A DNA stretch of 64,000 nucleotides, taken from the NCBI GenBank assembly GCA_036490515.1, contig DASXDU010000039.1, positions 4,140-68,139 of the forward strand, written 5' to 3'. How positions within the stretch are numbered: position 1 is the stretch's first letter; the number at the start of each line of letters is the position of its first letter. A program made the translations under genes and the position numbers. The DNA is from Polyangiaceae bacterium. Its GTDB lineage: Bacteria > Myxococcota_A > Polyangia > Polyangiales > Polyangiaceae. Positions 1 to 64,000 of this stretch are shown here, in pieces. A model generated the notes under the pieces. That model did no database searches. It worked only from the letters and a program-made list of their open reading frames with translations, and was not told the origin of the DNA.

Positions 1-100
1 GTCGCGGGTGAGCTCGTGGCGGACCGGCCGCGCACGTGGCTCCACGCGCTCTCGAGCGGGATGCGCGCCGGAGCCGCCGCGGCACGCGACGCCGAGGGCC

Positions 101-1495
101 TCACTTCGCCGGCGGAGTCGACGGGGCCGACGGGGCCGACGGGCTCGCCGGGGTCTGCGCGATTGGCTCCTGCCGGAGCACCCGCCAGCCGACCTTGAGC
201 ACCTCGTCGGTCCCCTTGTCGGGGTCGTCGGGGATGCTCTTGGCCTCCGAGCCGTCCGGATCGGGCGCGCGCGTCCCGGCGTCGCCGCCAACGACGACGA
301 CGCTCTTCGGTGCGGGCGGCGGCCCGCCGAGCGGCTGCGCGGCGAGGTGCCCCTCGAGGTCCTTCTCGCGGTACGAGACGAGTCCCTCGGTCTTCGGCGT
401 CTGGACGGCGACGTCGGGGTGGACGCCGTCGGCCTGGATCGCGTGGCCGCTCGGCGTGTAGTAGCGCGAGACGGTGAGGCGCATGCCCGCGCCGCCGGGG
501 AGCGAGACGATGGCCTGCACGCTGCCCTTGCCGAACGTCGGCTCGCCGACGACCGTCGCGCGCTTGTGGTCCTGCAGGGCGCCGGCGACGAGCTCCGACG
601 CGCTCGCGGTCCACTGGTCGACGAGCAGGACACACGGCTCGTGGACGAAGGCCCCGCCGCGATGGGCGTTCACCTCGTCGACGATCTGCCCGCGGTGGCG
701 CGCCGTGTAGATGACGCCGTCGTCGAGGAACTCGTCGGCGACGTCGGTGGCCTGGTCGACGAGGCCGCCGGGGTCGGACCGGAGATCGAGGATGATCCCC
801 GCGAGCTTGCCCCCGGCGCGCTGCCGGAGCTTCGCGGCGGCGGCGAGGAGCTCGTCGTGCGTGCGCTCCTGGAACTGCTTCACGCGGACGTAGGCGACGC
901 GGTCGACGAGCAGCTTCGACGAGACGCTCGGGACGTGGATGATCTCGCGCGCCAGGTCGAAGGTGAGGATCTCGTTCACTCCGGTGCGGCGGACGCCGAT
1001 CTTCACGTGCGAACCGGGCGCGCCGCGCAGGCGCTTCACGAGCTTGTCGAGCGGCTCGCTGCCGGGGTCCTTGCCGTCGACGCTGATGATGAGGTCCCCG
1101 GCCTTCACGCCGGCGCGCTCGGCGGGCGACCCCTCGATGGGCGCGAGGACGACGAGCTGGTCGTTCCGGTTCTCGACCTCGATGCCGATGCCCCCGAACT
1201 GCCCCTCGGTGTCGCTCTCGAAGGTCTGGAACTCGTCGGCCGGCATGTAGCTCGAGTGCGGGTCGAGCTCCGCGACCATGCCCTTGATGGCGCCATCGAC
1301 GAGCTTCGCGCGCTCGACCGGGTCGACGTACTCGTTTTCGACCTCGACGAGGACGCGCCCCATCTGCTCGACGGCGGCGTAGGGGGTGTCCCCGTGGGCG
1401 GCGCGGGGGGCCCCGCCGAGGGCGGTTGCGCACGCTCCACCGGCGAAGGCGAAGAGGGGGAGAACGAGCACGCGGGCGGCGTTTCGGAGGCGCAT
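101..1495 (-). CDS. S41-family C-terminal processing peptidase with PDZ domain (secreted)
   Basis: Track ORF 101..1561(-). PDZ segment GGIGIEV..GSPAERAGVKAGDLIISVDG and S41 core ILDLRSDPGGL, DQWTASASE, PTFGKGSVQ. Start trimmed to ATG 1495, giving signal peptide MRLRNAARVLVLPLFAFAGGAC. Confidence 0.9.
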   Translation of the reverse strand: MRLRNAARVLVLPLFAFAGGACATALGGAPRAAHGDTPYAAVEQMGRVLVEVENEYVDPVERAKLVDGAIKGMVAELDPHSSYMPADEFQTFESDTEGQFGGIGIEVENRNDQLVVLAPIEGSPAERAGVKAGDLIISVDGKDPGSEPLDKLVKRLRGAPGSHVKIGVRRTGVNEILTFDLAREIIHVPSVSSKLLVDRVAYVRVKQFQERTHDELLAAAAKLRQRAGGKLAGIILDLRSDPGGLVDQATDVADEFLDDGVIYTARHRGQIVDEVNAHRGGAFVHEPCVLLVDQWTASASELVAGALQDHKRATVVGEPTFGKGSVQAIVSLPGGAGMRLTVSRYYTPSGHAIQADGVHPDVAVQTPKTEGLVSYREKDLEGHLAAQPLGGPPPAPKSVVVVGGDAGTRAPDPDGSEAKSIPDDPDKGTDEVLKVGWRVLRQEPIAQTPASPSAPSAPSTPPAK

Positions 1496-1722
1496 GGCCC
1501 GTGCAGGGTAGTGCGGGGAGCGCCCGGCGGCGACGTGGCAGGGTGCCCACCGGCCGCCCACGCTCCGGCCCGTGCGCCGGTCGTGTGATGGGCTCGCACG
1601 GGTGCCCAGGTCCGCTCAGCTTGATCCCCGGCGTAAGGCAGCCGACAATCGCCCTGCTCCCGTGGAGGCGAACGCAGTCCCCCCCCGCACCTTTCACGCG
1701 AGCCCCCTGAAGGAGGTTCACC

Positions 1723-1959
1723 TTGGCGACCAATGACAAGGACTCGATGCCGAACTTGCCCGGGTCGAAGACCGACAAGCGCAAGCAGAGTCTCTATTTC
1801 CCGGAGTCGATGCTCCAGGAGATCAAGGAAGAGGCGGCGCGGCTCGACCGCTCGCTCTCGTGGGTCGTTCAGCGCGCGTGGAAGATCTCGCGGCTGGAGA
1901 TCAAGAAGCTGCCGAGCGTGAACGACGTGGAGGGGGGCGAGGACGAGGAGGGCGGCTGA
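1723..1959 (+). CDS. Small ribbon-helix-helix (CopG/Arc-like) protein
   Basis: 78-aa ORF with a TTG start 6 nt after AAGGAGG (1710-1716). KQSLYFPESMLQEIKEEAARLDRSLSWVVQRAW fits a strand-helix-helix RHH pattern. Acidic tail. Confidence 0.7.
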   Translation: MATNDKDSMPNLPGSKTDKRKQSLYFPESMLQEIKEEAARLDRSLSWVVQRAWKISRLEIKKLPSVNDVEGGEDEEGG

Positions 1960-2805
1960 TCCCCGACACGGCGGACGCGACCTCGTTCGCCCACGCCTCG
2001 GACGGAACGCGCCTCTTCGTACGGACGAAGCTGGGGGGGCACGCGCCGGACGGCGTGCACGCGTTCCTGTGCGACGGCATTCTCTGCGACGGCTTCATCT
2101 GGAAGTACGTGTGGGACGAGCTGGCGAAGGTGCTGCCCCTCGTCCACTGGCACTACCGCGGGCACGGGCGCAGCGCCCCGCCGGTCGATCCCGAGCGCAT
2201 CGACATCGCGGCGCACGCGGACGACCTGGGGCGCGTACGGCGGCACGTCGGCGACCCGCCCTGCGTGCTCGTCGGGCACTCGATGGGGTGCCAGGTCGCG
2301 CTCGAGGCGTACCGGCAGCGGCCCGGGGGGGTGCGCGGGCTGGTCCTCCTCTGCGGGAGCTTCGGCAACGTGACGAGCACGTTCCACGGCGTGCCGGTGC
2401 TCGAGATGGTCCTCCCCCGGCTGCTCGACCTCGCCCTCAAGGCGCCGGACGTCGTGCGCGCGGTGTGGAGCCGCCTGCCTCCGCAGCTCGCGCTGAAGAT
2501 CGCGCTCAAGGCGGGTGAGATCGACCCGGAGCGCGTCCACCCCGAGGACATGCTGCCGTACCTCTCGCACATGACCCACGTCGACTTCCCCATGTTCCTG
2601 CGGATGCTGCGGGCGGCGGGTGAGCACACGGCGGGCGATCTCCTGCCTGCCCTCGACGTCCCGGTGCTCGTCGTCGCGGGCGAGCGCGACACCTTCACGC
2701 CGTCGTACCTCGCCACCGCCATGACCGAGGCCATGCCGCGCGCGGAGCTCCTCCTCGTGAAGAGCGGCACGCACGTGACCCCCATCGAGCAGCCGGAGCT
2801 CGTGA

Positions 2806-3807
<1,002 letters not shown>

Positions 3808-3853
3808 TGCGGGCTGAATCACCGGTTCACGGTCCTCGATCGAGTTCTCCCTC

Positions 3854-6508
3854 TCAGTGCTGGAGGCCGATGCTCGCGAAGGGAATCGCCTGGAAGCCCG
3901 GGAGCGCGAACGCGGGCGAGGCGTCCTGCAGGGTGAAGTCCCCCGCGGCGGCGTCGACGAAGAGCGGATCGGCGTCGGCGAGGTTGTCGCCGAAGTGCGC
4001 GTAGTAGCCGATGGTGGCGTCTCCGTCGTCGGAATAGAAGACGCCGTTCTGGAACGAGACGTTGTCGGCGAAGACGGTGCCGTAGGGCGTCAGCCAGTGC
4101 GAGCCCGCCTCGACGACGGCGCCGCAGTCGTCGGGGATGGCGGCACAGCTCGGGTACGTGCTCGCCCACGGGTCCTCCCGGTAGTTGAGGGCCTCCAGCT
4201 GTCCGATGAAGTCCGCGTTGGCGCCAGGCGTGCACGTGGCCGAGACGTTGTTCGCGCAGTAGGCCGTCGTGACGAGGGCGCCCGAGCTCCCGTAGACGAC
4301 GTTGTTCGTCATCGTCACGTCGTGGCCGCCGTTGTGGAAGATCGCCTGACCGACGACGTTCGCGAGCACGTTGCCGGTCACGGTCGGCCCGCTGAGGCAC
4401 CCGTCGAGGTAGACGCCGTGGATGCCGAAGCCGCTCTGCTTCGTCGCGAGGTCGTGGATGAAGTTGTACTCGATGACGTTCCCGTACGAGCCCCAGTCCG
4501 AGTACGAGTACACCGCGCCGGCGTCGCTCGTGAAGCGGAGGACGTCGTGGATGTCGTTGTAGGCGATGAGGTGCTGGCTGCTCCCGTAGAAGAGGATGGC
4601 CGCGTGGGGCGAGCCGTAGATGACGTCGTGCTGCACGACGTTCCCGTCGCCGGAGAGGTTCACGGCGGGCGTGTACGACCAGACCCACTCGCCGTAGTCG
4701 TGCAGGACGGTGTTCTGCACGACGTTCTTGCCGGGAGTGAGGCTCGGTCGGTCGCCCCCGCCGAGGTCGACGCCGTCCTCGCCCTCCGCGTAGAAGAGGT
4801 CCCCGTCGAAGACCTCGTCCGTCCCGTCGACGACCTGCGCCGCCGACTCGCCTGCGTCGCGGAGCGTGCAGCCGACCACCTGCACGTCGCTCGAGCCACC
4901 CTTCAGGACGAGCAGCTGCGCACGCGACGCCTCGAGGGTCACCTCCTGGAGGACCACGTGGCTCGCGCCCGTGACCGTCACGAGCGGCGCCGAGAGGGTG
5001 GAGACGACGAGGTCGTGCTGCGCGAGGTTCGCAGGAGGCCAGAGGTAGAGGAGGCCGCTCGTGCGATCGAGGTACCACTCGCCGGGCTCGGTGATCTCCT
5101 CGAGGAGATCGTACGCGTACACGGGCGAGGGTCCGCCACCCTGGACGGCGGCCTTCAGGTCGCCGTCGTAGGGGGCGCCGGTCACGGCGATGGTGCCGGA
5201 GGAAGGATCGACCGACGCGACGGGCAGGTGGTTGTCGGCCCACGGATAGGCGAAGAAGCCGTGCACCCAGGCGTCCGGGGCATGCGTCCAGCGCGCGGTG
5301 CGGTTCGTGGTCAGCGTGAACGAAGACGCAGACGCCGTGGCGACGCGGGCGAACCCGTCGATGACGGCGGTCGGGTCGACGAAGGAAGGCGTTCCCGTGG
5401 CACCCTGCGCGTCGGACAGCGGACCGAGATCGGCCTGGTACGTGTAGAAGAACGGGTCGCTCGCGGACGGATAACCCGTCGTGCTGGTCGTGAGAAACCA
5501 CGCGACCCAGGTCGCGGCGGTCATGCGATAGAGGTGATACGCCTTGCCGCCGACGAGCCCCTGGCGCGTGAAGGACGAGACGCCGTCCTGCACGGAGTCC
5601 TTCAGATAGAGCCCCGACACGTCCGGCACGAGGCCTGCGCCGTACACGGTGACCTGGGTGCCGAGCGGGTTGGGAGGCGCACCGGCCGGGTCGTCCTCGT
5701 CGGCATCCGGCCAGCGGCCGAGGGGCGCGCGCTGGCCGTCGATGAAGAGCTCGAGCGCCGCGGGGACGCCGGTGACGAAGACGCCGCGCGCCTGGAGCGT
5801 GCCGTAGTCGATCCCGAGCGACGTGAGGTCGGCCGCAACGACGGTCCCCTGGGCGGTGGGATCGAGGCGGCTCCAGACGGGCGACGTCGAGGGCACGGTC
5901 TGGAAGGTCGCCGGATCGAGGGAGACGCCGCCGACGACGCGCGCAGTCTCGCCGGGGTACCCGCGATAGACGACGGGAGCGTTCGCTTGCCCCGAGTCGA
6001 GGCTCGTCAGCGCGAACGTCGCAGCACGTGGATAGACGCCGCCGCGGAGCCAGACGACCACGCCGCCCGCCGGCAAGGGTCCGGCTGCGACGAGCGCGCG
6101 GACCGCCGTCTGCGCGCGCTCGAGGGTCTTGAAGGGCGCCGCGAGCGTGCCCGCGGCGGCGTCGTCGCCCTGGGGCGACACGGCGAACTGCGCGCCGTAC
6201 GTCGCGCACGTGCAGGCGCCCCACGCGCTTCCGTCCGCGAGGCAGCGGCGCGTCCCGATTCCCTGCGAGCAGGTGCAGCCGGTGACCGCCTCGGCCGTGC
6301 ACGCGCCGCCACCGCCGTCGGCGACGGGAGCATCGCTCGCCACGTCGGCGCCTCCGTCGGCCGGGGGCAGGCTCGCATCGCTCCGCGCGCCCGCGTCGAG
6401 TCCCATCGAGGGACCATCCGCCCCCGCGTCGGCGCGCTCGCCGCCGGCTCCCGCGCTCGACGTCGAGCATGCCGCGAGCAAGACGAATCCGAGCGCCCAC
6501 TTCGCCAT
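3854..6508 (-). CDS. Right-handed parallel beta-helix repeat lipoprotein (pectate-lyase-fold, probable polysaccharide-active enzyme)
   Basis: Track ORF 3854..6589(-), trimmed to ATG 6508 (MAKWALGFVLLAACS lipobox). Cys-rich module CTAEAVTGCTCSQG..C..GACTC. Repeated coils NVVQNTVLHD, NVVQHDVIYG, IAYNDIHD, NVIEYNFIHD, TVTGNVLANV, TMTNNVVYG. Confidence 0.8.
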   Translation of the reverse strand: MAKWALGFVLLAACSTSSAGAGGERADAGADGPSMGLDAGARSDASLPPADGGADVASDAPVADGGGGACTAEAVTGCTCSQGIGTRRCLADGSAWGACTCATYGAQFAVSPQGDDAAAGTLAAPFKTLERAQTAVRALVAAGPLPAGGVVVWLRGGVYPRAATFALTSLDSGQANAPVVYRGYPGETARVVGGVSLDPATFQTVPSTSPVWSRLDPTAQGTVVAADLTSLGIDYGTLQARGVFVTGVPAALELFIDGQRAPLGRWPDADEDDPAGAPPNPLGTQVTVYGAGLVPDVSGLYLKDSVQDGVSSFTRQGLVGGKAYHLYRMTAATWVAWFLTTSTTGYPSASDPFFYTYQADLGPLSDAQGATGTPSFVDPTAVIDGFARVATASASSFTLTTNRTARWTHAPDAWVHGFFAYPWADNHLPVASVDPSSGTIAVTGAPYDGDLKAAVQGGGPSPVYAYDLLEEITEPGEWYLDRTSGLLYLWPPANLAQHDLVVSTLSAPLVTVTGASHVVLQEVTLEASRAQLLVLKGGSSDVQVVGCTLRDAGESAAQVVDGTDEVFDGDLFYAEGEDGVDLGGGDRPSLTPGKNVVQNTVLHDYGEWVWSYTPAVNLSGDGNVVQHDVIYGSPHAAILFYGSSQHLIAYNDIHDVLRFTSDAGAVYSYSDWGSYGNVIEYNFIHDLATKQSGFGIHGVYLDGCLSGPTVTGNVLANVVGQAIFHNGGHDVTMTNNVVYGSSGALVTTAYCANNVSATCTPGANADFIGQLEALNYREDPWASTYPSCAAIPDDCGAVVEAGSHWLTPYGTVFADNVSFQNGVFYSDDGDATIGYYAHFGDNLADADPLFVDAAAGDFTLQDASPAFALPGFQAIPFASIGLQH

Positions 6509-6653
6509 GCGACTCGTGCAGCAAGGAGCGAGCCTGCCGCGCGATGGGCGCGGCGGCGCCGCGCGGAGCAACGGCGGTGTCGCCTGCACCCTTCGAGTGT
6601 AGGGCGCACCCGACGAGCCGCGCGATCCGTTCGCGGGATTCCCGAGCGGAAGG

Positions 6654-7295
6654 TCAGTCCTGCACGATGACGACGTGATGGTCCTCGCGCACGCTGACGT
6701 GGCCCGTCTCGCCCGGGCACTGCCAGCAGGTCGTCCACCACAGTGTTCGCTCCGTGGCCCGGTAGGCGAGCGCGACCGGCGCGATCTCTCCGAGCATGAC
6801 GAACGTCGATGCGAGCCGGTGTCCGCCGTCCGGCAGGACCCACCACGCGGCGACGAAGGACGCCGACTTGCCTCGCGCCGCGACGACGAGGACCTGCTGT
6901 CCCGGCTCGGGGCTCCAGAGAACCGGCTGGCTCGTGAAGGACACGCCCTGGTGGTCCGCGGTCGAGCGCGCGATGTAGGAACCGTCGGCGGGGTCGAAGA
7001 ACGCGAGCTCGGTGCCGACGCGCGCGAGCTCCGGCGCAGCCGTGACGAGCTTCGTGAGGTCCTCGACGGAGAGCGTCGTCTTGCGGAACGGCGGATAGGT
7101 CTCGCTCGTGGGTGCAGGCGGCTGCGGCGCGACGACCGCGGAGGCGATCGGCGACGCGTGGACGGAAGGTGCGGTGACCGAGTCGTTCGCCGCGGGAGTC
7201 GACGAGGGCGACGGCGACGAGCCGGCGGAGCCGCTGGCGCCGGGGTGGCACGCAGCGACGAGGAAGACGACGAGCGCGCTCCACGGCCGGTGCAC
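6654..7295 (-). CDS. Hypothetical lipoprotein
   Basis: Part of track ORF 6654..7724(-). The upstream part is Arg-rich junk. GTG at 7295 gives VHRPWSALVVFLVAAC (lipobox) plus a Ser/Pro linker and a globular domain with normal composition. Confidence 0.6.
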   Translation of the reverse strand: MHRPWSALVVFLVAACHPGASGSAGSSPSPSSTPAANDSVTAPSVHASPIASAVVAPQPPAPTSETYPPFRKTTLSVEDLTKLVTAAPELARVGTELAFFDPADGSYIARSTADHQGVSFTSQPVLWSPEPGQQVLVVAARGKSASFVAAWWVLPDGGHRLASTFVMLGEIAPVALAYRATERTLWWTTCWQCPGETGHVSVREDHHVVIVQD

Positions 7296-7363
7296 GGGGG
7301 ACGTCCTTAGCGCGACGAACCGCTGGGTCCCAGCGGGGCGTTCGCTGCACCACTTCGGGCGGC

Positions 7364-8140
7364 TCACGCGGCGTTGCGATGAAGACCCATGCAGCCCGCG
7401 ACCCCGTCGCGGTACGCGTGCCAGAGCGAGAGGGCCTGCTCGCAAGCGTCTCCGACGGCGCGCGCAGCCTCGCTTCCGTCGGGCGCGTTCGCGAGGACCA
7501 TCGACCACGCGTCGCTGCGGTGGCCTCCCTCGACGGCGGCATGCGCGCGCGTGAGGTCCATCGCCTCCGGGGGGCAGCCGTAGTGCTTCACGAGCGCGTG
7601 CTCCCGAACCGCATCCTCGCCGACCCGGCGCGCGTAGCAGCCCGCGAGCTCGTCCCGCTCGTGGACGCTCCCCTCGACGAAGACCGTGAGGAGCCCGACG
7701 GCGGCCTGCCAGGGCGCCGCGCACGAGCGTTCGCGCAGGAAGTCCCGGTAGACGCGCGCCGCGGGGTGGACCGGGGCCGCGGCCTCGTCGAACGCGGACG
7801 CCGGAAAGCCCAGGCCGGCCATCATCTTCAGGAACAGCGCCGGGTGCGCGGCGCTGCCGGAGAGGCCGCCCGTCTGCTCCTCGTAGAGGTTCGCCGCCAG
7901 CGACGCACGCACGTCGTCCAGCGGAGGCGTCACGCCGAGCGCCCGTGCGAGGAGCACCGGGAAGTCGCGGACGTACACGAGGTACTCGTGCCGGAAGTGG
8001 GCGAGGAGCTGCTCGCGGCCGAGCCCGGGCCGTGTGAGCGACGGATACGCCCAGTGATGCTTGCGGTCCATGACCGCGAGGAGGCGCTCACGAAGGGGGA
8101 TCACGCCGCGGATCGTGCCACCTGCGACCGGGACGGTCAC
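7364..8140 (-). CDS. Heme-oxygenase-like fold protein (TenA/PqqC-like iron-containing redox enzyme family)
   Basis: Track ORF 7364..8227(-). HHWAYP, FRHEYLVYVRDFP, NLYEEQTGG, HPALFLKMM and VFVEGSVHE are typical of PqqC/TenA-like helical bundles. GTG 8140 is the likely start. Confidence 0.7.
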   Translation of the reverse strand: MTVPVAGGTIRGVIPLRERLLAVMDRKHHWAYPSLTRPGLGREQLLAHFRHEYLVYVRDFPVLLARALGVTPPLDDVRASLAANLYEEQTGGLSGSAAHPALFLKMMAGLGFPASAFDEAAAPVHPAARVYRDFLRERSCAAPWQAAVGLLTVFVEGSVHERDELAGCYARRVGEDAVREHALVKHYGCPPEAMDLTRAHAAVEGGHRSDAWSMVLANAPDGSEAARAVGDACEQALSLWHAYRDGVAGCMGLHRNAA

Positions 8141-8472
8141 GCTTTCGGGGGCACGATCCAGGCGACGATAATTAAGTAGTTCCGTACCACCTGAGCCGTG
8201 TGTCGGTCGACATGAACCCCTAGCCAACGGCTAGGTGGGGAGCGTTGACCGCGCTTAAGGCTTCCGAGTTTATCCGCCCCTCGCGGAGCGGCCCGGCATG
8301 CTCACCGAGCGGTCATGGCCCCCCTGGTTCAAATTCGCAAGGGATCCATGTGATGCCGACAATCACGAACCTGGCAGAGGGAACACGTCGAACATAACAC
8401 CCGGCCCCACTCGGTCAACGCACCGAAAAGTGGGCCGCGCGCTTCGCCGCATGCCTACATCGAGCGCGTCCC

Positions 8473-10014
8473 ATGGAAGAAGCAGCGCTCGAGCCGGCGA
8501 CTCCCTCCCACGCACCTTCGGCGCATGCGCTCGGCGACGCCGAGCCTGTGGTCGGGGAGGTCCGCTTCGCAACGCAGGACGAGCGCGACCTCGCGAGCGT
8601 GCGGCTCGAGCGAACGGGGATGGTCGTGGCCGAGCTCGAAGGGATCGGGCCGTCTGCGCGAGGCCGCCTCGGCGCGGTGGTCGACGACGCGATCGAAGAA
8701 TCCCTCGCGGCCCGCGGCGCGGCCGCACCCGGCATCGCGTCGGGGAGCGATCCGGACGCGACGTTGAGCGACCAGCTCTTCCGAGCGCGCCGCGCCGGCT
8801 GCCGGGGGCTCGCCCTGGTCCTGGGGCCGCTGCGCGCCGCGGCCAACGCGTTCTCGGCGCTCACTCCCGAGGACGGCGCGACTCTCCGCTTTCTCATCCA
8901 CGCCGCGCGCGAGCGCCCGCTCGTTCTCGTCCTCGACGCCCGCGACACGACCCTCGGCGCCTACGGCGACCCCATCCCCCTGCCCTCCCTGCTGGCCCCC
9001 CCGCCCCCGCCCCTCGCCCTCGTCCCCCCGCCCGTCCTCGCGCCTACGCTCGCGCCCGCGCCCGCGCTCACGCCCGCGCCCTCGCCCGCGCCCTCGCCCG
9101 CGCTCACGCCCGCGCTCACGCTCACGCTCGCGCCCGCGCTCGCCCCCTCCCCTCCCCCCTCTCCCCGCCACACCGCCGGCGCCGCCGTCGTCACGAAGGA
9201 AGACCCCTGGCGCGCCTGGACCCTCCAGCTCACCGCCGCGCGTGGTCCTCAGCCCCTGGCCGTCCTCGAGAGACTCTTCGCCGAGAGCTACATGCCCCTC
9301 GCGAACGCCGTGGCCGCCGGTCTCGACGATCCGCGGGCGCGGGCGGCGCAGGACGAGTTCGCGGCGACGTTCTCGAAGGGCTACACGGACTCCTTCCCGA
9401 CGTTCGCGTCGACGACGAAACGTCCGCGGATGGTCCTCGACGCCCACGACATCGCGGCGCGCATCGGCCGCCTGCACGGGGCGCGCTCGACGCGCGTCCT
9501 CGTCGTCGACGCCATGCGCTGGGACGTCGCCCGCATGGTCGAGGAGCGCGTCGTCGAGAAGCTCGGGGAGCACGCGTCCCTCACCGACGAGCTCCTGCTC
9601 TGGAGCGCGCTGCCCACGACGAGCCTCCGCCAGCTCGAGACCATCGCGCGCGGGATCGAGGCGCTGCGTTCGCCCGCGTCCCTGGACGGCGATCCGGAGC
9701 CCCCGGGGGGACGCACCTCGGAGTACGTGCGGCGCATGCGCGTCGGGCCGCGCGAGATCCACAAGCTCGACGTCGTCCAGGCACGCGTCCTCGCGACGCA
9801 CGGCGGTCTGCTTCGAGAGCTGCCCGAGATTGCCGAGGCCGCGGCCGAAGCGATCGCGCGGCACGCCGAGACGTGCACCCCGCGCACGCTGCTCCTCGTC
9901 ACGGGCGACCACGGATTCGCGATCCAGCGCAGCGGCGTGGCCCGCCAGGGCGGTACGTCCCCCGAGGAGGTGCTCGTGGGCGCGTTCACGCTGCTGCTCG
10001 GCGACGTGCACTGA
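8473..10014 (+). CDS. PglZ / alkaline-phosphatase-fold domain protein with unknown N-terminal domain and Pro/Ala linker
   Basis: 513-aa ORF. The C-terminal half has TRVLVVDAMRWDV (metal-ligand Asp strand) and LLLVTGDHGFAI (DHG motif), characteristic of the PglZ/AP superfamily. The middle holds an (Ala-Pro/Thr-Leu)n linker. Confidence 0.6.
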   Translation: MEEAALEPATPSHAPSAHALGDAEPVVGEVRFATQDERDLASVRLERTGMVVAELEGIGPSARGRLGAVVDDAIEESLAARGAAAPGIASGSDPDATLSDQLFRARRAGCRGLALVLGPLRAAANAFSALTPEDGATLRFLIHAARERPLVLVLDARDTTLGAYGDPIPLPSLLAPPPPPLALVPPPVLAPTLAPAPALTPAPSPAPSPALTPALTLTLAPALAPSPPPSPRHTAGAAVVTKEDPWRAWTLQLTAARGPQPLAVLERLFAESYMPLANAVAAGLDDPRARAAQDEFAATFSKGYTDSFPTFASTTKRPRMVLDAHDIAARIGRLHGARSTRVLVVDAMRWDVARMVEERVVEKLGEHASLTDELLLWSALPTTSLRQLETIARGIEALRSPASLDGDPEPPGGRTSEYVRRMRVGPREIHKLDVVQARVLATHGGLLRELPEIAEAAAEAIARHAETCTPRTLLLVTGDHGFAIQRSGVARQGGTSPEEVLVGAFTLLLGDVH

Positions 10015-10052
10015 CCCGCAGGCGTCGTCCGCGTTCGTGCGAACCCGCGCCG

Positions 10053-10946
10053 TCAGGGGCTCGCGGCCTCGCCGAGGACGCGCTCGGGGTCCGCGAAGAT
10101 CTCCTGGAATCGCCTCGCCATCACGCCAGCGTGGTAGCCGTCGAGCACGCGGTGGTCGAACACGACGCCGATCGAGACGCGCTTGCGCGGCACGACCGCG
10201 TCGCCGACGACACTGGGCGCCGTCCGGATCGCGCCGAGGGTGATGCAGATCGGCGTCCGCGCGTAGGGGATGAGCGGCGCCCAGGCAGCCTCGATGCCGA
10301 AGACGCCGACGTTGGTGACCATGCACGACCCGAACGGGTCGAACGGGATGCCGAGCCGGCCGAGGTTCAAGCCGAGGTCGAACGAGAGGAAGGCTCCGAG
10401 GCGCGCCATCGCCGAGCGGAGGGGCCCCGGCATGGAGGCCATCATCCTGGTGGCGCGCACGGTCGCGTCCTTGCCGCGCGACCGGATGGCGAGCGCCCGC
10501 TCGCGGAGCTCCCGCGCGACGTCGGCGACGCTCTTCGTATCCACGGAGCAAACCTTCGCTCCCGCGAGGTTCGCGTCGCGCCGCGTCTCGCGGCCATTCT
10601 TGTCCGCGGCCTTGTCGTCGGCGTCGAAGAAGGCGACCTGGAAGAAGACGTCCACCGACCCGCGGAGCATCAATCGTCCGAACGAGGGGAAGCCGTTCGT
10701 CTCGGGGGCTGACGCGATGGCGATCGCCGCCGCCTTTCCGACCAGGTGCGTGAGGGTCACCTTCTCGCCCGTCTCGTCGCGGACGCGGGCGCACCAGGCG
10801 AGCGCGGCCTCGCACTCGAGGTCGAGCATGCCGTAGGCGGCCGGGCTCGACGGCAATCCCCACGTGCCCATGGCGAGCTTTCGCCAGGCGGGCACCTTGC
10901 TGGCGCGGCGGAAACGGCTCACCCGTGCGAGCATACTGCCGCGCAT
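10053..10946 (-). CDS. 2-oxoacid dehydrogenase-type acyltransferase, catalytic domain only
   Basis: Part of track ORF 10053..11264(-). Active-site motif FDHRVLDGYHAG (DHRxxDG). No lipoyl domain. Start is ATG 10946 or ATG 10934. Confidence 0.75.
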   Translation of the reverse strand: MRGSMLARVSRFRRASKVPAWRKLAMGTWGLPSSPAAYGMLDLECEAALAWCARVRDETGEKVTLTHLVGKAAAIAIASAPETNGFPSFGRLMLRGSVDVFFQVAFFDADDKAADKNGRETRRDANLAGAKVCSVDTKSVADVARELRERALAIRSRGKDATVRATRMMASMPGPLRSAMARLGAFLSFDLGLNLGRLGIPFDPFGSCMVTNVGVFGIEAAWAPLIPYARTPICITLGAIRTAPSVVGDAVVPRKRVSIGVVFDHRVLDGYHAGVMARRFQEIFADPERVLGEAASP

Positions 10947-12438
10947 GGCCGCCGACTCCGCTTTGCTCGCATCCTGGTTCGCGCGCGCCGGCGATCCCCG
11001 GACCGCCTTCGAGGACCCCACCGGGACGACGGCGTGGAGCGACGCGGTGGAGACCTCCGAGCGGGTCGCCTCCGCCCTTCTCGCCGGTCGTCGCTCGCTC
11101 GAGGGCGAGCGCGTGGCGCTGCTCGTCTCGCCGGGCGCGCGGTTCGTCACCGCCTTCTTCGGCGTCCTGCGCGCGGGCGGCGCGGCCGTCGTCCTCTCCC
11201 CGCTGCACCCGCCGCCGGAGACGCGGTACTTCTGCGACGACGCGGGCGTCCGGACGATCGTCACGTCCCCCGATCTCGCCGAACGCGTCGCGTTCCTGGC
11301 GCCCGACCGTCGCGTCGCCCTCGTCGACCACCTCGCGGCGAGCCCGCCGGGGCCCCCTTCGCCGCTCGCTTCGTCGGACGATCCGGCGCTGCAGCTCTAC
11401 ACGAGCGGCACGACGGGCAAGCCGAAGGGCGCCGTCATCACGCACGGGAACCTCGCGACGCAGCAAGAGCTCCTCCGCTCGGCGTGGGGCTGGCGCGCCG
11501 AGGACGTCCTGCTCCACGTGCTGCCGCTCCACCACATGCACGGCCTGGCCATCGCGCTCCTCTCCGCCATCGGCGCAGGCGCCGCGACGACGTTCCTGCC
11601 CGGCTTCGACGCACGGGCGACGTGGGCCGCGATGGAGCGGGCGACCGTGTTCATGGCCGTGCCGACCATCCACGCGAAGCTCTTCGGCGCGCTCGACGCC
11701 GCGACGGCCGCGGAGCGCGACGCCTGGACCGCCCACGCGCGCGCGCTGCGGCTGGTGACGAGCGGGAGCGCAGCGCTCCCCGTCCGCGTCGGCGATCGGT
11801 GGCGGACGCTGACGGGCGCGTACCCCCTCGAGCGCTTCGGGATGACCGAGATCGGCGTGGGGACGACCAACCCCTTCGCCCCCTCGGGCAGGCGACCCGG
11901 GACCGTCGGGCTGCCGCTGCCGACCGTCGACACCCGCATCGTCGACGACGAGCTCTGGATCGCGGGGCCGAGCGTCTTCGCGGGCTACCACGCCAAGCCC
12001 GAGGCGACGGAGACGTCCTTCGTCGTCGAGCGCGGCACGCGCTGGTTCAAGACGGGCGACACGGTCGCGCGCGACGAGGACGGCTACGTCCGCATCCTGG
12101 GGCGCACGAGCGTCGACATCCTGAAGAGCGGCGGATACAAGCTCAGCGCCCTCGAGATCGAGGAGGCGCTCCGCGAGCACGCCGCCGTCGCCGAGGTCGC
12201 GGTCGTCGGGATCCCCGACGACACGTGGGGCGAGCGCGTGGTGGCGTGCGTGGTCCCGCGCGCCGGACGCGACGCGGAGTGCGCCGAGGACCTCCTGCGC
12301 GGGTTCGCGAAGGAGCGGCTCGCGCCGTACAAGGTGCCGCGCCAGGTCCTGCTCCTGAAGGAGCTCCCGCGCAACGCGATCGGCAAGGTCGTGAAGCCCG
12401 TCCTCCGCGACCAGGTGACGACGCTCACATCCCCCTGA
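10945..12438 (+). CDS. Acyl-CoA synthetase / AMP-dependent ligase
   Basis: Track ORF 10864..12438(+), start trimmed to ATG 10945 (MAADSALLASWF). AMP-binding motifs LYTSGTTGKPKGAVITH, GMTE, FKTGD..DEDGYVRILGR, PRNAIGKV. Confidence 0.9.
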   Translation: MAADSALLASWFARAGDPRTAFEDPTGTTAWSDAVETSERVASALLAGRRSLEGERVALLVSPGARFVTAFFGVLRAGGAAVVLSPLHPPPETRYFCDDAGVRTIVTSPDLAERVAFLAPDRRVALVDHLAASPPGPPSPLASSDDPALQLYTSGTTGKPKGAVITHGNLATQQELLRSAWGWRAEDVLLHVLPLHHMHGLAIALLSAIGAGAATTFLPGFDARATWAAMERATVFMAVPTIHAKLFGALDAATAAERDAWTAHARALRLVTSGSAALPVRVGDRWRTLTGAYPLERFGMTEIGVGTTNPFAPSGRRPGTVGLPLPTVDTRIVDDELWIAGPSVFAGYHAKPEATETSFVVERGTRWFKTGDTVARDEDGYVRILGRTSVDILKSGGYKLSALEIEEALREHAAVAEVAVVGIPDDTWGERVVACVVPRAGRDAECAEDLLRGFAKERLAPYKVPRQVLLLKELPRNAIGKVVKPVLRDQVTTLTSP

Positions 12439-12967
12439 GCGCCTCGCGGAGCTCGGCCGACTTCACCACGCGGCCCGCGACGCGCGCGACCACGCGCCCG
12501 GCTCGATCGAGGACGACGGTCACGGGGACGCCGGTGACGTCGCCGAAGGGGCCGCCCCCCGCGATGGTGGCGTCGTCGGCGAGCGCCACGGGGAACGGGA
12601 TCCCCAGCGACTTGCGGTAGAGCTCGACGAGCTCGCGGTTCTCGCGCCGTTCGAGCGCGACGACCGCGTAGTTGACCGCGTCGGCGTCGTGCTTCGCCAT
12701 CGCGACGAGGAAGTCCGCCTGCGCCTGCGCCGGCAGGCTGCCCGTGTCGACGAAGGCGATGACCGTGGGCTTGCCGCGGGTCGCCTCGGAGCTCACCGCG
12801 CGGTCGTCGAGGGAGTCGAACGAGAAGTCGACCGGAGCGTGGATCTCCCCCGTCGACACGCCGAGGTGCTCGGTCGGCGCCGCGGCGCCGCTCGCGCCGC
12901 CGCACGCCGCCAGCAGCACGAAGGCGACCCTACTCGTCGCCCTTCTGGCCCACGAACTGGTCGTCAC
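12425..12967 (-). CDS. TlpA/redoxin-fold lipoprotein lacking the CxxC motif
   Basis: 180-aa ORF with lipobox VLLAAC. KPTVIAFVDTGS..AQA..FL and VPVTVVLDRAGRVV match a thioredoxin-fold layout, but the catalytic Cys pair is absent. Confidence 0.6.
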   Translation of the reverse strand: MTTSSWARRATSRVAFVLLAACGGASGAAAPTEHLGVSTGEIHAPVDFSFDSLDDRAVSSEATRGKPTVIAFVDTGSLPAQAQADFLVAMAKHDADAVNYAVVALERRENRELVELYRKSLGIPFPVALADDATIAGGGPFGDVTGVPVTVVLDRAGRVVARVAGRVVKSAELREALRGM

Positions 12968-13589
12968 GGTTCGAGAAGAGCACGTTGAACGTCGTCAGCG
13001 AGCCGTAGCACCCGGTGACGTACTGCTGCAGCTGGAGCTTCTCGTCGACGGCGAGCTTGGGGTTGCCGTTGATCTTCTGCTCGAGCACCCGCAGCTTGTC
13101 GCGGATCATCACGACCTTGTGGAAGAGGGCGTCGATCGGGATTCGCTTCTCCTGGACGCCCGGCTTCCCCGGCCGGAGCACGACCTCTCCGCCCTCCCAC
13201 TTGCCCGCGATCTGGGCCTCGCCCGTCCCGAGCTCGTCGCGGATCACTTCGGACAGCACCCTCCTGAACTCTTCGGCATCCATGTCGAGCAGATCCTCCG
13301 GGAGCACCAGCTCCGTCTTCACCGCGTCGCCGCCGCCCGCGCCCGGGCCGCGCCACGCCCCACCGAAACCCCGCGGCGACCGCGTGCGCGACGGCCGCTC
13401 CGGGGGCTTCGCCTTGAACTCCCCGCGCCGAACCCACTGCGAGCAGGTGCTCGTGTCGTAGAGGGGCGACGGCCACACGCCGAGCAAGCACTCGCCATGC
13501 CTGCGCACCTCGCCCGTGTCGTCGATCGTCTCGACGACGCGGACGAAACGGGCGCACGTCCCGCACCGGCGTTCCGGCTCGTCGGCCAT
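12930..13589 (-). CDS. Hypothetical protein (N-terminal Cys cluster)
   Basis: 219-aa ORF with normal composition. CGTC..x..C..C near the N-terminus and a coiled C-terminal half. No family recognised. Confidence 0.6.
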   Translation of the reverse strand: MADEPERRCGTCARFVRVVETIDDTGEVRRHGECLLGVWPSPLYDTSTCSQWVRRGEFKAKPPERPSRTRSPRGFGGAWRGPGAGGGDAVKTELVLPEDLLDMDAEEFRRVLSEVIRDELGTGEAQIAGKWEGGEVVLRPGKPGVQEKRIPIDALFHKVVMIRDKLRVLEQKINGNPKLAVDEKLQLQQYVTGCYGSLTTFNVLFSNRDDQFVGQKGDE

Positions 13590-13612
13590 GGCCCACGCGT
13601 CTTACCACGGGG

Positions 13613-14260
13613 TCAGCGGGGAGGCGCGGAGTCCTCGGAGTCCTCGAGCGTGGGCGCGAAGAGATGCGCGAAGGACGTGAGCGCCACGGGCGTCGTCCGG
13701 TGCTCGCGCTTGTCCGCGAGGATCGCGTGCGCGAGCTCCTCCACGACGACACGCAGCGGCGCCGGCTCCACCGGGACGCCGTCGACGTCGCCGATGCGGC
13801 CGAGCTCCCCCACGTGCCGGAGCGGCTCGTGCTTCACCGCCACGAAGCCACCCGTCGGGGTGTAGCGGCACGCGAGCACCTGCACGAACTCGAGGTAGAG
13901 CGGTGCGATGATGACGCACGCATGCGTACCGTCGCCCCCGACGCCGTGCAGCGCCGTGGGGTCCGGCGCCTCGGAGCCGCAGGCCACGTCCGCAGCGAGC
14001 ACGCCCTCCATCCGGTCGCGGCGGTCGGTGTCGGTCTCGACCGCCATGAGCGGCGCATAGAGAGCGAGGCGCGGAACGCCGAGCCCCGGCGCGTCCGAGT
14101 CGAGTGCGTCGAGCCAGGCGTCGCGGCCCTCGGCGGGGAGCGACTCGTACGCGAGCGCCGCCGCCATCGCGGCCTCGGCGTCCGTCGCGAGCGCCGACAG
14201 CCAGCTCCGCCAGGCGGCGCGAACGCGATCGTCGTCGTCTTGTTCGCGCTCGCCGGCCAT
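13613..14260 (-). CDS. Hypothetical protein
   Basis: The 215-aa distal part of track ORF 13613..15214(-), starting at ATG 14260 (MAGEREQDDD). The upstream part of that ORF is antisense to the sigma factor and mnmA genes. Confidence 0.55.
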   Translation of the reverse strand: MAGEREQDDDDRVRAAWRSWLSALATDAEAAMAAALAYESLPAEGRDAWLDALDSDAPGLGVPRLALYAPLMAVETDTDRRDRMEGVLAADVACGSEAPDPTALHGVGGDGTHACVIIAPLYLEFVQVLACRYTPTGGFVAVKHEPLRHVGELGRIGDVDGVPVEPAPLRVVVEELAHAILADKREHRTTPVALTSFAHLFAPTLEDSEDSAPPR

Positions 14261-14365
14261 GGGGACGCGGCACGCTACCAACCTCGCCTCGTGATCGGAA
14301 GAGTCGAACGGCACCTTGACAGCTCCTGTCGGAGCAATCGATCGTCGTGACGAGGCACGATTTTC

Positions 14366-15058
14366 GTGGCGACGAACGATCCCCCCGAGGTCCTCGCGCG
14401 CTTCCACGCCGAGCTCGCGCTCGTCGAGCTCGCGGCGCGACAGGTCCTGGGTCGCGCGGGCCGATCGGTCACGCTCGACGACCTCCGATCCTTCGGCCGC
14501 GAGGGGCTGCTCCAGGCTGCACGCACGTTCGACGAGCGCCACGGCGTACCCTTCCGGCGCTGGGCGAACATGCGCGTCAAGGGCGCGATGCTCGACGGCG
14601 TCCGCCAGTGGGCGAGCCTGCCGCGCAAGGTCTACCAGGAGATGCGCGGCGTGGAGGCCGCCGATCACGTACTCGCGACGTACGAGGAGCAGGACGAGAA
14701 GCAGCCCGCGAGCTCGCCCGAGGCCGCGGACGATCGACTGGGCTCGTACCTGGCGGGCATGGCGACGGCCATCGCGTTCGGGACGATGGTCGGCGCGCCG
14801 CGTGACGAGGTGGGCGACGACGGCAAGTCGATCACCCCGGAGGACCGGCTGGGGGAGGCCGAGACGCTCGCGCTCGTCCGCAGCGTCGTCGCGAAGCTCC
14901 CGGATCAGGAGCGCGCCCTCATCGAGCGTCACTACTTCGAGGGGGAGACGCTCGAGAAGGCCGCCGCCGGCATCGGGCTCTCCAAGTCGTGGGGGAGCCG
15001 GCTGCACGCCCGCGCGATCGAGTCCATCGCGGACCTGCTGCGCGCCGAACGTCGCTGA
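14366..15058 (+). CDS. Sigma-70 family RNA polymerase sigma factor (group 3/FliA-like)
   Basis: 230-aa ORF with a GTG start. Region 2 is FDERHGVPFRRWANMRVKGAMLD. Region 4 HTH is LIERHYFEGETLEKAAAGIGLSKSWGSRLHARAI. Confidence 0.85.
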   Translation: MATNDPPEVLARFHAELALVELAARQVLGRAGRSVTLDDLRSFGREGLLQAARTFDERHGVPFRRWANMRVKGAMLDGVRQWASLPRKVYQEMRGVEAADHVLATYEEQDEKQPASSPEAADDRLGSYLAGMATAIAFGTMVGAPRDEVGDDGKSITPEDRLGEAETLALVRSVVAKLPDQERALIERHYFEGETLEKAAAGIGLSKSWGSRLHARAIESIADLLRAERR

Positions 15059-15107
15059 AGACGGCCCGGGCGAGCGCGCAGCGCCTGGAAATGGTAGACG
15101 CGCGACC

Positions 15108-16244
15108 GTGAACCATGCGGGCGAGCGCATCCTCGTCGCGATGAGCGGCGGCGTCGATTCCTCCGTGGCCGCAGCGCGCCTGCGTGACGCGGGACACGAT
15201 GTCGTGGGGGTCACGCTCCACCTCTGGGACTATCCCTCGGACTCCCGCGACGGACACGGCCGCTGCTGCGCTCCCGAGGACCAGTACGACGCGCGGCGGG
15301 TCGCTGACGCCCTCGGTTTCCCGCACTACACGTTCGACCGGCGCGAGCTCTTCGCGCGCGTCGTCGTCGGCCCGTTCGTCGACGCGTACCTCGAGGGCTC
15401 GACGCCGAGCCCCTGCTCCGACTGCAACCGGGGCGTGAAGCTCGCGGAGCTCTTCGCGCTCGCCGACCGCCTCGGCGCGAAGGGCGTCGCGACCGGACAC
15501 TACGCCCGCATCGTCCGCGACGACGCAGACCTCCCCCGCCTCGCGATGGGCCGCGACGCGTCCAAGGACCAGAGCTACTTCCTCTATGCAACCCCGCGCG
15601 CCCTCCTCGACCGGCTCGTCTTCCCGCTCGGCGAATCGACGAAGGCGGAGGTGCGCACCGAGGCCGTCACACGGGGCCTGCCCGGCGCCACGAAGGGAGA
15701 GAGCCAGGAGCTCTGCTTCGTGGGCCGCGAGGCGCACGCCTACGCGGACTTCGTCGCCGCGCGCGCCGACGGGCGGACGCGCCCGGGCCGGATCGTGGAC
15801 GGCGCGGGGCGCACCGTCGGCACGCACGCGGGCGTCCACCGCTTCACCGTCGGCCAGCGTAGGGGCCTCGGCGTCGCGACGGGGACCCCGGCGTTCGTGA
15901 CGCGCATCGATCCTGTGACCGCCACCGTGCACGTCGGGGGCGCCGACGCCCTCCGCGCGCGAAGCGCGTCGTTGACCGACGTCGTCCTCGCGGACGGCAT
16001 CACGTTGCCGGTGCGCGCGCGGGTGCGGGTGCGATATCGACACGAAGGGGACGATGCTTTCGTCCATACGAGCGACCCCGGCCGGGGGCCGGGCCGGGCG
16101 ACCGTCGAGTTCGATCGACCGGTGCGCGCCGTCACGCCGGGGCAGGTGGCCGTCCTCTACGACGCCGACCGCGTGATCGGGGGAGGCCGCATCGCGAGCA
16201 GCGCCGCCGAAGGTGACCTCCCGGCGCGCAACGCGCTAGGGTGA
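15108..16244 (+). CDS. mnmA: tRNA 2-thiouridine(34) synthase
   Basis: Distal part of track ORF 14316..16244(+), GTG 15108. PP-loop VAMSGGVDSSV, CC.PED, SPCSDCNRGVKL, ATGHYAR, KDQSYFL. Confidence 0.92.
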   Translation: MNHAGERILVAMSGGVDSSVAAARLRDAGHDVVGVTLHLWDYPSDSRDGHGRCCAPEDQYDARRVADALGFPHYTFDRRELFARVVVGPFVDAYLEGSTPSPCSDCNRGVKLAELFALADRLGAKGVATGHYARIVRDDADLPRLAMGRDASKDQSYFLYATPRALLDRLVFPLGESTKAEVRTEAVTRGLPGATKGESQELCFVGREAHAYADFVAARADGRTRPGRIVDGAGRTVGTHAGVHRFTVGQRRGLGVATGTPAFVTRIDPVTATVHVGGADALRARSASLTDVVLADGITLPVRARVRVRYRHEGDDAFVHTSDPGRGPGRATVEFDRPVRAVTPGQVAVLYDADRVIGGGRIASSAAEGDLPARNALG

Positions 16245-16248
16245 AGGC

Positions 16249-17208
16249 GTGCGGGGCGAGCGGGCGGTCATCGGCATCGCATGCGCGGCGGCGCTGGCCG
16301 CCGTCGTCGCACCGGGGTGCTCGCTCGGGGCCGGGACGGGCACCTGCGCGGGGACGCTCGACGTGCCGGACTGCTGGTCGGGCCAGTTCGACCTCCACCC
16401 GGACTTCTTCGCGGCCATCCCCGGGGACAAGCCGCAGTACCCGGCATCGAGCACCGGGACGATGATCATCCGCATCCAGCACGGGAGCGACTACGAGACC
16501 TTCAGCGACGGCCTCGCGATCCTCATCGACGACGTGGGCGCCGTCCGCGGCGATCCCGCAGCCGACGGGACGCCCCGCGCCAGCCTGCTCCACCAGCCAC
16601 TCGTCGTGTCGCTGTCACCGGACGTCGTCCCCCCGGGCGTCCCCGTGAGCTCGATCCCCGACCCGAGCATCGTGCACGCGACGCTCTACCTCGACGCCAC
16701 GTGCCGCACGCAGGACGAGGCCCTCTACGCGATGTCCGCGGTCTCCGGCGTCGACACGGACGGCGAGTGCCGCCGGCCCGAGGGTGGCGAGCCCGCGCTC
16801 GACTGCCCGGGGGCCCCCGTGGAGAGTGACGGGGGCGTGATCGCGAGCGGTGGCGACGCGGGCCTCGGGGCGGAGGCCGGGCTCGACGCCGGGGGAGCCG
16901 CGGACGCGACGCTCGACGGCGGTGCGAGCGGTGCCGGCGGCGATGGCGGCGACGCAGCGAGCACCCCCACGCCGGGGAGCGGGTCGATCGGAACGAGCAC
17001 CATCACCTTCGACGACCTCTTCGACAACAACCCGGTCGAGTCGAACGCGAGCCAGCGACTCAGCCAGGGGAGCTTCGAGTTTTACCTGGCCGACCCACGC
17101 GACATCTGCCCGGGCGGCCAGGGGCCCCCTCCGCGCTGCGAGGGCCACCTCAAGGGCACGTTCAAGTTCTACTTCCAGCGCGGGATCCCCGCGCAGCCGT
17201 TCCCCTGA
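16249..17208 (+). CDS. Hypothetical lipoprotein
   Basis: 319-aa ORF lying 4 nt after mnmA. Signal/lipobox AAVVAPGCS. Asp/Gly-rich linker. Confidence 0.65.
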   Translation: MRGERAVIGIACAAALAAVVAPGCSLGAGTGTCAGTLDVPDCWSGQFDLHPDFFAAIPGDKPQYPASSTGTMIIRIQHGSDYETFSDGLAILIDDVGAVRGDPAADGTPRASLLHQPLVVSLSPDVVPPGVPVSSIPDPSIVHATLYLDATCRTQDEALYAMSAVSGVDTDGECRRPEGGEPALDCPGAPVESDGGVIASGGDAGLGAEAGLDAGGAADATLDGGASGAGGDGGDAASTPTPGSGSIGTSTITFDDLFDNNPVESNASQRLSQGSFEFYLADPRDICPGGQGPPPRCEGHLKGTFKFYFQRGIPAQPFP

Positions 17209-17336
17209 CCTCCGCCCGTGCGCTGACGTCGGCGGACGTCGGGTGGGTGGATCCTCGAGTCACCACCACAACTACATGACGCTGCGAGCAGGCTTGCTTG
17301 CATGCCCCAACCGTGGCCGATACCCTGACCAGTAAC

Positions 17337-18254
17337 GTGCGAAGTCTCTCGTCTTCGCGTGCGGCGGTCGTGTGCACCGGAGTCGTGTTCGCGGCTCTCG
17401 CCACGTCGGCAGCTCCCGTATATGCGCAACTTTCCGCGGACACGGCCCCGTCGCCCGCCGCGAAGGCCATGCAACGCGCGCGGTCCGCGTGGGACGGCGG
17501 TGATTTCGATCTGGCGCCGGCCCTCTACAAGAACGCGTTGAGCGTCGGCGGGTTGCATCGTGCCGACGTGCTCGACGCGTACGTGCGCATGGGATCGGCC
17601 TACGCCATCGTCGGCAAGAAGGGGCCTTCGCTGACCGCGTTCCGCCGGGCTGCGCTTCTCGATCCGACCTTCGCGATCCCGCCCGAGGCAGGGAAGAAGG
17701 CGACGGCCCTCGCCGAGCGGGCACGCAGGGACCAGCGGCGTGTCGGCGCTCTCGCCCTGAGCGCGCAGACGCCCGACGAGGTGAAGTCGGGCGAGTCCTT
17801 CGCGGTGGACGTCGCGCTCGCGCCGAGCCGGGCGTCCATCATCGACTCGATCCACCTGCAGGTGCGCGACGCGCTCGCGGGCCGCTCGTTCGAGCAGGGT
17901 GCGGCGCCGGACTCGCGCGTCCACTTCGACGTCCCCGTGCGGATGACGCTCCCGGATGCATCGCTGCTCGTCCGGGTCGAGGTCGTGGACGCCGCGGACA
18001 ACGAGCTCGTCTCCTTCGAGAAGCACGTCCACGTCCAGCCCGCGATGCCGGCACCCTTGCCGGCCGGTCTCGCGGCGCTGCGTTCTCACCCGGAGGGCGG
18101 GTCGCACCACTCGGGAGGTGGTTTCTGGAACACGGCATGGCCCTACGTCATCGGTGGGGCGGCCCTCGCGGCGGGCGGAGTCGCGCTTTACGTCGGCACG
18201 CGCCCCACGGCAGACGTCAACGTCGCCGCGGTCCGCGTCGAGCTCTCGCACTAG
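17337..18254 (+). CDS. Secreted TPR-like protein with C-terminal transmembrane anchor
   Basis: Track ORF 17298..18254(+). GTG 17337 gives signal peptide VRSLSSSRAAVVCTGVVFAALATSAAPVYA. Has a TPR-like helix pair, a beta-rich domain and the TM segment WPYVIGGAALAAGGVALYV. It ends 8 nt before the kinase gene. Confidence 0.65.
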   Translation: MRSLSSSRAAVVCTGVVFAALATSAAPVYAQLSADTAPSPAAKAMQRARSAWDGGDFDLAPALYKNALSVGGLHRADVLDAYVRMGSAYAIVGKKGPSLTAFRRAALLDPTFAIPPEAGKKATALAERARRDQRRVGALALSAQTPDEVKSGESFAVDVALAPSRASIIDSIHLQVRDALAGRSFEQGAAPDSRVHFDVPVRMTLPDASLLVRVEVVDAADNELVSFEKHVHVQPAMPAPLPAGLAALRSHPEGGSHHSGGGFWNTAWPYVIGGAALAAGGVALYVGTRPTADVNVAAVRVELSH

Positions 18255-18262
18255 GCGCCCGC

Positions 18263-20827
18263 ATGCCGCAAGACCGAGCCCGCGCCCCGTACCCTTCGCA
18301 GCCCCTGGCACCGACCAGCGGCAGCGATCCGGACGCCAAGGCCCGCGCGGGCGGCGCGTTCTCCGGCGGGACGTACTTCCTCGGACGCTACCGCGTCGTC
18401 GACGAGATCGGCGTCGGCGGGATGGCGAGCGTGCACCTCTCGCGCATGGACGGGCCCGGGGGCTTCCAGAAGTGGGTGGCCATCAAGCGCATCCACCCGC
18501 ACCTGGTCGAGGACGAGTCCTTCGTCAACATGTTCCTCGACGAGGCGCGCGTCGCTGCGCGCATCTCGCACCCCAACGTCGCGACCGTCTTCGAGCTCGG
18601 CAAGCACGAGGACACGTACTGGATCGCGATGGAGTACCTCCACGGCGAGCCGCTGCGCGAGGTGATGCGGCGCACCGAGGAGCTCGGGCAACCGATGCCG
18701 CCCGAGATCGCTTGCCGCGTCATCGCCGACGCCGCCGAGGGCCTGCACGCGGCGCACGAGCTCCTCGGCAAGAACGGCGAGAAGCTCGGCCTGGTCCACC
18801 GGGACGTGACGCCGCACAACCTCTTCGTCACGTACGACGGGAACACCAAGGTCGTCGACTTCGGCATCGCGAAGTTCAGCTCGCGCATGGCCAACACGCG
18901 CGCCGGCACCCTCAAGGGGAAGCTCGCGTACATGTCTCCCGAGCAGGTGGCGGGTGAGCCCATCGACCGGCGCACCGACGTCTTCGCGCTCGGCGTCGTC
19001 CTCTGGGAGCTGACGACGGGCCAGCGTCTCTTCCGGATGGAGAGCGATCTCGACACGCTCGCGAAGGTCCAGGAGTGCAACGTCCCCCGGCCGAGCACGA
19101 TCGTCCGCGGCTACCCGATCGACCTCGAGAAGATCGTGATGAAGGCGCTCGCGAAGACGAAGAACGAGCGCTACCGCACGTCGCGCGAGTTCTCCCGCGC
19201 GCTCCAGTCGCTCCTCATGCGCCGCGGGCTCTTCATCGCGAGCGACGAGGTGGCGGCGTACATGGTCTCGATCTTCGGCGACCGCATCCAGAAGCGCGAG
19301 GCGCACCTGCGATGGGCAGCCGAGGTCACGCAGACCGTCGACATCGACAAGCTCAAGGGCGTCGCGTCTCCGTGGCAGAACGACGACGGGTCCATCCTCA
19401 CCTACAACTCCGAGGTCCAGGCATCGCAGCCGAGTACCGCGCGCGGGGTGCCGCGCCCGGCCGCGGGAGCGCCCGCCGCCGCAGGTCCCCCCTCCGGCCC
19501 CCCCACCGCGCGACCGCCGGGGCACAAGAACACGCTCCGCCTCGGCCAGGGTGTCGTCGCGAGCCCGCCCGCGCCGGCCCCGGTGCCGCGGCCCGCGAGC
19601 CTGGCGCGGCCCGTCGATCCCGTCCGCAGCGAGGACCCTCCCACCCTCGCGCGCCCGCGCGCCAGGAGCGACAGCTACCGCGACGAGAGGAGCGCCCCGG
19701 AGGACGAGTTCGACGACGTCGGCGACACGATCGTGAGCGACTCCATTCCGCTGATGGAGGAGCTCCGTCGCGCGCCTCCCACGCCGGCCGCCGGGCTTCC
19801 TCCGCCGCTCGGCGTCACGCTCACGCAGGCTGCCTCTCCGGCCGCGATGGCCGTTGCGTTCGGGCCTTCGGCCGTGCCGCCGCGGCTACCGACCCAACCC
19901 CCGATGCCCGCGGTCGTGCTCCCACAGCCGGTCCACGCCCATGCGGCTCCTTCGCCGTACAATCTCGCGAGCACCGCGGTCGCCGAGTCGCACCTCGTCT
20001 TTCCGCAGCCACTCTTGCGTCCGAGCCTCTCCAACGAATACGCGCCTCCCCCCAGCCACCCCGCCGCATACGGCGCAGCTGCGCACGGCCCGGCCGACGT
20101 CCAGCGCCTGTTCGCTCCGCCGGCGCGAAGCGAGCAGCGCACGATCACCGCGCAGGCCCTCCGGAAGCGCATCCCGGTGTGGGCCGTGGCGGTGGGGTCC
20201 GCGTTCATCGGGCTCATGGCGTTCGGGTTCGTCGTCGCCATCCTCTCCCTCGCCACCCGCTCCTCGCCCACCGCACGCGCGCCGTCCTCCTCCGCCTCCT
20301 CGGCCTCCTCCGCGTCGGCGCCGAGGCCGGACGTGCCCCCGCCGGCGGTCGCCGCGGCCGGTCCGTTCGGCTCCGCGCGGGATGCGTTCGCGACCGCGAT
20401 CGCGGCTGCGGCGGCCGCAACCCCGGCACCGTCTCGCGCGCCGACGCTCGACGCCGTGACCCCACCGCCGGCGCCCACCGCTCCGGCGCCTCCTTCACCG
20501 CCTGCGGCCCCCATTCCGACGACGAACGTCGCGTCGCTGCCGATGGCCGCGCCGACCCACGGGCCCTCGGCGTCCCACTCCATGCCGGTCGCGGCCATCC
20601 CCCAGTCGACAGCAGGCGCCGGGAGCGGCACCCTCAAGGTCATCTGCTTCCCCGGATGCGATCAGATCCTCGACAACGGCAGCGCGCTCGGCCCCTCGCC
20701 GATCATCCGGCGGAACGCCTCGATCGGCTCGCACAGGCTGAAGCTCGTGTGGAGCGACGCGTCCAAGGTCGTGAGCACCATCGTCCTGGCGGATCAGACA
20801 GCGACCGTCCGCGAGAACCATCCCTGA
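18263..20827 (+). CDS. Ser/Thr protein kinase with Pro-rich linker, TM segment and PEGA-like C-terminal domain
   Basis: Track ORF 18137..20827(+), ATG 18263. G-loop GVGGMASV, VAIKRI, HRDVTPHN, VVDFG, YMSPEQ. TM segment IPVWAVAVGSAFIGLMAFGFVVAIL. C-terminal GTLKVICFPGCDQILDNG..GSHRLKLVW. Confidence 0.92.
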   Translation: MPQDRARAPYPSQPLAPTSGSDPDAKARAGGAFSGGTYFLGRYRVVDEIGVGGMASVHLSRMDGPGGFQKWVAIKRIHPHLVEDESFVNMFLDEARVAARISHPNVATVFELGKHEDTYWIAMEYLHGEPLREVMRRTEELGQPMPPEIACRVIADAAEGLHAAHELLGKNGEKLGLVHRDVTPHNLFVTYDGNTKVVDFGIAKFSSRMANTRAGTLKGKLAYMSPEQVAGEPIDRRTDVFALGVVLWELTTGQRLFRMESDLDTLAKVQECNVPRPSTIVRGYPIDLEKIVMKALAKTKNERYRTSREFSRALQSLLMRRGLFIASDEVAAYMVSIFGDRIQKREAHLRWAAEVTQTVDIDKLKGVASPWQNDDGSILTYNSEVQASQPSTARGVPRPAAGAPAAAGPPSGPPTARPPGHKNTLRLGQGVVASPPAPAPVPRPASLARPVDPVRSEDPPTLARPRARSDSYRDERSAPEDEFDDVGDTIVSDSIPLMEELRRAPPTPAAGLPPPLGVTLTQAASPAAMAVAFGPSAVPPRLPTQPPMPAVVLPQPVHAHAAPSPYNLASTAVAESHLVFPQPLLRPSLSNEYAPPPSHPAAYGAAAHGPADVQRLFAPPARSEQRTITAQALRKRIPVWAVAVGSAFIGLMAFGFVVAILSLATRSSPTARAPSSSASSASSASAPRPDVPPPAVAAAGPFGSARDAFATAIAAAAAATPAPSRAPTLDAVTPPPAPTAPAPPSPPAAPIPTTNVASLPMAAPTHGPSASHSMPVAAIPQSTAGAGSGTLKVICFPGCDQILDNGSALGPSPIIRRNASIGSHRLKLVWSDASKVVSTIVLADQTATVRENHP

Positions 20828-22404
20828 AACGCCGGGGCGGGCTGGCGCTCGTCGTCGCGGGGTGCCTTTCGCTCGGCGCCACGTGCGAGCGGAACCCCAC
20901 GGTCTCGTTCGAGGTCGTCCTGCCCACGTCGGTCGCCGACCAGGCGCAGTGGATGCAGATCGGCGTCTACGAGGGCGCCTGCCCGTCGCAGGACCAGCTC
21001 GGGGGGGGCATCCCCGCGAGCGGCGCGGTGGCAGAGGTCGCGTTCCAGAAGGGAGACGACTCGCCGCCGGTCATCGGAGCGCTGAAGAAGGCGGAGTACG
21101 CGTTCGCTGCGGCGGCGCGCGCGGCGGACTGCAGCGTCGTCGCGACCGGCTGCACGCAGGCGGACGTGACCGAGGCGCGCGACGTGTCGATCAGCCTGGG
21201 AGCGACGAGCGCCTCCGCGGGCGCTTGCACGAGCGGCGAGACGTGCGCGGACGGGCGGTGCGTACCCACGAGCGACCCCAACGACCCGACGCTGGGCGCT
21301 GGCTGCTCGATGCAGCTGGTCGGCGCGGGCCCGCTCGGCCTCCCGCTCGAGCTCTCGGGCAGCGATACCGCCAGCACGCCGGCCGTCGTCGTGACCGAGG
21401 CCGGCTTCCTCGTCGCGTACCGCGAGTACGATCCCAACGCGGGCGCGGCGCAGCTCACCGTGGCCGTCGTCGACGAGGGCGGTTCGATCACCATCCCCGC
21501 GCCGACCCAGCTCCCCGGGCAGTGCACCGGCTCCGACGAGAGCGACGCCGTGGGCGCGGCGTACGCGGGCGGCTCCGGCGTCGTCGTCTCCGCGCGCCCC
21601 GCGTGCGCGGGTGGCAGCGGCGCGGGGTTCGACGTCTTCGCGGTCGACGCGAGCGCCACGGTCCTCACGTCCGGGTTCGACTCCCTCGCCGGGGCGGCGC
21701 TGCTCTCGAACGACCACGCGGTCGCCTTGTCGGGCGCCACGACGGGCTACGTCGCCTACCTGGACCAGGGGTCGGCGAACCTCGTCGGGCTCGGAGGCCT
21801 CCAGACCACGGGGGCTGCGGCACGGTTCGGCGGCGCTCCACCCCAGACCCTCGCTCAGGTCGCCGCGACCGACCAGACCGTCGCGCTCCTTGCGGGCACG
21901 GGGACGAAGCTCGAGCTCCAGCTCGGCACGGCCTCCGTCGACGGCGGCGCCCCCTTCACGATGCCCGGGACCTTCGGCGCGGTGGCCGCGCAGGGCTCGC
22001 GGGCCTTCCTGCTGGCGGGGAACACCGGGGCGACGTCCCTCTCGTTCGAGACGGTCGACGTCGGCGCCACGAGCGCGGCACCGAGCACCTCGTTCACGCC
22101 TCCGGGGCAAGGCGGGATCGCCGGAGCGGACGTCGCCGCCGCGGGCGATCGGCTCTTCTTCGCGGTCGAGCAGCCGGGCGCGCTCTCGGTCGTCGTCTAC
22201 GATCACGCCTCGACCTCGCCCGTGCCGCTCGCGACCGTCCTGCTCGCGGACGATGCGCGCATCCCCTCGCAGGAGACGGTCCGGGACGGTCGAATCGCGC
22301 TGGCGGCGAGCGACTCGCGCGTGCTCGTGGCATGGCTCACCGCGACCGATCTCGGGCCCGACGATCCCATCGGAGGGTACGCGCTCTTCGCCTGTTCGCC
22401 CTGA
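20749..22404 (+). CDS. Hypothetical lipoprotein, co-transcribed with the kinase
   Basis: Distal part of track ORF 19075..22404(+). Signal/lipobox KRRGGLALVVAGC begins at CTG 20824 (CTGA overlap with the kinase stop). The nearest canonical in-frame start is GTG 20749. Ala/Gly/Val-rich beta-type protein. Confidence 0.6.
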   Translation: MERRVQGREHHRPGGSDSDRPREPSLKRRGGLALVVAGCLSLGATCERNPTVSFEVVLPTSVADQAQWMQIGVYEGACPSQDQLGGGIPASGAVAEVAFQKGDDSPPVIGALKKAEYAFAAAARAADCSVVATGCTQADVTEARDVSISLGATSASAGACTSGETCADGRCVPTSDPNDPTLGAGCSMQLVGAGPLGLPLELSGSDTASTPAVVVTEAGFLVAYREYDPNAGAAQLTVAVVDEGGSITIPAPTQLPGQCTGSDESDAVGAAYAGGSGVVVSARPACAGGSGAGFDVFAVDASATVLTSGFDSLAGAALLSNDHAVALSGATTGYVAYLDQGSANLVGLGGLQTTGAAARFGGAPPQTLAQVAATDQTVALLAGTGTKLELQLGTASVDGGAPFTMPGTFGAVAAQGSRAFLLAGNTGATSLSFETVDVGATSAAPSTSFTPPGQGGIAGADVAAAGDRLFFAVEQPGALSVVVYDHASTSPVPLATVLLADDARIPSQETVRDGRIALAASDSRVLVAWLTATDLGPDDPIGGYALFACSP

Positions 22405-22418
22405 TCCGGCCGTTCGGG

Positions 22419-23717
22419 ATGTGCCATGGTGCACGCATGCAGCGGCTGCGCGTCGAAGCGACGATCGCGTCCCTCGCCCCCGGGGGAGACGGCGTGGCGC
22501 ACTTCGAGGCGGGCGGCGAACGGCGCGCGCTGTTCGTGCCCTTCACCGTGCCGGGGGACGTCGTGCGCGCCGAGGTCGACCCCTCGCGGCGTCCCGCCCG
22601 GGGTCGTGTCGTCGAGCTGATCCAGTCCGGACCGGGCCGCGTCGAACCCCCGTGCGCGTGGTTCGCACGCTGCGGCGGGTGCGACTGGATGCACCTCGCG
22701 CACGACGCCCAGGCCGGCGCGCACGCCGACCTGCTCCGCGGCGCGCTCCCTGCCGCGTGGCGCGACCTCGACCTTCCGGTCCACGTCGAGCGCGATCCCG
22801 ACACGCTCCGCTCGCGCGCACGGGTGCACGTACGCTGCGAGCGGGGCCGGGTAGACGTCGGGATGCACGAGGCGGGGACGCACGATCCCGTCAGCGTGGA
22901 CGTCTGCTGCATCCTCCAGCCCGCGATCGAGGGCGCGCGGCGCGAGCTCGCGTCGCTCTTCACGTCGAGCCGCGGCCGGGGAGACGTGCAGATCGCCCTC
23001 GGCGTCGGAGGGCGACCCGTCCTCGAAGTCCGCTGGACCGGCGACGTCGCCCCCGCGTGTTTTGGTCGGCTCGAGAAGGCGGTCGGGTCGGGAGCGCTCG
23101 CCGGGGCACGCCTCTGGGTCGGCGAGGCGTCGCGGCCTGCCGTGGTGGGCGACCCCACGCCGTGGACCCCGGCGGGGGACGGAGCGCCGCTCCGCCTCGC
23201 TCCCGGAGGGTTCGGCCAGGCGAGCGCGCACATGAACGCGAGGCTCGTGAAGTACGTCGCCGGGGAGGCGGGTCCCCTGCACGCCACGAAGGCGGTGGAG
23301 CTCTACGCGGGCGCGGGAAACCTGAGCGTCCTTCTGGCGCGCGGCGCGCGCGACCTCGTGCTCGTCGAGTCGAACCGGGAGGCGTGCGAGGCGGCGCGGG
23401 CGAATCTCGCCGCCCGGTCACTCGAGGCGCGCGTGATCGAGGCCGACGCGGCCACGTACGTCTGGCCCAGCACGACGCGCCTCGTGGTGCTCGATCCGCC
23501 TCGGACGGGCGCCCGCGAGGTGTGCACGCGGCTCGCGTCGTCGCGCGTCGCGCGGGTCGTCTACGTGAGCTGCGACACGCAGACCCTCGCCCGCGACCTC
23601 GCCATCCTCGCGTCCGCCTACGTCCCTCGCTCCGTCGCGGCGTTCGAGATGTTCCCTGAGACGAGCCACGTCGAGGCGGTCGTCGTGCTCGACCGCGTCA
23701 CCGGTCGCCGCGCATGA
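22419..23717 (+). CDS. Class I SAM-dependent RNA (uracil-5) methyltransferase, TrmA/RlmD family
   Basis: Distal part of track ORF 20862..23717(+). Start is ATG 22419 or ATG 22437. TRAM-like N-terminus, Cys cluster CAWFARCGGCDW, SAM motif ELYAGAGNLS, DPPRTG, VYVSCD. Confidence 0.85.
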   Translation: MCHGARMQRLRVEATIASLAPGGDGVAHFEAGGERRALFVPFTVPGDVVRAEVDPSRRPARGRVVELIQSGPGRVEPPCAWFARCGGCDWMHLAHDAQAGAHADLLRGALPAAWRDLDLPVHVERDPDTLRSRARVHVRCERGRVDVGMHEAGTHDPVSVDVCCILQPAIEGARRELASLFTSSRGRGDVQIALGVGGRPVLEVRWTGDVAPACFGRLEKAVGSGALAGARLWVGEASRPAVVGDPTPWTPAGDGAPLRLAPGGFGQASAHMNARLVKYVAGEAGPLHATKAVELYAGAGNLSVLLARGARDLVLVESNREACEAARANLAARSLEARVIEADAATYVWPSTTRLVVLDPPRTGAREVCTRLASSRVARVVYVSCDTQTLARDLAILASAYVPRSVAAFEMFPETSHVEAVVVLDRVTGRRA

Positions 23718-23902
23718 AGACCCGCGTGGACGACCGCCTTCGCGACGAGGCCCGGCGATACGCCTTCCGCTTTGCCTGCGACGATTGCGTCCACTTCGAT
23801 GCGGCCTCCTCGCGGTGCTCGCTCGGGTACCCGAGCGCCCCCCGGCGCGACGCCCTCGAGGGCGCCCTCCTCGAGCTCTGCAAGTCCTTCGAGCTCGCGT
23901 GA
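23714..23902 (+). CDS. Small Cys-containing hypothetical protein
   Basis: 62-aa ORF whose ATG overlaps the upstream stop (ATGA). Sequence includes CDDC..x9..C..x20..C. Sits between the methyltransferase gene and tilS. Confidence 0.45.
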   Translation: MKTRVDDRLRDEARRYAFRFACDDCVHFDAASSRCSLGYPSAPRRDALEGALLELCKSFELA

Positions 23903-23910
23903 CTCCCACC

Positions 23911-24621
23911 ATGGCACGCACCCACCCGCCGACCCTCATCACCCTCGCTCGCGCGGCCCTGCGTGATCACCCCTCCATGGTCCCGCGCGGCGCCCGCGTC
24001 CTCGTCGCCGTCAGCGGCGGCCCCGACTCGATGGCCCTGCTCCACGTGCTCGCCCTCCTGCGAGCGCGGTCGGCGTTCGGCCTCTTCGCCCACGGCGTCG
24101 ACCACGGCCTCCGGCCGGGGGCCGCCGCGGAGCTCGATGGCGCCGCCGATCTCGCGGACCGCCTCGACGTACCGTTCGCGCGCACCGCCGTCGGCGTCGG
24201 CGCGGGCGGCAACCTCCAGGCACGCGCCCGGGCCGCCCGCTGGGAGGCATTGCGCGCTGCGGCATCGAACGTCGGAGCCGCCCGCATCGCCACCGGCCAC
24301 CACGCCGACGACCGCGCCGAGACCGTCCTCCTGCGCATCCTTCGCGGCACCCGTCCGGCGGGCCTGGGCGTCCTCCCGCCTCACGACGGCGATCGCATTC
24401 GCCCCTTCTACCGGGCTCGCCGGTCCGACATCGGCGCCCACGTCGCCCGCCATCGGCTCCCCCACGCGAACGACCCGTCCAACCTCGATCCCCGCTTCCT
24501 GCGCACGCGTGTGAGGCAGGAGATCGTTCCCGCGCTCGAACGCCTGAGCCCGCGGATCATCGAACATCTGTGCGCGCTCGCCGACGACGCCAGGACCGCG
24601 AGAGACTGCTCGCCAGGCTGA
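23911..24621 (+). CDS. tilS: tRNA(Ile)-lysidine synthetase (short form)
   Basis: Track ORF 23785..24621(+), ATG 23911. PP-loop VAVSGGPDSMAL, ATGHHADDRAETVLLR, RPFY..RR.DI. Confidence 0.88.
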   Translation: MARTHPPTLITLARAALRDHPSMVPRGARVLVAVSGGPDSMALLHVLALLRARSAFGLFAHGVDHGLRPGAAAELDGAADLADRLDVPFARTAVGVGAGGNLQARARAARWEALRAAASNVGAARIATGHHADDRAETVLLRILRGTRPAGLGVLPPHDGDRIRPFYRARRSDIGAHVARHRLPHANDPSNLDPRFLRTRVRQEIVPALERLSPRIIEHLCALADDARTARDCSPG

Positions 24622-24825
24622 CCGGGCGCTCGCGGGCCACGGACGGCCCGTGCCCGGCCCACGACCGGACCCAGGACCGAGCCCACGACCGGGACCGTTC
24701 GCGGCGATCTTTCAGCACAATTTCGCCATCGGTGGCGCTGGATGCCACCCCACCTCGATGGTACGCATCGTAGGTAGTAGATTGGTTGCGTGGGGAAGGT
24801 CGCCCTTCCCGCCCAAGGAGTCGAC

Positions 24826-26796
<1,971 letters not shown>

Positions 26797-26885
26797 AGCC
26801 GCCTTCCAGAAGCGCGGCTGTCGCGCCGTCTGAAACATGCGGCTCAGCCGGTCCGGACGGCACCCGGCTTGCTCACCGTGTGGGC

Positions 26886-27179
26886 ATGACCCTTCTGGAG
26901 CTCGTCATCTATCTCGTCATCGCCGGCATCTGTGGCGCCATTGCGCGCGCCGTGGCGGGCGGCACCGGAGGCGGCTTCATCGTCTCCGTGCTGCTCGGCT
27001 TCCTGGGTGCCTTCCTGGGCACGTGGATCGCGCGCCTCGCGCACCTCCCGGAGCTCATCATGGTCGACATCGGCGGCCACCCCTTCCCCATCGTGTGGTC
27101 GATCATCGGCGCGATCATCCTCGCCGCCATCGCGCACGCGCTGATGCGACCCCCGTACGTCCGTCGCTACGTACCGTGA
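26886..27179 (+). CDS. GlsB/YeaQ/YmgE family small membrane (transglycosylase-associated) protein
   Basis: Distal 97 codons of track ORF 26403..27179(+), ATG 26886. Three Gly-rich TM helices (ICGAIARAVAGG, GFLGAFLGTWIA, IIGAIILAAIAH). Confidence 0.75.
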   Translation: MTLLELVIYLVIAGICGAIARAVAGGTGGGFIVSVLLGFLGAFLGTWIARLAHLPELIMVDIGGHPFPIVWSIIGAIILAAIAHALMRPPYVRRYVP

Positions 27180-27221
27180 GCCGTCGCCCTCTCGCGAGGG
27201 CCGGCGGGGAGGGGCGAGAGC

Positions 27222-28064
27222 TCAGGCTGCAGCGGCAACACGAAGCTGCGACCTGAGCTCTCCGTTTTCTCCGAACAGGCGCTCCCGCCACGTGTCGAGC
27301 AACGCGGACGTGTCGCGGTCGTCGGGGTGGAACCCGGGCCGGAAGTAGTCGAGGTAGGCCGGCACGAGCGCGCGGAAGAGGCCCGGGCGTACCCAGAAGT
27401 ACGCGAGGGCACGCATCCAGCCGCGGACGTTCCCGAGCTCTCCCTCCGCGGCGAGGAAGCGCGCGTGCACGTGGAGGGTCTCGCCGAAGAAGAAGGCGGA
27501 CGTGAGGAGCATCACGGCGACGCGGCGCGCGTACCCTCCGCCGACGGCGCGGTACACGTCGAAGGCGACGGCCTTGTGCTCGCTCTCCTCGAGGGCGTGC
27601 CACACCCAGAGGGGCCGCACGCTCTCGTGGCCCGCGTCGCGGTGCTCCGCGCTGGTGAGCAGCTGCTCGGCGAGGATTGCCGTGAAGTGCTCGAGGGCGC
27701 ACGTGACGCCCAGCTGGCCGCGCGGCGAGAGCGTCCTCCGCGCGAGCCACAGCAGCCGCCGCAGGCCCTTCTCCGCCCGGTCGGCTGCGCCCGTACCGCG
27801 CGCCCGCACCAGGTCGTTGAACGCGCGGTGTCCCTTCCCGTGCATCGCCTCCTGGGCGATGAACGCGTCGATCGCCGCCCGCTGCGCGGGGTCGTCGATC
27901 CGGTCGCGGAAGCGGCGGACCGACTCGACGAAGAAGCGCTCGCCCTCGGGGAAGAGCAGCGAGAGCGCGTTCCAGAACGTCGTGAGGTGAGGATCGCCGC
28001 GGTACCAGTCGCGAGGGACGACCTGCGGATCGAACGCGAACTCGACGCGTCGCTTGACGATCAT
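27222..28064 (-). CDS. Metal-dependent hydrolase family protein (helical, His/Glu-rich)
   Basis: Track ORF 27222..28139(-), ATG 28064 (MIVKRRVEF). LLFPEGERFF, QEAMHGKGH, ALEHFTA and EESEHKAVAFDVY are typical of the predicted metal-dependent hydrolase family. Confidence 0.65.
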   Translation of the reverse strand: MIVKRRVEFAFDPQVVPRDWYRGDPHLTTFWNALSLLFPEGERFFVESVRRFRDRIDDPAQRAAIDAFIAQEAMHGKGHRAFNDLVRARGTGAADRAEKGLRRLLWLARRTLSPRGQLGVTCALEHFTAILAEQLLTSAEHRDAGHESVRPLWVWHALEESEHKAVAFDVYRAVGGGYARRVAVMLLTSAFFFGETLHVHARFLAAEGELGNVRGWMRALAYFWVRPGLFRALVPAYLDYFRPGFHPDDRDTSALLDTWRERLFGENGELRSQLRVAAAA

Positions 28065-29154
28065 GGCCCGAGGACTGTGCGTTGGTCGCGTCCGGCGGGC
28101 CAGGTTAGGTTGTGCCGTCGTCTTGTCATCCGGGGCCAACCTCGCCGTCGTCCCTGCCGAGCTCCCCGGCGCCTACCTCTACGAGCTCGTCGTCCACTGC
28201 GGCCGGTGGGGTGTGACGCCCGCGGCGCTGCTCGAGGGCACGGGCATCGCGATGGCCGCCCTCGAGGACCCTGCGACGCGCCTCCCCCTCGACCGGTGCG
28301 CCGCCCTCGTCGAGCGCGCCCAGCTCCTCACGAGCCAGCCCGCCCTCGCCTTCTCGATGGGCATGCACATGCGCCTCTCGTGGCACGGCTTCCTCGGGTT
28401 CGCCGCGATGGCCGCGGGCACCGTGCGCGAGGCCCTGGCGCTCGCCGAGCGCTTCAGCCTCACGCGCACGTCGGCGTTCTCGCTCGCGACGCACGTCGAG
28501 GGCTCCATCGCGTCCCTCGTCCTCGAGGAGCGCCTTCCGGCCGGGCCAATGCGCGAGTTCGCGGTCATCGCGCTCCTCGTCGGCATCGCGCGCATCGCCG
28601 ACGACGTCACGGGAAAGAGCCTCACGGGCGTCGCCGAGTGCGCCTTCCCCGAGCCACCCTACGCGTCGGCCGTCCTCGGCCTCCGCGGCGATCGCGGCGT
28701 CATGCGCTTCGGCCAGCCCGCGCACCGCCTCGTCTTCGACGCATCCATCCTCGACCTCCCGCTCGTCAACGCCGACCCGGCTGCGATGAAGCTCGCCCGG
28801 GCCCAGTGCGACCGCGAGCTCGCCGCCCTCGCCGAGACCGGAGGCATCGTCGGGCGCGTGCGCTCGGCGCTCGCGACGAGCGAGGACGGCGTGGCCTTCG
28901 GGTCCCTCGCGTCCGTGGCGCGCGCGCTCGGGGCGTCGACGCGCACCCTCAAGCGGCGTCTCGCCGAGCAGGGCACGTCGTTCACCGAGATCCTCGACGC
29001 CACCCGGCGGCAGCGCGCTCTGCTCCTCCTCGACGACCGCCGCCTCGGCATCGCCGAGATCGCCGATCGCCTCGGGTACTCCGACGTCGCGAACTTCACG
29101 CGCGCGTTCCGAAGGTGGACGGGAACGACGCCGGCGGGGTTCCGGGGGAGGTAG
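28063..29154 (+). CDS. AraC-family transcriptional regulator
   Basis: Track ORF 28054..29154(+). C-terminal double HTH: SLASVARALGASTRTLKRRL and IAEIADRLGYSDVANFTRAFRRWTG. N-terminal AraC-type effector domain. The start is uncertain (ATG 28063 or TTG 28123). Confidence 0.88.
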   Translation: MARGLCVGRVRRARLGCAVVLSSGANLAVVPAELPGAYLYELVVHCGRWGVTPAALLEGTGIAMAALEDPATRLPLDRCAALVERAQLLTSQPALAFSMGMHMRLSWHGFLGFAAMAAGTVREALALAERFSLTRTSAFSLATHVEGSIASLVLEERLPAGPMREFAVIALLVGIARIADDVTGKSLTGVAECAFPEPPYASAVLGLRGDRGVMRFGQPAHRLVFDASILDLPLVNADPAAMKLARAQCDRELAALAETGGIVGRVRSALATSEDGVAFGSLASVARALGASTRTLKRRLAEQGTSFTEILDATRRQRALLLLDDRRLGIAEIADRLGYSDVANFTRAFRRWTGTTPAGFRGR

Positions 29155-29164
29155 AGAGGGAGGT

Positions 29165-29242
29165 GGGCGCGAGCGCGAGCGCGAGCGCGAGCGGGGGCGC
29201 GGGCGCGGGCGCGGGCGTGGGCGCGGGCGTGGGCGCGGGCGC
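29165..29242. repeat. Degenerate hexamer array (GGGCGC/GAGCGC/GGGCGT), about 13 units, filling a convergent intergenic spacer
   Basis: Read directly: gggcgc gagcgc gagcgc gagcgc gagcgg gggcgc gggcgc gggcgc gggcgt gggcgc gggcgt gggcgc gggcgc. It lies between the AraC stop (29152-29154) and the LamG gene stop (29257-29259). Confidence 0.9.
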
Positions 29243-29256
29243 TGAGCGTGGGGCGC

Positions 29257-30309
29257 CTACTGGCCGGTGCCCACCTGGTAATGCAGCGCTATGCGGGCGG
29301 GCGTGAGGGCGTGGTCGTAGATGGCCACCTCGTCGATCGTTCCGCCGAAGCAGTCGGACGCCGAGAGGAAGTCGCTGTAGGTCGCCACGCGGAAGGCGTC
29401 GGTGAGCGACTCGATGACGCGGGTGCTGGGCGCGGAGCCCACGAGGGCGCCGTTCAGGTACGCGGACATCGTCGCGCCGTCGTACGTGACGACGACGTGC
29501 TGGTAGACGCCGACGGTGACGAACGTCCCCGTGGAGTCCGTGCCGCCCGATCCCCACCGCTCCCAGCTGAGGACGCCCATGCCCGAACCGCCATCGGGGC
29601 TCGCGGCCGCCACGTACGCCATGAGGAAGCCCTCGCGCCCGTTCGCGTCGTCGGTCTCCTTGGACATGAACCGCCGCGCCGCCGCGTCCCCCTCGTTGGG
29701 ATTCACCCACGCCTCGTAGCTCATCGGCGCCGTTCCTCCGAAGGCGAAGCCCGTCCCCATGTCGACGTACGCGGTCGCGCCGTCGAACGTGGCCGCCGTG
29801 TCCCCGTCGCCCGCGATGGCGCCCGGCGCACCGAGCGTGACGCCCCCGACGTACGTGCCGTTCGTCGCGCCCATCTGGTCGACCGCGACCGTGCCGCTCG
29901 CCTCGCCGAAGCGCCAGTACGAGAGCGGCAGGTCCGCCATCACGACGCTGGGATACGTGACCGCCGCGTCCACGCTCGCCTCCACGGAGGCGGCCTCGCC
30001 CGGAGCGTCGGCGGCGGCCTCGGGCACTACGTCCTCCGGTGCGTCGAACGGGGCGTCGACCGCCGCCTCCACCGGCGGCTCCGATGCCACGTCCGGCGGT
30101 GCGTCCGGAGCCGCCTCGGTCGTCACGTCGTGCCCCGCGTCCGCCGGACCACCCGAGTCGGGCGTCGTCGCGTCGAAGTGGCCCGTCCCCGAGTCGAACG
30201 AGATGCCGCCCCCGTCGTGCGTCGCGCCCGAGTCGTCCCCGAAGCAGGCGGCGAGGCCCAGGGGTGCCACGACGGCTGCGAGGACGATGGGCGTCCGGAG
30301 AATGCGCAT
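29257..30309 (-). CDS. LamG/concanavalin-A-like lectin domain lipoprotein
   Basis: Track ORF 29257..30357(-), ATG 30309 (MRILRTPIVLAAVVAPLGLAAC). Asp/Ala/Pro-rich linker. LSYWRFGE..G..A.D, SYEAWVNP, VVVTYDG..MSAYLNG and IDEVAIYDHALT are LamG hallmarks. Confidence 0.85.
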   Translation of the reverse strand: MRILRTPIVLAAVVAPLGLAACFGDDSGATHDGGGISFDSGTGHFDATTPDSGGPADAGHDVTTEAAPDAPPDVASEPPVEAAVDAPFDAPEDVVPEAAADAPGEAASVEASVDAAVTYPSVVMADLPLSYWRFGEASGTVAVDQMGATNGTYVGGVTLGAPGAIAGDGDTAATFDGATAYVDMGTGFAFGGTAPMSYEAWVNPNEGDAAARRFMSKETDDANGREGFLMAYVAAASPDGGSGMGVLSWERWGSGGTDSTGTFVTVGVYQHVVVTYDGATMSAYLNGALVGSAPSTRVIESLTDAFRVATYSDFLSASDCFGGTIDEVAIYDHALTPARIALHYQVGTGQ

Positions 30310-30366
30310 CCCTGCATGGTCGTGCCCCCGAGGTCCCGCTGGCAAGGCCGACCGCACGCGTGCCGG

Positions 30367-31314
30367 TCACGCGCCGTAGAACGCCTTGCCCTCCACGACC
30401 TGCCCGCGGTCGCCGAACCGCAGGTGCTCGGTGCAGTGCGCGGTCGCGCCGTCCTTCGTCCGATCGTAGACGACGACGAGCAGCCGCTCTTCGGGCGACC
30501 ACGCCACGTCCACGACGTCGAAGCGCATCGACCGCGTCGGCTTCACCGCCGACGTCCAGTAGGCACGCAGCGCGTCCTTTCCCTCGACGCGCGCCTTGCC
30601 CGTCAGCTGCTTCGCGAGGGGGCTCACGAAGACGACGTCGTCGGCGAAGTGCGCCAGCACGGCCTCGACGTCGAGCCGCGACCACGCCCCGGCCCACCGG
30701 CGCGCGAACGCCCAGGCCTCCTCGCGCGTCCGCGGTGCGCCGTCGTCCTTCTCGCCGCGCGCGAACCGCGCCGCGTCGAGCATGCGGTCCTGCCCCCAGA
30801 AGATCCGATCCCCGACGAGGAAGGTCGGCACGCCGAACGCCCCGCGCTTCACGACCGCATCCGTGCTCGCGCGAAGCGCCTCCTTCACGGACGGGTCGTC
30901 GAGCGCGTCCGCCACGGCCGGCGCGCCCGCCTCGCGCGCGACGGCCTTGACCACCTCGCGATCGCCGATGACCCGGTCCTCCTGCCACGCGGCCGCGAAC
31001 ATCGCCCGGTGGTACGCGTCGAACGCGCCCTCGCGCTGCGCCACGAGCGCTCCGCGGAGCGCGTGGACGCCGTTGATGGGAAACGTGGACGGCGGGGTGA
31101 GGGTCACCCCGAGCTGGTCGGCCACGCGTTTGGCGTCCTGGAGCAGGTACGCGAGCTTCGCCGGCGAGTACGGCACGCCGTCGCGGAACGCGTCGAAGCC
31201 CCGCAGGTACACGGGGACGTACGTGACCGGCAGGCCGGCGAATCGCTCGGCGATGGCGGACGACGCGAGGAACGACCAGGGGCTCGCGTAGTCGTAGGCG
31301 AACTCGATCGGCAT
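30367..31314 (-). CDS. DsbA-family 2-hydroxychromene-2-carboxylate isomerase fused to a SnoaL/NTF2-like domain
   Basis: Distal 315 codons of track ORF 30367..32037(-), ATG 31314. FAYDYASPWSF, GVPTFLVGDRIFWGQDR (HCCA isomerase/DsbA-like). C-terminal WSRLDVEAVLAHFADDVVFVSP is NTF2-like. Confidence 0.8.
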   Translation of the reverse strand: MPIEFAYDYASPWSFLASSAIAERFAGLPVTYVPVYLRGFDAFRDGVPYSPAKLAYLLQDAKRVADQLGVTLTPPSTFPINGVHALRGALVAQREGAFDAYHRAMFAAAWQEDRVIGDREVVKAVAREAGAPAVADALDDPSVKEALRASTDAVVKRGAFGVPTFLVGDRIFWGQDRMLDAARFARGEKDDGAPRTREEAWAFARRWAGAWSRLDVEAVLAHFADDVVFVSPLAKQLTGKARVEGKDALRAYWTSAVKPTRSMRFDVVDVAWSPEERLLVVVYDRTKDGATAHCTEHLRFGDRGQVVEGKAFYGA

Positions 31315-31614
31315 CCTCGGTCGGTAGGCCGGGCCACGCGGCCCGTCCAGGTACACGACCGCGCCTCTCTCACCCGAACAGGCGCTCGGCCACCCGAAGA
31401 GGCGCTGGGCGCCCGAACCGCCGCTCCGCGCAGGGGGGCCAGCACGGTGAAGGTGGGACATGTGTCGATCGTTACTGGAATCGTACAGACACACGGTATG
31501 CGTCCAGCCAGCGCCGTCGAATGGGGACGTACATTTCCACCGGGAGCCTAAAGACGCGCCCTCAGCGAACGCCCCCGCCACGGTGCGGGGGCCCTTCTCG
31601 AGGGGAATCCAATC

Positions 31615-32442
31615 ATGCGCGTCACGTTCTCGCCGGGCGTTGCCCTGGCGCTCTTCTCCACGATCCTCGTCGCGTGCTCGGGCGCCGCTCCCGAGGACAG
31701 CTCCCGGACGTCCGAAGGCCTCAACGCGACCTTCGCGCCCTACGCCGCCAAGGCCCCCTCCTTCGTCACGATCGCCGCGTCCACCAAGGGCGGCTACGAC
31801 GTCACGCCCGCCAACTCCTCGGCCGGCGCGTCCCACGTCGCCGCGCTCGACTTCTCGCGCTCCGGCTTCGACGCGTCCACCGTCGCCGTCGTGACCTCGG
31901 CCCCCACCGGCGAGGTGCTCCTCGAGGGCACCGTCGCGACGAGCACCCTCTACGTCACGGGCGCCTACCGCGGGATGCCCGGCATCACGCACGAGGCCAG
32001 CGCCACGTTCTACGAGGTGAGCGCGTCGGTCGGCCACGCGCTCAACGAGAAGGTCACCCGCACCCTCGACGGCATCGACGTCTCGGCCGCGACCGCGCCC
32101 TTCGTCTCGGCTTCATGGCTCGAGAACGAGGTCGCGAACAAGGGAGCGGTCGTCGCGGGCCACGTGACGCAGGCGACCAAGACGCTCACCGCGCAGCAGG
32201 TCTACGTCGCCCTGCCGTACGTCGGCGGGCCGTGCGTCGTCTCGGGCAACGTGTGCCCCGGGGGCGAGGTCCCCTCGTTCTCGCGCGACGAGAACCTCTG
32301 CTACGACTTCGCCGGCTGCGTCACGCCGGGCGTCTGCCCGCTGTACGTGCCGGAGTGCCCGGCCGGGTACGATCTCGCGTCGTGGGTCGCGCAGCCCAGC
32401 GCATGCCACCAGTACTCCTGCGAGCCGTCCTTCCTGCACTGA
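31615..32442 (+). CDS. Hypothetical lipoprotein with Cys-rich C-terminus
   Basis: 275-aa ORF with lipobox ILVACS and normal composition. The last 70 residues hold 9 Cys. Confidence 0.65.
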   Translation: MRVTFSPGVALALFSTILVACSGAAPEDSSRTSEGLNATFAPYAAKAPSFVTIAASTKGGYDVTPANSSAGASHVAALDFSRSGFDASTVAVVTSAPTGEVLLEGTVATSTLYVTGAYRGMPGITHEASATFYEVSASVGHALNEKVTRTLDGIDVSAATAPFVSASWLENEVANKGAVVAGHVTQATKTLTAQQVYVALPYVGGPCVVSGNVCPGGEVPSFSRDENLCYDFAGCVTPGVCPLYVPECPAGYDLASWVAQPSACHQYSCEPSFLH

Positions 32443-32800
32443 CGGGCCGACACCTCGGCTCCCCGAGCCACCGCCTCATCTCGCCGGGCAGCACCCCGGC
32501 TCGCGGAGCCGAGGCCTTGGCTCGCCCGGCCGACACCCCTCTGCGCGAGGCCACCGCTTCGCCTCGACGAGCCGGCGCCCGAGGACGCCCTCCCGGAGGC
32601 CGGCACCGCGCCGGGAAGGCCCCAGGTGTGGCATCCCAGGCGTGAGGCGCACGCTCTGCCGGGCGGCCGGAACGAGCCGCCATGGCTGCGCTCCACGCGA
32701 TACCGCATGGATGCAGGCGGGCTCTCCCTTCCCCGGAGGCGTAGGACCTGGCGCTCGAGGCCCTCGCGAGTTGGCGCGCGGCCTGCACCATAGGGAGGCC

Positions 32801-32995
32801 ATGGAACGGATAGAGCCCGCCAGGGACGCGAACGTCGGCAGCCAGGGGCGCTACGTCGACGAGGACGCCGACGAGGACTGCGCGATCGCGCCGCTCTCGA
32901 AGCGTGACGTCGTCGAGGCCTTCGCCCGTGTCTCGCGCTTCGCGGCCGCCAGCGCGCGGATGGCCGACCGGATGGCCCGCGCCAAGTCTGCCTAG
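32801..32995 (+). CDS. Possible small acidic protein (64 aa)
   Basis: ATG 32801 lies 2 nt after GGGAGG (32793-32798), inside track ORF 32642..32995. No family recognised. Coding status uncertain. Confidence 0.3.
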   Translation: MERIEPARDANVGSQGRYVDEDADEDCAIAPLSKRDVVEAFARVSRFAAASARMADRMARAKSA

Positions 32996-33075
32996 TCGGC
33001 CTGGTCTGCTTCGTCTGCCTCGTCTGCTTGGTCTGCCTCGTCTGCTTGGTCTGCTTCGTCTGCCTGGTCTTCTGC
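32986..33075. repeat. 9-bp tandem repeat GTCTGC(C/T)T(C/G), 10 units
   Basis: Read directly: gtctgccta gtcggcctg gtctgcttc gtctgcctc gtctgcttg gtctgcctc gtctgcttg gtctgcttc gtctgcctg gtcttctgc. Confidence 0.95.
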
Positions 33076-33141
33076 TCTTGCTTCCCCCATCGCAGGTGCG
33101 CCCGGCGGCTCCGGGATCCGAAAGGGTGCCGATGAGGCCCG

Positions 33142-33169
33142 CGGGGTTCGACTCCCCGGCTTGCGACCG
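33142..33169 (+). other. tRNA-like 3-prime fragment (T-arm plus acceptor strand)
   Basis: CGGGG-TTCGACT-CCCCG (5-bp stem, 7-nt TPsiC-type loop), followed by GCTTGCG-A-CCG. No complete cloverleaf can be folded upstream. Confidence 0.35.
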
Positions 33170-33175
33170 CCGCGA

Positions 33176-33215
33176 TCCCGATTGAGACCGAACGCCACCC
33201 GCGCCCGCGCCCGCG
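33176..33215 (+). repeat. 40-bp direct repeat, copy A (CGATTGAGACCGAACGCC + GCCCGC units)
   Basis: tcccgattgagaccgaacgccacccgcgcccgcgcccgcg matches 34001-34040 at 36/40 positions. It abuts the stop codon of the 33216..33887 gene. Confidence 0.9.
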
Positions 33216-33887
33216 TTACTCGCCGCACTCCTCGAAGAGGACGTCCGCCTCGCCGTCGCACGAGGGAGCCACGCCGCCCGTGGCGACGAGCGGGACCTGG
33301 GGGCACGAGACGTGTCCCCAGATGCGGCCCGCCGCGATGGCGGGCGAGTCGGGCACCGGATTGCCCTCGTACGTGAAGGTCAGCGTGCAGTTCGTGGCCG
33401 TCGCCGGCGCGGTCTGGGATGACTGCCAGACGACCGTGAGCGCGTCGTCGCCCCCTCCACCACCGGCGACGACGGGCGACGTCGAGGTCACCGTCAACGC
33501 GCCGCCGCTCCCCGAGGCCGCGAGCGACAGATCGAACCCGGCCCCGTCCGGATGCACGGTGCAGGCGACCTGGTCGCCCGCGTGCCCGTCCGCGACGGTG
33601 CTCGGGCGCATGGTCGTCGCGTGCCCGAGGACGAACGCGGGATCGTTGCAAAGCGTCGCCGAGACGAACGCGTCCGGCGGGACGACGCACCCGCCGTCGG
33701 CCCCCACCGTGCACTCCCCGCCGTCCACTCCGGAGTCCGCTCCCTCGCCGGCCGCAGCATCCTCCCCCGTGCCGCCGTCATTGCCCGTGGCGTGCGCCCC
33801 GCTGGAGCTCGAGCAGCCAGCCGCAGCAGCCGCGAGCAGCGACGTCATCGCGAGCACCGTCCACCTCGTCGACAACCCTCGGTCCAT
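33216..33887 (-). CDS. Hypothetical lipoprotein (Cys-containing beta-type domain)
   Basis: Distal 223 codons of track ORF 33216..34310(-), ATG 33887 (MDRGLSTRWTVLAMTSLLAAAAAGCS). The upstream part of the ORF is poly-Gly/Arg junk across a pyrimidine tract. Confidence 0.7.
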   Translation of the reverse strand: MDRGLSTRWTVLAMTSLLAAAAAGCSSSSGAHATGNDGGTGEDAAAGEGADSGVDGGECTVGADGGCVVPPDAFVSATLCNDPAFVLGHATTMRPSTVADGHAGDQVACTVHPDGAGFDLSLAASGSGGALTVTSTSPVVAGGGGGDDALTVVWQSSQTAPATATNCTLTFTYEGNPVPDSPAIAAGRIWGHVSCPQVPLVATGGVAPSCDGEADVLFEECGE

Positions 33888-34000
33888 CCCCCACACGTAG
33901 CAGCACCCCGCCCAGATGCCCGAGCGGCTGCCCCGGCCTTGCGACAGGTCAAGAGGGCCGGGACAACCGGGGTGGGGCTGCCCCGACGAGACCGCCTGCC

Positions 34001-34040
34001 TCTCGATTGAGACCGAACGCCGCCCGCGCCCACGCCCACG
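34001..34040 (+). repeat. 40-bp direct repeat, copy B
   Basis: tctcgattgagaccgaacgccgcccgcgcccacgcccacg. Lies 114 nt upstream of the lipoprotein start and 158 nt upstream of gap. Confidence 0.9.
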
Positions 34041-34197
34041 CTCGCGCCCGCGCCCATTCCACGTTCCCATTCCCTGTTCCCGTGTTCGTCCTCTCCTCCC
34101 CCCCGCCTTGCCCCCTCCCCCTGCCCCGACTACCTTCCCGCACCCCTTTCCCATCCCCCCTCCCCCTCCTCCCCTCCCTCCCAGGAGCACCTCTTCC

Positions 34198-35214
34198 ATG
34201 GCCACGAAGATCGCCATCAACGGCTTCGGTCGCATCGGTCGCTGCATCGTCCGCGCGATGGCGGAGCGCGGCGTGAAGGACCTCGAGCTCGTCGCGGTCA
34301 ACGATCTCACCGACGCGAAGACGCTGTCGCACCTCTACAACTTCGACAGCGTCCACGGCCGCGCGCCGCACATGTCCAGGGCCCACGAGGGGGGCATCCA
34401 CTTCGGGCCGTTCCACGCGAAGGTCATCGCCGAGAAGGACCCGACCAAGCTCCCGTGGAAGGAGCTCGGGGTCGACGTCGTCGTCGAGTCGACGGGCCTC
34501 TTCACCGACAAGGAGAAGGCGCAGGCGCACATCGCCGCGGGCGCGAAGAAGGTCATCATCAGCGCGCCGGCCAAGAACCACGACGTCACCGTCGTCCTCG
34601 GCGTCAACACCGAGGCGTACGACCCCGCCAAGCACCACGTCATCTCCTGCGGCTCGTGCACGACCAACTGCCTCGCGCCGGTCGCCAAGGTGCTGCTCGA
34701 CACGTTCGGCCTGCAGCGCGGCCTCATGACGACCGTCCACTCCTACACGAACGACCAGGCCGTCCTCGACATCCCGCACCGCAAGGGCGATCTCCGCCGG
34801 GCGCGCGCCGCCGCCGTCAACATGATCCCGACGAGCACCGGCGCGGCGAAGGCGCTGGCCGAGGTCATTCCGCAGCTCAAGGGCAAGTTCGACGGACAGT
34901 CGATCCGCGTGCCGACGATGGACGTCAGCGTCATCGACCTCACCTTCGAGACCGACAAGCCCGTGACGAAGGAGTCGATCCACGCGGCGATGAAGGCCGC
35001 GGCCGAGGGCCCGATGAAGAACATCCTCGAGTACGTCGAGCTCCCGCTCGTCTCGGGCGACTACATCGGCAGCCCGTACTCGTCGAGCTTCGACGCGACC
35101 CTGACGCAGACCATCGGCGACCGGTTCGCCAAGGTCTTCTCCTGGTACGACAACGAGTGGGGCTTCTCGAACCGCATGGTCGAGCTCACGCAGCTCGTCG
35201 GCTCGAGGCTCTAG
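34198..35214 (+). CDS. gap: Glyceraldehyde-3-phosphate dehydrogenase (type I)
   Basis: Distal part of track ORF 33916..35214(+). ATG 34198 lies 10 nt after AGGAG. INGFGRIGR, SCTTNCLAP, WYDNEWGFS. Confidence 0.97.
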   Translation: MATKIAINGFGRIGRCIVRAMAERGVKDLELVAVNDLTDAKTLSHLYNFDSVHGRAPHMSRAHEGGIHFGPFHAKVIAEKDPTKLPWKELGVDVVVESTGLFTDKEKAQAHIAAGAKKVIISAPAKNHDVTVVLGVNTEAYDPAKHHVISCGSCTTNCLAPVAKVLLDTFGLQRGLMTTVHSYTNDQAVLDIPHRKGDLRRARAAAVNMIPTSTGAAKALAEVIPQLKGKFDGQSIRVPTMDVSVIDLTFETDKPVTKESIHAAMKAAAEGPMKNILEYVELPLVSGDYIGSPYSSSFDATLTQTIGDRFAKVFSWYDNEWGFSNRMVELTQLVGSRL

Positions 35215-35217
35215 GCC

Positions 35218-36441
35218 GTGGCGTCGCCGCTCCAGGGCATCCTCTCGATCGAGGAGCTCCCGGTCGAGAACAAGCGCGTCTTCCTCCGCGTGGACTTCAA
35301 CGTCCCGCTCGAGGGGTCGACGATCACCGACGACTCGCGCATCCGCGAGGCGCTGCCGACCATCCAGCACGCGCTCGGCCGCGGGGCGCGACTGGTCTGC
35401 GCGAGCCACCTCGGAAGGCCCAAGAAGGGGCCCGACCCGAAGTACTCGCTCGAGCCGTGCGCCCTGCGCCTGGCCGAGCTCCTCGGGCAGGACGTCACCC
35501 TCCCCGAGGACTGCGTCGGCGACGCGGCGAAGAAGGTCGTCTTCGATCTTCGCGGCGGGCAGGTATGCCTCCTCGAGAACCTGCGTTTCCACCCGGAGGA
35601 AGAGGCCGACGACGAGGGCTTCTGCCGCGAGCTCGCGAAGCTCGCCGACGTGTACGTCGACGACGCGTTCGGCGCGGTCCACAGGGCGCACGCGAGCGTC
35701 CACGGGCTGGCGAAGCTCTACCGGGAGCGCGGCTGCGGCTACCTCCTCAAGAAGGAGATCGCCGCGCTCGGGCAGATCGTCTCGGCGCCGGACAAACCGT
35801 ACGTGGCCATCCTCGGCGGCGCGAAGGTGAGCGACAAGATCGCGGTGGTCGAGTCGCTCCTCGAGAAGGTGAACGCGCTCGTCATCGGCGGGGCGATGGC
35901 CAACACGTTCCTCGCCGCCAAAGGCAAGAACATGCAGGCGTCGAAGGTCGAGGGGGACAAGCTCGCCCTCGCGCGGACCCTGCTCGAGAAGGCGCAGGCC
36001 AAGGGCGTCGAGGTGCTGCTCCCGGTCGACGTGGTCGTCGCCGCGAGCACCGAGGCGCAGTCGGGCGAGGCCGAGACGGTGAGCGTCGACGCGGTGCCGG
36101 CCGGAAAGATGGCGCTCGACGTGGGCCCGAAGAGCGTCGCGGCCTTCACGAAGCGGTTCGGCGACGCGAAGACGATCTTCTGGAACGGGCCGATGGGCCT
36201 CTTCGAGAAGGCGCCGTTCGCGGAGGGGACGTTCGCGGTGGCGCGGGCCATGGCCGCGTCGACGGCCTTCACGGTCGTCGGGGGCGGCGACAGCGCCGCG
36301 GCGGTCCACGCCGCGGGCGGGGACACGGCGAGCAAGATGAAGCACATCTCGACGGGCGGCGGAGCGTCGCTCGAGCTCGTCGAGGGGAAGAAGCTGCCGG
36401 GCATCGAGGTTCTGCGGGGAGGCGAGAGTGCATCCCACTAG
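35218..36441 (+). CDS. pgk: Phosphoglycerate kinase
   Basis: 407-aa ORF with a GTG start. RVDFNVPL, SHLGRPK, GGAKVSDKI, FWNGPMG, STGGGASLE. Confidence 0.97.
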   Translation: MASPLQGILSIEELPVENKRVFLRVDFNVPLEGSTITDDSRIREALPTIQHALGRGARLVCASHLGRPKKGPDPKYSLEPCALRLAELLGQDVTLPEDCVGDAAKKVVFDLRGGQVCLLENLRFHPEEEADDEGFCRELAKLADVYVDDAFGAVHRAHASVHGLAKLYRERGCGYLLKKEIAALGQIVSAPDKPYVAILGGAKVSDKIAVVESLLEKVNALVIGGAMANTFLAAKGKNMQASKVEGDKLALARTLLEKAQAKGVEVLLPVDVVVAASTEAQSGEAETVSVDAVPAGKMALDVGPKSVAAFTKRFGDAKTIFWNGPMGLFEKAPFAEGTFAVARAMAASTAFTVVGGGDSAAAVHAAGGDTASKMKHISTGGGASLELVEGKKLPGIEVLRGGESASH

Positions 36442-37201
36442 GCGTCCCCTCATCGCCGGCAACTGGAAGATGCACCACGGCGGGGCCTCCGGCGTGGAGC
36501 TCGCCGGGGAGGTGGTTCGCGCCGCGCCGCAGTCGCTCCACGTCGACGTGGTCATCGCGCCGCCGTTCACGGCGCTCGCGGCCTGCGCGCACGAGTGCGA
36601 CGGGTCGCGGGTCGAGGTCGCGGCGCAGAACGTCTACCCGCGCGACGCGGGTGCCTTCACGGGCGAGGTCAGCCCGCGGATGCTCGTCGAGGCGGGCTGC
36701 ACGTGGGTCATCGTGGGCCACAGCGAGCGCCGGCAGCACTTCGGCGAGACGGACGCCTTCGTGGCCGAGAAGGTCGCCGCCGCGATGAAGGCCGGGCTGA
36801 CCCCCATCGTCTGCGTGGGCGAGACGCTCGAGGAGCGCGAGGCCGGGCGGACGCTCGAGATCGTGGAGCGCCACGTCCGGGGCTTCCTGGGCATCCTGGC
36901 GGGCGCCCCGGGGCCGGCGGCCATCGCCTACGAGCCCGTCTGGGCCATCGGAACGGGCCGGAATGCCGGCCCGGCCGAGGCGCAGGAGGTGCACCTGGCC
37001 ATCCGGCGCTGGCTGGCCCAGTCGTCCGAGGCGCTGGCGTCGGGGACGCGCATCCTCTATGGAGGGTCGGTCAAGCCCGACAACGCACGCGAACTTCTCG
37101 CCGCTCCCGACGTGGACGGGGCCCTCGTTGGCGGCGCGAGCCTGGATGGGGCATCCTTCGCCGCCATCGTCAGGGCCGCCGAAACGCTGGCCGCCCGCTA
37201 G
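36428..37201 (+). CDS. tpiA: Triose-phosphate isomerase
   Basis: 257-aa ORF. GTG start overlaps the pgk end by 14 nt. IAGNWKMH, VIVGHSERR, AYEPVWAIGTG, YGGSV. Confidence 0.96.
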   Translation: MHPTRRPLIAGNWKMHHGGASGVELAGEVVRAAPQSLHVDVVIAPPFTALAACAHECDGSRVEVAAQNVYPRDAGAFTGEVSPRMLVEAGCTWVIVGHSERRQHFGETDAFVAEKVAAAMKAGLTPIVCVGETLEEREAGRTLEIVERHVRGFLGILAGAPGPAAIAYEPVWAIGTGRNAGPAEAQEVHLAIRRWLAQSSEALASGTRILYGGSVKPDNARELLAAPDVDGALVGGASLDGASFAAIVRAAETLAAR

Positions 37202-37237
37202 CCAGCCCGCCAGAGAGATTTCCCCGAGGAAAAGCCG

Positions 37238-37642
37238 ATGATCACCACGCTGCTCGACATCCTGCACATCGGCGTCTGCGCCTTCCTCATGCTCGTCGTG
37301 CTCCTCCAGCAGGGGAAGAGCGGCGGCATGGGCGCGGCGTTCGGCGGCGGGGCGACCCAGCAGGTCTTCGGCGGCCGCGGGGCGGGCAACATCCTCACGC
37401 GCGCCACGGCCATCTGCGCGGCGATCTTCATGCTCACGAGCGTCTCGCTCGCCTACGTGTCGTCCAGCGGCGACCGCGAGCTCAAGTCCCGCATGATCGA
37501 GGAGCAGCGCAAGGGCAAGGGCACCGAGGGCACCAAGGTCAAGGCCACGAAGACCGCCCCCTCCGCCGCCCCCGCCGGCGCCGGTGCGCCCCCCGCACCG
37601 GCCCCCGCTCCCTCTCCGGCGCCTCCCGCCTCCGCCCCCTGA
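37238..37642 (+). CDS. secG: Preprotein translocase subunit SecG with Pro/Ala-rich C-terminal extension
   Basis: 134-aa ORF. LLQQGKSGGMGAAFGG..QQVFG plus a second TM helix is the SecG signature. Position after tpiA is conserved. Confidence 0.88.
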   Translation: MITTLLDILHIGVCAFLMLVVLLQQGKSGGMGAAFGGGATQQVFGGRGAGNILTRATAICAAIFMLTSVSLAYVSSSGDRELKSRMIEEQRKGKGTEGTKVKATKTAPSAAPAGAGAPPAPAPAPSPAPPASAP

Positions 37643-37663
37643 CGCCCCCGCGGCCCCGGCTCC

Positions 37664-39004
37664 ATGAGTGGAGAGCCGCAAAGCCGCAAAGCCGCGAAGA
37701 TGGGTCTTCCGGCGCTCCATTCTCGCTCCGTCGACGCGGCGCTGCTCGTTGCGGTGAAGCTCGCGATCGGCGCGTGGGTGCTCCACCAGGGGTTCACGCA
37801 CGTCTCGGACGACGACTACGCGCGGACCGTGATCGCGGAGCAGTTCGCGCATGCGCCGAGGCTCGACCCGAGCGGGACGAGCTGGCTGCCGTTTCCGTTC
37901 TGGCTCGAGGGGGCCGTCATGGCCGTCGCGGGGACCTCGCTCGGGGTCGCGCGGGCGATCGCGACGACGCTCGGCGCGGCGAGCGTCGCGGCGCCGTACC
38001 TCGCGATGCGCGCGGTGGGCGTGCGACGCTGGGCCGCCGTCGCGGCGACGGCCGTCGCGATGGCCCTCCCCTGGAACGCGTGGCTCGGCGTGGCCACGGT
38101 CCCGGAGGCGTGGTTCGGCGCGCTCGTCGCCGCGGCGGCGATCCTCCTCGGGCGACCCGGGACGCGGGCATGGTCCGCCGGCGCGCTCCTCGTGGCGTCG
38201 CTGTGCCGGTACGAGGCGTGGCCCGTCTGCGCGCTCGCGGCCCTCCTCTGCGCGTGGTCGGCGGACGACGGGGGTCACCGGCGCCGCGACGTCCCGGCGA
38301 TCGTGGCGGCGGCCGCCGGGCCGATCGCGTGGATGGCGTGGAATGCCCACGCCCACGGGAGCCCGTTCCACTTCCTCTCGCGCGTCGCCACGTTCCGCCA
38401 CGCCGTCGGCGCGGCCGACGCGTCGCTCGTCGAGAAGCTCTTCACGTACCCCGTCTCGCTCCTCGAGGAGACCCCCGAGGTCGCGCTCCTCGGCATCGTG
38501 GGCCTCGCCGGCCTCGCGCTCCCCGAGGTCCGCGCGCGCTGGAAGTGGGCGGCGGTCGCCGCCGCGACCGTGATGGTCTTCCTCGTGTGGGGAGACCTGA
38601 AGGACGGCGCGCCCACGCATCACCCGGCGCGAGCGCTCGCGGCCCTCTGGTGGGTGCTCTGCGGCATGGGCGTCGACGCCGCGGCGACGTGGCGCGCGGC
38701 GAGGGTGGGGGCGCGGCGCAAGGCGGCCTTCGGCGTGGCGGCCGCAGCGGCGGTCGCGTGGTGCGTGCTCCTGCCCGCGCGGTGGAAGGACGCACCGGGA
38801 CGCTCGCCCGACGAGGATCGGACGGCGCAGATCGCCCGCGGCCTCGATCTGCGCGCGCGTCACGTCGAGCACGCCGAGCTCCGCCCGTGCGCCTTCGAGC
38901 AGTTCGCGCTCCTCGCCGCGTGGGGCGAGCCGGAACGAGCGACCGTGTTCCCGCGTTCGGGAGCCGCCGTCACGGACGAGTGCCCCCGGGTGACCGAGCG
39001 GTGA
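37664..39004 (+). CDS. Polytopic membrane protein, GT-C-type (ArnT/PMT-like) glycosyltransferase candidate
   Basis: 446-aa ORF with about 10 hydrophobic helices. The first loop carries SDDDYAR (an acidic DxD-like motif typical of GT-C enzymes). Confidence 0.55.
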   Translation: MSGEPQSRKAAKMGLPALHSRSVDAALLVAVKLAIGAWVLHQGFTHVSDDDYARTVIAEQFAHAPRLDPSGTSWLPFPFWLEGAVMAVAGTSLGVARAIATTLGAASVAAPYLAMRAVGVRRWAAVAATAVAMALPWNAWLGVATVPEAWFGALVAAAAILLGRPGTRAWSAGALLVASLCRYEAWPVCALAALLCAWSADDGGHRRRDVPAIVAAAAGPIAWMAWNAHAHGSPFHFLSRVATFRHAVGAADASLVEKLFTYPVSLLEETPEVALLGIVGLAGLALPEVRARWKWAAVAAATVMVFLVWGDLKDGAPTHHPARALAALWWVLCGMGVDAAATWRAARVGARRKAAFGVAAAAAVAWCVLLPARWKDAPGRSPDEDRTAQIARGLDLRARHVEHAELRPCAFEQFALLAAWGEPERATVFPRSGAAVTDECPRVTER

Positions 39005-39032
39005 GCGCGACGGGGGACTATCCTCCGTCGGC

Positions 39033-39794
39033 GTGCGCGTCCCCTCCCTCGCCGCCGCCGCTGCCGGCGCCCTCGCGGCGGTCGCGGTGCTCGTCTCGTG
39101 GCGCGACGCCCGCGCGTGAGGCCTCTCGCCGCCCGTCGGTCCGACGGGCCTGCGCTACTGCTCCGGGGACGACGGACCTCGCGACTGGCGCACGGGCGTG
39201 TCTGGAGGCTGGGTGTCGACGCACCTCGAGCTCACCACGTCCGGGGCCACGCACGAGGCGAGCTTCAGCAAGACCGCCGTCACGGCCACGCTCGAGCGTC
39301 GCTTCGGGGATCGCTGGACCTTCGGCGTCGCGGCGGGCTCGACGATCGCGGGGACCCTTCAGCCGCCCGTGTCGACGTACGACGTCTCCCCCGGGCCGCT
39401 CCTGACGCTGACCGGTTCGTACCGCGTGCTCGACGAGGGGGACGTCGCGCCGTTCGTGCTCCTCACGGCATCGCTCGGCGGCGCGCTCGCGTGGACGACG
39501 CCCGCGGGTGGCGCCGCGACGGGAGGCCGGGAGTCGCTCTGGGCGTTCGACGGACGGCTCGGGGTCGCCGCGGGGAAGACCATCGCGCACGTCGTCACTC
39601 CGTACGCGCTGGCGCGTGCGTTCGGGCTGCCGGTCCTCTGGAGGGAGCAGGGCGCCGCGACGACCGGGACGGACGCGTACCACTACCAGCTCGGGGCCGG
39701 CGTCCTGGTCCGCGCGGGGGCGTTCGACGTGGAGATCGAGGGGGTCCCGCTCGGGGAGAAGGCGGTGGTGGGGGGAGCCGGGTGGGCGTTCTGA
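39033..39794 (+). CDS. Outer-membrane beta-barrel protein with in-frame TGA (39117-39119) between signal peptide and barrel; recoding candidate or pseudogene
   Basis: GTG 39033 opens VRVPSLAAAAAGALAAVAVLVSWRDARA, then TGA. The same frame continues into track ORF 39198..39794, which has alternating beta-strand patterns and the terminal ...GGAGWAF. Confidence 0.5.
39131..39149 (+). promoter_or_regulatory. SECIS-like hairpin 11 nt after TGA 39117
   Basis: GCCCGTCG-GTC-CGACGGGC, a perfect 8-bp stem. GGTC lies at 39138-39141. Confidence 0.4.
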
Positions 39795-39806
39795 GGGAAG
39801 GCTAGG

Positions 39807-41255
39807 ATGCCCGGCGTGACCTCGCCCGATCCGTACGATCGTCAGCCGTACACGGAGCACGCCTACGCCGAGACGCATCCCGATCGGCTCGCGGTCGTGG
39901 CGCTCCTCGCGGGCTGGCGCCCGCCTGCCGTTCCCACCGCGCGCGTCCTCGAGCTCGGCTGCGGACCCGGAGGCAACCTCCTGCCGATGGCCGCGCAGCT
40001 TCCCGGCGCCTCCCTCGTGGGCGTCGATCTCTCCCGCGTCCAGATCGAGCACGCGCGCGCCGTCGCCGGGGAGACCGGCCTCACGAACGTGACGTTCCAC
40101 GAGGCGAGCTTCGACGATGCCGCCGCCGCTCCCGGGCCCTTCGACTTCGTCGTCGCCCACGGCGTCTGCTCCTGGGTCGCTCCCGCCGCGCGCCGTGCGC
40201 TCCTCCGCGCGGTTGCAGGCGCGCTGTCATCCGGCGGCATCGCGTACGTGAGCTTCAACGTCCTCCCTGGCTGGTACGACCGCATGGCGCCCCGGGCGTG
40301 GCTCCGGGCCCACCCCACGGACGACCCCCTTGCCTCCCTCGCGTGGCTCCGCGACCGCGTGTCCCCGGAGCTCTCCGAGTACCGTCGCCGGCTCGACGCC
40401 GTGGCTCGGCGCCTGGGCGAGACCGACCGGGCGTACGCGACGCACGAATACCTCGCGGACGAGCACCACCCGATGTTCGTGCGGGACCTGCTCGCCGAGG
40501 CCACGGACGCCGGGCTCACCTACCTTGGGGACGCGGTCCCCTCGGAGACGGCGCTCGAGATGCTCCCCGACGACGAAGCGCGCGGTCGCGCGCGCGCCTC
40601 GGATGCCCCCGGAGCTCAGGAGATCGTCGACTTCGTGCGCAACACCGCGTTCCGCCGGGCCCTCTTCGTCCGCACGGATGCAGCACGCGCGGCCGGCTGG
40701 CAGTGGTCGCCGGGCCTCTCCGCCGCCGCGATCGACGCCATGCGCGTCGCCAGCCGGCTCCGGCCTCACGGGAGCTCCGCCGGGCCGGACGCGCGCGGCG
40801 CCGAGCGCTTCGACGGACCCGAGTCCAGCGTGCAGGTCGACTCCGGCGTCGCCCGAAGGGCGCTCCACACGCTCGCCGACGCGGCCCCGCGCTCGCGGCC
40901 CTTCGGGGACCTCGCCGGCGGCACCGACGCAGCCGCTCTGCGCGCGGAGCTCTTCGATCTCTGGCTCGCGACCGGCGCCCTCGACTTCCACGTCCACGAG
41001 CCGCCCCTCGCCGGCCCGGACGTCCTTCGCCCCCTCGCGTGCCCGGTCGCCCGCTGGCACGCCGCACACGGCGGCCCGATCACCAACCGCTGGCACCAGG
41101 CCGTTCGCCTCGAGGACCCTCCGATGCGTGCCGTGCTCGCCCTGCTCGACGGAACGCGAACCCTCGCCGAGGTGGCGCGCGCCGCCGGGTGCACCGACGC
41201 GGTCGCGAGCGCGTGCGTCGAGGCGATCGCCCGCGCCGCGCTCCTCGCCGGCTGA
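39807..41255 (+). CDS. Class I SAM-dependent methyltransferase with C-terminal methyltransferase-regulatory domain
   Basis: 482-aa ORF. SAM motif I is RVLELGCGPGGNL. FDFVVAHGVCSWV. The long C-terminal domain resembles that of PKMT-like methyltransferases. Confidence 0.8.
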   Translation: MPGVTSPDPYDRQPYTEHAYAETHPDRLAVVALLAGWRPPAVPTARVLELGCGPGGNLLPMAAQLPGASLVGVDLSRVQIEHARAVAGETGLTNVTFHEASFDDAAAAPGPFDFVVAHGVCSWVAPAARRALLRAVAGALSSGGIAYVSFNVLPGWYDRMAPRAWLRAHPTDDPLASLAWLRDRVSPELSEYRRRLDAVARRLGETDRAYATHEYLADEHHPMFVRDLLAEATDAGLTYLGDAVPSETALEMLPDDEARGRARASDAPGAQEIVDFVRNTAFRRALFVRTDAARAAGWQWSPGLSAAAIDAMRVASRLRPHGSSAGPDARGAERFDGPESSVQVDSGVARRALHTLADAAPRSRPFGDLAGGTDAAALRAELFDLWLATGALDFHVHEPPLAGPDVLRPLACPVARWHAAHGGPITNRWHQAVRLEDPPMRAVLALLDGTRTLAEVARAAGCTDAVASACVEAIARAALLAG

Positions 41256-41258
41256 GCG

Positions 41259-41969
41259 CTACCAGGCCTCGCCGAAGGGCCGCGCCTCGACCTCGAAGGA
41301 CCACGCGGAGGGAGCCTGCTGCGTCAGGGCGAACGCGGTGGCGGCGACGTCGTCCGGCTTCACGAAGAACGAGTCCGGCTTGTCCTTCATGAACGAGCGC
41401 GTGCGCGGCAGATCGACCACGCCGTCGACGATGACGATCGCCACGTGGACGCCCGACGGCCAGAGGTGCCGCGCCATCGCCTCGGCGAGCGACCTCTGGG
41501 CGGCCTTCGCCGGCGCGAACGCCGTCGTCCGCGGCACCCCGCGGCGTGAGGCGGTCGCCCCCGTGAACACGATGCTGCCGGCCTTCCTCGCCTTCATCGC
41601 GCCGATGACCTGCTTGGAGACGAGGAAGCTGCCGAGGGCGTTGACGCGCCACGCGTTCTCGAAGTCCGCGGCCTTCACCTCCTCGATGTTGCCCCAGGTG
41701 CCCGAGCCCGCGTTGTAGAGCAGGACGTCGGCGTCCCCGAGGTCGGCGCGCACCGCGGCGAATGCCTTCTCCACCGACGCGGCATCCGCGACGTCGCACG
41801 CGTAGGCGCGCGCCCCGGGGAGCTGGCCGGCCAGCTCGGTCGAGAACTCCGTCGACCGCGCCAGGAGCGCCACGGCGTACCCCTCGGCCGCGAAGCGACG
41901 CGCGTACGCCGCCCCGATGCCCGGCCCGACCCCGACCACGACGCAGACCGGCTTCTTCGTCTCGCTCAT
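41259..41969 (-). CDS. Short-chain dehydrogenase/reductase (SDR)
   Basis: 236-aa ORF. Rossmann VVGVGPGIGAA, NAG, and the catalytic region F..AK of the Y/FxxxK type. Confidence 0.85.
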   Translation of the reverse strand: MSETKKPVCVVVGVGPGIGAAYARRFAAEGYAVALLARSTEFSTELAGQLPGARAYACDVADAASVEKAFAAVRADLGDADVLLYNAGSGTWGNIEEVKAADFENAWRVNALGSFLVSKQVIGAMKARKAGSIVFTGATASRRGVPRTTAFAPAKAAQRSLAEAMARHLWPSGVHVAIVIVDGVVDLPRTRSFMKDKPDSFFVKPDDVAATAFALTQQAPSAWSFEVEARPFGEAW

Positions 41970-42047
41970 GCAGAGCGTCTTAGCAACGAAACCGACGAGT
42001 CGCCGGCCGGCGCCCGCCCCGCTGCATGCACGCTGGCGCGATACGCG

Positions 42048-45000
42048 TCAGCGACGCGCAGCCTTCCCCTTGGGGACGTTCGCGCCCGCCAGGTCCACCT
42101 GCACCATCTTCGCTCGCCACGTCTCCGCCTGGTACAGGTTCGCCCAGCGCAGATCGGCCTCGGTGAGGTCCGCCCGCTCGAAGGTCGCTTGCATCAGGTT
42201 TGCCCGCGTGCACTTCGCGCGCTTGAGGCTCGCGCGGCGGAACGTCGCCTCCGTCGCGGTTGCGCGCGACAGGGTGGCCTCGTCGAGCTTCGCCCGCACG
42301 AAGAGCGCCCGGGCGAGCTGCGCCTTGGGGAGCTGCGCCCCCGTGAGGTCCGCGCCCTCCCAGACCGAACCCTCCGCCTGCACCTCGGCGAAGGACGCCC
42401 TGGCGAACCGCGCCCCGTCCGCGCGCAGATCGGTCATCGTGGCGCCGTCGAAGACGGCTCGCTCGCCGCGCGCGCCGTAGAACGTCGCGTCGTCGAGCGC
42501 GGCCCGGGCGAAGTTCGCTCGTGCGACGGACGCCTGCGTGAAGTTCGCCGACGCGAGCTTCGCCCCCGTGAGCCTGGCGTCTTCGAGGGACGCCCCGACG
42601 AAGCTCGCGCGGGTCGCGCGCGCGTCGAGCCACGTCGCCTCGGCGGCGTGGACTCCGTCCATCACCGCGCCTTCGAGGTTGGAGCGGTCGAACGCCGCGC
42701 GGGCGAGCCTGGCGCCCGTGAGGTCGGCGCCCGCGAGGTCCGCGTCGACGAAGCTGGCGCGATCGGCGCGCGCGCCCGCGAGGACCGCCCCCGCGAGGCG
42801 TGCCCGCGCGAGCACCGCGTCGCGCAAGTTCGCCTGGGCCAGGACGGCGCCCGTGAGATCGGCGCCCGTGAGGTCCGCCCCCTCGAGGTTCACGGCGGTG
42901 AGGTCCCGGCGCGCGAGCGACTTCCCCGCGGCGATCATGGCGAGCACCTGATCGCGCGACGGCGCGTCGGGCCGGCGGGGGAGCGGCCGCGCCTTCGCGG
43001 CGGCGCCAGCCGTGTCCTCGGGGAACGCCATCGCGCCCATGGGCAAGACGGTGCCTGCCGCGACGTGGGCGAGGAAGCGCTCGCGCTCCTCGTCGATCGT
43101 GCGCGCCGTGTCCCCCTGCTCGACGTCGACGAAGAGCGCAGCGAGGTCGGGCGAGTCGTCGTCCGGCGTCGCGTAGAGGCCGCGCCAGACCAGCACGACC
43201 TTCTTCGCGTCGGTGTCGAACCACGCCGTGTCGAGCCGGAGCACGATCTCGAAGAAGTCGCCGCCCACCTCCTCGGTCCGCTGCGCGAAGGCCCGCGGCC
43301 GCAGCCCGGGCAGGCGCCCCTCGAAGCCGCCGCCGCCCGGCCGGACCCCGACGATCGAGAAGCGCTCGTCCCCGCGCAGGTACGGCACCTGCTGCTCGGG
43401 AGGCGCCGCGTTGAAGTAGCTCCAGTCCCAGTCGGCGGGCAGGTACGGCCAGCGATCGCGCATCCAGGCCGCGTCGAACGTCCCCGTCTTGCCCCGGCGC
43501 GCCTTCCACCCCGGCGGCACCGGCCCGAAGCACGCGGGCGGCGGGCGGTCGTCGGGGCCCGTCACGAGCGACTCGGGTCGCTCGAGGTTCGGCGCGAGCA
43601 CGCCGGTGCGGTACCCCCGCCCGACGGGGTTCGCCTCGGAGAGCGGGCCGCCCATGGCGCGCTCCCAGCGGAGCGGCATCTTCGCGAACCGCGCCGGCTT
43701 GCCGTCGAAGGTGAACCCGCCCCAGCGGCGGTCGCCGAAGACGGCGACGCGCCGGCGGAGATCGCCGAGGCGAAGCTCGACGTTCGTCATCCCCGACGAC
43801 TCCTGCGCGGGGTACGCGTGCCCGACGAGGAGGACGTCCGCCGCGGGCTTGAAGACGGCGAAGTCCGACGCGTAGTGGAGGCCCGTCCCGTGCGGCGTCG
43901 TCTCGTCGGCCTCGTACGGGACGTCCCCGCTCGGCTGGTCCTGCTCGGGGGCGCGCGTCAGCGACCCGTCGTCGCCGAGCTGGAACGTCGCCTTGACGAT
44001 GAAGACGTTCGAGTACTCCGGGGGCTTCACCTGCCAGGGAAGGAGCCAGGCGTGGAGCCCGGTGTCGTTGACGATGGGGGGCTCGGCCGCCTCGCGCCGC
44101 GGCAGGCGCGGCTTCTTCTCGCTCTTCGGCGCGAAGATCATCGAGTGCTCGAGCTCGAGCTCGATGGCCGACGACTGCTGCAGCATGCTGGGCCCGTCGG
44201 GCGCGCCGCCCAGTGTGGGCGCGGGCATCCCGAGGATCGACGGCTCGAGCGCCGCAGGCGGCCGCCGGTCCCACACCGGGGCCGCGTCCTTCTTGGCGAG
44301 GGTCACCGAGACCCGCGCCGCGTCGAGGGACGCCGCCTGCGCAGCCTCGAGGACCATGCTCGCCCGCCACGTCAGCACGCAGCGGAGCATCTCGCCCTCG
44401 ATCCAGAGCGTATCGAGGACGAGCGGCAGCTCCTTCGAGGTGGACCCCACCTCGACGAGCGCGTGCGCGCGCTGCCCGGGCAGGCGCCACGTCATCTCGG
44501 CGATGGCGGGGTGCAGGCCGCTCATCAGGATCGACTCGTCTCCCTGGAGCGCGGGGAGCTGCTGATCGCGCGAGGCGGCGTTGAAGTACGCGAGGTCGAC
44601 GCCCGGGCCCACCAGCGGCACGGGCACCGCGAACGACGCCGGATCCGTCGGGCCGAGGCAGTCGCGACGCGAGGGCCACGCCGGCGGAACGGGACCGAGG
44701 CCGGCGGGCCGCTTCGGATCGTTCGGGTCGACGACGCTCGGCAGGCGCGTGTCGCCCGGATCGTCGCCCACGCCGACGGGGTTCATGCGCGAGGCGGCCC
44801 CGCCTGCCGCGAGCTCCCACCGGAGCGGGACGTAGGCGAACGGCTGCGGAGGCGTCGGTGTGCCGCCGCGATCGCGCTCGCGTGACCCGATGACGAGGAG
44901 CTTCTTGTCGAGCAGCATCGTCCCGTCGCGCGCCACGGCGAGGCGAACGGTCCGGTGGGTCACCCGCTCGCCCACGGGGGCGTACGCCGCGCCCGTGAAG

Positions 45001-45251
45001 AGCACGTCCGCGCGCGCCTTGGCGGGCGCGAAGTCGGACGCGACGCGCAGGCTGCGGCCGTCGTTCTGCTCGAAGTAGATGTCCCCGAAGAGCGGGTACG
45101 GGTCGACGAGCCGCGCGCGGTGCTCGGGCCGGATCTCGAGGGTCGCCTTGGCGACCACCGTGAGGCGCACCTGGCCGGGCGCGCACACCCCGTCGCGCCA
45201 GACGAGCGTACCGGCGGCGAGGGGAGCGAGCGCGAGGACCTCGATCGGCAT
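42048..45251 (-). CDS. Tandem DUF2169 domains fused to a long pentapeptide-repeat domain (T6SS-adaptor-type protein)
   Basis: 1067-aa ORF. Two copies of the DUF2169 pattern are present (VAKATLEI..DFAPAKARADVLFTGAAYAP..PLRWELAAGG..NPVGVG..YFNAA and VKATFQL..DFAVFKPAADVLLVGHAYP..VFGDRRW..MPLRWERAMGG..NPVGRG..WDWSYFNAAP..LDTAWFD). The C-terminal 330 aa are A(D/N)LxG-type pentapeptide repeats. Confidence 0.85.
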   Translation of the reverse strand: MPIEVLALAPLAAGTLVWRDGVCAPGQVRLTVVAKATLEIRPEHRARLVDPYPLFGDIYFEQNDGRSLRVASDFAPAKARADVLFTGAAYAPVGERVTHRTVRLAVARDGTMLLDKKLLVIGSRERDRGGTPTPPQPFAYVPLRWELAAGGAASRMNPVGVGDDPGDTRLPSVVDPNDPKRPAGLGPVPPAWPSRRDCLGPTDPASFAVPVPLVGPGVDLAYFNAASRDQQLPALQGDESILMSGLHPAIAEMTWRLPGQRAHALVEVGSTSKELPLVLDTLWIEGEMLRCVLTWRASMVLEAAQAASLDAARVSVTLAKKDAAPVWDRRPPAALEPSILGMPAPTLGGAPDGPSMLQQSSAIELELEHSMIFAPKSEKKPRLPRREAAEPPIVNDTGLHAWLLPWQVKPPEYSNVFIVKATFQLGDDGSLTRAPEQDQPSGDVPYEADETTPHGTGLHYASDFAVFKPAADVLLVGHAYPAQESSGMTNVELRLGDLRRRVAVFGDRRWGGFTFDGKPARFAKMPLRWERAMGGPLSEANPVGRGYRTGVLAPNLERPESLVTGPDDRPPPACFGPVPPGWKARRGKTGTFDAAWMRDRWPYLPADWDWSYFNAAPPEQQVPYLRGDERFSIVGVRPGGGGFEGRLPGLRPRAFAQRTEEVGGDFFEIVLRLDTAWFDTDAKKVVLVWRGLYATPDDDSPDLAALFVDVEQGDTARTIDEERERFLAHVAAGTVLPMGAMAFPEDTAGAAAKARPLPRRPDAPSRDQVLAMIAAGKSLARRDLTAVNLEGADLTGADLTGAVLAQANLRDAVLARARLAGAVLAGARADRASFVDADLAGADLTGARLARAAFDRSNLEGAVMDGVHAAEATWLDARATRASFVGASLEDARLTGAKLASANFTQASVARANFARAALDDATFYGARGERAVFDGATMTDLRADGARFARASFAEVQAEGSVWEGADLTGAQLPKAQLARALFVRAKLDEATLSRATATEATFRRASLKRAKCTRANLMQATFERADLTEADLRWANLYQAETWRAKMVQVDLAGANVPKGKAARR

Positions 45252-45299
45252 GGGCCGCCGAGGCTACCAAACATCGGCCCGGTGGTATGCTGCCCGGCG

Positions 45300-45830
45300 A
45301 TGGCATCCGCCGCCAAGGTCCGCCGCCCGCACACGCTCGCCGACGCCGCACGCTCGCCTGCCTCGCCTGCCTCGCCTGCCTCGCCTGCCTCGTCGGGCTC
45401 GCCGCGAGCCGCGCAAGCCCCGGGCGCTCCGCCCGTCCTTCGCACGCCGCGGGGTGCCTCGGTGGAAGCCGACGGCGAGCGCCTCGTCGTGCGCGACACG
45501 CGGGGCGCGGTGGTGGTCGTCTACGACGCCGAGCGCGGCACCGCCGAGATCCGCGTCCCCGAGGGGGACCTCACGCTCGCCGCGCCCAAGGGCAAGATCT
45601 CGCTCCGCGCGCAGGAGGTCGAGTGCGAGGCGGGTCGCATCGAGCTCCGCGCCGACCGCATCTTCGAGCGCGCCCGCGACGTGTACCGCGAGGTCGAGGG
45701 CCTGCTCCAGACGCGGGCCGAGCGCGTGCGCACCCTCGCGCACGGCGCGTACCACGTCTTCGCGAAGCGCGTGAACGTCGCCGCCGAGGAAGACGCGTCC
45801 GTCGACGGCAAGCGCGTGCTCCTCGGGTAG
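45300..45830 (+). CDS. DUF3540-like protein
   Basis: Distal 176 codons of track ORF 44955..45830(+), ATG 45300, 48 bp from the divergent DUF2169 start. The beta-repeat body (GDLTLAAPKGKISLRAQEVECEAGRIELRADRI) and the ending ...EDASVDGKRVLLG resemble DUF3540 as I recall it. Genomic context supports the call. Confidence 0.5.
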   Translation: MASAAKVRRPHTLADAARSPASPASPASPASSGSPRAAQAPGAPPVLRTPRGASVEADGERLVVRDTRGAVVVVYDAERGTAEIRVPEGDLTLAAPKGKISLRAQEVECEAGRIELRADRIFERARDVYREVEGLLQTRAERVRTLAHGAYHVFAKRVNVAAEEDASVDGKRVLLG

Positions 45831-45854
45831 AGCCCTCGCCGGGTCGTTCGCGTC

Positions 45855-47060
45855 CTACTTGGCGAGCCGCATCACGGCGTTCGCGGTGGTGTCGGACCAG
45901 TAGACGTAGTGCGCGTCCACCGCGATGCCCCCCGGAGTGTCGCCGAGCGTCGCGAGCGTCGTGGCGGGGCCGCCGCCGATGGGGATGGCCACGATGGACC
46001 CGCCCTGAAGCGCGCTCTGGTTGCTCGGCAGGTAGCGCGCCGTCGCGAGGTATACGCGGGTCGCGTCGACCGTGATCGACGGGGCTGCCGACCATGCGCT
46101 GACGGGCGTCACCGTGCCGATGGTCGTCGGCGTCCCGCCGGACAGCGCGACCTGCGCGACGGTGCCATCCATCAAGGAGTAGTACGCATTCGTGCAGTCC
46201 GCCGTGATGGAAGCGAGCTGCCCGTCGTTCCCGCTGGCGAGCGTCACGACGGAGCCGTTCGACACCGTGCCGACGCCCCAGGAGCTCGCGTACGGTCCGT
46301 ACCCGAAGACGACGACGTCTCCACGCGCGAACATCGGGGCAAAGCCGGCGAATGGAACGGAGTCTCCGGTGTCCAGGGAGACCGCGAACCCCGGGCCGTT
46401 CTGGACCGTCGCGGTGTAGAGGAAGTGGCGCGTCGCGGCGATGTCCACGAATTGCCCGACGGCGCTCGCGACCGTGGTGTACGCGCCGCCGCAACCGGTC
46501 TTGGCGCACGCGACGACGACCCCGCCCGTTCCCCCTCCGGTCATCGTGAAGATGTCCGTGTCGTTCATCGCGACGCGATACTGGCCGATGGCGTCGAGCG
46601 CGACGACGGGGCCACCGGAGAGCGGGACGACGGAGATCGGGCCGGGGTTGAAGGAGGCGACGTAGAGGCTCGTGGCGTCGATGGCGAGGCCGGCGGGGCT
46701 CTCGACGTTCGCGAACGTCTCCGGCGCGCCGCCACCGGCACCGGTCGAGGCAGGGGGCGGCGGAGGGCAGGCAGGAGGCGAGGGCGGACCCGTCTCGGGC
46801 GCACCCTCGTCGGGCAGACTCGCCTCGGCCACGCTCGTGTCCGGAGCGCCCGCCTCGAAGACGCCGGAGGAAGAGCCGGACGAGCCGGACGAACTCGAGG
46901 AGCCCGAGGAGCCGGTGACGCCCGATGAGCTCCCGCCAGGCCTCCCCGAAGAGCTGCCGGTCTCTCCGGCGCCCCCGCCGTAGAGCGGAGTCCTCCCGCC
47001 GCACGCACCCGCGGCGGCCACGATGACGAGAGAAAGAGCGAGGACCGGGGAGCCGCGCAT
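45855..47060 (-). CDS. Beta-propeller-type lipoprotein with Ser/Gly linker
   Basis: 401-aa ORF with lipobox VAAAGAC and a (Ser-Gly)n linker. Repeated blades end in motifs such as DATSLYVAS, TRHFLYTAT, CTNAYYSL, ATRVYLAT, DAHYVYWSD. Confidence 0.7.
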   Translation of the reverse strand: MRGSPVLALSLVIVAAAGACGGRTPLYGGGAGETGSSSGRPGGSSSGVTGSSGSSSSSGSSGSSSGVFEAGAPDTSVAEASLPDEGAPETGPPSPPACPPPPPASTGAGGGAPETFANVESPAGLAIDATSLYVASFNPGPISVVPLSGGPVVALDAIGQYRVAMNDTDIFTMTGGGTGGVVVACAKTGCGGAYTTVASAVGQFVDIAATRHFLYTATVQNGPGFAVSLDTGDSVPFAGFAPMFARGDVVVFGYGPYASSWGVGTVSNGSVVTLASGNDGQLASITADCTNAYYSLMDGTVAQVALSGGTPTTIGTVTPVSAWSAAPSITVDATRVYLATARYLPSNQSALQGGSIVAIPIGGGPATTLATLGDTPGGIAVDAHYVYWSDTTANAVMRLAK

Positions 47061-47141
47061 GGTCTCCTTCGAGAAGCGTACGCCCTCGACCCCGGCGCTG
47101 CTACCGCTGTTCGATCGTACGCCCCGAGGCGACCGCGACGC

Positions 47142-47546
47142 CTAGGGAGCGACCTGTACCAGCGCCTGCGACGGTGCGCCCTGGAGGCCGTTCGCGTTCA
47201 TCTGGTTCTGCGTCGTCGTCCCGGTGACGGTGACGGCCGGCTTGCCCTGGAACTTCACCTTGGAGCTGCCCTTCGACCACTTGACCGGCCCCATGATCCC
47301 GCCGGAGCGCCAGCCGCCGCCGACCCCCGCCTCGTCGCCCTGGCTCATCGGGATCTGCGACCCGAGGTTGGCCGCCGGCATGTTCATGATCATCACCTTG
47401 GCGGCGACCTCCACCGCCATCTCGCACATGCCCGTGTTCGGGTAGGGAACCGGGGCCTCGCCGGCGGGAGGCGTGGGCGTGAAGCAGATGTCCGCCGGCG
47501 CGAGGCACATGCCCGTCTGGATCGTGGTGGCGGCAAGTCCGGGCAT
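47142..47546 (-). CDS. DUF4150 PAAR-like protein, stand-alone (no effector domain)
   Basis: 134-aa ORF. PADICFTP..APVPYPN, SQGDEAGVGGG, GSSKVKFQGKPAV and TTQNQMN match the DUF4150 pattern. AAGGAG/GAGGAG lies in the 27-nt gap upstream. Confidence 0.8.
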   Translation of the reverse strand: MPGLAATTIQTGMCLAPADICFTPTPPAGEAPVPYPNTGMCEMAVEVAAKVMIMNMPAANLGSQIPMSQGDEAGVGGGWRSGGIMGPVKWSKGSSKVKFQGKPAVTVTGTTTQNQMNANGLQGAPSQALVQVAP

Positions 47547-47573
47547 CGGTCGTCTCCTCGCTCCTTCGTCCTC

Positions 47574-49121
47574 TCAGGCGTCGACGCGGAAATCTTCGGC
47601 CTTCGCGCGCTCGGGGTCCGTCTTGCGCGCGGAGCCCATTCGCGCCCCTCGTGTCTCGGCGCCGTCGAGCTTCGCGCGGTGCAGGTTCGCGTTCGAGAGA
47701 TCGGCGTCCGCGAGCTTCGCCGTCGACAGGTCCGCGTGCGACAGGTCCGCGTTCGTGAGGTCCGCTCCCCGGAGGTCGGCCCCCCGCAGGTCCACGCCGA
47801 CGAGGCGCGCTCCCCGCAGCTTCGCTCCACGGAGATCGGCCTTTCGCGCGTTCGCGCGCGCGAACGACGCGCCCTGCAGCGAGGCCCCCGACAGCGATGC
47901 CCGCTCGAGCGTCGCGCCGTCGAAGCGCGCGAAGTCGAGCATCACCGACGCCATCTTCGCGTCGGTGAGGTCGGCCCCCTCCGCACGGAGCTGCCGCGCC
48001 GTGCCGCCCGCGAGCTTCATCCCGGGGAGCTTCGCCCGCCCGATCGAGGCGCGCGTGAGATCGCACCCGCGCAGGTCCGCGTCGGCGCCCTTCGCGTCCT
48101 CGAGCAGGCACTGCTCGAACGCCGTCCCCGCAGCCTGCACCTTCGCGAAGTCGATCCCGCTGAAGTCCGCGAGGTAGAACTTCGCGCGCCGCAGGTCGGC
48201 CCCGGCCAGCGCGCGCGATCGAATGCGTGCCCCGCGGGCGTCGGCCCCCTCGAGCGTCGCGCTCGAGAGGTCCACGTCGAGCATCCGCGTCGTCCGCATC
48301 GTGGCGCCCGACAGGTCGACCCGCGCGAGGTTCGCGCCCGACAGATCCACCCGCTCCCACGTCGAGCCGCGAAGGGGGGACCCGCGAAGATCCGCGTTCG
48401 CGAGGTCCGCGTCGGCGATCGTCTTTCCGGCCATGGCGCCGCCGAGGACGGCCTTGGCGAGCGTCGGGGGAGCGGCAGGCGGGGGGGCGGGAGCGGGGAC
48501 TCCGCGCTTCGCGGGCGCGGGGGCGAGCGCGGGCGCGAGCGCGGGCGCGGGCGCGGGCGCGGGCGCGGAGAGTGACGCCGGGGGCGCCGGGCGCCTCGTC
48601 GGGAAGACGTGTTTCACCGCGGGAGGCGGCTCGGTGGGCGCGGGCGGCGAAGCCGCCGTGGGCGGCGGGGGCGGCGCCGGAGCGGGAACCGCGATCTCCG
48701 TCTTGGCGACGAGCGCATCGAGCGCGGGCCGCTTCGCGGGCTTTTCCTTGCGTGGAGCCGTGCCCCGGCCCGCCAGCGGCAGCGTGCCGGCGAGCCCCGC
48801 GCCCTCCATCTTCGCGCGCAGCGCCGCCGCGGCCTTCTTCGCCTCCTCGGGCGTGATCTGCTGCGTCTTCAGGAGCGCAGGGTCGAGGGGCTTCCTCGCC
48901 TGCGGGGCCGGGGCCTTCCCCGGGACCGACGCCGGGTTCATCACCTGCGTCCTCAGCATCGCCGGGTCGAACTTCTTCGGAGGCGGCTTCGCCCCGGACG
49001 GCGGCCCTGCCTCGGCCCCTGCCTTCGGCTTCGGCGCGAGGGGCAGCGTCCCCGTCAGCTGCTTCAGCTTGTCGCTCGACGGGCGCCTCTTCGGCGGGGG
49101 TTTCTTCGCGTCGTCCGTCAC
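47574..49121 (-). CDS. Pentapeptide-repeat protein with Lys/Pro/Ala-rich disordered N-terminal half
   Basis: 515-aa ORF. The N-terminal 230 aa are low complexity, including an (Ala-Pro)n run. The C-terminal 280 aa are A(D/N)L(R/S)G pentapeptide repeats. Confidence 0.85.
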   Translation of the reverse strand: MTDDAKKPPPKRRPSSDKLKQLTGTLPLAPKPKAGAEAGPPSGAKPPPKKFDPAMLRTQVMNPASVPGKAPAPQARKPLDPALLKTQQITPEEAKKAAAALRAKMEGAGLAGTLPLAGRGTAPRKEKPAKRPALDALVAKTEIAVPAPAPPPPPTAASPPAPTEPPPAVKHVFPTRRPAPPASLSAPAPAPAPALAPALAPAPAKRGVPAPAPPPAAPPTLAKAVLGGAMAGKTIADADLANADLRGSPLRGSTWERVDLSGANLARVDLSGATMRTTRMLDVDLSSATLEGADARGARIRSRALAGADLRRAKFYLADFSGIDFAKVQAAGTAFEQCLLEDAKGADADLRGCDLTRASIGRAKLPGMKLAGGTARQLRAEGADLTDAKMASVMLDFARFDGATLERASLSGASLQGASFARANARKADLRGAKLRGARLVGVDLRGADLRGADLTNADLSHADLSTAKLADADLSNANLHRAKLDGAETRGARMGSARKTDPERAKAEDFRVDA

Positions 49122-49142
49122 GCGACGAGCCTACCAGGTCCG

Positions 49143-50792
49143 TCAGAAGCCGTAGGCGAGGCCCGCCTCCGGACCGAAGGACGGGACGAAGCCGTTCGAC
49201 CCGAAGGACCCGTTGGCGCGCACCGTCAGCGTCCCGCCGAAGCGCTCGGAGAACGCCACGTGGATGCCCCCGCCGATCATCAGGAAGAAGGGCCCGTTCA
49301 TCTGCCAGAGCTGGACGGTCCCGTTCTGCGCGTTGACCTGCCCGCCGTTGAGCGTCACGCCGGAGTCGGTGTGGGTGTCGAACGACGCCAGGCCCAGGCC
49401 CGCGTAGAGCATCGGCGCGACCGTCTTGGTGATCGCCTGGTCGCCGAAGAGGTACGAGAAGCGCGCGTCGACGTAGAGGCGACCGTTCGCGGCGCTCCAT
49501 GCTCTGCCGTCGGTGTAGGCGGCCTGCCCGGGATACTTGAACGTCGTCAGGCCGAGGCGCGCCCCGAGCAGCATGTTGGCGCTGAGCGCGTAGTCGAAGG
49601 ACAGCATCAGCCGGATGTCGCCGCGGTCGACCCCGCCGTTGGAGCTACCCGCGCTGCCGGGGCTGAGGGCGGCGTTCTGGTTGGGGTTCGAGCGCGTCGG
49701 AAAGTCCGTGCCGTCCTGGTTGGTGCAGTAGACGTTGGCGCTGTTCGCCGGGAGCGCGGTCGTCGGGTCGAGGTGGCAGAGGTCCTTGCCGGCGGGCATC
49801 GACTGGAACTCGAGAGCGCCCGCGATGCCGATCCACACCTTGCGGTACGGCCCCTTCGGCCCCTTGTCCGAGTCGTCGTCGCTCTTGTCGCCGTTGTCGT
49901 CGCCCTCGTCGCCCGCGGCTTCGCCGCTCTTCGAGCACCCCGGGAAGTCGGGGGGGCAGTCGCTCGACTCGTGGCAGGACTTCGGCGCGGCCTTGCCCGG
50001 CAGGTGCGGCGCGTCGCCGGAGATGTCGTCCTTGATGGGCACCGTGTACGGGTGGCGCGCGTCGCCGTTGCTCGCGACCGCCTCCTTCGAGTCGTCGAAC
50101 CCCTGGACGTAGTACCGCATCGTCCCGCTGTGGACGTCGCCGCAGGGGATGAGGCCACCCCACCCGTCGCCCATCTTCTTCAGGTCGATGCGCTTCCAGG
50201 ACGTCTGCCCTGCGCCCTTGTACTTCAGGACGACGCGTACGAGGTTGTCCCCGCCCCCCTCGACGTAGACGGGCAGCGGCGTGTCGGTCTTCTGCTCGCC
50301 AGCCGGCGTGTGATTGAAGTCGCCGGCGGGCTGCTCGGCGTTGTCCCCGCCGCCGCCGCCACCCCCCCCGCCTCCACCCGCTGCCCCGCCGCCGCCGCCG
50401 GCCCCGTTCGCCGCAGCCTGGAACGCCTTGCGAATGTCGGGCGCGTCGTAGGCCGGGTTGAGCGTGATGTCCCCCTGGAGCTGCACGGCCGCGGCCCAGT
50501 TGCGCCCGGCCTGGTCCTTGTCGCCCTTGCGGAACTGCATCGTCCCGAGGTCGCGGAACAGCGCGGCGCGGATCGAGGCGCTGCACCGGTTCGTCCCGCA
50601 GGCCTTCATGGCCTTCTCGATGCGCGTGGCGCCCGTGCCGTAGTTCATCGCCAGGTAGTCGCCCTCGGCCTTCTTCAGGGCAGCCTTGGCGGCTCCCTCC
50701 GTACGTGGGCTCGCCAGGACGGGGCGGGCGAACGTGGTGGCCAGGAGCGCGAGAAGGAGGGTGAGGAGAGCAGCGCGCACGGGCCGCTTCAT
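49143..50792 (-). CDS. Secreted protein: TPR-like N-domain, poly-Gly tract, beta-sandwich-like domain and C-terminal OM beta-barrel
   Basis: Distal 549 codons of track ORF 49143..53417(-), ATG 50792 (MKRPVRAALLTLLLALLATTFARPVLA). C-terminal alternating strands end ...EAGLAYGF (terminal Phe, the OMP signature). Confidence 0.7.
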   Translation of the reverse strand: MKRPVRAALLTLLLALLATTFARPVLASPRTEGAAKAALKKAEGDYLAMNYGTGATRIEKAMKACGTNRCSASIRAALFRDLGTMQFRKGDKDQAGRNWAAAVQLQGDITLNPAYDAPDIRKAFQAAANGAGGGGGAAGGGGGGGGGGGDNAEQPAGDFNHTPAGEQKTDTPLPVYVEGGGDNLVRVVLKYKGAGQTSWKRIDLKKMGDGWGGLIPCGDVHSGTMRYYVQGFDDSKEAVASNGDARHPYTVPIKDDISGDAPHLPGKAAPKSCHESSDCPPDFPGCSKSGEAAGDEGDDNGDKSDDDSDKGPKGPYRKVWIGIAGALEFQSMPAGKDLCHLDPTTALPANSANVYCTNQDGTDFPTRSNPNQNAALSPGSAGSSNGGVDRGDIRLMLSFDYALSANMLLGARLGLTTFKYPGQAAYTDGRAWSAANGRLYVDARFSYLFGDQAITKTVAPMLYAGLGLASFDTHTDSGVTLNGGQVNAQNGTVQLWQMNGPFFLMIGGGIHVAFSERFGGTLTVRANGSFGSNGFVPSFGPEAGLAYGF

Positions 50793-50888
50793 ACACCGGT
50801 CCCACGCCGGCGGGATCAACCTCTTCACGGGGCGGATTTTTCCAAGTTTCTCCGCGGAGTCGGAGGTTTGTAGAATCCCGCACGACCC

Positions 50889-51386
50889 ATGACCTCCGGC
50901 CTCCCTGCCTCGCCCGGGCGCGACGACGCCACCGGCCCCGCCCTCACGCTCGCCCCGCGGTACATCGGGCTCACGCTGGGGCTCGTCGTCGCCGCCTTCC
51001 TCGCGCTGGTCGCCTACTGGGCGATCTGGTTCTTCGTCAACCGCGCCTGGCTGGCGAGCCTCGACACGCCCTCGTACTACGTCTTCGAGAACGCGTTTCC
51101 GGCGGCCGACGCCTGGCTCGCCCTCGCGTGCGCCCTCGGCGGCTGGGCGCTCTACCGGCGCCGCTCCAGCGCGCTCTTCTGGCTGCTCGCCGGCGGGAGC
51201 GCGAGCATCTACCTCGGCCTGATGGACGTGCTCTTCGACCTGGAGAACCGCGTCTACCTCGCGCCGCACGGGGAGTGGGGTTCGGTCGCGACCGAGATCG
51301 CCATCAACGTCTACTCGCTGGGCGTCGGGGCGTGGGCTCTCTCCTTCGGGTGGCGCAACCGGCGGTGGTTTCTCACGAGACCGTGA
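50889..51386 (+). CDS. Integral membrane protein (4 TM)
   Basis: 165-aa ORF with four hydrophobic helices. No family recognised. Confidence 0.6.
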   Translation: MTSGLPASPGRDDATGPALTLAPRYIGLTLGLVVAAFLALVAYWAIWFFVNRAWLASLDTPSYYVFENAFPAADAWLALACALGGWALYRRRSSALFWLLAGGSASIYLGLMDVLFDLENRVYLAPHGEWGSVATEIAINVYSLGVGAWALSFGWRNRRWFLTRP

Positions 51387-51536
51387 GCCCTCAGCCCGAG
51401 GGGGGCGCAGCCCACGCGGTGAGGACGCGCGGTTGCGGCGCCCCTCCATCAGGCATCTCGGGGCATCTGCCTCCACACGGCGAATCGCGCGCGGGATCGC
51501 CCATGGTCTGATTCGTGCGGTGGGCCCTCCGCATCG

Positions 51537-53345
51537 ATGCAAGCGCCGGCCGTCGATTCGTCGCGTCCCCGTGAGATTGGCAAGTACCACCTCGTCGCCG
51601 AGCTGGCGCGCGGAGGCATGGGGATCGTGCACCTCGCCTCGGCGCAAGGGCCGGGAGGGTTCAGCAAGCTGCTCGTCGTGAAGGAGCTCAAGCCGGAGCT
51701 CGCGCACGACGACAGCTACGTGTCGATGTTCCTCGACGAGGCTCGCCTCGCCGCGCGTCTCGGCCATCCGAACATCGTGCAGACCATCGAGGTCGGCTCG
51801 GAGGGGAGCCGCCACTACATGGTCATGGAGTTCCTCGACGGCCGCTCGCTGCACCGGGTCGCCCGGCGCTTCCGCGAGCAGGGCGGCCTCCCCGTCGGCG
51901 CCCACCTGCGCGTCGTCGCCGAGATGCTCCTCGGGCTGCACCATGCCCACGAGCTCGCCGACTTCGACGGCCGGCCGCTCGGGATCGTCCACCGCGACGT
52001 GAGCCCGCTCAACGTGTTCGTCACCTTCGACGGCCAGACCAAGGTCCTCGACTTCGGCATCGCCAAGTCGGCGGATTCGTCGCTCGAGACCAAGACGGGC
52101 GTCCTCAAGGGCCGCGTCGCGTACATGGCGCCCGAGCAGGCCTGGGGGCAGGGCGTCGACCGCCGGGCCGACGTCTACTCCGCCGGCGTCATGATCTGGG
52201 AGGCCGCGGCGGGGCGCCGCCTCTGGCCCGGCATGAACGACGTGGAGATCCTCGCGCGCCTGCTGCGCGAGGGGCCGCCGCGCCTCTGCAGCGTGAACCC
52301 CGACGCCCCCGAAGACCTCGAGGCCATCTGCGCGCGCGCGATGGAGAAGCGACCGGAGGACCGCTACGGCAGCGCCATCGAGCTGCTCGAGGACCTCGAC
52401 GCGCACATCGCCTCGCGTGACGACGCGATGTCCATCCGCGAGGTCGGCGCGATGGTGGGCCGCGCGTTCGCCGAGGAGCGCCGGCGCATGAGCGCCCTCA
52501 TCGAGGAGACGCTCCTGCGCGTCCGGAGCGGTCCGCGCTCGGGCGTGATGCCGACGTTCGAGGTGCACGTACGCGGGACCCCGAGCGGCGCCTCGGGCGT
52601 CCGCGACGAAGCAAGCCAGGTCACCGGGCAGCTCACGGGCCCGACGTCGAGCCAGAGCCGGCTGTCGGCGTCGCGCATGGGGATGACGCCGCCGCTCGAG
52701 TCCTTCCTCAGCGCTCCGCCGTCGCCCACCGCGGCGAGCCTCACGCCCGCGTACGCAACCCCCGAGCCTCCGTGGTGGGCCTCCCGCCGCGCGGCCTTCG
52801 GCGCGGCAGGCGCGGGCGCGCTCCTCCTGGCGGGCGTCGTGGCGCTCCTCGCGAGCGGGCGCGATCCCGAGCCCTCGACCTCGACGCGCGCGGCGGTGGC
52901 CGCCGCCGCGATGCTGCCCGAGCGCGACACGCCGGAGCTCGTCGACGTCGTCGTCCGCGTCACCCCGTCGAACGCGCTGGCCACCATCGACGGCGCGTCG
53001 ATCCCGCTCCTTCCCTTCCACGCGCGCTACGCGAAGGACTCGCTCGTCCACCACGTCACGGCCACGGCCGACGGCTACGAGCCACGCACCGTGGACGTCA
53101 CGTTCGTCAACGACACCTCCGTGGACATCAGCCTCGAGAAGCGCGCCGCGGCGCCCACCATCCGGTACCTCGCCGCGCCGTCCGGACCTTCCCACGCGAG
53201 CAAGCACGCGTCGTCCTCGTCCTCGCCGACCGCGCCGCCCAGCGATCCTTCGCCCGCGGCCCCGTCGCGCGTCGAGGTCGCCCCCGGCGGCGGCCACGCA
53301 CCGCTGCGCCCCATCTCCACCAGCAACCCGTACGGGAACCAATGA
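51537..53345 (+). CDS. Ser/Thr protein kinase with TM segment and PEGA-like C-terminal domain
   Basis: 602-aa ORF. ARGGMGIV, LVVKEL, HRDVSPLN, VLDFG, YMAPEQ. TM segment AAFGAAGAGALLLAGVVALL. C-terminal VVVRVTPSNALATIDG. Confidence 0.92.
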   Translation: MQAPAVDSSRPREIGKYHLVAELARGGMGIVHLASAQGPGGFSKLLVVKELKPELAHDDSYVSMFLDEARLAARLGHPNIVQTIEVGSEGSRHYMVMEFLDGRSLHRVARRFREQGGLPVGAHLRVVAEMLLGLHHAHELADFDGRPLGIVHRDVSPLNVFVTFDGQTKVLDFGIAKSADSSLETKTGVLKGRVAYMAPEQAWGQGVDRRADVYSAGVMIWEAAAGRRLWPGMNDVEILARLLREGPPRLCSVNPDAPEDLEAICARAMEKRPEDRYGSAIELLEDLDAHIASRDDAMSIREVGAMVGRAFAEERRRMSALIEETLLRVRSGPRSGVMPTFEVHVRGTPSGASGVRDEASQVTGQLTGPTSSQSRLSASRMGMTPPLESFLSAPPSPTAASLTPAYATPEPPWWASRRAAFGAAGAGALLLAGVVALLASGRDPEPSTSTRAAVAAAAMLPERDTPELVDVVVRVTPSNALATIDGASIPLLPFHARYAKDSLVHHVTATADGYEPRTVDVTFVNDTSVDISLEKRAAAPTIRYLAAPSGPSHASKHASSSSSPTAPPSDPSPAAPSRVEVAPGGGHAPLRPISTSNPYGNQ

Positions 53346-54301
53346 GAAGGATCCTCCTCGTCCTCGCCGTCGTGCTGCTTCTCCTCGCGTCGCGCACCGC
53401 CCGCGCCGACGATCCACGCCAGGCGTCCAAGCACTTCCAGCGCGGCGTGGCGCTCTACGGCGAGGCCGACTATCGCAGCGCGCTCGTCGAGTTCAAGCGC
53501 GCCTACGCGCTCGCCCCCAACCCCGCCGTCCTCTACAACGTCGGCGAGACGCAGTACCAGCTCCAGGACTACGCGGGCGCGCTCACGACGTTCGAGCACT
53601 TCCTGGCCGAGGCGTCGACGGGCGACGCCCACCGCGGCGAGATCGAGAGCAGCCTCGAGGTGCTCCGCTCGCGCGTCGGCCACCTCTCGGTCACGACCGT
53701 CCCGCCCGGCGCCGACGTCGCCGTCGACGATCAGCCCGCGGGCAAGACGCCGCTCGACCGCGCCCTCCTCGTGAGCATCGGCCACCGCAAGGTGGTCGCC
53801 ACGATGGCGGGGCGCCCCGCCGTCACCCGCTGGGTCGACGTCGCGGCCGACGACAACGTCGCCCTCACCCTCCAGCTGCCCGATCCGCCCGAGGCCGCCG
53901 CGCCCGCCCCCGAGCGCCTCGAGCTCCCCGCGCACGCGCTCGACACACCCCCTCCGTCGCACGGCAGCTCGACGCTCCGCGCCCTCGGCTGGACGACCAC
54001 GGGCGTGCTCGCGGCCGGCGCGGTGACCTTCGGGGTCCTCGCGCTGAAGTCGTCGCACGACCTCGAGGCCGCCCGCAGCGCGTTCCCCGCGTCGTCGGAG
54101 ACGCTGAGCCACGACGCGTCCCTCACGACCACCTTCTCGGTGGTGGCCGACGCGCTCACCGCGGGGGCGGTCGTCGTCGGGGGCACGACCCTGCTCTCGA
54201 CGCTCCTCTCGCGCCCGTCCACCGCGCCGACACGCGGCAGCAACCCGTCGCCGCAGGTCGTACTCGGCGCCGCGTCGGCGCGCCTCGTCGTCCCCTTCTG
54301 A
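53342..54301 (+). CDS. Secreted TPR + PEGA domain protein with C-terminal TM segments
   Basis: Distal part of track ORF 52772..54301(+). ATG 53342 overlaps the kinase stop (ATGA). Signal peptide MRRILLVLAVVLLLLASRTARA. TPR segments: HFQRGVALYGEADYRSALVEFKRAY. PEGA segment: LSVTTVPPGADVAVDDQPAGKTP. Confidence 0.8.
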   Translation: MRRILLVLAVVLLLLASRTARADDPRQASKHFQRGVALYGEADYRSALVEFKRAYALAPNPAVLYNVGETQYQLQDYAGALTTFEHFLAEASTGDAHRGEIESSLEVLRSRVGHLSVTTVPPGADVAVDDQPAGKTPLDRALLVSIGHRKVVATMAGRPAVTRWVDVAADDNVALTLQLPDPPEAAAPAPERLELPAHALDTPPPSHGSSTLRALGWTTTGVLAAGAVTFGVLALKSSHDLEAARSAFPASSETLSHDASLTTTFSVVADALTAGAVVVGGTTLLSTLLSRPSTAPTRGSNPSPQVVLGAASARLVVPF

Positions 54302-54323
54302 TCCCGCCTTCGAACTTCGAACC

Positions 54324-55874
54324 ATGGAGAGACCAGCGATGCGATTCCCGGGCTTCGCCGCCTTGGCCGCCGTGGGGCTCGTCGTCACGAGCGCCGCGTG
54401 CACCGTCTTGCTCGATCACGACGCCACGCAGTGCCACGCCGACTCCGACTGCGCGCACTTCGGCGAGCACCCGTTCTGCCAGGCCGGCGTCTGCGTGTCG
54501 TCCGGCCTCGGCCCCGAGGGCTGCTTCTACGGGACGCCCTCGCAGCCGCAGGACTTCCTCAACCAGTGCAGCACGGCGCAGTGCCTCAGCTTCGACAACT
54601 GCACGCGCATCGGCCTCTGCGGCGACGCGGGGGACGAGGACGGCGGGCTCGTCTCGCCGCCTCCGCCGTTCGACGCGGGCTCGACCCCCGCGACGAGCGA
54701 CGCGGGCGACGGCGGCGCCGCGCTCCCGTCGTGCGCCGACCCCACCAACGGCCGCGGCCAGGTCCTCTACGTCACCGGCTCGAGCAACTTCCCGCCCACC
54801 CTCGGCAAGCTCGCGCCGCTCATCCTCGCGACGGGGTTCACGCCCGTCTACCAGGTCACGAGCTCGTGCGCGGGCGTGAAGGCCGCCTTCGGCTCCGGCA
54901 CCGACACGATGATCGTCGACCCGACCCCCGGGCCGAGCGCGAAGTACGCCGCGTACTACACCTCGGACGGCGCCTCGCACTCGTGCCTCCTCGGCCCGTC
55001 GGGTGCGACCGTCGACGTCGGCGAGTCGGACATCTTCTCGACGACCTGCGATCCGTCGTACGTCCCCGGCGACTCGGTCGGCGAGTTCCTCGGGCCCATC
55101 CAGGCCATGGCGATCGTCGTCCCCGGCAAGTCGCAGGAGACCGCCATCACGGCCGCGGCCGCGCGCGACGTGTTCGGCACCGGAGGCCAGGGCGCCACGC
55201 CGTGGACCGACCCCACGCTCTACTTCGTCCGCAACGCCAACACCGGCACGCAGCAGGAGATCGGCCACGCCATCGACGTCCCCGCCGGCTCGTTCTGGGG
55301 CATCGACCGCGGCACGGCGGCCAACGTCGACTCGCTGATGAAGGTCATCACCGATCCGAACGTCGCCGAGCAGGCCATCGGCATCATCTCGGTCGACTAC
55401 TACGACGACGATCGCGACAACCTGCGCGCGCTCGCATTCGAGGCGGAGGGCCAGTCCTGCGCGTACCTCCCCGACTCGACGCCCTACAAGAAGGACAAGC
55501 GCAACGTACGCGACGGGCACTACCCCATCTGGGGCCCGCTCCACTTCTTCGCCGCCGTCAGCGACGGCATCCCCGTCTCGCCGGGCGCGCAGGCCTTCGC
55601 GTCGGTCGTCTCGGTCCCGAACATCCCCCAGTCGCTGCTCGACGCGTTCATCGGCGCGAGCCTCGTCCCGTCGTGCGCGATGACCGTGCAGCGAAGCAGC
55701 GAGCTCGGGGCCCTCTCGACGTACTCCGCGCCGTTCCAGTGCGGTTGCTACTTCGAGGCGAGCCCCGACGTGAACGGCGCCGCACCGCCCGGCTGCACGC
55801 AGTGCAACACGGCCAACGACTGCACCGACCCTGCGAGACCCGCCTGCAACCTCGGGTACTGCGAAGTCCAGTAG
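54324..55874 (+). CDS. Lipoprotein with periplasmic substrate-binding (PstS/PBP2-like) core flanked by Cys-rich modules
   Basis: 516-aa ORF with lipobox VTSAAC. Core VLYVTGSSNFPP..TSSCAGV..GESDI..IVVP..NTGTQQ resembles a type-2 PBP. The N- and C-terminal modules are CxxDxDC-type Cys repeats. Confidence 0.6.
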   Translation: MERPAMRFPGFAALAAVGLVVTSAACTVLLDHDATQCHADSDCAHFGEHPFCQAGVCVSSGLGPEGCFYGTPSQPQDFLNQCSTAQCLSFDNCTRIGLCGDAGDEDGGLVSPPPPFDAGSTPATSDAGDGGAALPSCADPTNGRGQVLYVTGSSNFPPTLGKLAPLILATGFTPVYQVTSSCAGVKAAFGSGTDTMIVDPTPGPSAKYAAYYTSDGASHSCLLGPSGATVDVGESDIFSTTCDPSYVPGDSVGEFLGPIQAMAIVVPGKSQETAITAAAARDVFGTGGQGATPWTDPTLYFVRNANTGTQQEIGHAIDVPAGSFWGIDRGTAANVDSLMKVITDPNVAEQAIGIISVDYYDDDRDNLRALAFEAEGQSCAYLPDSTPYKKDKRNVRDGHYPIWGPLHFFAAVSDGIPVSPGAQAFASVVSVPNIPQSLLDAFIGASLVPSCAMTVQRSSELGALSTYSAPFQCGCYFEASPDVNGAAPPGCTQCNTANDCTDPARPACNLGYCEVQ

Positions 55875-55875
55875 C

Positions 55876-56033
55876 GAGAGTGGAGAAACAGGAAGATCAG
55901 AAGGTGGTTCGGGACTGGCCTCGGGGGGGCGTCGGGGCCACGCAGGGCGACGGACCCGGTCGCAGCCCCGCCGCCCCGGCCGCACCCCTCAACCCCCTCT
56001 TCTGATCTTCTGATCTTCCTGTTTCCCCCTCTC
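55876..56033. repeat. Inverted-repeat element: about 27-nt arms flanking a 100-nt GC-rich spacer (MITE-like or regulatory palindrome)
   Basis: The left arm is gagagtggagaaacaggaagatcagaag (55876-55903). The reverse complement of 56007-56033 is gagagggggaaacaggaagatcagaag. Confidence 0.8.
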
Positions 56034-56069
56034 CGCTTTTTCACCGTGTTTTCCAAGGAGGAGGCATCC

Positions 56070-57035
56070 ATGACGAGCTATGCGAATCCCACGGCCGATC
56101 GTCTGCGTGAGCTGCTCGCGTCGCCGCGCGGCATCGAGCTGCCCGGCTGCTACGACGCGCTCAGCGCGATGATCCTCGAGCGCGCGGGGTTCCCCGCCGT
56201 CTTCATGAGCGGGTACGGCATCGCGGCGAGCATGCTGGGGAGCCCGGACATCGGCCTCACGAGCCTCGTCGAGACGGCGCTCATGGTGAAGAACATCACC
56301 GGCGCCATCCACGTGCCGCTCGTCGTCGACGCCGACAACGGCTACGGCGACGAGGACAGCGTCGTGCGCACGGTCTACGAGCTCGAGCGCGCGGGCGCCG
56401 CCGCGATGATCCTCGAGGACCAGGTCTTCCCCAAGCGCTGCGGCCACGCGGCGGGCAAGGCGGTCATCCCGCTCGACAAGTACATGCGCAAGCTCGACTG
56501 CGCGCTCGAGGCGCGCCAGACGTCGATGGTGGTCGTCGCCCGCACCGACGCGACGGACATGAACGAGGGCATCGCCCGCGCGAAGAAGTTCCACGCCGCC
56601 GGCGCGGACGTGACGCTCGTCGACGGCCTCCCCTCGATCGACGCGCTCCGGCGCGTGGGCGAGGAGGTCCCCGGGCACAAGGTGATCAACCTGATTCACG
56701 GCGGCAAGACGCCGCTCCTGCCGAGCGACCAGCTCCACGAGCTCGGCTTCACGATCGTCCTCTACTCGACGCCAGCGCTCTACACCGCCGCGCGCACGAT
56801 GATGGACCTCATGGCGCGCCTCGCCGAGACACGCGAGCTCTCGTGCATCTCGGACGACAGCATGACGTTTCGCGACTTCCAGGGCTTCGTCGAGAGCCAG
56901 TACTTCCAGCGAACCGGCGCCGGAGGCCTCGCGAGGGTCGCCGCAGGAGCGGCCCCCGTGAGCCACGCGAGCTACACGAGGCTCCACGCGGTCCGGTTCG
57001 AGGGGGAGGAGAGAAAGACGGGATCGGGGAGGTAG
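56070..57035 (+). CDS. Isocitrate lyase/PEP mutase superfamily enzyme (methylisocitrate lyase / carboxy-PEP mutase / oxaloacetate decarboxylase type)
   Basis: Track ORF 56046..57035(+). ATG 56070 follows AAGGAGGAGG. LPGCYDALSA, VVDADNGYG, ILEDQVFPKRCGH, VVARTDA. Confidence 0.88.
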   Translation: MTSYANPTADRLRELLASPRGIELPGCYDALSAMILERAGFPAVFMSGYGIAASMLGSPDIGLTSLVETALMVKNITGAIHVPLVVDADNGYGDEDSVVRTVYELERAGAAAMILEDQVFPKRCGHAAGKAVIPLDKYMRKLDCALEARQTSMVVVARTDATDMNEGIARAKKFHAAGADVTLVDGLPSIDALRRVGEEVPGHKVINLIHGGKTPLLPSDQLHELGFTIVLYSTPALYTAARTMMDLMARLAETRELSCISDDSMTFRDFQGFVESQYFQRTGAGGLARVAAGAAPVSHASYTRLHAVRFEGEERKTGSGR

Positions 57036-57039
57036 GGGG

Positions 57040-57161
<122 letters not shown>

Positions 57162-57181
57162 ACTACGGGCGCGAGCGCGGA

Positions 57182-58825
57182 CTACGCGCGAGGCAGGAGC
57201 TCCCGCAGCTCGCCGAGCCACGGCTCGTAGTTGCGCCAGCGTTCGACCGAGCTCCGGTAGACCGGCTGGCGCGCTTGCCAGCGGCTCGCCGTGCGAATCG
57301 TGTCGGCGTTGGCCTCGGGGCGCAGGCTGGCGTCGTCCCAGGGAAGCCCGCAGAACTCGATGAGGCGGCGCGCCATCGGCTCCGGCGCGGCCGTCGCCTC
57401 CTCGTAGTCGACGTCGAGGAACCGGTCGGCCGGAATGACGCTGCGCCAGTGCGCCATGAGGCGCTCGTACTGGCGATAGAAGGTCACGAGGTACTCGCGG
57501 TCGGCGGCGAAGGGCCAGTCGGAGACGAAGTGCGTGAAGTAGATCGAGAGGCACGTATCGACCGGGTGGCGCCGGCAATGAACGAACCGGGCCTTCGGAA
57601 ACAGGGTGTGAATCAGCCCGATCCACATGAAGTTGGGGGGATTCTTGTCGGTCACGCGGAGGGCGCGCGGGCCGACGCCGCGAAGGACGCGCAGGTAGTC
57701 GCGACGGAGGCGCTCGGCGCCGGCCGCGAGCTGCGCGTCGGACACGTCGATCCACGCGGGGGCGTTCTCCCCCCAGAACGTGAGCTCGCCGGCGCCGGCG
57801 ACGCGCGGGTGGCTCGAGACGATGCGCTCGAAGAGCGTCGTCCCCGAGCGCGGCAAGCCGAGGACGAAGACGGGGGTCTCGTCGTCGCTGCCGATGGACG
57901 CGCGCTCCGCGAAGTAGGCGGGCGTGTACCGCGCGATGAAGCGACCGACGAGGCTCGTCATGCCCCAGGCCTCGAAGGGTCGCAGCGATTTCCGGATGCG
58001 GTTGGCCGCGTCGAACTGCGCGATCGCGGACGCGTAGTCGCGCAGGTCGTCGAAGGCCTTGCCCGCCGCGAAGTGCAGCATCATCCGCTCGCGCGGCGTG
58101 AGGTCGGGCCCCTCGAGCCGCCGCAACGTCGCGTCGACGAGGGGACGGTCGGCGTCGGTGATCTTCTTCGACTCGATGAGCGCGAAGTACGCGTGCGACT
58201 GCGCGGGCGAGAGCTCGATGGCGCGCGTGAAGCTCGTCCGGGCCTCCTCGAAGCTCCCGGCCTGGGCCGACAGATGCCCGAAGGCCAGGTGCGCCTCGGA
58301 GACGGCGCGCCCGTCGTCGGGCCCCTTCGCCGGCCAGCGAACGAGCTCCTTGAGGAGCCGATCCGACTCGCCCATGCGGCCTCGCGCCGCGAGCGACTTG
58401 GCCCTCCAGAGGAGCCCGTGGGCCGTGCCCGACGCGGCAGCAGCGGCTCGCTCGTACGCCGTCGCGGCCTCGGCGCGCTGACCCCGCGCGTGGAGGATCT
58501 CCCCCACCCGCCCGTACGCCTCCGCGAGCCCGGGGTCGGCCTGCGTCGCGAGCCGGTACGCCGCGAGCGCTCCCTCGTCGTCCCCGGTCCAGGACCGCGC
58601 GATGCCTCGATCGAGGTGGAGCTTGCCCATCGACGGCTCGACGGCCGGCGAGCCGGGAGCGACGAGCGACACGGCGGACGCGAGGCCGACGGACGCCGGC
58701 GCGGACGCGGGCGCGAACGCCGCCGCCTTCGGCTTCGCGTTCGCGTTCGCCCCTCCGCAGCAGTGCTTGTACTTCCGTCCACTCCCGCAGGGGCACCGAT
58801 CGTTGCGCCCGGGCGACGCGCTCAT
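57182..58825 (-). CDS. SEC-C motif + TPR + sulfotransferase-domain protein
   Basis: Distal 547 codons of track ORF 57182..59632(-), ATG 58825. N-terminal NDRCPCGSGRKYKHCCG (SEC-C). TPR repeats follow. PAPS-binding loop is LGLPRSGTTL. Confidence 0.85.
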   Translation of the reverse strand: MSASPGRNDRCPCGSGRKYKHCCGGANANAKPKAAAFAPASAPASVGLASAVSLVAPGSPAVEPSMGKLHLDRGIARSWTGDDEGALAAYRLATQADPGLAEAYGRVGEILHARGQRAEAATAYERAAAAASGTAHGLLWRAKSLAARGRMGESDRLLKELVRWPAKGPDDGRAVSEAHLAFGHLSAQAGSFEEARTSFTRAIELSPAQSHAYFALIESKKITDADRPLVDATLRRLEGPDLTPRERMMLHFAAGKAFDDLRDYASAIAQFDAANRIRKSLRPFEAWGMTSLVGRFIARYTPAYFAERASIGSDDETPVFVLGLPRSGTTLFERIVSSHPRVAGAGELTFWGENAPAWIDVSDAQLAAGAERLRRDYLRVLRGVGPRALRVTDKNPPNFMWIGLIHTLFPKARFVHCRRHPVDTCLSIYFTHFVSDWPFAADREYLVTFYRQYERLMAHWRSVIPADRFLDVDYEEATAAPEPMARRLIEFCGLPWDDASLRPEANADTIRTASRWQARQPVYRSSVERWRNYEPWLGELRELLPRA

Positions 58826-58875
58826 CGGGGACAACCTACCACGGCGCCCGCGCTCGACTGCGGCAGAGCCCGAGC

Positions 58876-59475
58876 TCACCCGAGCAGGATGATCACGCCC
58901 TTCTCCACGAGGTGCTCGATCGCCCCCAGCGTGTCGATCGGGTTGAGGATCCCGATGTCGAGGATCGTCTGGATGCTCGACCGCCCGTCGAGCAGGGCGA
59001 GCAGCATGCTCGCGCGGCCGTCGAGCGTGAGCTGCGCGAGCGCCTCGTGCTGCAGGACGACGACCGGCACCTTGTCGAAGCTCCCGAAGCGCGCGAGGTA
59101 GTCCGCCTCGCCCACCGGCTCGAACGGCGTCGGCGGTCCGTCCGGGGACGCCGACGGCGCAGAGGCCGGCGGCGCGGCCGGCGCGGAAGGCGGCGGCGGG
59201 TGAATCATCGGCGAGGCCACAGCGGGCGGCGGCAGCGTCACCCCCGGCGGCGGCACCAGGTTCGTCGGCACGTTCGACTGCGGCGGCAGCGAGAACTTCG
59301 ACTTGATGCGCGCGGCCTCGAGCTCCACCTCGTCGGTGAACGTGGGCATCTCCGAGCGCGGCCCACCGCGCTCCGTGTCGACCTGCGACGCCGCGAGCGG
59401 ATCGTACGGCGGCCGATCCTTGTCCACCTGCGGGACGATGGTCGGGTGGTCGCTCGGGTGGTCGCTCCGCGGCAC
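58876..59475 (-). CDS. Hypothetical protein with Pro-rich centre
   Basis: 199-aa ORF. The C-terminal 70 aa are globular (VVVLQHEALAQLTLDGRASMLLALLDGRSSIQTILD). No family assigned with confidence. Confidence 0.55.
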   Translation of the reverse strand: MPRSDHPSDHPTIVPQVDKDRPPYDPLAASQVDTERGGPRSEMPTFTDEVELEAARIKSKFSLPPQSNVPTNLVPPPGVTLPPPAVASPMIHPPPPSAPAAPPASAPSASPDGPPTPFEPVGEADYLARFGSFDKVPVVVLQHEALAQLTLDGRASMLLALLDGRSSIQTILDIGILNPIDTLGAIEHLVEKGVIILLG

Positions 59476-59505
59476 AGCGCGAGTATAACGCGCGCGGCTC
59501 GCGGT

Positions 59506-60528
59506 TCAGCCGATCCGCGCGGTGCGCGTCCGGAGAAGGCCGATGATCTCGGTCTCGCTCATCCGGGCGGCCCCGAGGTGCACGTACCGCCGGGCCAGCC
59601 AGTCGTAGCGGCCGAGCATGAGCCAGAGCCACACGACGAAGAAATCCACCCCCTCGAAGACGAGGGCCTTCTCCTCGGCGTAGGTGGCGAGGTTACGCCG
59701 GAAGTCCTCCGGCATCTCCGTCCAGTGGCGGGTCTGCTTGATGTGGTGGCCGATGTGGTAGCCGTCGTTGAAGCAGCGCCGGTTGTAGCTCGAGTTGATG
59801 CAGGTGATGCTGTTCCGGTAGCAGTTCTCCGGGGCGCCGGCGTCGACGAACGCGTGCTGCGCCCAGTTGCCGGCCATCATCGCGAAGCGCGTGACGATGA
59901 ACGGCGCGACGAAGACGCACACGGTCGGCCGCCAGTCGTAGACGCAGAGCGCCGCCATCGCGCCGTAGAAGAGGAACTCGCCCAGGATGCAGCGGATCAT
60001 GAGCGAGCGCCGCCCCTTGCGCCGCAGGTACGCGGCGAGCTGCCCGAGCACGAGGAAGAAGAACGTCAGGAAGTAGTGGACGAACCCGAGGATGCTGTCG
60101 CGCTGGTAGCCCATGGTCGACGAGAGGTCGGCCTCGAGGTTGTTCTCGGGGTGGTGCATCCCGACGTGGTGCGCGAAGTACGTCTCGGGCGACTCGCCGA
60201 AGAACGGCCCGAGCACCCACGGGATGTAGTTGTTCATCCACTGCCAGGGGCGCTTGAAGAGGCGCCGGTGGCTCGTGTTGTGGAGCATCAGCACGAACGG
60301 CCCGAGGAAGTAGACGACGAGCACGAGGTGCACGGCCGCGAGCCACCACCGGAACTGCCCGGGCACGAAGAGGAGGACCCCCGTCGGCACGACCGTCAGC
60401 GTCAGCGTCGCCATCAGCGAGAGGAACGGCACGTCGCGCCGGTCGTGGATGAAGCGCTCCGCCGTGCGCTCGACGGGGCTCTCGGTAGCGGGCGCGCGGT
60501 ACGTCGGGTCGCTCAGCACGAGATCCAT
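59506..60528 (-). CDS. Membrane fatty-acid desaturase family protein
   Basis: 340-aa ORF. Three His boxes are present: HNTSHR, HHVGMHH, HIGHH. TM helices flank them. Confidence 0.88.
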   Translation of the reverse strand: MDLVLSDPTYRAPATESPVERTAERFIHDRRDVPFLSLMATLTLTVVPTGVLLFVPGQFRWWLAAVHLVLVVYFLGPFVLMLHNTSHRRLFKRPWQWMNNYIPWVLGPFFGESPETYFAHHVGMHHPENNLEADLSSTMGYQRDSILGFVHYFLTFFFLVLGQLAAYLRRKGRRSLMIRCILGEFLFYGAMAALCVYDWRPTVCVFVAPFIVTRFAMMAGNWAQHAFVDAGAPENCYRNSITCINSSYNRRCFNDGYHIGHHIKQTRHWTEMPEDFRRNLATYAEEKALVFEGVDFFVVWLWLMLGRYDWLARRYVHLGAARMSETEIIGLLRTRTARIG

Positions 60529-60652
60529 GGAGGACCTCGCTTGTACGATGGAATCGATCCGAGGGCGAGCAAGACCGCAGTGGCGAAACCGTGACGCGGT
60601 GCACTCCTCTACGCAGGGGAAACGAGAGGGGGAAACAGGAAGCGCCCTTCTC

Positions 60653-61072
60653 TCAGGAAGCGCCCTTCTCCGTCGGCTTACCGGCCTTTTCCCAGCCGTG
60701 GATGCCGGCGGGCATGATGTAGACCGACGTGTACCCGAGCTTTTCCGCCGCGACCGCGGCGGTATGGCAAGCGTGTCAAAGCTCGCTTGCGCAGTAGAAG
60801 ACGAGCGTCGCGCCCTTGTCGGCCGGTAGGTCGGCGGCGGTGACGTTGTCGTAGTCGAGCCACTTGGCGCCCGGGACGTGGCTCTTCTCGAAGCGGTCCT
60901 TCGGGTTGTTGTCGAAGACGTACGTCTTGCCGTCGTGGGCGGCGATGCGCGTCGCGACCTCGTCCACCGTCAACGACTTGAGGTCGGTCGACTTGGCGCA
61001 CCCCAGGGTGCCGACGCCCAGCGCGAGGCACGCGAGGATCGCGAAGAGGGAGAGGAGAACCCGTCGCGTCAT
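60653..61072 (-). CDS. Rhodanese-domain lipoprotein with in-frame TGA (60776-60778); candidate selenoprotein
   Basis: Track ORF 60776..61072(-) ends ...FYCASEL. The same frame continues HACHTAAVAAEKLGYTSVYIMPAGIHGWEKAGKPTEKGAS to the stop at 60653-60655, completing the rhodanese fold. Lipobox LGVGTLGC. Confidence 0.6.
60745..60762 (-). promoter_or_regulatory. SECIS-like hairpin 13 nt after TGA 60776-60778
   Basis: mRNA sequence CCGCCGC-GGUC-GCGGCGG, a perfect 7-bp stem. The apical GGUC begins 20 nt after the UGA. Confidence 0.45.
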
Positions 61073-61087
61073 GCGAGGGACCTTACC

Positions 61088-61945
61088 TCAAGAGTCGGGA
61101 CGCGTCCCGTCGCCACGGTAACGCGCCAGATCGAGGTGGAAGTGGTTGCGGTGCGCGGCGTTGAAGAACGGCGTGAGCACGTGCGAGAAGACGTCCTCGT
61201 CGAACGCGCGCCGCGAGATCGCGCGGAGGAACTGCCCCGCCGGCCGCTTCGGCGCGTCCTCGCCGAAGTCGAAGTCGCGCTGCACCTCGACGGCGACCCC
61301 GTTCTTCAGGACGAAGCGCGCGAGGTCGATGGCGTTCGCGTAGCTGTGTTCGCTCACCCACCCCGGATACGCGACGATCTCGCGGCAGCTGTACGTGCCG
61401 AGCTGCGTCACGCGCACGACGGGTGAGCGGAACGTGCGGAGGGCCTCCTCCTGGAGGATCTTCTCGAACGACGCCAGCGCGAGCGCCATCGTGCACGTGA
61501 GCAGCGGCGGCGGGTCGTAGGCGATCTCGCCGGGCCCGCGCCCGTAGACGACGACCTGCGGGGCGCCGCACGTGAGCTTGCCGTGGTGCTCCTCGTGCAC
61601 GGGAAGCGAGGCCGCGCGGCTGCGGATGCCGGCCGCCGCGAGCTTGCCCTCGCAGTCGTCGAGGAGATCGGGAGGGCCGACGACGTAGTCGTCGGAGGGG
61701 TCGACGTTGGCGTAGGCGCCGGGGCGGGGGGCGGGGGCGGGCGCGAGCGCGGGCGCGGGCGCGGGGGCGAGCGCGAGCGCGAGCGCGGGCGTGGGCGGGG
61801 GCGCGGGCGTGGGCGTGGGCGTGGGCGCGGGCGTGGGCGTGGGCGCGGGCGTGGGCGTGGACGCGGGCGTGGGCGCGAGCGCCGTGGGTCCTACCCCTGC
61901 GTCGCAGGCGGAGAGGACGACGACGGCCAGGATCGCAGCGCGCAT
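61088..61945 (-). CDS. Extensin-like C-terminal domain lipoprotein with long Pro-Ala/Thr linker
   Basis: Distal 285 codons of track ORF 61088..62281(-), ATG 61945 (MRAAILAVVVLSAC). The C-terminal region SEHSYANAIDL..F..N..H.NHFHLD is the extensin-like/DUF (peptidase-like) signature. Confidence 0.75.
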   Translation of the reverse strand: MRAAILAVVVLSACDAGVGPTALAPTPASTPTPAPTPTPAPTPTPTPAPPPTPALALALAPAPAPALAPAPAPRPGAYANVDPSDDYVVGPPDLLDDCEGKLAAAGIRSRAASLPVHEEHHGKLTCGAPQVVVYGRGPGEIAYDPPPLLTCTMALALASFEKILQEEALRTFRSPVVRVTQLGTYSCREIVAYPGWVSEHSYANAIDLARFVLKNGVAVEVQRDFDFGEDAPKRPAGQFLRAISRRAFDEDVFSHVLTPFFNAAHRNHFHLDLARYRGDGTRPDS

Positions 61946-62033
61946 GGGCGTCCCTACGGATGGACGCCCCCGATGGTCTTCGCATTCCAGCCACGTTGCG
62001 CGACGCAGGCGCTCGGTCACCCCAGTCGGTCGA

Positions 62034-62252
62034 TCAGGTTGCGACGCGCGCGCGGATCTCCGCCCACGGGACGCCCGCGCCCCCCGCCAGCGCCTCGCGT
62101 GCGCGCCGCTCGGCGAGCTCCAGCCATGCCTGGTCCGCTGCGGTGTCGGGGTCTCGTTCCAGGCTTGCGACGAGCTCGGCGGCGAGCTCCTCGCGCTCGT
62201 CGGAAGACAGCTCGAGGGCGCGTGAAAGCAAGTCGTGCGCGGCAGAGGACAT
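62034..62252 (-). CDS. Putative addiction-module antitoxin component (orphan)
   Basis: 72-aa protein. LLSRALELSSDEREELAAELVASL....AWLELAERRARE...G fits the putative addiction module component pattern. No toxin ORF follows. Confidence 0.6.
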   Translation of the reverse strand: MSSAAHDLLSRALELSSDEREELAAELVASLERDPDTAADQAWLELAERRAREALAGGAGVPWAEIRARVAT

Positions 62253-62330
62253 GCGCAAAGTCTATGCTCTGGGCTCATCACGAGCCAGGGGCGCTGCCCC
62301 TCGGCCAGGGGGGTCGCGCGCGGCTTCGGC

Positions 62331-63074
62331 TCAGCCGCCTTCGGGGGCGGCTCCGGCGTCGACGGCGCCCGCTCCGGCGCATACCGGTACCTCGCAGCCC
62401 CACGTGTCCGACGGATCGCACTCGCACGTCTCCTGCGACTGCCCGCAGGTGTTCGTGACGTCGAACGTGCACGACTGACCCACCGAGGAGCACTCGCTCA
62501 TCGGGGCGGGCGGCTGGGCAGGGCACGGCGGCGGGGGTGGGCAGTCGAGAGGCCCGCACGACCATCCGCCGTTCACGCACGAGCACGAGTCGCCCCCGCA
62601 CCCCTCCATGGTCGTGTACGCGCACTGGTAGCTCACGCTGCACGCGGTGCCCGGCGTCGGCTCGTTCAGCGGGCACGCGCACTCCGTCTCGGTGCCGACG
62701 CACGCCCAGGCGCCGTCGGAGCAGCTGCACTCGAAGCTCGCGCCCTGCTCGCAGTAGCTGCACGACTTGCCTTCGAACGAGCAGCTGCCCCCTTCCATCG
62801 CCGACGGGCACTCCCCCGCCCCGCCGCTGCTGCTTCCCCCGCTGCTTCCACCGCTCGAGCCGCCGCTGCTGCTCCCGCTGCTGCTTCCGCTGCTCCCGCC
62901 GGAGCTCGACGCGGTCCCCGAGCTCGAGCCGCTCGTCGAGCCGCTGCTCGATCCCGAAGGCTCCCCGGGGCCGCCGCCGGCGGTCTTGCCTCCGCACGCG
63001 ACCGCGCCCAGGGCGGCGAGGCCAAGACAGGAGACGACAAGGAAGGAAGACAGGCCTGTGCGGAGAGAGGTCAC
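62331..63074 (-). CDS. Lipoprotein with Ser/Gly linker and three 6-Cys modules
   Basis: Distal part of track ORF 62331..63644(-), GTG 63074 (VTSLRTGLSSFLVVSCLGLAALGAVAC). Each module begins CP and ends G(A/G)W(A/S/G)C. Confidence 0.65.
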   Translation of the reverse strand: MTSLRTGLSSFLVVSCLGLAALGAVACGGKTAGGGPGEPSGSSSGSTSGSSSGTASSSGGSSGSSSGSSSGGSSGGSSGGSSSGGAGECPSAMEGGSCSFEGKSCSYCEQGASFECSCSDGAWACVGTETECACPLNEPTPGTACSVSYQCAYTTMEGCGGDSCSCVNGGWSCGPLDCPPPPPCPAQPPAPMSECSSVGQSCTFDVTNTCGQSQETCECDPSDTWGCEVPVCAGAGAVDAGAAPEGG

Positions 63075-63327
63075 GGCGGCCCCCTCAGCGAGCGACGTGC
63101 CAGGGGCGCGGGCCCGATGCGCCGCGTCGTTCGCGTGCGGAAACACGGCACTTCGCGCGCTGGAGGAGGCCTTCCCCACACGCTCCGCCGTGCCACCGTG
63201 CGCCATGCGGGACCCTCCCGTCAGCATCGCGTCCGCGAAACGCCGGCGCAGGCCCCATCCGGGCGGCCCCCGCGCGGCGCCACGCCCTTCGTCCGCCGGT
63301 GGCACGCGCGTCGCTTTGAAGAGCACC

Positions 63328-64000
63328 ATGCGCGCTCCGTCCCTCCTCGCCGCGGCTGTCCTCGTTCTCGCCAGCAGCACGCTCGTCGCCAGCGGGTTGC
63401 TTGGCTGCGGCGGCGCGTTCGCTCCGCGCGATGCGAACGGCGACGCAGGGGACGACGCCGGCGGCCACGACGCCGGCCCCACCGGCGACGCGAGCCCGGA
63501 TCCCGACGGCGGCGGCGGCGATGCGAGCAACGACGCATCGCCCGCCCCCTGGAGCAGCGTGTGCCCCGCGTCCCTCCCCGCCATCGGCAGCGCGTGCTCG
63601 CTCGAGAACGTCGAGTGCGAGTACGGCTCCGCGTGGTGGAGCATCTCGTGCGACGCCGTCGTCCAGTGCTCCGCCGGCGCATGGACGAAGGAGCAGCCGA
63701 GCTACACGCCGTGCAGCGCGCAGCCCGGCCCGAACGCGCCGTCCTGCCCTGCCACCTACGCGTCCGTGCCCACGGGCACGAGCTGCGACGCCACCGGCCT
63801 CCGGTGCGTCTACGGCCAGGGGCTCTGCACGTGCGACGTCCCGCTCGGGGGCCCCATCCTCATCGACGGCGGCACCGGCTCCTGGGGCTGCGTCCCCGAG
63901 AACGGCTGCCCCTTCCCGCGGCCTCGCCTCGGCAGCCCGTGCGACGGCTCCTCCGCGACGAGCACGTGCACGTACGAGGAGTGCTCCTACGGGCAGAGCT
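63328..64000 (+). CDS. Lipoprotein with the same 6-Cys modules (partial, runs off window)
   Basis: Not in the track because there is no stop before the window end. ATG 63328 gives MRAPSLLAAAVLVLASSTLVASGLLGC, an Asp/Gly linker, then CPASLPAIGSACS..C.Y....C...C..G.W modules. Confidence 0.6.
   Translation, partial: MRAPSLLAAAVLVLASSTLVASGLLGCGGAFAPRDANGDAGDDAGGHDAGPTGDASPDPDGGGGDASNDASPAPWSSVCPASLPAIGSACSLENVECEYGSAWWSISCDAVVQCSAGAWTKEQPSYTPCSAQPGPNAPSCPATYASVPTGTSCDATGLRCVYGQGLCTCDVPLGGPILIDGGTGSWGCVPENGCPFPRPRLGSPCDGSSATSTCTYEECSYGQS

What the first reader, a model, noticed from the sequence alone, without database searches (positions are those of the whole stretch)
42048..50792. Orphan DUF4150 / DUF2169 / DUF3540 / pentapeptide module with no VgrG or T6SS core, wired to envelope proteins
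Six adjacent genes make up the module:
- 49143..50792(-): secreted TPR-like/OM-barrel protein, followed by a 21-nt gap.
- 47574..49121(-): pentapeptide-repeat protein, followed by a 27-nt gap containing AAGGAG.
- 47142..47546(-): DUF4150 PAAR-like protein, followed by an 81-nt gap.
- 45855..47060(-): beta-propeller lipoprotein.
- 45300..45830(+): DUF3540-like protein, convergent with the lipoprotein gene.
- 42048..45251(-): DUF2169-DUF2169-pentapeptide protein, divergent from the DUF3540-like gene with a 48-bp spacer.

DUF4150 plus DUF2169 (often with DUF3540 and pentapeptide proteins) is the accessory set normally found just downstream of vgrG in T6SS auxiliary clusters. There DUF2169 acts as the adaptor that loads a DUF4150 PAAR-like effector onto VgrG, as with Agrobacterium Tde2 and Atu3641.

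This window has no vgrG, hcp or tssA-M gene, and no recognisable toxin/immunity pair. Instead the spike-tip parts are co-directional, and apparently operonic, with an OM barrel and a lipoprotein. Either it is a remote satellite of a T6SS locus, or the spike-tip parts have been repurposed in a different envelope machine.
Basis: partly seen in the sequence, partly recalled or inferred. Interest (0 to 1): 0.7.

Follow-up and report, generated by a model that had tools for sequence, protein, structure and literature searches.

The report
Detached T6SS spike-tip chaperone module
This is a Polyangiaceae version of a known helper gene set (Tvp/TagAB-B-C-D) that prepares the sharp tip of the type VI secretion "spear"; here it sits away from the spear genes, and the two envelope-protein genes beside it are neighbours by accident, not partners in a new machine.

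Summary
No VgrG, Hcp or Tss gene lies in the 64-kb window or in 6.5 kb beyond its right end.

Four of the genes match the published "Class III Tvp" (synteny type C) T6SS accessory set: TvpAB, TvpB, TvpC and Paar1. The same rearranged core (PPR, PAAR-like, inverted DUF3540, DUF2169-PPR) recurs in other Polyangiaceae metagenome contigs. There it lies 2-2.5 kb from a vgrG (L034, L038) or directly beside tssM/tssL/tssJ/fha (L036).

The OM-barrel gene is an ancestral Polyangiaceae gene that keeps its place next to secG-pgk-gap in relatives lacking the module. The beta-propeller lipoprotein gene is present only in this strain. So "remote T6SS satellite" is supported and "repurposed envelope machine" is not.

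Three features define a lineage variant: a tandem DUF2169 duplication, an inverted TvpC that has lost its OB fold, and unusually short linked VgrGs in relatives.

I could not test whether this genome carries a T6SS.

The parts
42048..45251 (-). g6: TvpAB-like protein, 1067 aa, with two tandem DUF2169 domains and a C-terminal pentapeptide-repeat solenoid
   Evidence: Pfam DUF2169 x2 at 6.6e-142 and Pentapeptide at 7e-43. PDB sequence hit to 8vth, a DUF2169 structure, at 1.3e-19. AF2 model pLDDT 84.6 with Foldseek top hit 8vth at E 1e-19 and TM 0.79. About 40 orthologous clusters, all from Polyangiaceae.
44277..45251 (-). First (extra, more divergent) DUF2169 domain, aa 1-325
   Evidence: 36% identical to the second domain, E 5e-38. 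pLDDT about 90. Absent from the single-domain relative in L036.
43062..44075 (-). Second DUF2169 domain, aa 393-730, in the canonical position next to the PPR
   Evidence: Best Pfam stretch is 416-690. Scores higher than domain 1 against canonical TvpAB proteins. 56% identical to the single-domain L036 protein.
42066..42929 (-). Pentapeptide-repeat beta-solenoid of g6, aa 775-1062
   Evidence: Pfam Pentapeptide families. AF2 shows a regular solenoid with pLDDT about 95. Foldseek hits to HetL, Qnr and MfpA.
45300..45830 (+). g5: short TvpC-like DUF3540 protein, 176 aa, on the opposite strand; lacks the OB-fold half of canonical TvpC
   Evidence: Pfam DUF3540 at 8.5e-13, profile positions 121-199 only. 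Alignment with canonical TvpC shows it begins just after the OB segment. 68-84% identical in L005, L032, L034, L036 and L038, the best conserved module protein. Absent in L033.
45353..45403 (+). 9-nt tandem repeat encoding (PAS)n in the N-terminal tail of g5; its length varies between strains
   Evidence: TRF reports 5.7 copies. L002 carries +27 nt and L001 and L119 carry +36 nt at window position 45352, always in frame.
47142..47546 (-). g3: PAAR-like DUF4150 ('PIPY') spike-tip protein, 134 aa, domain only with no toxin extension
   Evidence: Pfam Tox-PAAR-like at 3.6e-32. PVPY motif at aa 32-35, matching the P(I/V)P(Y/F) motif of PMC11883445. PDB hit to the N-terminus of 8qjc, a T6SS Rhs protein.
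47574..49121 (-). g2: TvpB-like stand-alone pentapeptide-repeat protein, 515 aa; PPR at aa ~228-512 after a Pro/Ala/Lys-rich disordered N-terminus
   Evidence: Pfam Pentapeptide at 1.3e-47. Only aa 225-513 are conserved in relatives, at 56-71%.
45855..47060 (-). g4: probable beta-propeller lipoprotein, a strain-specific insertion between the PAAR-like and DUF3540 genes; not part of the conserved module
   Evidence: No Pfam family. Homologues carry source names DUF5050, YvrE and LDL-receptor class B. Absent from L005, L032, L033, L034, L035, L036 and L038. The 39% homologue P0205 lies in an unrelated locus.
49143..50792 (-). g1: secreted helical-domain, beta-sandwich and OM beta-barrel protein; an ancestral neighbour, not part of the conserved module
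   Evidence: AF2 model and Foldseek hits. At least 269 Polyangiaceae homologues. Present without the module in L029, L030 and the P0013 locus.

Best explanation
Genes g6, g5, g3 and g2 form a Polyangiaceae-lineage variant of the Class III Tvp T6SS accessory system (also called TagAB/TagB/TagC/TagD, or DUF2169 synteny type C).

By homology with the Serratia system, the likely mechanism is as follows. The PAAR-like PIPY cone (g3) docks on the end of a trimeric DUF3540 prism (g5). The DUF2169 domains of g6 shield the cone's hydrophobic faces. The PPR solenoids of g6 and g2 wrap the assembly. This pre-complex hands the tip to a VgrG encoded elsewhere in the genome, so that a T6SS can assemble and fire.

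The set was moved, probably once, from a vgrG/T6SS-linked position to a site downstream of an unrelated outer-membrane protein gene (g1). In this strain it later received a beta-propeller lipoprotein gene (g4) as an insertion.

Shown here: domain identities, conservation, gene order in relatives, linkage to vgrG or tss genes in relatives, and the independence of g1 and g4.

Inferred: the protein contacts, the hand-over to a remote VgrG, and the presence of a T6SS in this genome.
For: Domains: Pfam; DUF2169 structure 8vth; PVPY motif.

The published Class III definition (DUF2169-PPR TvpAB, PPR TvpB, DUF3540 TvpC, DUF4150 Paar1) and the pre-complex model are in PMC13373197. The DUF2169/PIPY chaperone model is in PMC11883445.

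The rearranged core is conserved in window, L005, L032, L034, L036 and L038.
- L034: a VgrG (Phage_GPD 3e-64; TIGR03361 7.5e-94) lies 2.1 kb upstream of the module.
- L038: a VgrG lies 2.5 kb upstream.
- L036: the module abuts IcmF/TssM, DotU/TssL, SciN/TssJ, SLT and Fha.

Outside Polyangiaceae, in 8 canonical class III loci where the sequence upstream of tvpAB was held and scanned (7 in the window plus L008), a VgrG-type ORF was found upstream of tvpAB in all 8 (7 with Phage_GPD and OB domains, directly adjacent in 6 and one ORF away in L022; in L008 the ORF is cut by the contig end and shows only the OB domain).

g6 identity falls from the g1-linked loci (60-68%) to the vgrG/T6SS-linked loci (51-56%), which fits a derived relocation.

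All module ORFs are intact, have coding GC3, and are 46-84% identical to the other six core-bearing loci (L005, L032, L033, L034, L036, L038; 38-43% to the divergent L035).

T6SS is reported as common in Polyangiaceae and Polyangiales MAGs and genomes (PMC11821767, PMC10196010).
Against: - No VgrG or T6SS gene was found in 70.5 kb around the module. The rest of the 379-kb contig and of the genome could not be read, so a cognate T6SS is assumed, not shown.
- g5 lacks the OB fold of characterised TvpC, and L033 has lost g5 altogether. The Serratia two-step mechanism may therefore not transfer unchanged.
- The 21-nt g1-g2 spacing is kept in four loci, so co-transcription with g1 is likely. A functional tie within this sub-clade cannot be formally excluded.
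- No effector or immunity candidate is present.
Confidence: 0.75

Rival explanations
1. Repurposed spike tip. The PAAR-like, DUF2169, DUF3540 and PPR proteins no longer serve a T6SS. Instead they work with the co-transcribed OM-barrel protein g1 (and the lipoprotein g4) in a different envelope machine.
For: No vgrG or tss gene in 70.5 kb. g1, g2, g3 and g4 are co-directional with 21-81-nt gaps and Shine-Dalgarno motifs. g1-module adjacency recurs in L005, L032 and L033. By matching contig lengths, it also recurs in at least four further clusters.
Against: g1 is found without the module at the same syntenic site in L030, and also in L029 and the P0013 locus. The module is found without g1 but with vgrG or tss genes in L034, L038 and L036. 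g4 is unique to this strain and its homologue is unlinked. All g1-linked loci form one clade by g6 and g1 identity, so the linkage counts as a single event. The module proteins have no signal peptides, whereas g1 and g4 are Sec-exported, so the two groups would sit in different compartments.
Confidence: 0.07
2. Split spike. In this lineage the OB-less DUF3540 protein is not a transient VgrG mimic. It is the permanent beta-prism of the spike, stacking on an unusually short VgrG (gp27 plus OB only) and carrying the PAAR-like tip. The double-DUF2169 and PPR proteins act as its chaperones.
For: g5 and its orthologues start exactly after the OB segment of canonical TvpC. The VgrGs linked to the module in L034 and L038 are 488 aa and stop 37 aa after the OB domain, whereas canonical class III VgrGs are 730-912 aa. 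g5 is the most conserved module protein. About 17 of the best 150 DUF3540 representatives are short forms.
Against: No VgrG is available for the window genome. L033 has lost g5 but keeps the rest of the module. There is no structural or interaction evidence. blastp of g5 against VgrG C-termini is not significant. Only two module-linked short VgrGs were seen.
Confidence: 0.15
3. Non-functional relic. The set is a stranded remnant of a lost T6SS auxiliary cluster and is drifting toward decay.
For: No vgrG, effector or immunity gene is adjacent. g5 is truncated relative to canonical TvpC and has been lost in L033. A foreign gene (g4) is inserted within the module.
Against: All four ORFs are intact with strong coding GC3. 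They are conserved at 46-84% amino-acid identity across six other loci (38-43% in the divergent L035) with no frameshifts. Both DUF2169 domains and the PPR fold confidently. The PVPY motif is retained. Repeat variation in g5 stays in frame.
Confidence: 0.03

Closest known systems
Class III Tvp system of Serratia marcescens Db10 (TvpAB, TvpB, TvpC, Paar1; Monlezun, Earl and Coulthurst, EMBO J 2026, PMC13373197). Equivalent to Burkholderia T6SS-5 TagAB/TagB/TagC/TagD and to DUF2169 'synteny type C' of Sachar et al. 2025 (PMC11883445).
   Same: The same four protein families are present: a DUF2169-PPR fusion, a stand-alone PPR protein, a DUF3540 protein, and a domain-only DUF4150/PIPY PAAR-like protein with the P(I/V)P(Y/F) motif. 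In relatives the set is linked to vgrG or the T6SS core.
   Different: - No adjacent vgrG in the window.
- Gene order is PPR, PAAR, inverted DUF3540, DUF2169-PPR rather than vgrG-tvpAB-tvpB-tvpC-paar.
- The DUF2169 domain is tandemly duplicated.
- DUF3540 lacks the OB-fold half.
- TvpB carries a ~225-aa disordered N-terminal extension.
- No effector or immunity gene is nearby.
   Same: The DUF2169 chaperone pairs with a DUF4150 PAAR-like domain.
   Different: The Agrobacterium set has a single-domain DUF2169, no PPR and no DUF3540. Its PAAR-like domain is fused to a DNase toxin with an immunity gene and sits directly after vgrG2. None of that applies here.
Canonical class III loci in Gemmatimonadota, Planctomycetota, Verrucomicrobiota and Pseudomonadota MAGs
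   Same: The PAAR-like proteins are 40-54% identical to g3, and the same four families are present.
   Different: These loci have a single DUF2169, a full-length TvpC with an OB fold, all genes on one strand, and a 730-912-aa VgrG directly upstream.
Small outer-membrane beta-barrels (NspA, Ail, OmpA/OprF N-domain, OmpW), relevant to g1 only
   Same: The C-terminal barrel of the g1 model matches these structures (Foldseek E 6e-6 to 5e-4, target TM 0.5-0.67). g1 also has a signal peptide and a C-terminal aromatic residue.
   Different: g1 has extra N-terminal helical and beta-sandwich domains and matches no Pfam family. Its family appears confined to Polyangiaceae.

Membership tests
Class III Tvp system / DUF2169 synteny type C | TvpAB: a DUF2169 domain fused to a C-terminal pentapeptide-repeat domain | tested here: met
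   Pfam DUF2169 at 6.6e-142 plus Pentapeptide at 7e-43. Foldseek hit to 8vth at E 1e-19. The domain is present twice, which the published class does not describe.
Class III Tvp system / DUF2169 synteny type C | DUF4150 (PIPY) PAAR-like protein with a P(I/V)P(Y/F) motif | tested here: met
   PF13665 at 3.6e-32. PVPY at aa 32-35.
Class III Tvp system / DUF2169 synteny type C | Independent pentapeptide-repeat protein (TvpB) | tested here: met
   g2 matches Pfam Pentapeptide at 1.3e-47 and is conserved next to the PAAR-like gene in all seven Polyangiaceae loci.
Class III Tvp system / DUF2169 synteny type C | DUF3540 protein (TvpC) present | tested here: met
   PF12059 scores 49.1 bits against a cutoff of 27.9.
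Class III Tvp system / DUF2169 synteny type C | TvpC is a VgrG mimic with an OB fold plus a beta-prism | tested here: not met
   Only profile positions 121-199 match. Alignment shows that g5 and its orthologues begin after the OB segment of canonical TvpC. The fold itself was not modelled.
Class III Tvp system / DUF2169 synteny type C | Encoded immediately downstream of a vgrG, in the order vgrG-tvpAB-tvpB-tvpC-paar | tested here: not met
   No VgrG in the window by Pfam or tblastn, and the gene order is rearranged. Relatives L034 and L038 have a vgrG 2-2.5 kb away, and L036 abuts tssM/L/J.
Class III Tvp system / DUF2169 synteny type C | A T6SS core and at least one VgrG in the same genome (genome-level co-occurrence, Sachar 2025) | not testable with these tools
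   Only about 70 kb of a 379-kb metagenome contig was readable. The metagenome scan with a Polyangiaceae VgrG returned nothing from the source sample.
Class III Tvp system / DUF2169 synteny type C | The proteins form a TvpAB-TvpB-TvpC-Paar pre-complex and are required for T6SS firing | not testable with these tools
   This needs multimer modelling or experiments.
Outer-membrane beta-barrel protein (g1) | Sec signal peptide, a C-terminal antiparallel beta-barrel, and a terminal aromatic residue | tested here: met
   N-terminus MKRPVRAALLTLLLALLATTFARPVLA|SP and C-terminal ...AYGF. The AF2 barrel spans aa 319-548 with pLDDT above 90. Foldseek matches NspA, OprF, Ail and OmpA.
Bacterial lipoprotein (g4) | Signal peptide ending in a lipobox [LVI][ASTVI][GAS]C | tested here: inconclusive
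   The sequence ...LVIVAAAGAC|GG has the Cys and small residues at -1 and -2, but Ala rather than L/V/I at -3. No dedicated predictor was available.

The most novel reading that the evidence does not exclude
Polyangiaceae may use a split T6SS spike. A truncated VgrG of about 488 aa (gp27-like hub plus OB fold, no beta-prism) would be completed in trans by the OB-less DUF3540 protein (g5), which supplies the prism that carries the PIPY tip. The duplicated DUF2169 chaperone and two PPR solenoids would hold this detachable tip module. Under this reading the window's 'orphan' cluster encodes the distal half of the spike itself, not just transient chaperones. That would explain why it can be encoded far from vgrG and why g5 is its most conserved gene.
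Probability: 0.15. Interest if true: 0.6.

Novelty: new variant of a known kind. Interest (0 to 1): 0.3.

Why it matters
The finding mainly adds detail to a known system. It shows that the recently defined Class III Tvp accessory system exists in Myxococcota (Polyangiaceae) in a rearranged form, with a duplicated DUF2169 chaperone domain and a TvpC reduced to its prism half. It also shows that the set can be encoded away from vgrG.

That qualifies the statement that DUF2169 genes are strictly vgrG-linked, and it provides natural variants for testing the two-step spike-assembly model. One such test is whether the OB fold of TvpC is dispensable.

It also removes a tempting but wrong inference, that PAAR-like parts have been recruited to an outer-membrane machine. 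As a by-product it flags a large, unannotated Polyangiaceae outer-membrane protein family.

Tried and rejected
- Genome-contig scan with the PAAR-like protein. No close species relative turned up (best 50-54% identity). Only one 5.7-kb MAG contig (L005, labelled Solirubrobacteraceae, probably mis-binned) shares the window's arrangement.
- Metagenome-contig scan with the L034 VgrG. The aim was to find a VgrG on the window's own contig or sample. Nothing came from sample 3300036790, so the presence of a T6SS in this genome stays open. The scan did yield L038.
- Extending the contig. Only 6.5 kb beyond the right end could be read, with no T6SS families.
- Promoter and terminator scan of 41000-51600. 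It found 0 promoter-like sites and 5 terminator-like sites against 3.2 expected. This is uninformative for operon structure in this GC-rich genome.
- PDB sequence searches for g1 and g5. Only linker noise came back.
- NCBIfam. Only generic pentapeptide models matched, all below their cutoffs. There was no hit for g1, g3, g4 or g5.
- blastp of g5 and of the L022/L028 473/506-aa ORFs against VgrG C-terminal prisms. Not significant, so the split-VgrG idea has no sequence support.
- Population pN/pS from co-occurring strains. There were too few differences: 1-4 SNPs plus in-frame repeat indels.
- Rejected: a mobile-island origin. There is no integrase or tRNA, and GC content matches the flanks.
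- Rejected: SDR 41259-41969 as part of the module. It is present only in the window and L033 and belongs to the flanking S51-SDR-methyltransferase backbone.

Full report
OBSERVATION

The window is 72% GC, so raw ORF lists are noisy. I therefore used codon-position GC to call genes.

The junctions read exactly as described:
- 21 nt between g1 (49143-50792, -) and g2 (47574-49121, -).
- 27 nt with GAAGGAG before g3 (47142-47546, -).
- 81 nt with GAAGGAG before g4 (45855-47060, -).
- g4 and g5 (45300-45830, +) are convergent.
- g5 and g6 (42048-45251, -) are divergent, with 48 nt between start codons.

Pfam confirms the domain calls:
- g3: Tox-PAAR-like/DUF4150, 3.6e-32.
- g6: two DUF2169 stretches (6.6e-142) plus pentapeptide repeats.
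- g5: DUF3540, 8.5e-13, C-terminal part of the profile only.
- g2: pentapeptide repeats, 1.3e-47.

g1 and g4 match no Pfam family. Pfam scans of about 45 ORFs across the whole window found no VgrG, Hcp or Tss family. The flanks are housekeeping genes: gap-pgk-tpiA-secG, a methyltransferase, an SDR, and Ser/Thr kinases. tblastn with seven VgrGs from other loci found nothing in the window (best E 0.3).

SOURCE

The sequence is a JGI metagenome contig (3300036790, Ga0376660_0000052, 379 kb), or a near-identical strain of it. Homologues of g1, g4 and g6 that carry names are all labelled Polyangiaceae bacterium MAGs.

WHAT THE MODULE IS

The literature held here identifies the four-family set precisely.
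- Sachar et al. 2025 (PMC11883445) show that DUF2169 chaperones DUF4150 'PIPY' domains onto VgrG. They define synteny type C as DUF2169-PPR plus DUF3540 plus DUF4150 with vgrG.
- Monlezun, Earl and Coulthurst 2026 (PMC13373197) name these proteins TvpAB, TvpB, TvpC and Paar1 ('Class III'). [quoted passage not shown] VgrG1 then replaces TvpC.

The window's proteins fit this set.
- g3 has PVPY at aa 32-35, which is the PIPY motif.
- g6 hits the DUF2169 crystal structure 8vth by sequence (1.3e-19).
- The g6 AF2 model also hits 8vth by fold (pLDDT 84.6; Foldseek E 1e-19, TM 0.79).

RELATIVES

A scan of species-representative genomes with g3 returned 24 loci.

Twenty or so come from Gemmatimonadota, Planctomycetota, Verrucomicrobiota and Pseudomonadota. 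They have the canonical one-strand order tvpAB-tvpB-tvpC-paar. In eight loci where the sequence upstream of tvpAB was held and scanned, a VgrG-type ORF lay upstream of tvpAB in every one: seven have Phage_GPD and OB domains (directly adjacent in six, 730-912 aa; one ORF away and 544 aa in L022), and the eighth (L008) is cut by the contig end and shows only the OB domain.

Only L005 shares the window's order. Protein searches and neighbourhood look-ups then showed the following.

(i) g6-like proteins with two DUF2169 domains form about 40 clusters at 35-92% identity, all from Polyangiaceae.

(ii) The core order PPR, PAAR-like, DUF3540 (opposite strand), DUF2169(-DUF2169)-PPR is conserved in window, L005, L032, L034, L036 and L038. 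L033 lacks DUF3540.

(iii) Three relatives link the core to T6SS genes.
- In L034 a bona fide VgrG (Phage_GPD 3e-64; TIGR03361 7.5e-94) lies 2.1 kb upstream of the module.
- In L038 a VgrG 71% identical to it lies 2.5 kb upstream.
- In L036, a single-DUF2169 version of the module directly abuts tssM/icmF, tssL/dotU, tssJ/sciN, an SLT gene and fha.

(iv) In the divergent L035 (38%), the PPR, full-length DUF3540 and PAAR genes sit on one strand, divergent from the double-DUF2169 gene. This looks like an intermediate arrangement.

The module is therefore a T6SS accessory set. g6 identity is highest among the g1-linked loci (60-68%) and lower to the vgrG- or tss-linked loci (51-56%). This indicates that the window's position is a derived relocation.

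THE ENVELOPE GENES

g1. The AF2 model (pLDDT 86) shows these parts:
- a signal peptide;
- a helical TPR-like domain;
- a beta-sandwich;
- a C-terminal barrel matching NspA, OprF-N, Ail, OmpA and OmpW.

But g1 belongs to a family of at least 269 Polyangiaceae proteins. In L029 (56% identity), L030 (51%) and the P0013 locus (60%), g1 has no Tvp gene nearby. In L030 it lies directly beside secG-pgk-gap, which is the window's own synteny. In the P0013 locus the g1 ... S51 ... methyltransferase backbone is present without the module.

So g1 is the ancestral resident, and the module was inserted downstream of it in one sub-clade (window, L005, L032, L033). Judging by matching contig lengths, several more clusters belong to that sub-clade.

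g4. Its homologues carry beta-propeller-type names: DUF5050, YvrE and LDL-receptor class B. g4 occurs at this position only in the window strain.
- L034 and L036 have the PAAR-like and DUF3540 genes about 12 nt apart.
- L005 has a 580-bp gap there.
- L032 has other small ORFs there.
- L033 has nothing there.

A 39% homologue of g4 sits in an unrelated sigma-factor neighbourhood. The module proteins have no signal peptides, while g1 and g4 do. The 'wired to envelope proteins' reading is therefore not supported. Co-transcription with g1 is still likely in this clade, given the 21-nt spacing.

VARIANT FEATURES

(a) Duplicated DUF2169. The two domains of g6 are 36% identical to each other (E 5e-38), and both fold confidently. 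Domain 2 is the canonical one and domain 1 is the added, more divergent copy. Neither of the two Tvp/DUF2169 papers held here mentions such an architecture; a term search of PMC13373197 for 'two DUF2169' found nothing. A plausible but untested role is to cover a second hydrophobic face of the PIPY cone.

(b) Short, inverted g5. It is on the opposite strand and begins exactly after the OB-fold segment of canonical TvpC. Its start, M[GSA]A[SAR]AK[KR]V, is conserved. In the window the tail carries a (PAS)n repeat whose length varies in frame between co-occurring strains. g5 is the best conserved module protein at 68-84%. An exhaustive HMMER search shows that about 17 of the top 150 DUF3540 representative clusters are similarly short.

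(c) Short linked VgrGs. The VgrGs linked to the module in L034 and L038 are only 488 aa and stop 37 aa after the OB domain. The complementary losses suggest a split spike, with a VgrG hub and OB fold plus a DUF3540 prism. I rate this reading at 0.15. It cannot be tested for the window genome, and L033's loss of g5 argues against it being obligatory.

MECHANISM (best estimate)

The cytoplasmic g3 cone is capped by the DUF2169 domains of g6 and docked on a g5 trimer. The assembly is wrapped by the PPR solenoids of g6 and g2 and then delivered to a VgrG encoded elsewhere, allowing T6SS assembly. No effector or immunity pair is encoded here. The set may simply sharpen or activate a particular VgrG spike, as Burkholderia TagD and Serratia Paar1 do, or its cargo may be VgrG-linked elsewhere.

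The steps from 'docked' onward are inferred from homology. T6SS is reported as common in Polyangiaceae MAGs (PMC11821767, PMC10196010), but I could not verify one in this genome. The metagenome scan returned nothing from the source sample, and only 6.5 kb beyond the window could be read.

VERDICT

It is a new lineage variant of a known, recently characterised accessory system. Interest is modest and mainly for T6SS specialists.

Noticed in passing
window 49143-50792 (-); homologues P0001-P0120: g1 defines a large family (at least 269 clusters) of Polyangiaceae proteins with no Pfam or NCBIfam model. Each has a signal peptide, a helical TPR-like domain, a beta-sandwich, a Cys-rich acidic linker with six invariant Cys, and an OmpA/NspA-like barrel. 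It usually sits near secG-pgk-gap.
   Followed up: partly
window 45353-45403 (+): A 9-nt tandem repeat (CTCGCCTGC x5.7) encodes (PAS)n in the N-terminal tail of the DUF3540 protein. Co-occurring strains carry +27 nt (L002) or +36 nt (L001, L119) at position 45352, always in frame.
   Followed up: yes
L034:4265-5731, L037:621-2075, L038:599-2047, L039, L040, L052: A family of unusually short VgrGs (about 480-490 aa) that stop just after the gp5-type OB fold, with no beta-prism. Two of them (L034, L038) are linked to the double-DUF2169 module, whose DUF3540 protein lacks the OB fold.
   Followed up: partly
L022:2598-5779 and L028:2498-5683 (Castellaniella / Alcaligenaceae): In these canonical class III loci the VgrG is only 544 aa. 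It is followed by a separate 473/506-aa ORF with no Pfam family before tvpAB. This may be another split VgrG, but blastp against VgrG C-termini was not significant.
   Followed up: partly
L033 (ENA k141_1606273) 9285-12992: An orthologous module has lost the DUF3540 gene entirely. The PAAR-like gene is followed after 45 nt by the double-DUF2169 gene, on the same strand.
   Followed up: partly
window 47574-49121 (-), aa 1-225: The TvpB-like protein carries a ~225-aa Pro/Ala/Lys-rich, low-complexity N-terminal extension. It is not conserved in relatives, whose proteins are 319-495 aa. Its function is unknown.
   Followed up: no
L035:4715-6571 (-) and L034:13332-15065 (+): ORFs of 618 and 577 aa with no Pfam family lie immediately downstream of the PAAR-like gene (L035) or of the DUF2169 gene (L034). 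They are possible cargo effectors of the relatives' modules. No counterpart exists in the window.
   Followed up: no
window 57040-57057: An 18-nt indel separates the window from contig Ga0376660_0000052. The window therefore comes from a near-identical co-assembled strain, or from another contig such as the 926-kb contig listed for P0197.
   Followed up: no
L005 (DATCEM010000385.1): This contig is labelled 'Solirubrobacteraceae bacterium' (Actinomycetota), yet it encodes the Polyangiaceae-type g1 and module at 50-78% identity. It is probably a mis-binned contig.
   Followed up: no

Follow-up and report, generated by a model that had tools for sequence, protein, structure and literature searches.

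Does the TGA that closes a short rhodanese-like open reading frame on the minus strand of this DNA terminate translation, or does it encode selenocysteine (Sec) within a longer gene? The question is raised by ORF 60776..61072(-) of the window (the whole 64-kb stretch of Polyangiaceae DNA that was analysed), in which the residues ...TLVFYCASEL directly precede the TGA. The initial annotation had placed this TGA inside a 139-codon gene and had called the gene a candidate selenoprotein; its coordinates and its description of the ORF, the TGA and the read-through product held on rechecking. On the comparisons presented below, the product of 60653-61072(-) is very probably an exported rhodanese-like selenoprotein of 139 residues, in which the UGA at codon 99 specifies Sec by means of a downstream SECIS hairpin.

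Extent of the gene and its rhodanese domain

The frame starts at an ATG (61070-61072, minus strand) and, when the codon-99 TGA is read through, yields HACHTAAVAAEKLGYTSVYIMPAGIHGWEKAGKPTEKGAS before it reaches a stop TGA at 60653-60655. Its main features are the following.

60653..61072 (-): complete candidate selenoprotein gene of 139 sense codons, the 99th for Sec, and a terminal TGA, defined by translation, Pfam and homologue lengths
60791..60793 (-): Cys94 (TGC), canonical rhodanese active-site cysteine (..FYC..), invariant across homologues
60776..60778 (-): in-frame TGA, codon 99, proposed Sec codon and end residue of the active-site loop C-A-S-E-L-U
60767..60769 (-): Cys102 (TGC), third cysteine, in U-x-x-C where the post-loop helix begins
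60653..60775 (-): post-TGA part, 40 codons and the true stop, encoding the helix, strand and helix that finish the rhodanese fold

As anticipated for gene callers, only the truncated 98-aa product is annotated (P0001; NCBI, JGI and Logan). This product spans positions 2-70 only of the Pfam Rhodanese profile (PF00581), versus positions 2-101 of 102 for the read-through product (E 3.9e-13; 50.1 bits for a cut-off of 22.2). The post-TGA codons therefore supply the missing C-terminal part of the domain, which is whole only when the same frame is followed for 40 codons to the true stop, and the TGA is internal to the 139-codon gene as first proposed. Homologues are 133-164 aa long. A full-length profile match, the fold and a cysteine that opens the active-site loop identify the product as a rhodanese homology domain protein (PF00581).

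The structural model used was that of a Cys-containing homologue (P0002), which is 63% identical to the window protein. In this AlphaFold model (overall pLDDT 89; about 98 over the post-TGA region), the post-TGA region forms a helix, a strand and a helix of the fold; the helix begins at residue 98 in P0002 numbering, two residues past the cysteine aligned to Sec. Foldseek searches with the model matched rhodanese domains only. Cys94 aligns with the catalytic cysteine of the solved rhodaneses 6mxv, YgaP and 1yt8 (PDB sequence matches).

A genuine Sec codon was expected to face cysteine in homologues, and it did so in every full-length one (18 of 18 in alignment A1, 37 of 37 in alignment A6); at the nucleotide level, the TGA column is occupied by a Cys codon (TGC or TGT) in all 29 non-TGA loci. 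The TGA itself recurs at this codon in a further 27 species-level genomes of Myxococcota/Polyangia, which together with the window gene make up the 28 TGA genes referred to below, and 82 of the 120 closest protein clusters end exactly at the TGA position. Each of the 28 TGA genes encodes U-x-A-C-H. One family contains a Sec/Cys series, U-x-x-C, C-x-x-C and C-x-x-S, and Cys relatives carrying C-x-A-S-H also occur; Byssovorax cruenta JCM 12614 is among the organisms with a Cys form. An in-frame UGA aligned to cysteine, in a frame that is conserved on both sides and recurs in other organisms, is what distinguishes a selenoprotein gene, and this is the arrangement observed here. When the window and the loci were scanned for further TGA-interrupted coding frames, only the rhodanese family was recovered, besides adjacent genes in the same frame.

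The hairpin downstream of codon 99

Two RNA elements were considered in the vicinity of the UGA.

60745..60762 (-): SECIS-like hairpin within the reading frame, with a stem of 7 bp and loop GGUC, starting 13 nt past the UGA
60736..60785 (-): possible but weak extension into a lower stem, CGAGCUUU / AAAGCUCG, enclosing the UGA and the hairpin in the MFE fold

In the hairpin, CCGCCGC (60762-60756) pairs with GCGGCGG (60751-60745) around the loop GGUC (60755-60752), which begins 20 nt past the UGA. The free energy of -14.1 kcal/mol is not unusual for DNA of 72.5% G+C (z -1.18). Synonymous-shuffle energies calculated for each sequence were also weak (mean z -0.99; p<0.05 in 2 of 28), and an Ala-rich coding sequence accounts in part for the hairpin. 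A position-specific hairpin test took the place of these single-sequence energy tests. All 28 TGA genes have a hairpin of 6-8 bp with its loop 20-22 nt past the UGA, compared with 2 of the 29 Cys-codon homologues (Fisher p 3e-14, calculated on sequences that are phylogenetically related), and synonymous recoding would give 9.9 of 28. Because of these frequencies, the comparative data put the predicted hairpin far beyond chance.

The published bSECIS model specifies a loop of 3-9 nt with G among its first two nucleotides, a stem of 4-16 bp, a distance of 16-37 nt from the UGA and an MFE of -7.5 kcal/mol or lower (PMC13188914). All 28 TGA genes pass these constraints on loop, G position, spacing and energy, and each of them has G among the first two nucleotides of the loop. 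Stem positions show compensatory pairs (GC8/CG4/AU1, CG6/GC2 and CG9/UA1), and three pairing registers hold the loop at the same place among the 28 genes; the loops in other clades of the family are CGUGA, CGGGA, CGUGC, AGGUA and GGU. Different sequence solutions, amounting to three registers and eight loop variants, therefore keep the SECIS within a coding helix. The bacterial SECIS geometry originally recognized in the window gene alone is borne out by the fit of all TGA genes to the published model, by covariation and by the near absence of the hairpin from TGC/TGT homologues.

In the E. coli fdhF SECIS, the reference bacterial element, a bulged U is important; the window stem lacks it, its 7 bp being uninterrupted and all G+C, and the loop begins 18 nt past the UGA in fdhF and 20 nt past it in the window gene. 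In both elements the hairpin sits within the reading frame immediately 3' of the UGA, CAC comes next after the UGA and the loop is GGUC; these last two features, which the initial annotation had given for fdhF, match the sequence in NC_000913.3. The lower stem was not counted as evidence for Sec, because its GAGC/GCUC complementarity is shared by Cys-codon homologues. Rfam scans of the sequences, with gathering and permissive thresholds, gave no SECIS match, only a 6S RNA elsewhere and two chance matches, a null result that is uninformative because Rfam has no general bacterial SECIS model.

Proposed decoding of the UGA and the selenocysteine machinery

In the proposed mechanism, the GC-rich hairpin 13 nt downstream of codon 99, with its loop GGUC, would serve as a bacterial SECIS; SelB-GTP-Sec-tRNA(Sec), recruited by it, would compete with release factor 2 at the ribosome, and the UGA would be decoded as Sec. 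The second UGA, 40 codons on and without a hairpin, would lead to termination. The final stop is TGA in 20 of the 28 TGA genes, i.e. UGA is still a stop.

No selA, selB, selC or selD gene was found in the 64-kb window or in any rhodanese locus examined, and no tRNA was found in the window or in 32 family loci (31 rhodanese loci and L001, the JGI contig of the window itself). Similarly, tblastn of E. coli SelA, SelB, SelD and FdhF against the window and the family loci gave no match. A SelA protein (P0273, on contig DASWGQ010000076.1; 490.7 bits for TIGR00474, an equivalog model with a cut-off of 267.9) was found in the same MAG (GCA_036393595.1) as the TGA orthologue L019/P0435, on DASWGQ010000023.1, and the two are also both present in assembly WNEY01. 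This MAG, which is a bin and not a clone, belongs to a related 'Myxococcales bacterium'; of the Sec genes, selA was located in it, and selB, selC and selD were not. Comparison of the assemblies indicates that a lineage with such a TGA gene has selA. As searches for SelA homologues gave no match named Polyangiaceae, the machinery is shown only for the related 'Myxococcales bacterium' MAG.

Among the homologue matches and eight SelA contigs compared, one MAG only (DASWGQ01) combined SelA with a complete TGA gene and its hairpin; in a second SelA-linked MAG, DASWGI01, the rhodanese gene is partial, cut by the contig end. A metagenome scan for a high-G+C SelA motif returned 120 loci, with Myxococcales, Binatia, Capillimicrobium and Vicinamibacteria cluster types and an abundant type, 'L133'. 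Tetranucleotide ranking of the SelA loci was set aside as not discriminating, a Binatia contig being ranked first.

Could a standard residue (Trp, Cys or Arg) be inserted instead by a near-cognate tRNA, through programmed or leaky UGA read-through, the hairpin being a mere stimulator? The sequence data establish translation past the UGA and the hairpin rather than the identity of the inserted residue, and the Sec machinery was seen only outside the window's own genome. However, all non-TGA homologues have cysteine at this column, which is a classical mark of Sec. The hairpin obeys loop and spacing rules that are specific to SECIS elements, with G among the first two loop nucleotides in 28 of 28 genes, and selA is present in the MAG of a TGA orthologue. 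Furthermore, near-cognate read-through is inefficient in bacteria, and the UGA site is kept in most family members (82 of 120 clusters), which argues for efficient recoding. We consider insertion of a standard residue improbable.

Less probable still is that the TGA is a true stop, ending either a truncated, decaying rhodanese or a functional 98-aa fragment, with 120 nt of non-coding DNA downstream. All databases annotate the gene in this way, and the catalytic cysteine lies upstream of the TGA; nevertheless, the frame beyond the TGA is intact in all 28 TGA genes, over 37-44 codons, and encodes conserved core elements of the fold. The pN/pS ratio of this region is 0.37 among the 28 orthologues, an excess of synonymous change that denotes purifying selection. 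In a pseudogene, the TGA, the frame and the covariation of the hairpin would not have been preserved through 27 species. Homologues that truly ended at the TGA would have spoken against the initial annotation, but the 27 genomes keep both the TGA and the continuation under purifying selection. As judged by this comparison, the UGA is shown to be internal to a conserved, translated gene and to replace a cysteine.

Finally, a sequencing or assembly error that turned TGC or TGG into TGA, conceivable for a window taken from a metagenome assembly, has a negligible probability, because the same TGA gene is present in many independent assemblies: identical copies of the window gene, TGA included, lie on five contigs whose source datasets were assembled independently (an NCBI MAG, one SRA run and three JGI metagenomes), the L019 form of the orthologue is present on at least 24 contigs, and the TGA recurs in the 27 other genomes.

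Active site, catalogued relatives and export

With Sec at codon 99, the protein would carry a triad, C-x4-U-x2-C-H, composed of the catalytic Cys94, of Sec99 at the end of the loop and of Cys102 in the first turn of the next helix. The loop position held by Sec99 is occupied by Arg in classical rhodaneses. A persulfide or similar adduct on Cys94 might be attacked by the more nucleophilic Sec99; alternatively, a Cys94-Sec99 selenenylsulfide might form. Cys102 would resolve the intermediate, as in UxxC oxidoreductases. These features suggest a periplasmic redox or chalcogen-transfer protein.

Rhodanese-related sulfurtransferases are indeed a described selenoprotein family, as had been pointed out, but in the forms described so far Sec has a different position or motif. 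Five forms are catalogued: form 1 (UxxS; Geobacter sulfurreducens WP_010941598.1), forms 2 and 4 (UxxG), form 3 (NF041203, 'LYCAU', CxU) and form 5 (TsoB, NF045694, UxxxxU) (PMC13188914). All share with the window gene the PF00581 fold, a Sec that lies within the active-site loop or adjoins it, and the existence of Cys-containing homologues. The window product scored below the cut-off of every NCBIfam selenoprotein model, and none of the five catalogued forms has its motif.

Among the selenoprotein models, the best local matches were TsoB, then LYCAU. The TsoB match was limited to profile positions 94-158 (39.9 bits, cut-off 805). TsoB has two Sec residues, a fused DsbD-like domain and about 570 aa, whereas the window protein has 139 aa, one Sec and no membrane domain, and its gene has no neighbouring selenoprotein genes; the window gene is therefore not a TsoB gene. 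As the U-x4-U spacing of TsoB equals the C-x4-U spacing of the window protein, Sec99 would correspond, as judged by spacing, to the second Sec of TsoB. For NF041203, the score was 37.3 bits (cut-off 115) and Sec stands at +5 in F-Y-C-A-S-E-L-U, compared with +2 in LYCAU; score and motif thus place the product outside rhodanese_LYCAU. Forms 2 and 4 are known by their motif, and UxxG presumably marks the catalytic cysteine position, given the rhodanese motif C-x-x-G-x-R. If so, these two forms have Sec at the catalytic position, where the window gene, like all 28 TGA genes, keeps TGC (Cys94), and the window gene belongs to neither. Form 1 differs in its described motif (UxxS, compared with U-x-A-C-H here); since Cys relatives with C-x-A-S-H exist, that subgroup may have its Sec counterpart in form 1. 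Among rhodanese-like proteins with a second cysteine beyond the active-site loop, the PQQ-dependent catabolism-associated CXXCW motif protein (TIGR03865) resembles the window product in its C-terminal half, which contains C-x-x-C (E 5.4e-9, residues 84-136), but the score was 36 bits for a cut-off of 128, TIGR03865 is not a selenoprotein family, and no PQQ genes lie near the window gene. We rate the window gene as a further form of the known rhodanese selenoprotein class, apparently included in none of the catalogued forms.

More tentatively, and with a likelihood that we place a little short of even, these genes may constitute a family that spans the Myxococcota and is as yet uncatalogued, with exported rhodanese selenoproteins as its products, in which Sec takes the classical Arg loop position, the catalytic cysteine is kept, a Cys-x4-Sec-x2-Cys relay operates and the Sec form is in the majority in largely aerobic soil Polyangia. 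If true, this would be a selenenylsulfide shuttle on a rhodanese scaffold, an arrangement undescribed for single-domain rhodaneses. Our literature search found nothing on selenoproteins in Polyangia; in selenoproteome reviews, Myxococcota and Polyangia are unmentioned in PMC13188914, and Myxococcota in PMC9312934. The same TGA pattern occurs in dozens of soil myxobacteria, and in dozens of public myxobacterial MAG records the gene appears with a product of 90-110 aa, named 'rhodanese-like' or 'hypothetical'. Current NCBI selenoprotein models miss it, and many of these records would be mended by a family model that makes an exception for Sec. The C-x4-U-x2-C-H site, together with the natural Sec/Cys series, offers a way to ask what selenium contributes to rhodanese chemistry.

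The N-terminus of the window product bears on its location.

60998..61072 (-): putative signal peptide, ending in a lipobox-like T-L-G-C with Cys25 at 61000-60998, as read from the sequence

In the PROSITE-type rule, a lipobox [LVI..][ASTG..][GAS]-C follows the signal peptide. The window sequence ...GVGTLG-C25 agrees with this rule, and the product is probably a lipoprotein; Polyangia would then have a selenoprotein in their cell envelope. Most homologues have a hydrophobic N-terminus followed by a conserved [GA]-C; in L017, L019, L022, L026 and L029, AARA|EE, an A-x-A signal-peptidase-I site, is found in its place. No conserved gene partner of the Sec forms was found in the loci compared, and the neighbourhood gave no hint of a substrate. 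A fatty-acid desaturase neighbour was common to the closest relatives only. A 'TCCSS' extension after the Cys forms of Kofleriaceae turned out to be an overlapping next gene, which starts at GTGA.

The internal TGA and its counterparts in homologues

From the ATG at 61070-61072, the minus-strand frame of the rhodanese gene (60653-61072) reads MTRRVLLSLFAILACLALGVGTLGCAKS...TLVFYCASEL and meets a TGA at 60776-60778 (codon 99); past it, reading on in frame gives HACHTAAVAAEKLGYTSVYIMPAGIHGWEKAGKPTEKGAS until a second TGA at 60653-60655. With read-through, the product matched positions 2-101 of the 102 in the Pfam Rhodanese model (E 3.9e-13), compared with positions 2-70 only for the 98-residue product. 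Translation and Pfam coverage thus bear out the frame, internal TGA and continuation proposed in the initial annotation. As also anticipated there, gene callers give the truncated protein, which is recorded in NCBI ('MAG TPA: rhodanese-like domain-containing protein [Polyangiaceae bacterium]'), JGI and Logan. Because it occurs on five contigs across several independently assembled datasets, a local sequencing error at the TGA is ruled out. A perfect 18-nt tandem duplication lies across the real stop (window 60636-60670; GAGAAGGGCGCTTCCTGA / GAGAAGGGCGCTTCCTGT, coding strand), and 40 codons follow the internal TGA, compared with 38 in close relatives.

A search of 5.8 billion proteins found 326 relatives. 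Among the 120 best clusters, 82 terminate exactly four residues past F-Y-C (57 of them as ...FYCASEL); the other 38 have the full length and carry, at the TGA point, C-x-x-C-H (34) or C-x-x-S-H (4). The question whether Cys aligns with the TGA was answered positively: that column is Cys in every full-length sequence aligned. Loci were then scanned using one genome per GTDB species. The codon following F-Y-C-x4 was TGA in 27 of the 57 loci (Polyangiaceae, Polyangium, a Byssovorax MAG, Haliangiales, and 'Myxococcales', 'Myxococcota' or 'delta proteobacterium' MAGs) and TGC or TGT in the others. Many Cys-codon loci encode C-x-A-S-H (Kofleriaceae and others) and a few C-x-A-C-H, including cultured Byssovorax cruenta JCM 12614. 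In all 27, the frame after the TGA runs for 37-44 codons as U-x-A-C-H-x-x-A...LGY...MPAGI.GW..AGK. Pooled pN/pS 3' of the TGA was 0.37, indicating that this stretch is translated, versus 0.66 over the 60 codons 5' of the TGA, a stretch that takes in part of the variable N-terminal region. The 28 TGA genes (the window gene and these orthologues) terminate in TGA (20), TAG (7) or TAA (1); UGA thus still serves as a stop there, and recoding of the internal UGA must be a local event.

The Cys/Sec pairing, the recurrence of the TGA in 27 other genomes and the TGA-tied hairpin described below support the selenoprotein reading. We conclude that the UGA at 60776-60778 very probably encodes selenocysteine (Sec), and that this is a selenoprotein gene cut short by annotation pipelines.

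At E <= 1e-10 the wider rhodanese family comprised 1,867 representatives, tandem multi-domain proteins included. Some relatives form tandem arrays of 2 to 13 matched stretches within single proteins (P0121-P0126, P0141, P0226, P0264), P0141 reaching 2,327 aa. Several two-domain relatives combine C-x-A-S-H sites with Cys/Lys-rich N-terminal repeats (e.g. GGKDCDK in P0125).

A SECIS-like hairpin

The 7-bp stem and GGUC loop reported earlier were found exactly in place:
60762-60756 (CCGCCGC), 60755-60752 (loop GGUC), 60751-60745 (GCGGCGG), minus strand: predicted hairpin downstream of the internal UGA

The stated likeness to E. coli fdhF was correct on NC_000913.3, where CAC GGC CCA UCG GUU GCA GGUC UGC ACC comes directly after the Sec codon; GGUC starts 18 nt past the UGA there and 20 nt past it in the window gene. 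Folding energy alone was unremarkable (z -1.18 in 72.5% G+C DNA), and an Rfam scan gave no match to the hairpin. However, a stem of 6 bp or more whose loop falls within nucleotides +23 to +30 was present in 28/28 TGA genes versus 2/29 Cys-codon homologues (Fisher p 3e-14, a value that overstates independence because the sequences are related); the four closest Cys forms with C-x-A-C-H all lack it. When the same peptides are recoded synonymously, 9.9 of 28 would be expected to have it. Against synonymous shuffles, the mean energy z per sequence was -0.99 for TGA genes and -0.11 for Cys forms (p 4e-4), modest values, since coding sequence rich in Ala and in G+C forms folds easily.

Stems vary by clade (CCGCCGC/GCGGCGG, CCGCUGC/GCAGCGG, GGGCGC/GCGCCC, GGCCGCCG/CGGCGGUC) and occupy three pairing registers in a gap-free codon alignment. 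Pairing held in 94.5% and 97.1% of cells for the two larger classes, compared with 22.9-81.4% in register-slid controls, and three stem pairs showed compensatory changes (GC8/CG4/AU1, CG6/GC2, CG9/UA1). Apical loops were GGUC (11), CGUGA (9), CGGGA (2), CGUGC (2), and CGGGC, AGGUA, GGUCA and GGU (1 each). All 28 genes fall within the limits published for bacterial SECIS elements (PMC13188914), namely an apical loop of 3-9 nt with G in its first two positions, a stem of 4-16 bp, a spacing of 16-37 nt and an MFE no higher than -7.5 kcal/mol. Judged from these alignments, the predicted hairpin is tied to the TGA codon.

Sec machinery in the lineage

No tRNA gene was found in the window or in the 32 family loci scanned (31 rhodanese loci and L001, the window's own JGI contig), and tblastn with E. 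coli SelA, SelB, SelD and FdhF detected no homologue in the window or in any of the loci searched. Metagenome contigs were scanned with the SelA PLP-site motif GDKLLGGPQAG, back-translated for high G+C; E. coli and Aquifex SelA are identical around this motif. An exact-sequence cluster look-up labelled one SelA type 'L-seryl-tRNA(Sec) selenium transferase [Myxococcales bacterium]'; its accession, HEX9602668.1, is near HEX9602225.1, a member of the cluster to which the truncated rhodanese from L019 (a locus with a TGA orthologue) belongs. Contig look-up placed SelA P0273 (DASWGQ010000076.1) and the L019 TGA rhodanese with its hairpin (loop CGUGC; DASWGQ010000023.1) in the same MAG, GCA_036393595.1; assembly WNEY01 also carries both exact proteins. 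P0273 exceeded the cut-off of the selA equivalog model (490.7 bits versus 267.9). Thus, one bin with a TGA gene has the Sec-tRNA-specific synthesis enzyme; of selA, selB, selC and selD, only selA was located in this bin. No match in the SelA homologue searches was named Polyangiaceae. In Myxococcota, tRNA-Sec is reported in the isolate Archangium gephyra (PMC5441343).

At the Myxococcales SelA loci (L185-L192, L195-L200), selA precedes a conserved HNH-endonuclease gene; flanks of sufficient length then show an 89-aa ORF, a pseudouridine synthase gene, Rsm22 and MiaA. In contrast to the usual selAB operon, selB does not adjoin selA here, and no tRNA-Sec lies near. An abundant high-G+C SelA type accounted for 15 of 120 metagenome loci (L076, L089, L091, L133, L137, L142 and others), with a selB homologue adjoining selA in at least L089.

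Active site, relation to catalogued forms and neighbourhood

Aligned with the solved rhodaneses 6mxv, YgaP and 1yt8, Cys94 is the catalytic Cys and Sec99 falls on the loop Arg of C-x-x-G-x-R[ST], followed by a two-residue insertion. In the AlphaFold model of the Cys homologue P0002 (63% identical; pLDDT ~98 in the domain), a strand ends at the catalytic Cys, the last loop residue occupies the Sec column, and the helix with the third Cys begins two residues further; a strand and helix then come from the part encoded after the TGA in the window gene. Foldseek matched this model to rhodanese domains only. At the N-terminus of the window protein is a putative signal peptide whose lipobox-like motif is T-L-G-C. 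The type of export signal differs between clades: a lipobox Cys in the window, L007, L010, L012 and L021 (predicted lipoproteins), an A-x-A signal-peptidase-I site (AARA|EE) in L017, L019, L022, L026 and L029 (predicted soluble periplasmic proteins). Export is thus probably common to all orthologues, with a predicted lipid anchor in the window protein. Active-site layout, fold and export signal together suggest that a Cys94/Sec99/Cys102 relay may serve a periplasmic redox or chalcogen-transfer role, a chemistry proposed with much lower confidence than the Sec assignment itself.

Rhodanese-like proteins were rightly cited as a described selenoprotein family: a 2026 review gives five forms, with motifs UxxS, UxxG, CxU (NF041203), UxxG and UxxxxU (TsoB, NF045694) (PMC13188914). 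The window protein and L019 orthologue matched TsoB (39.9 and 47.6 bits, cut-off 805) and LYCAU (NF041203; 37.3 and 41.9 bits, cut-off 115) only locally. The window protein retains the catalytic Cys; compared with TsoB, it has one Sec and lacks the DsbD fusion. Its C-x4-U-x2-C-H is absent from the five listed motifs. Its C-x4-U spacing equals the U-x4-U of TsoB, so that Sec99 probably corresponds to the second Sec of TsoB. The gene is a further form of rhodanese-like selenoprotein, predominating in Polyangia; it appears to be uncatalogued, with an unusual Sec position, and is not categorically new, since mechanism and protein class are both known. The C-x-A-S-H subgroup of the wider family could have its Sec version in form 1 (UxxS, Geobacter).

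No conserved neighbours hinting at a substrate were found around the rhodanese gene. Two (GGGCGC)n hexamer arrays flank it: 23 copies at 57040-57180, intergenic, 3.5 kb downstream, and 27 copies at 61722-61882, 0.65 kb upstream, inside a Pro/Ala/Thr-rich linker of ORF 61088-62281(-), whose counterpart in the L002 copy of the locus matches PF06904 (Extensin-like_C). In locus L028 (5543-6635, plus strand), a single frame downstream of the rhodanese gene contains four segments, separated by TGA, whose third-position G+C is high; the pattern is probably artefactual, an antisense-frame effect of high-G+C DNA. A single Rfam family was found in the window:
8180-8383, minus strand: 6S/SsrS RNA, full-length Rfam match (57.5 bits, gathering score 46.4)
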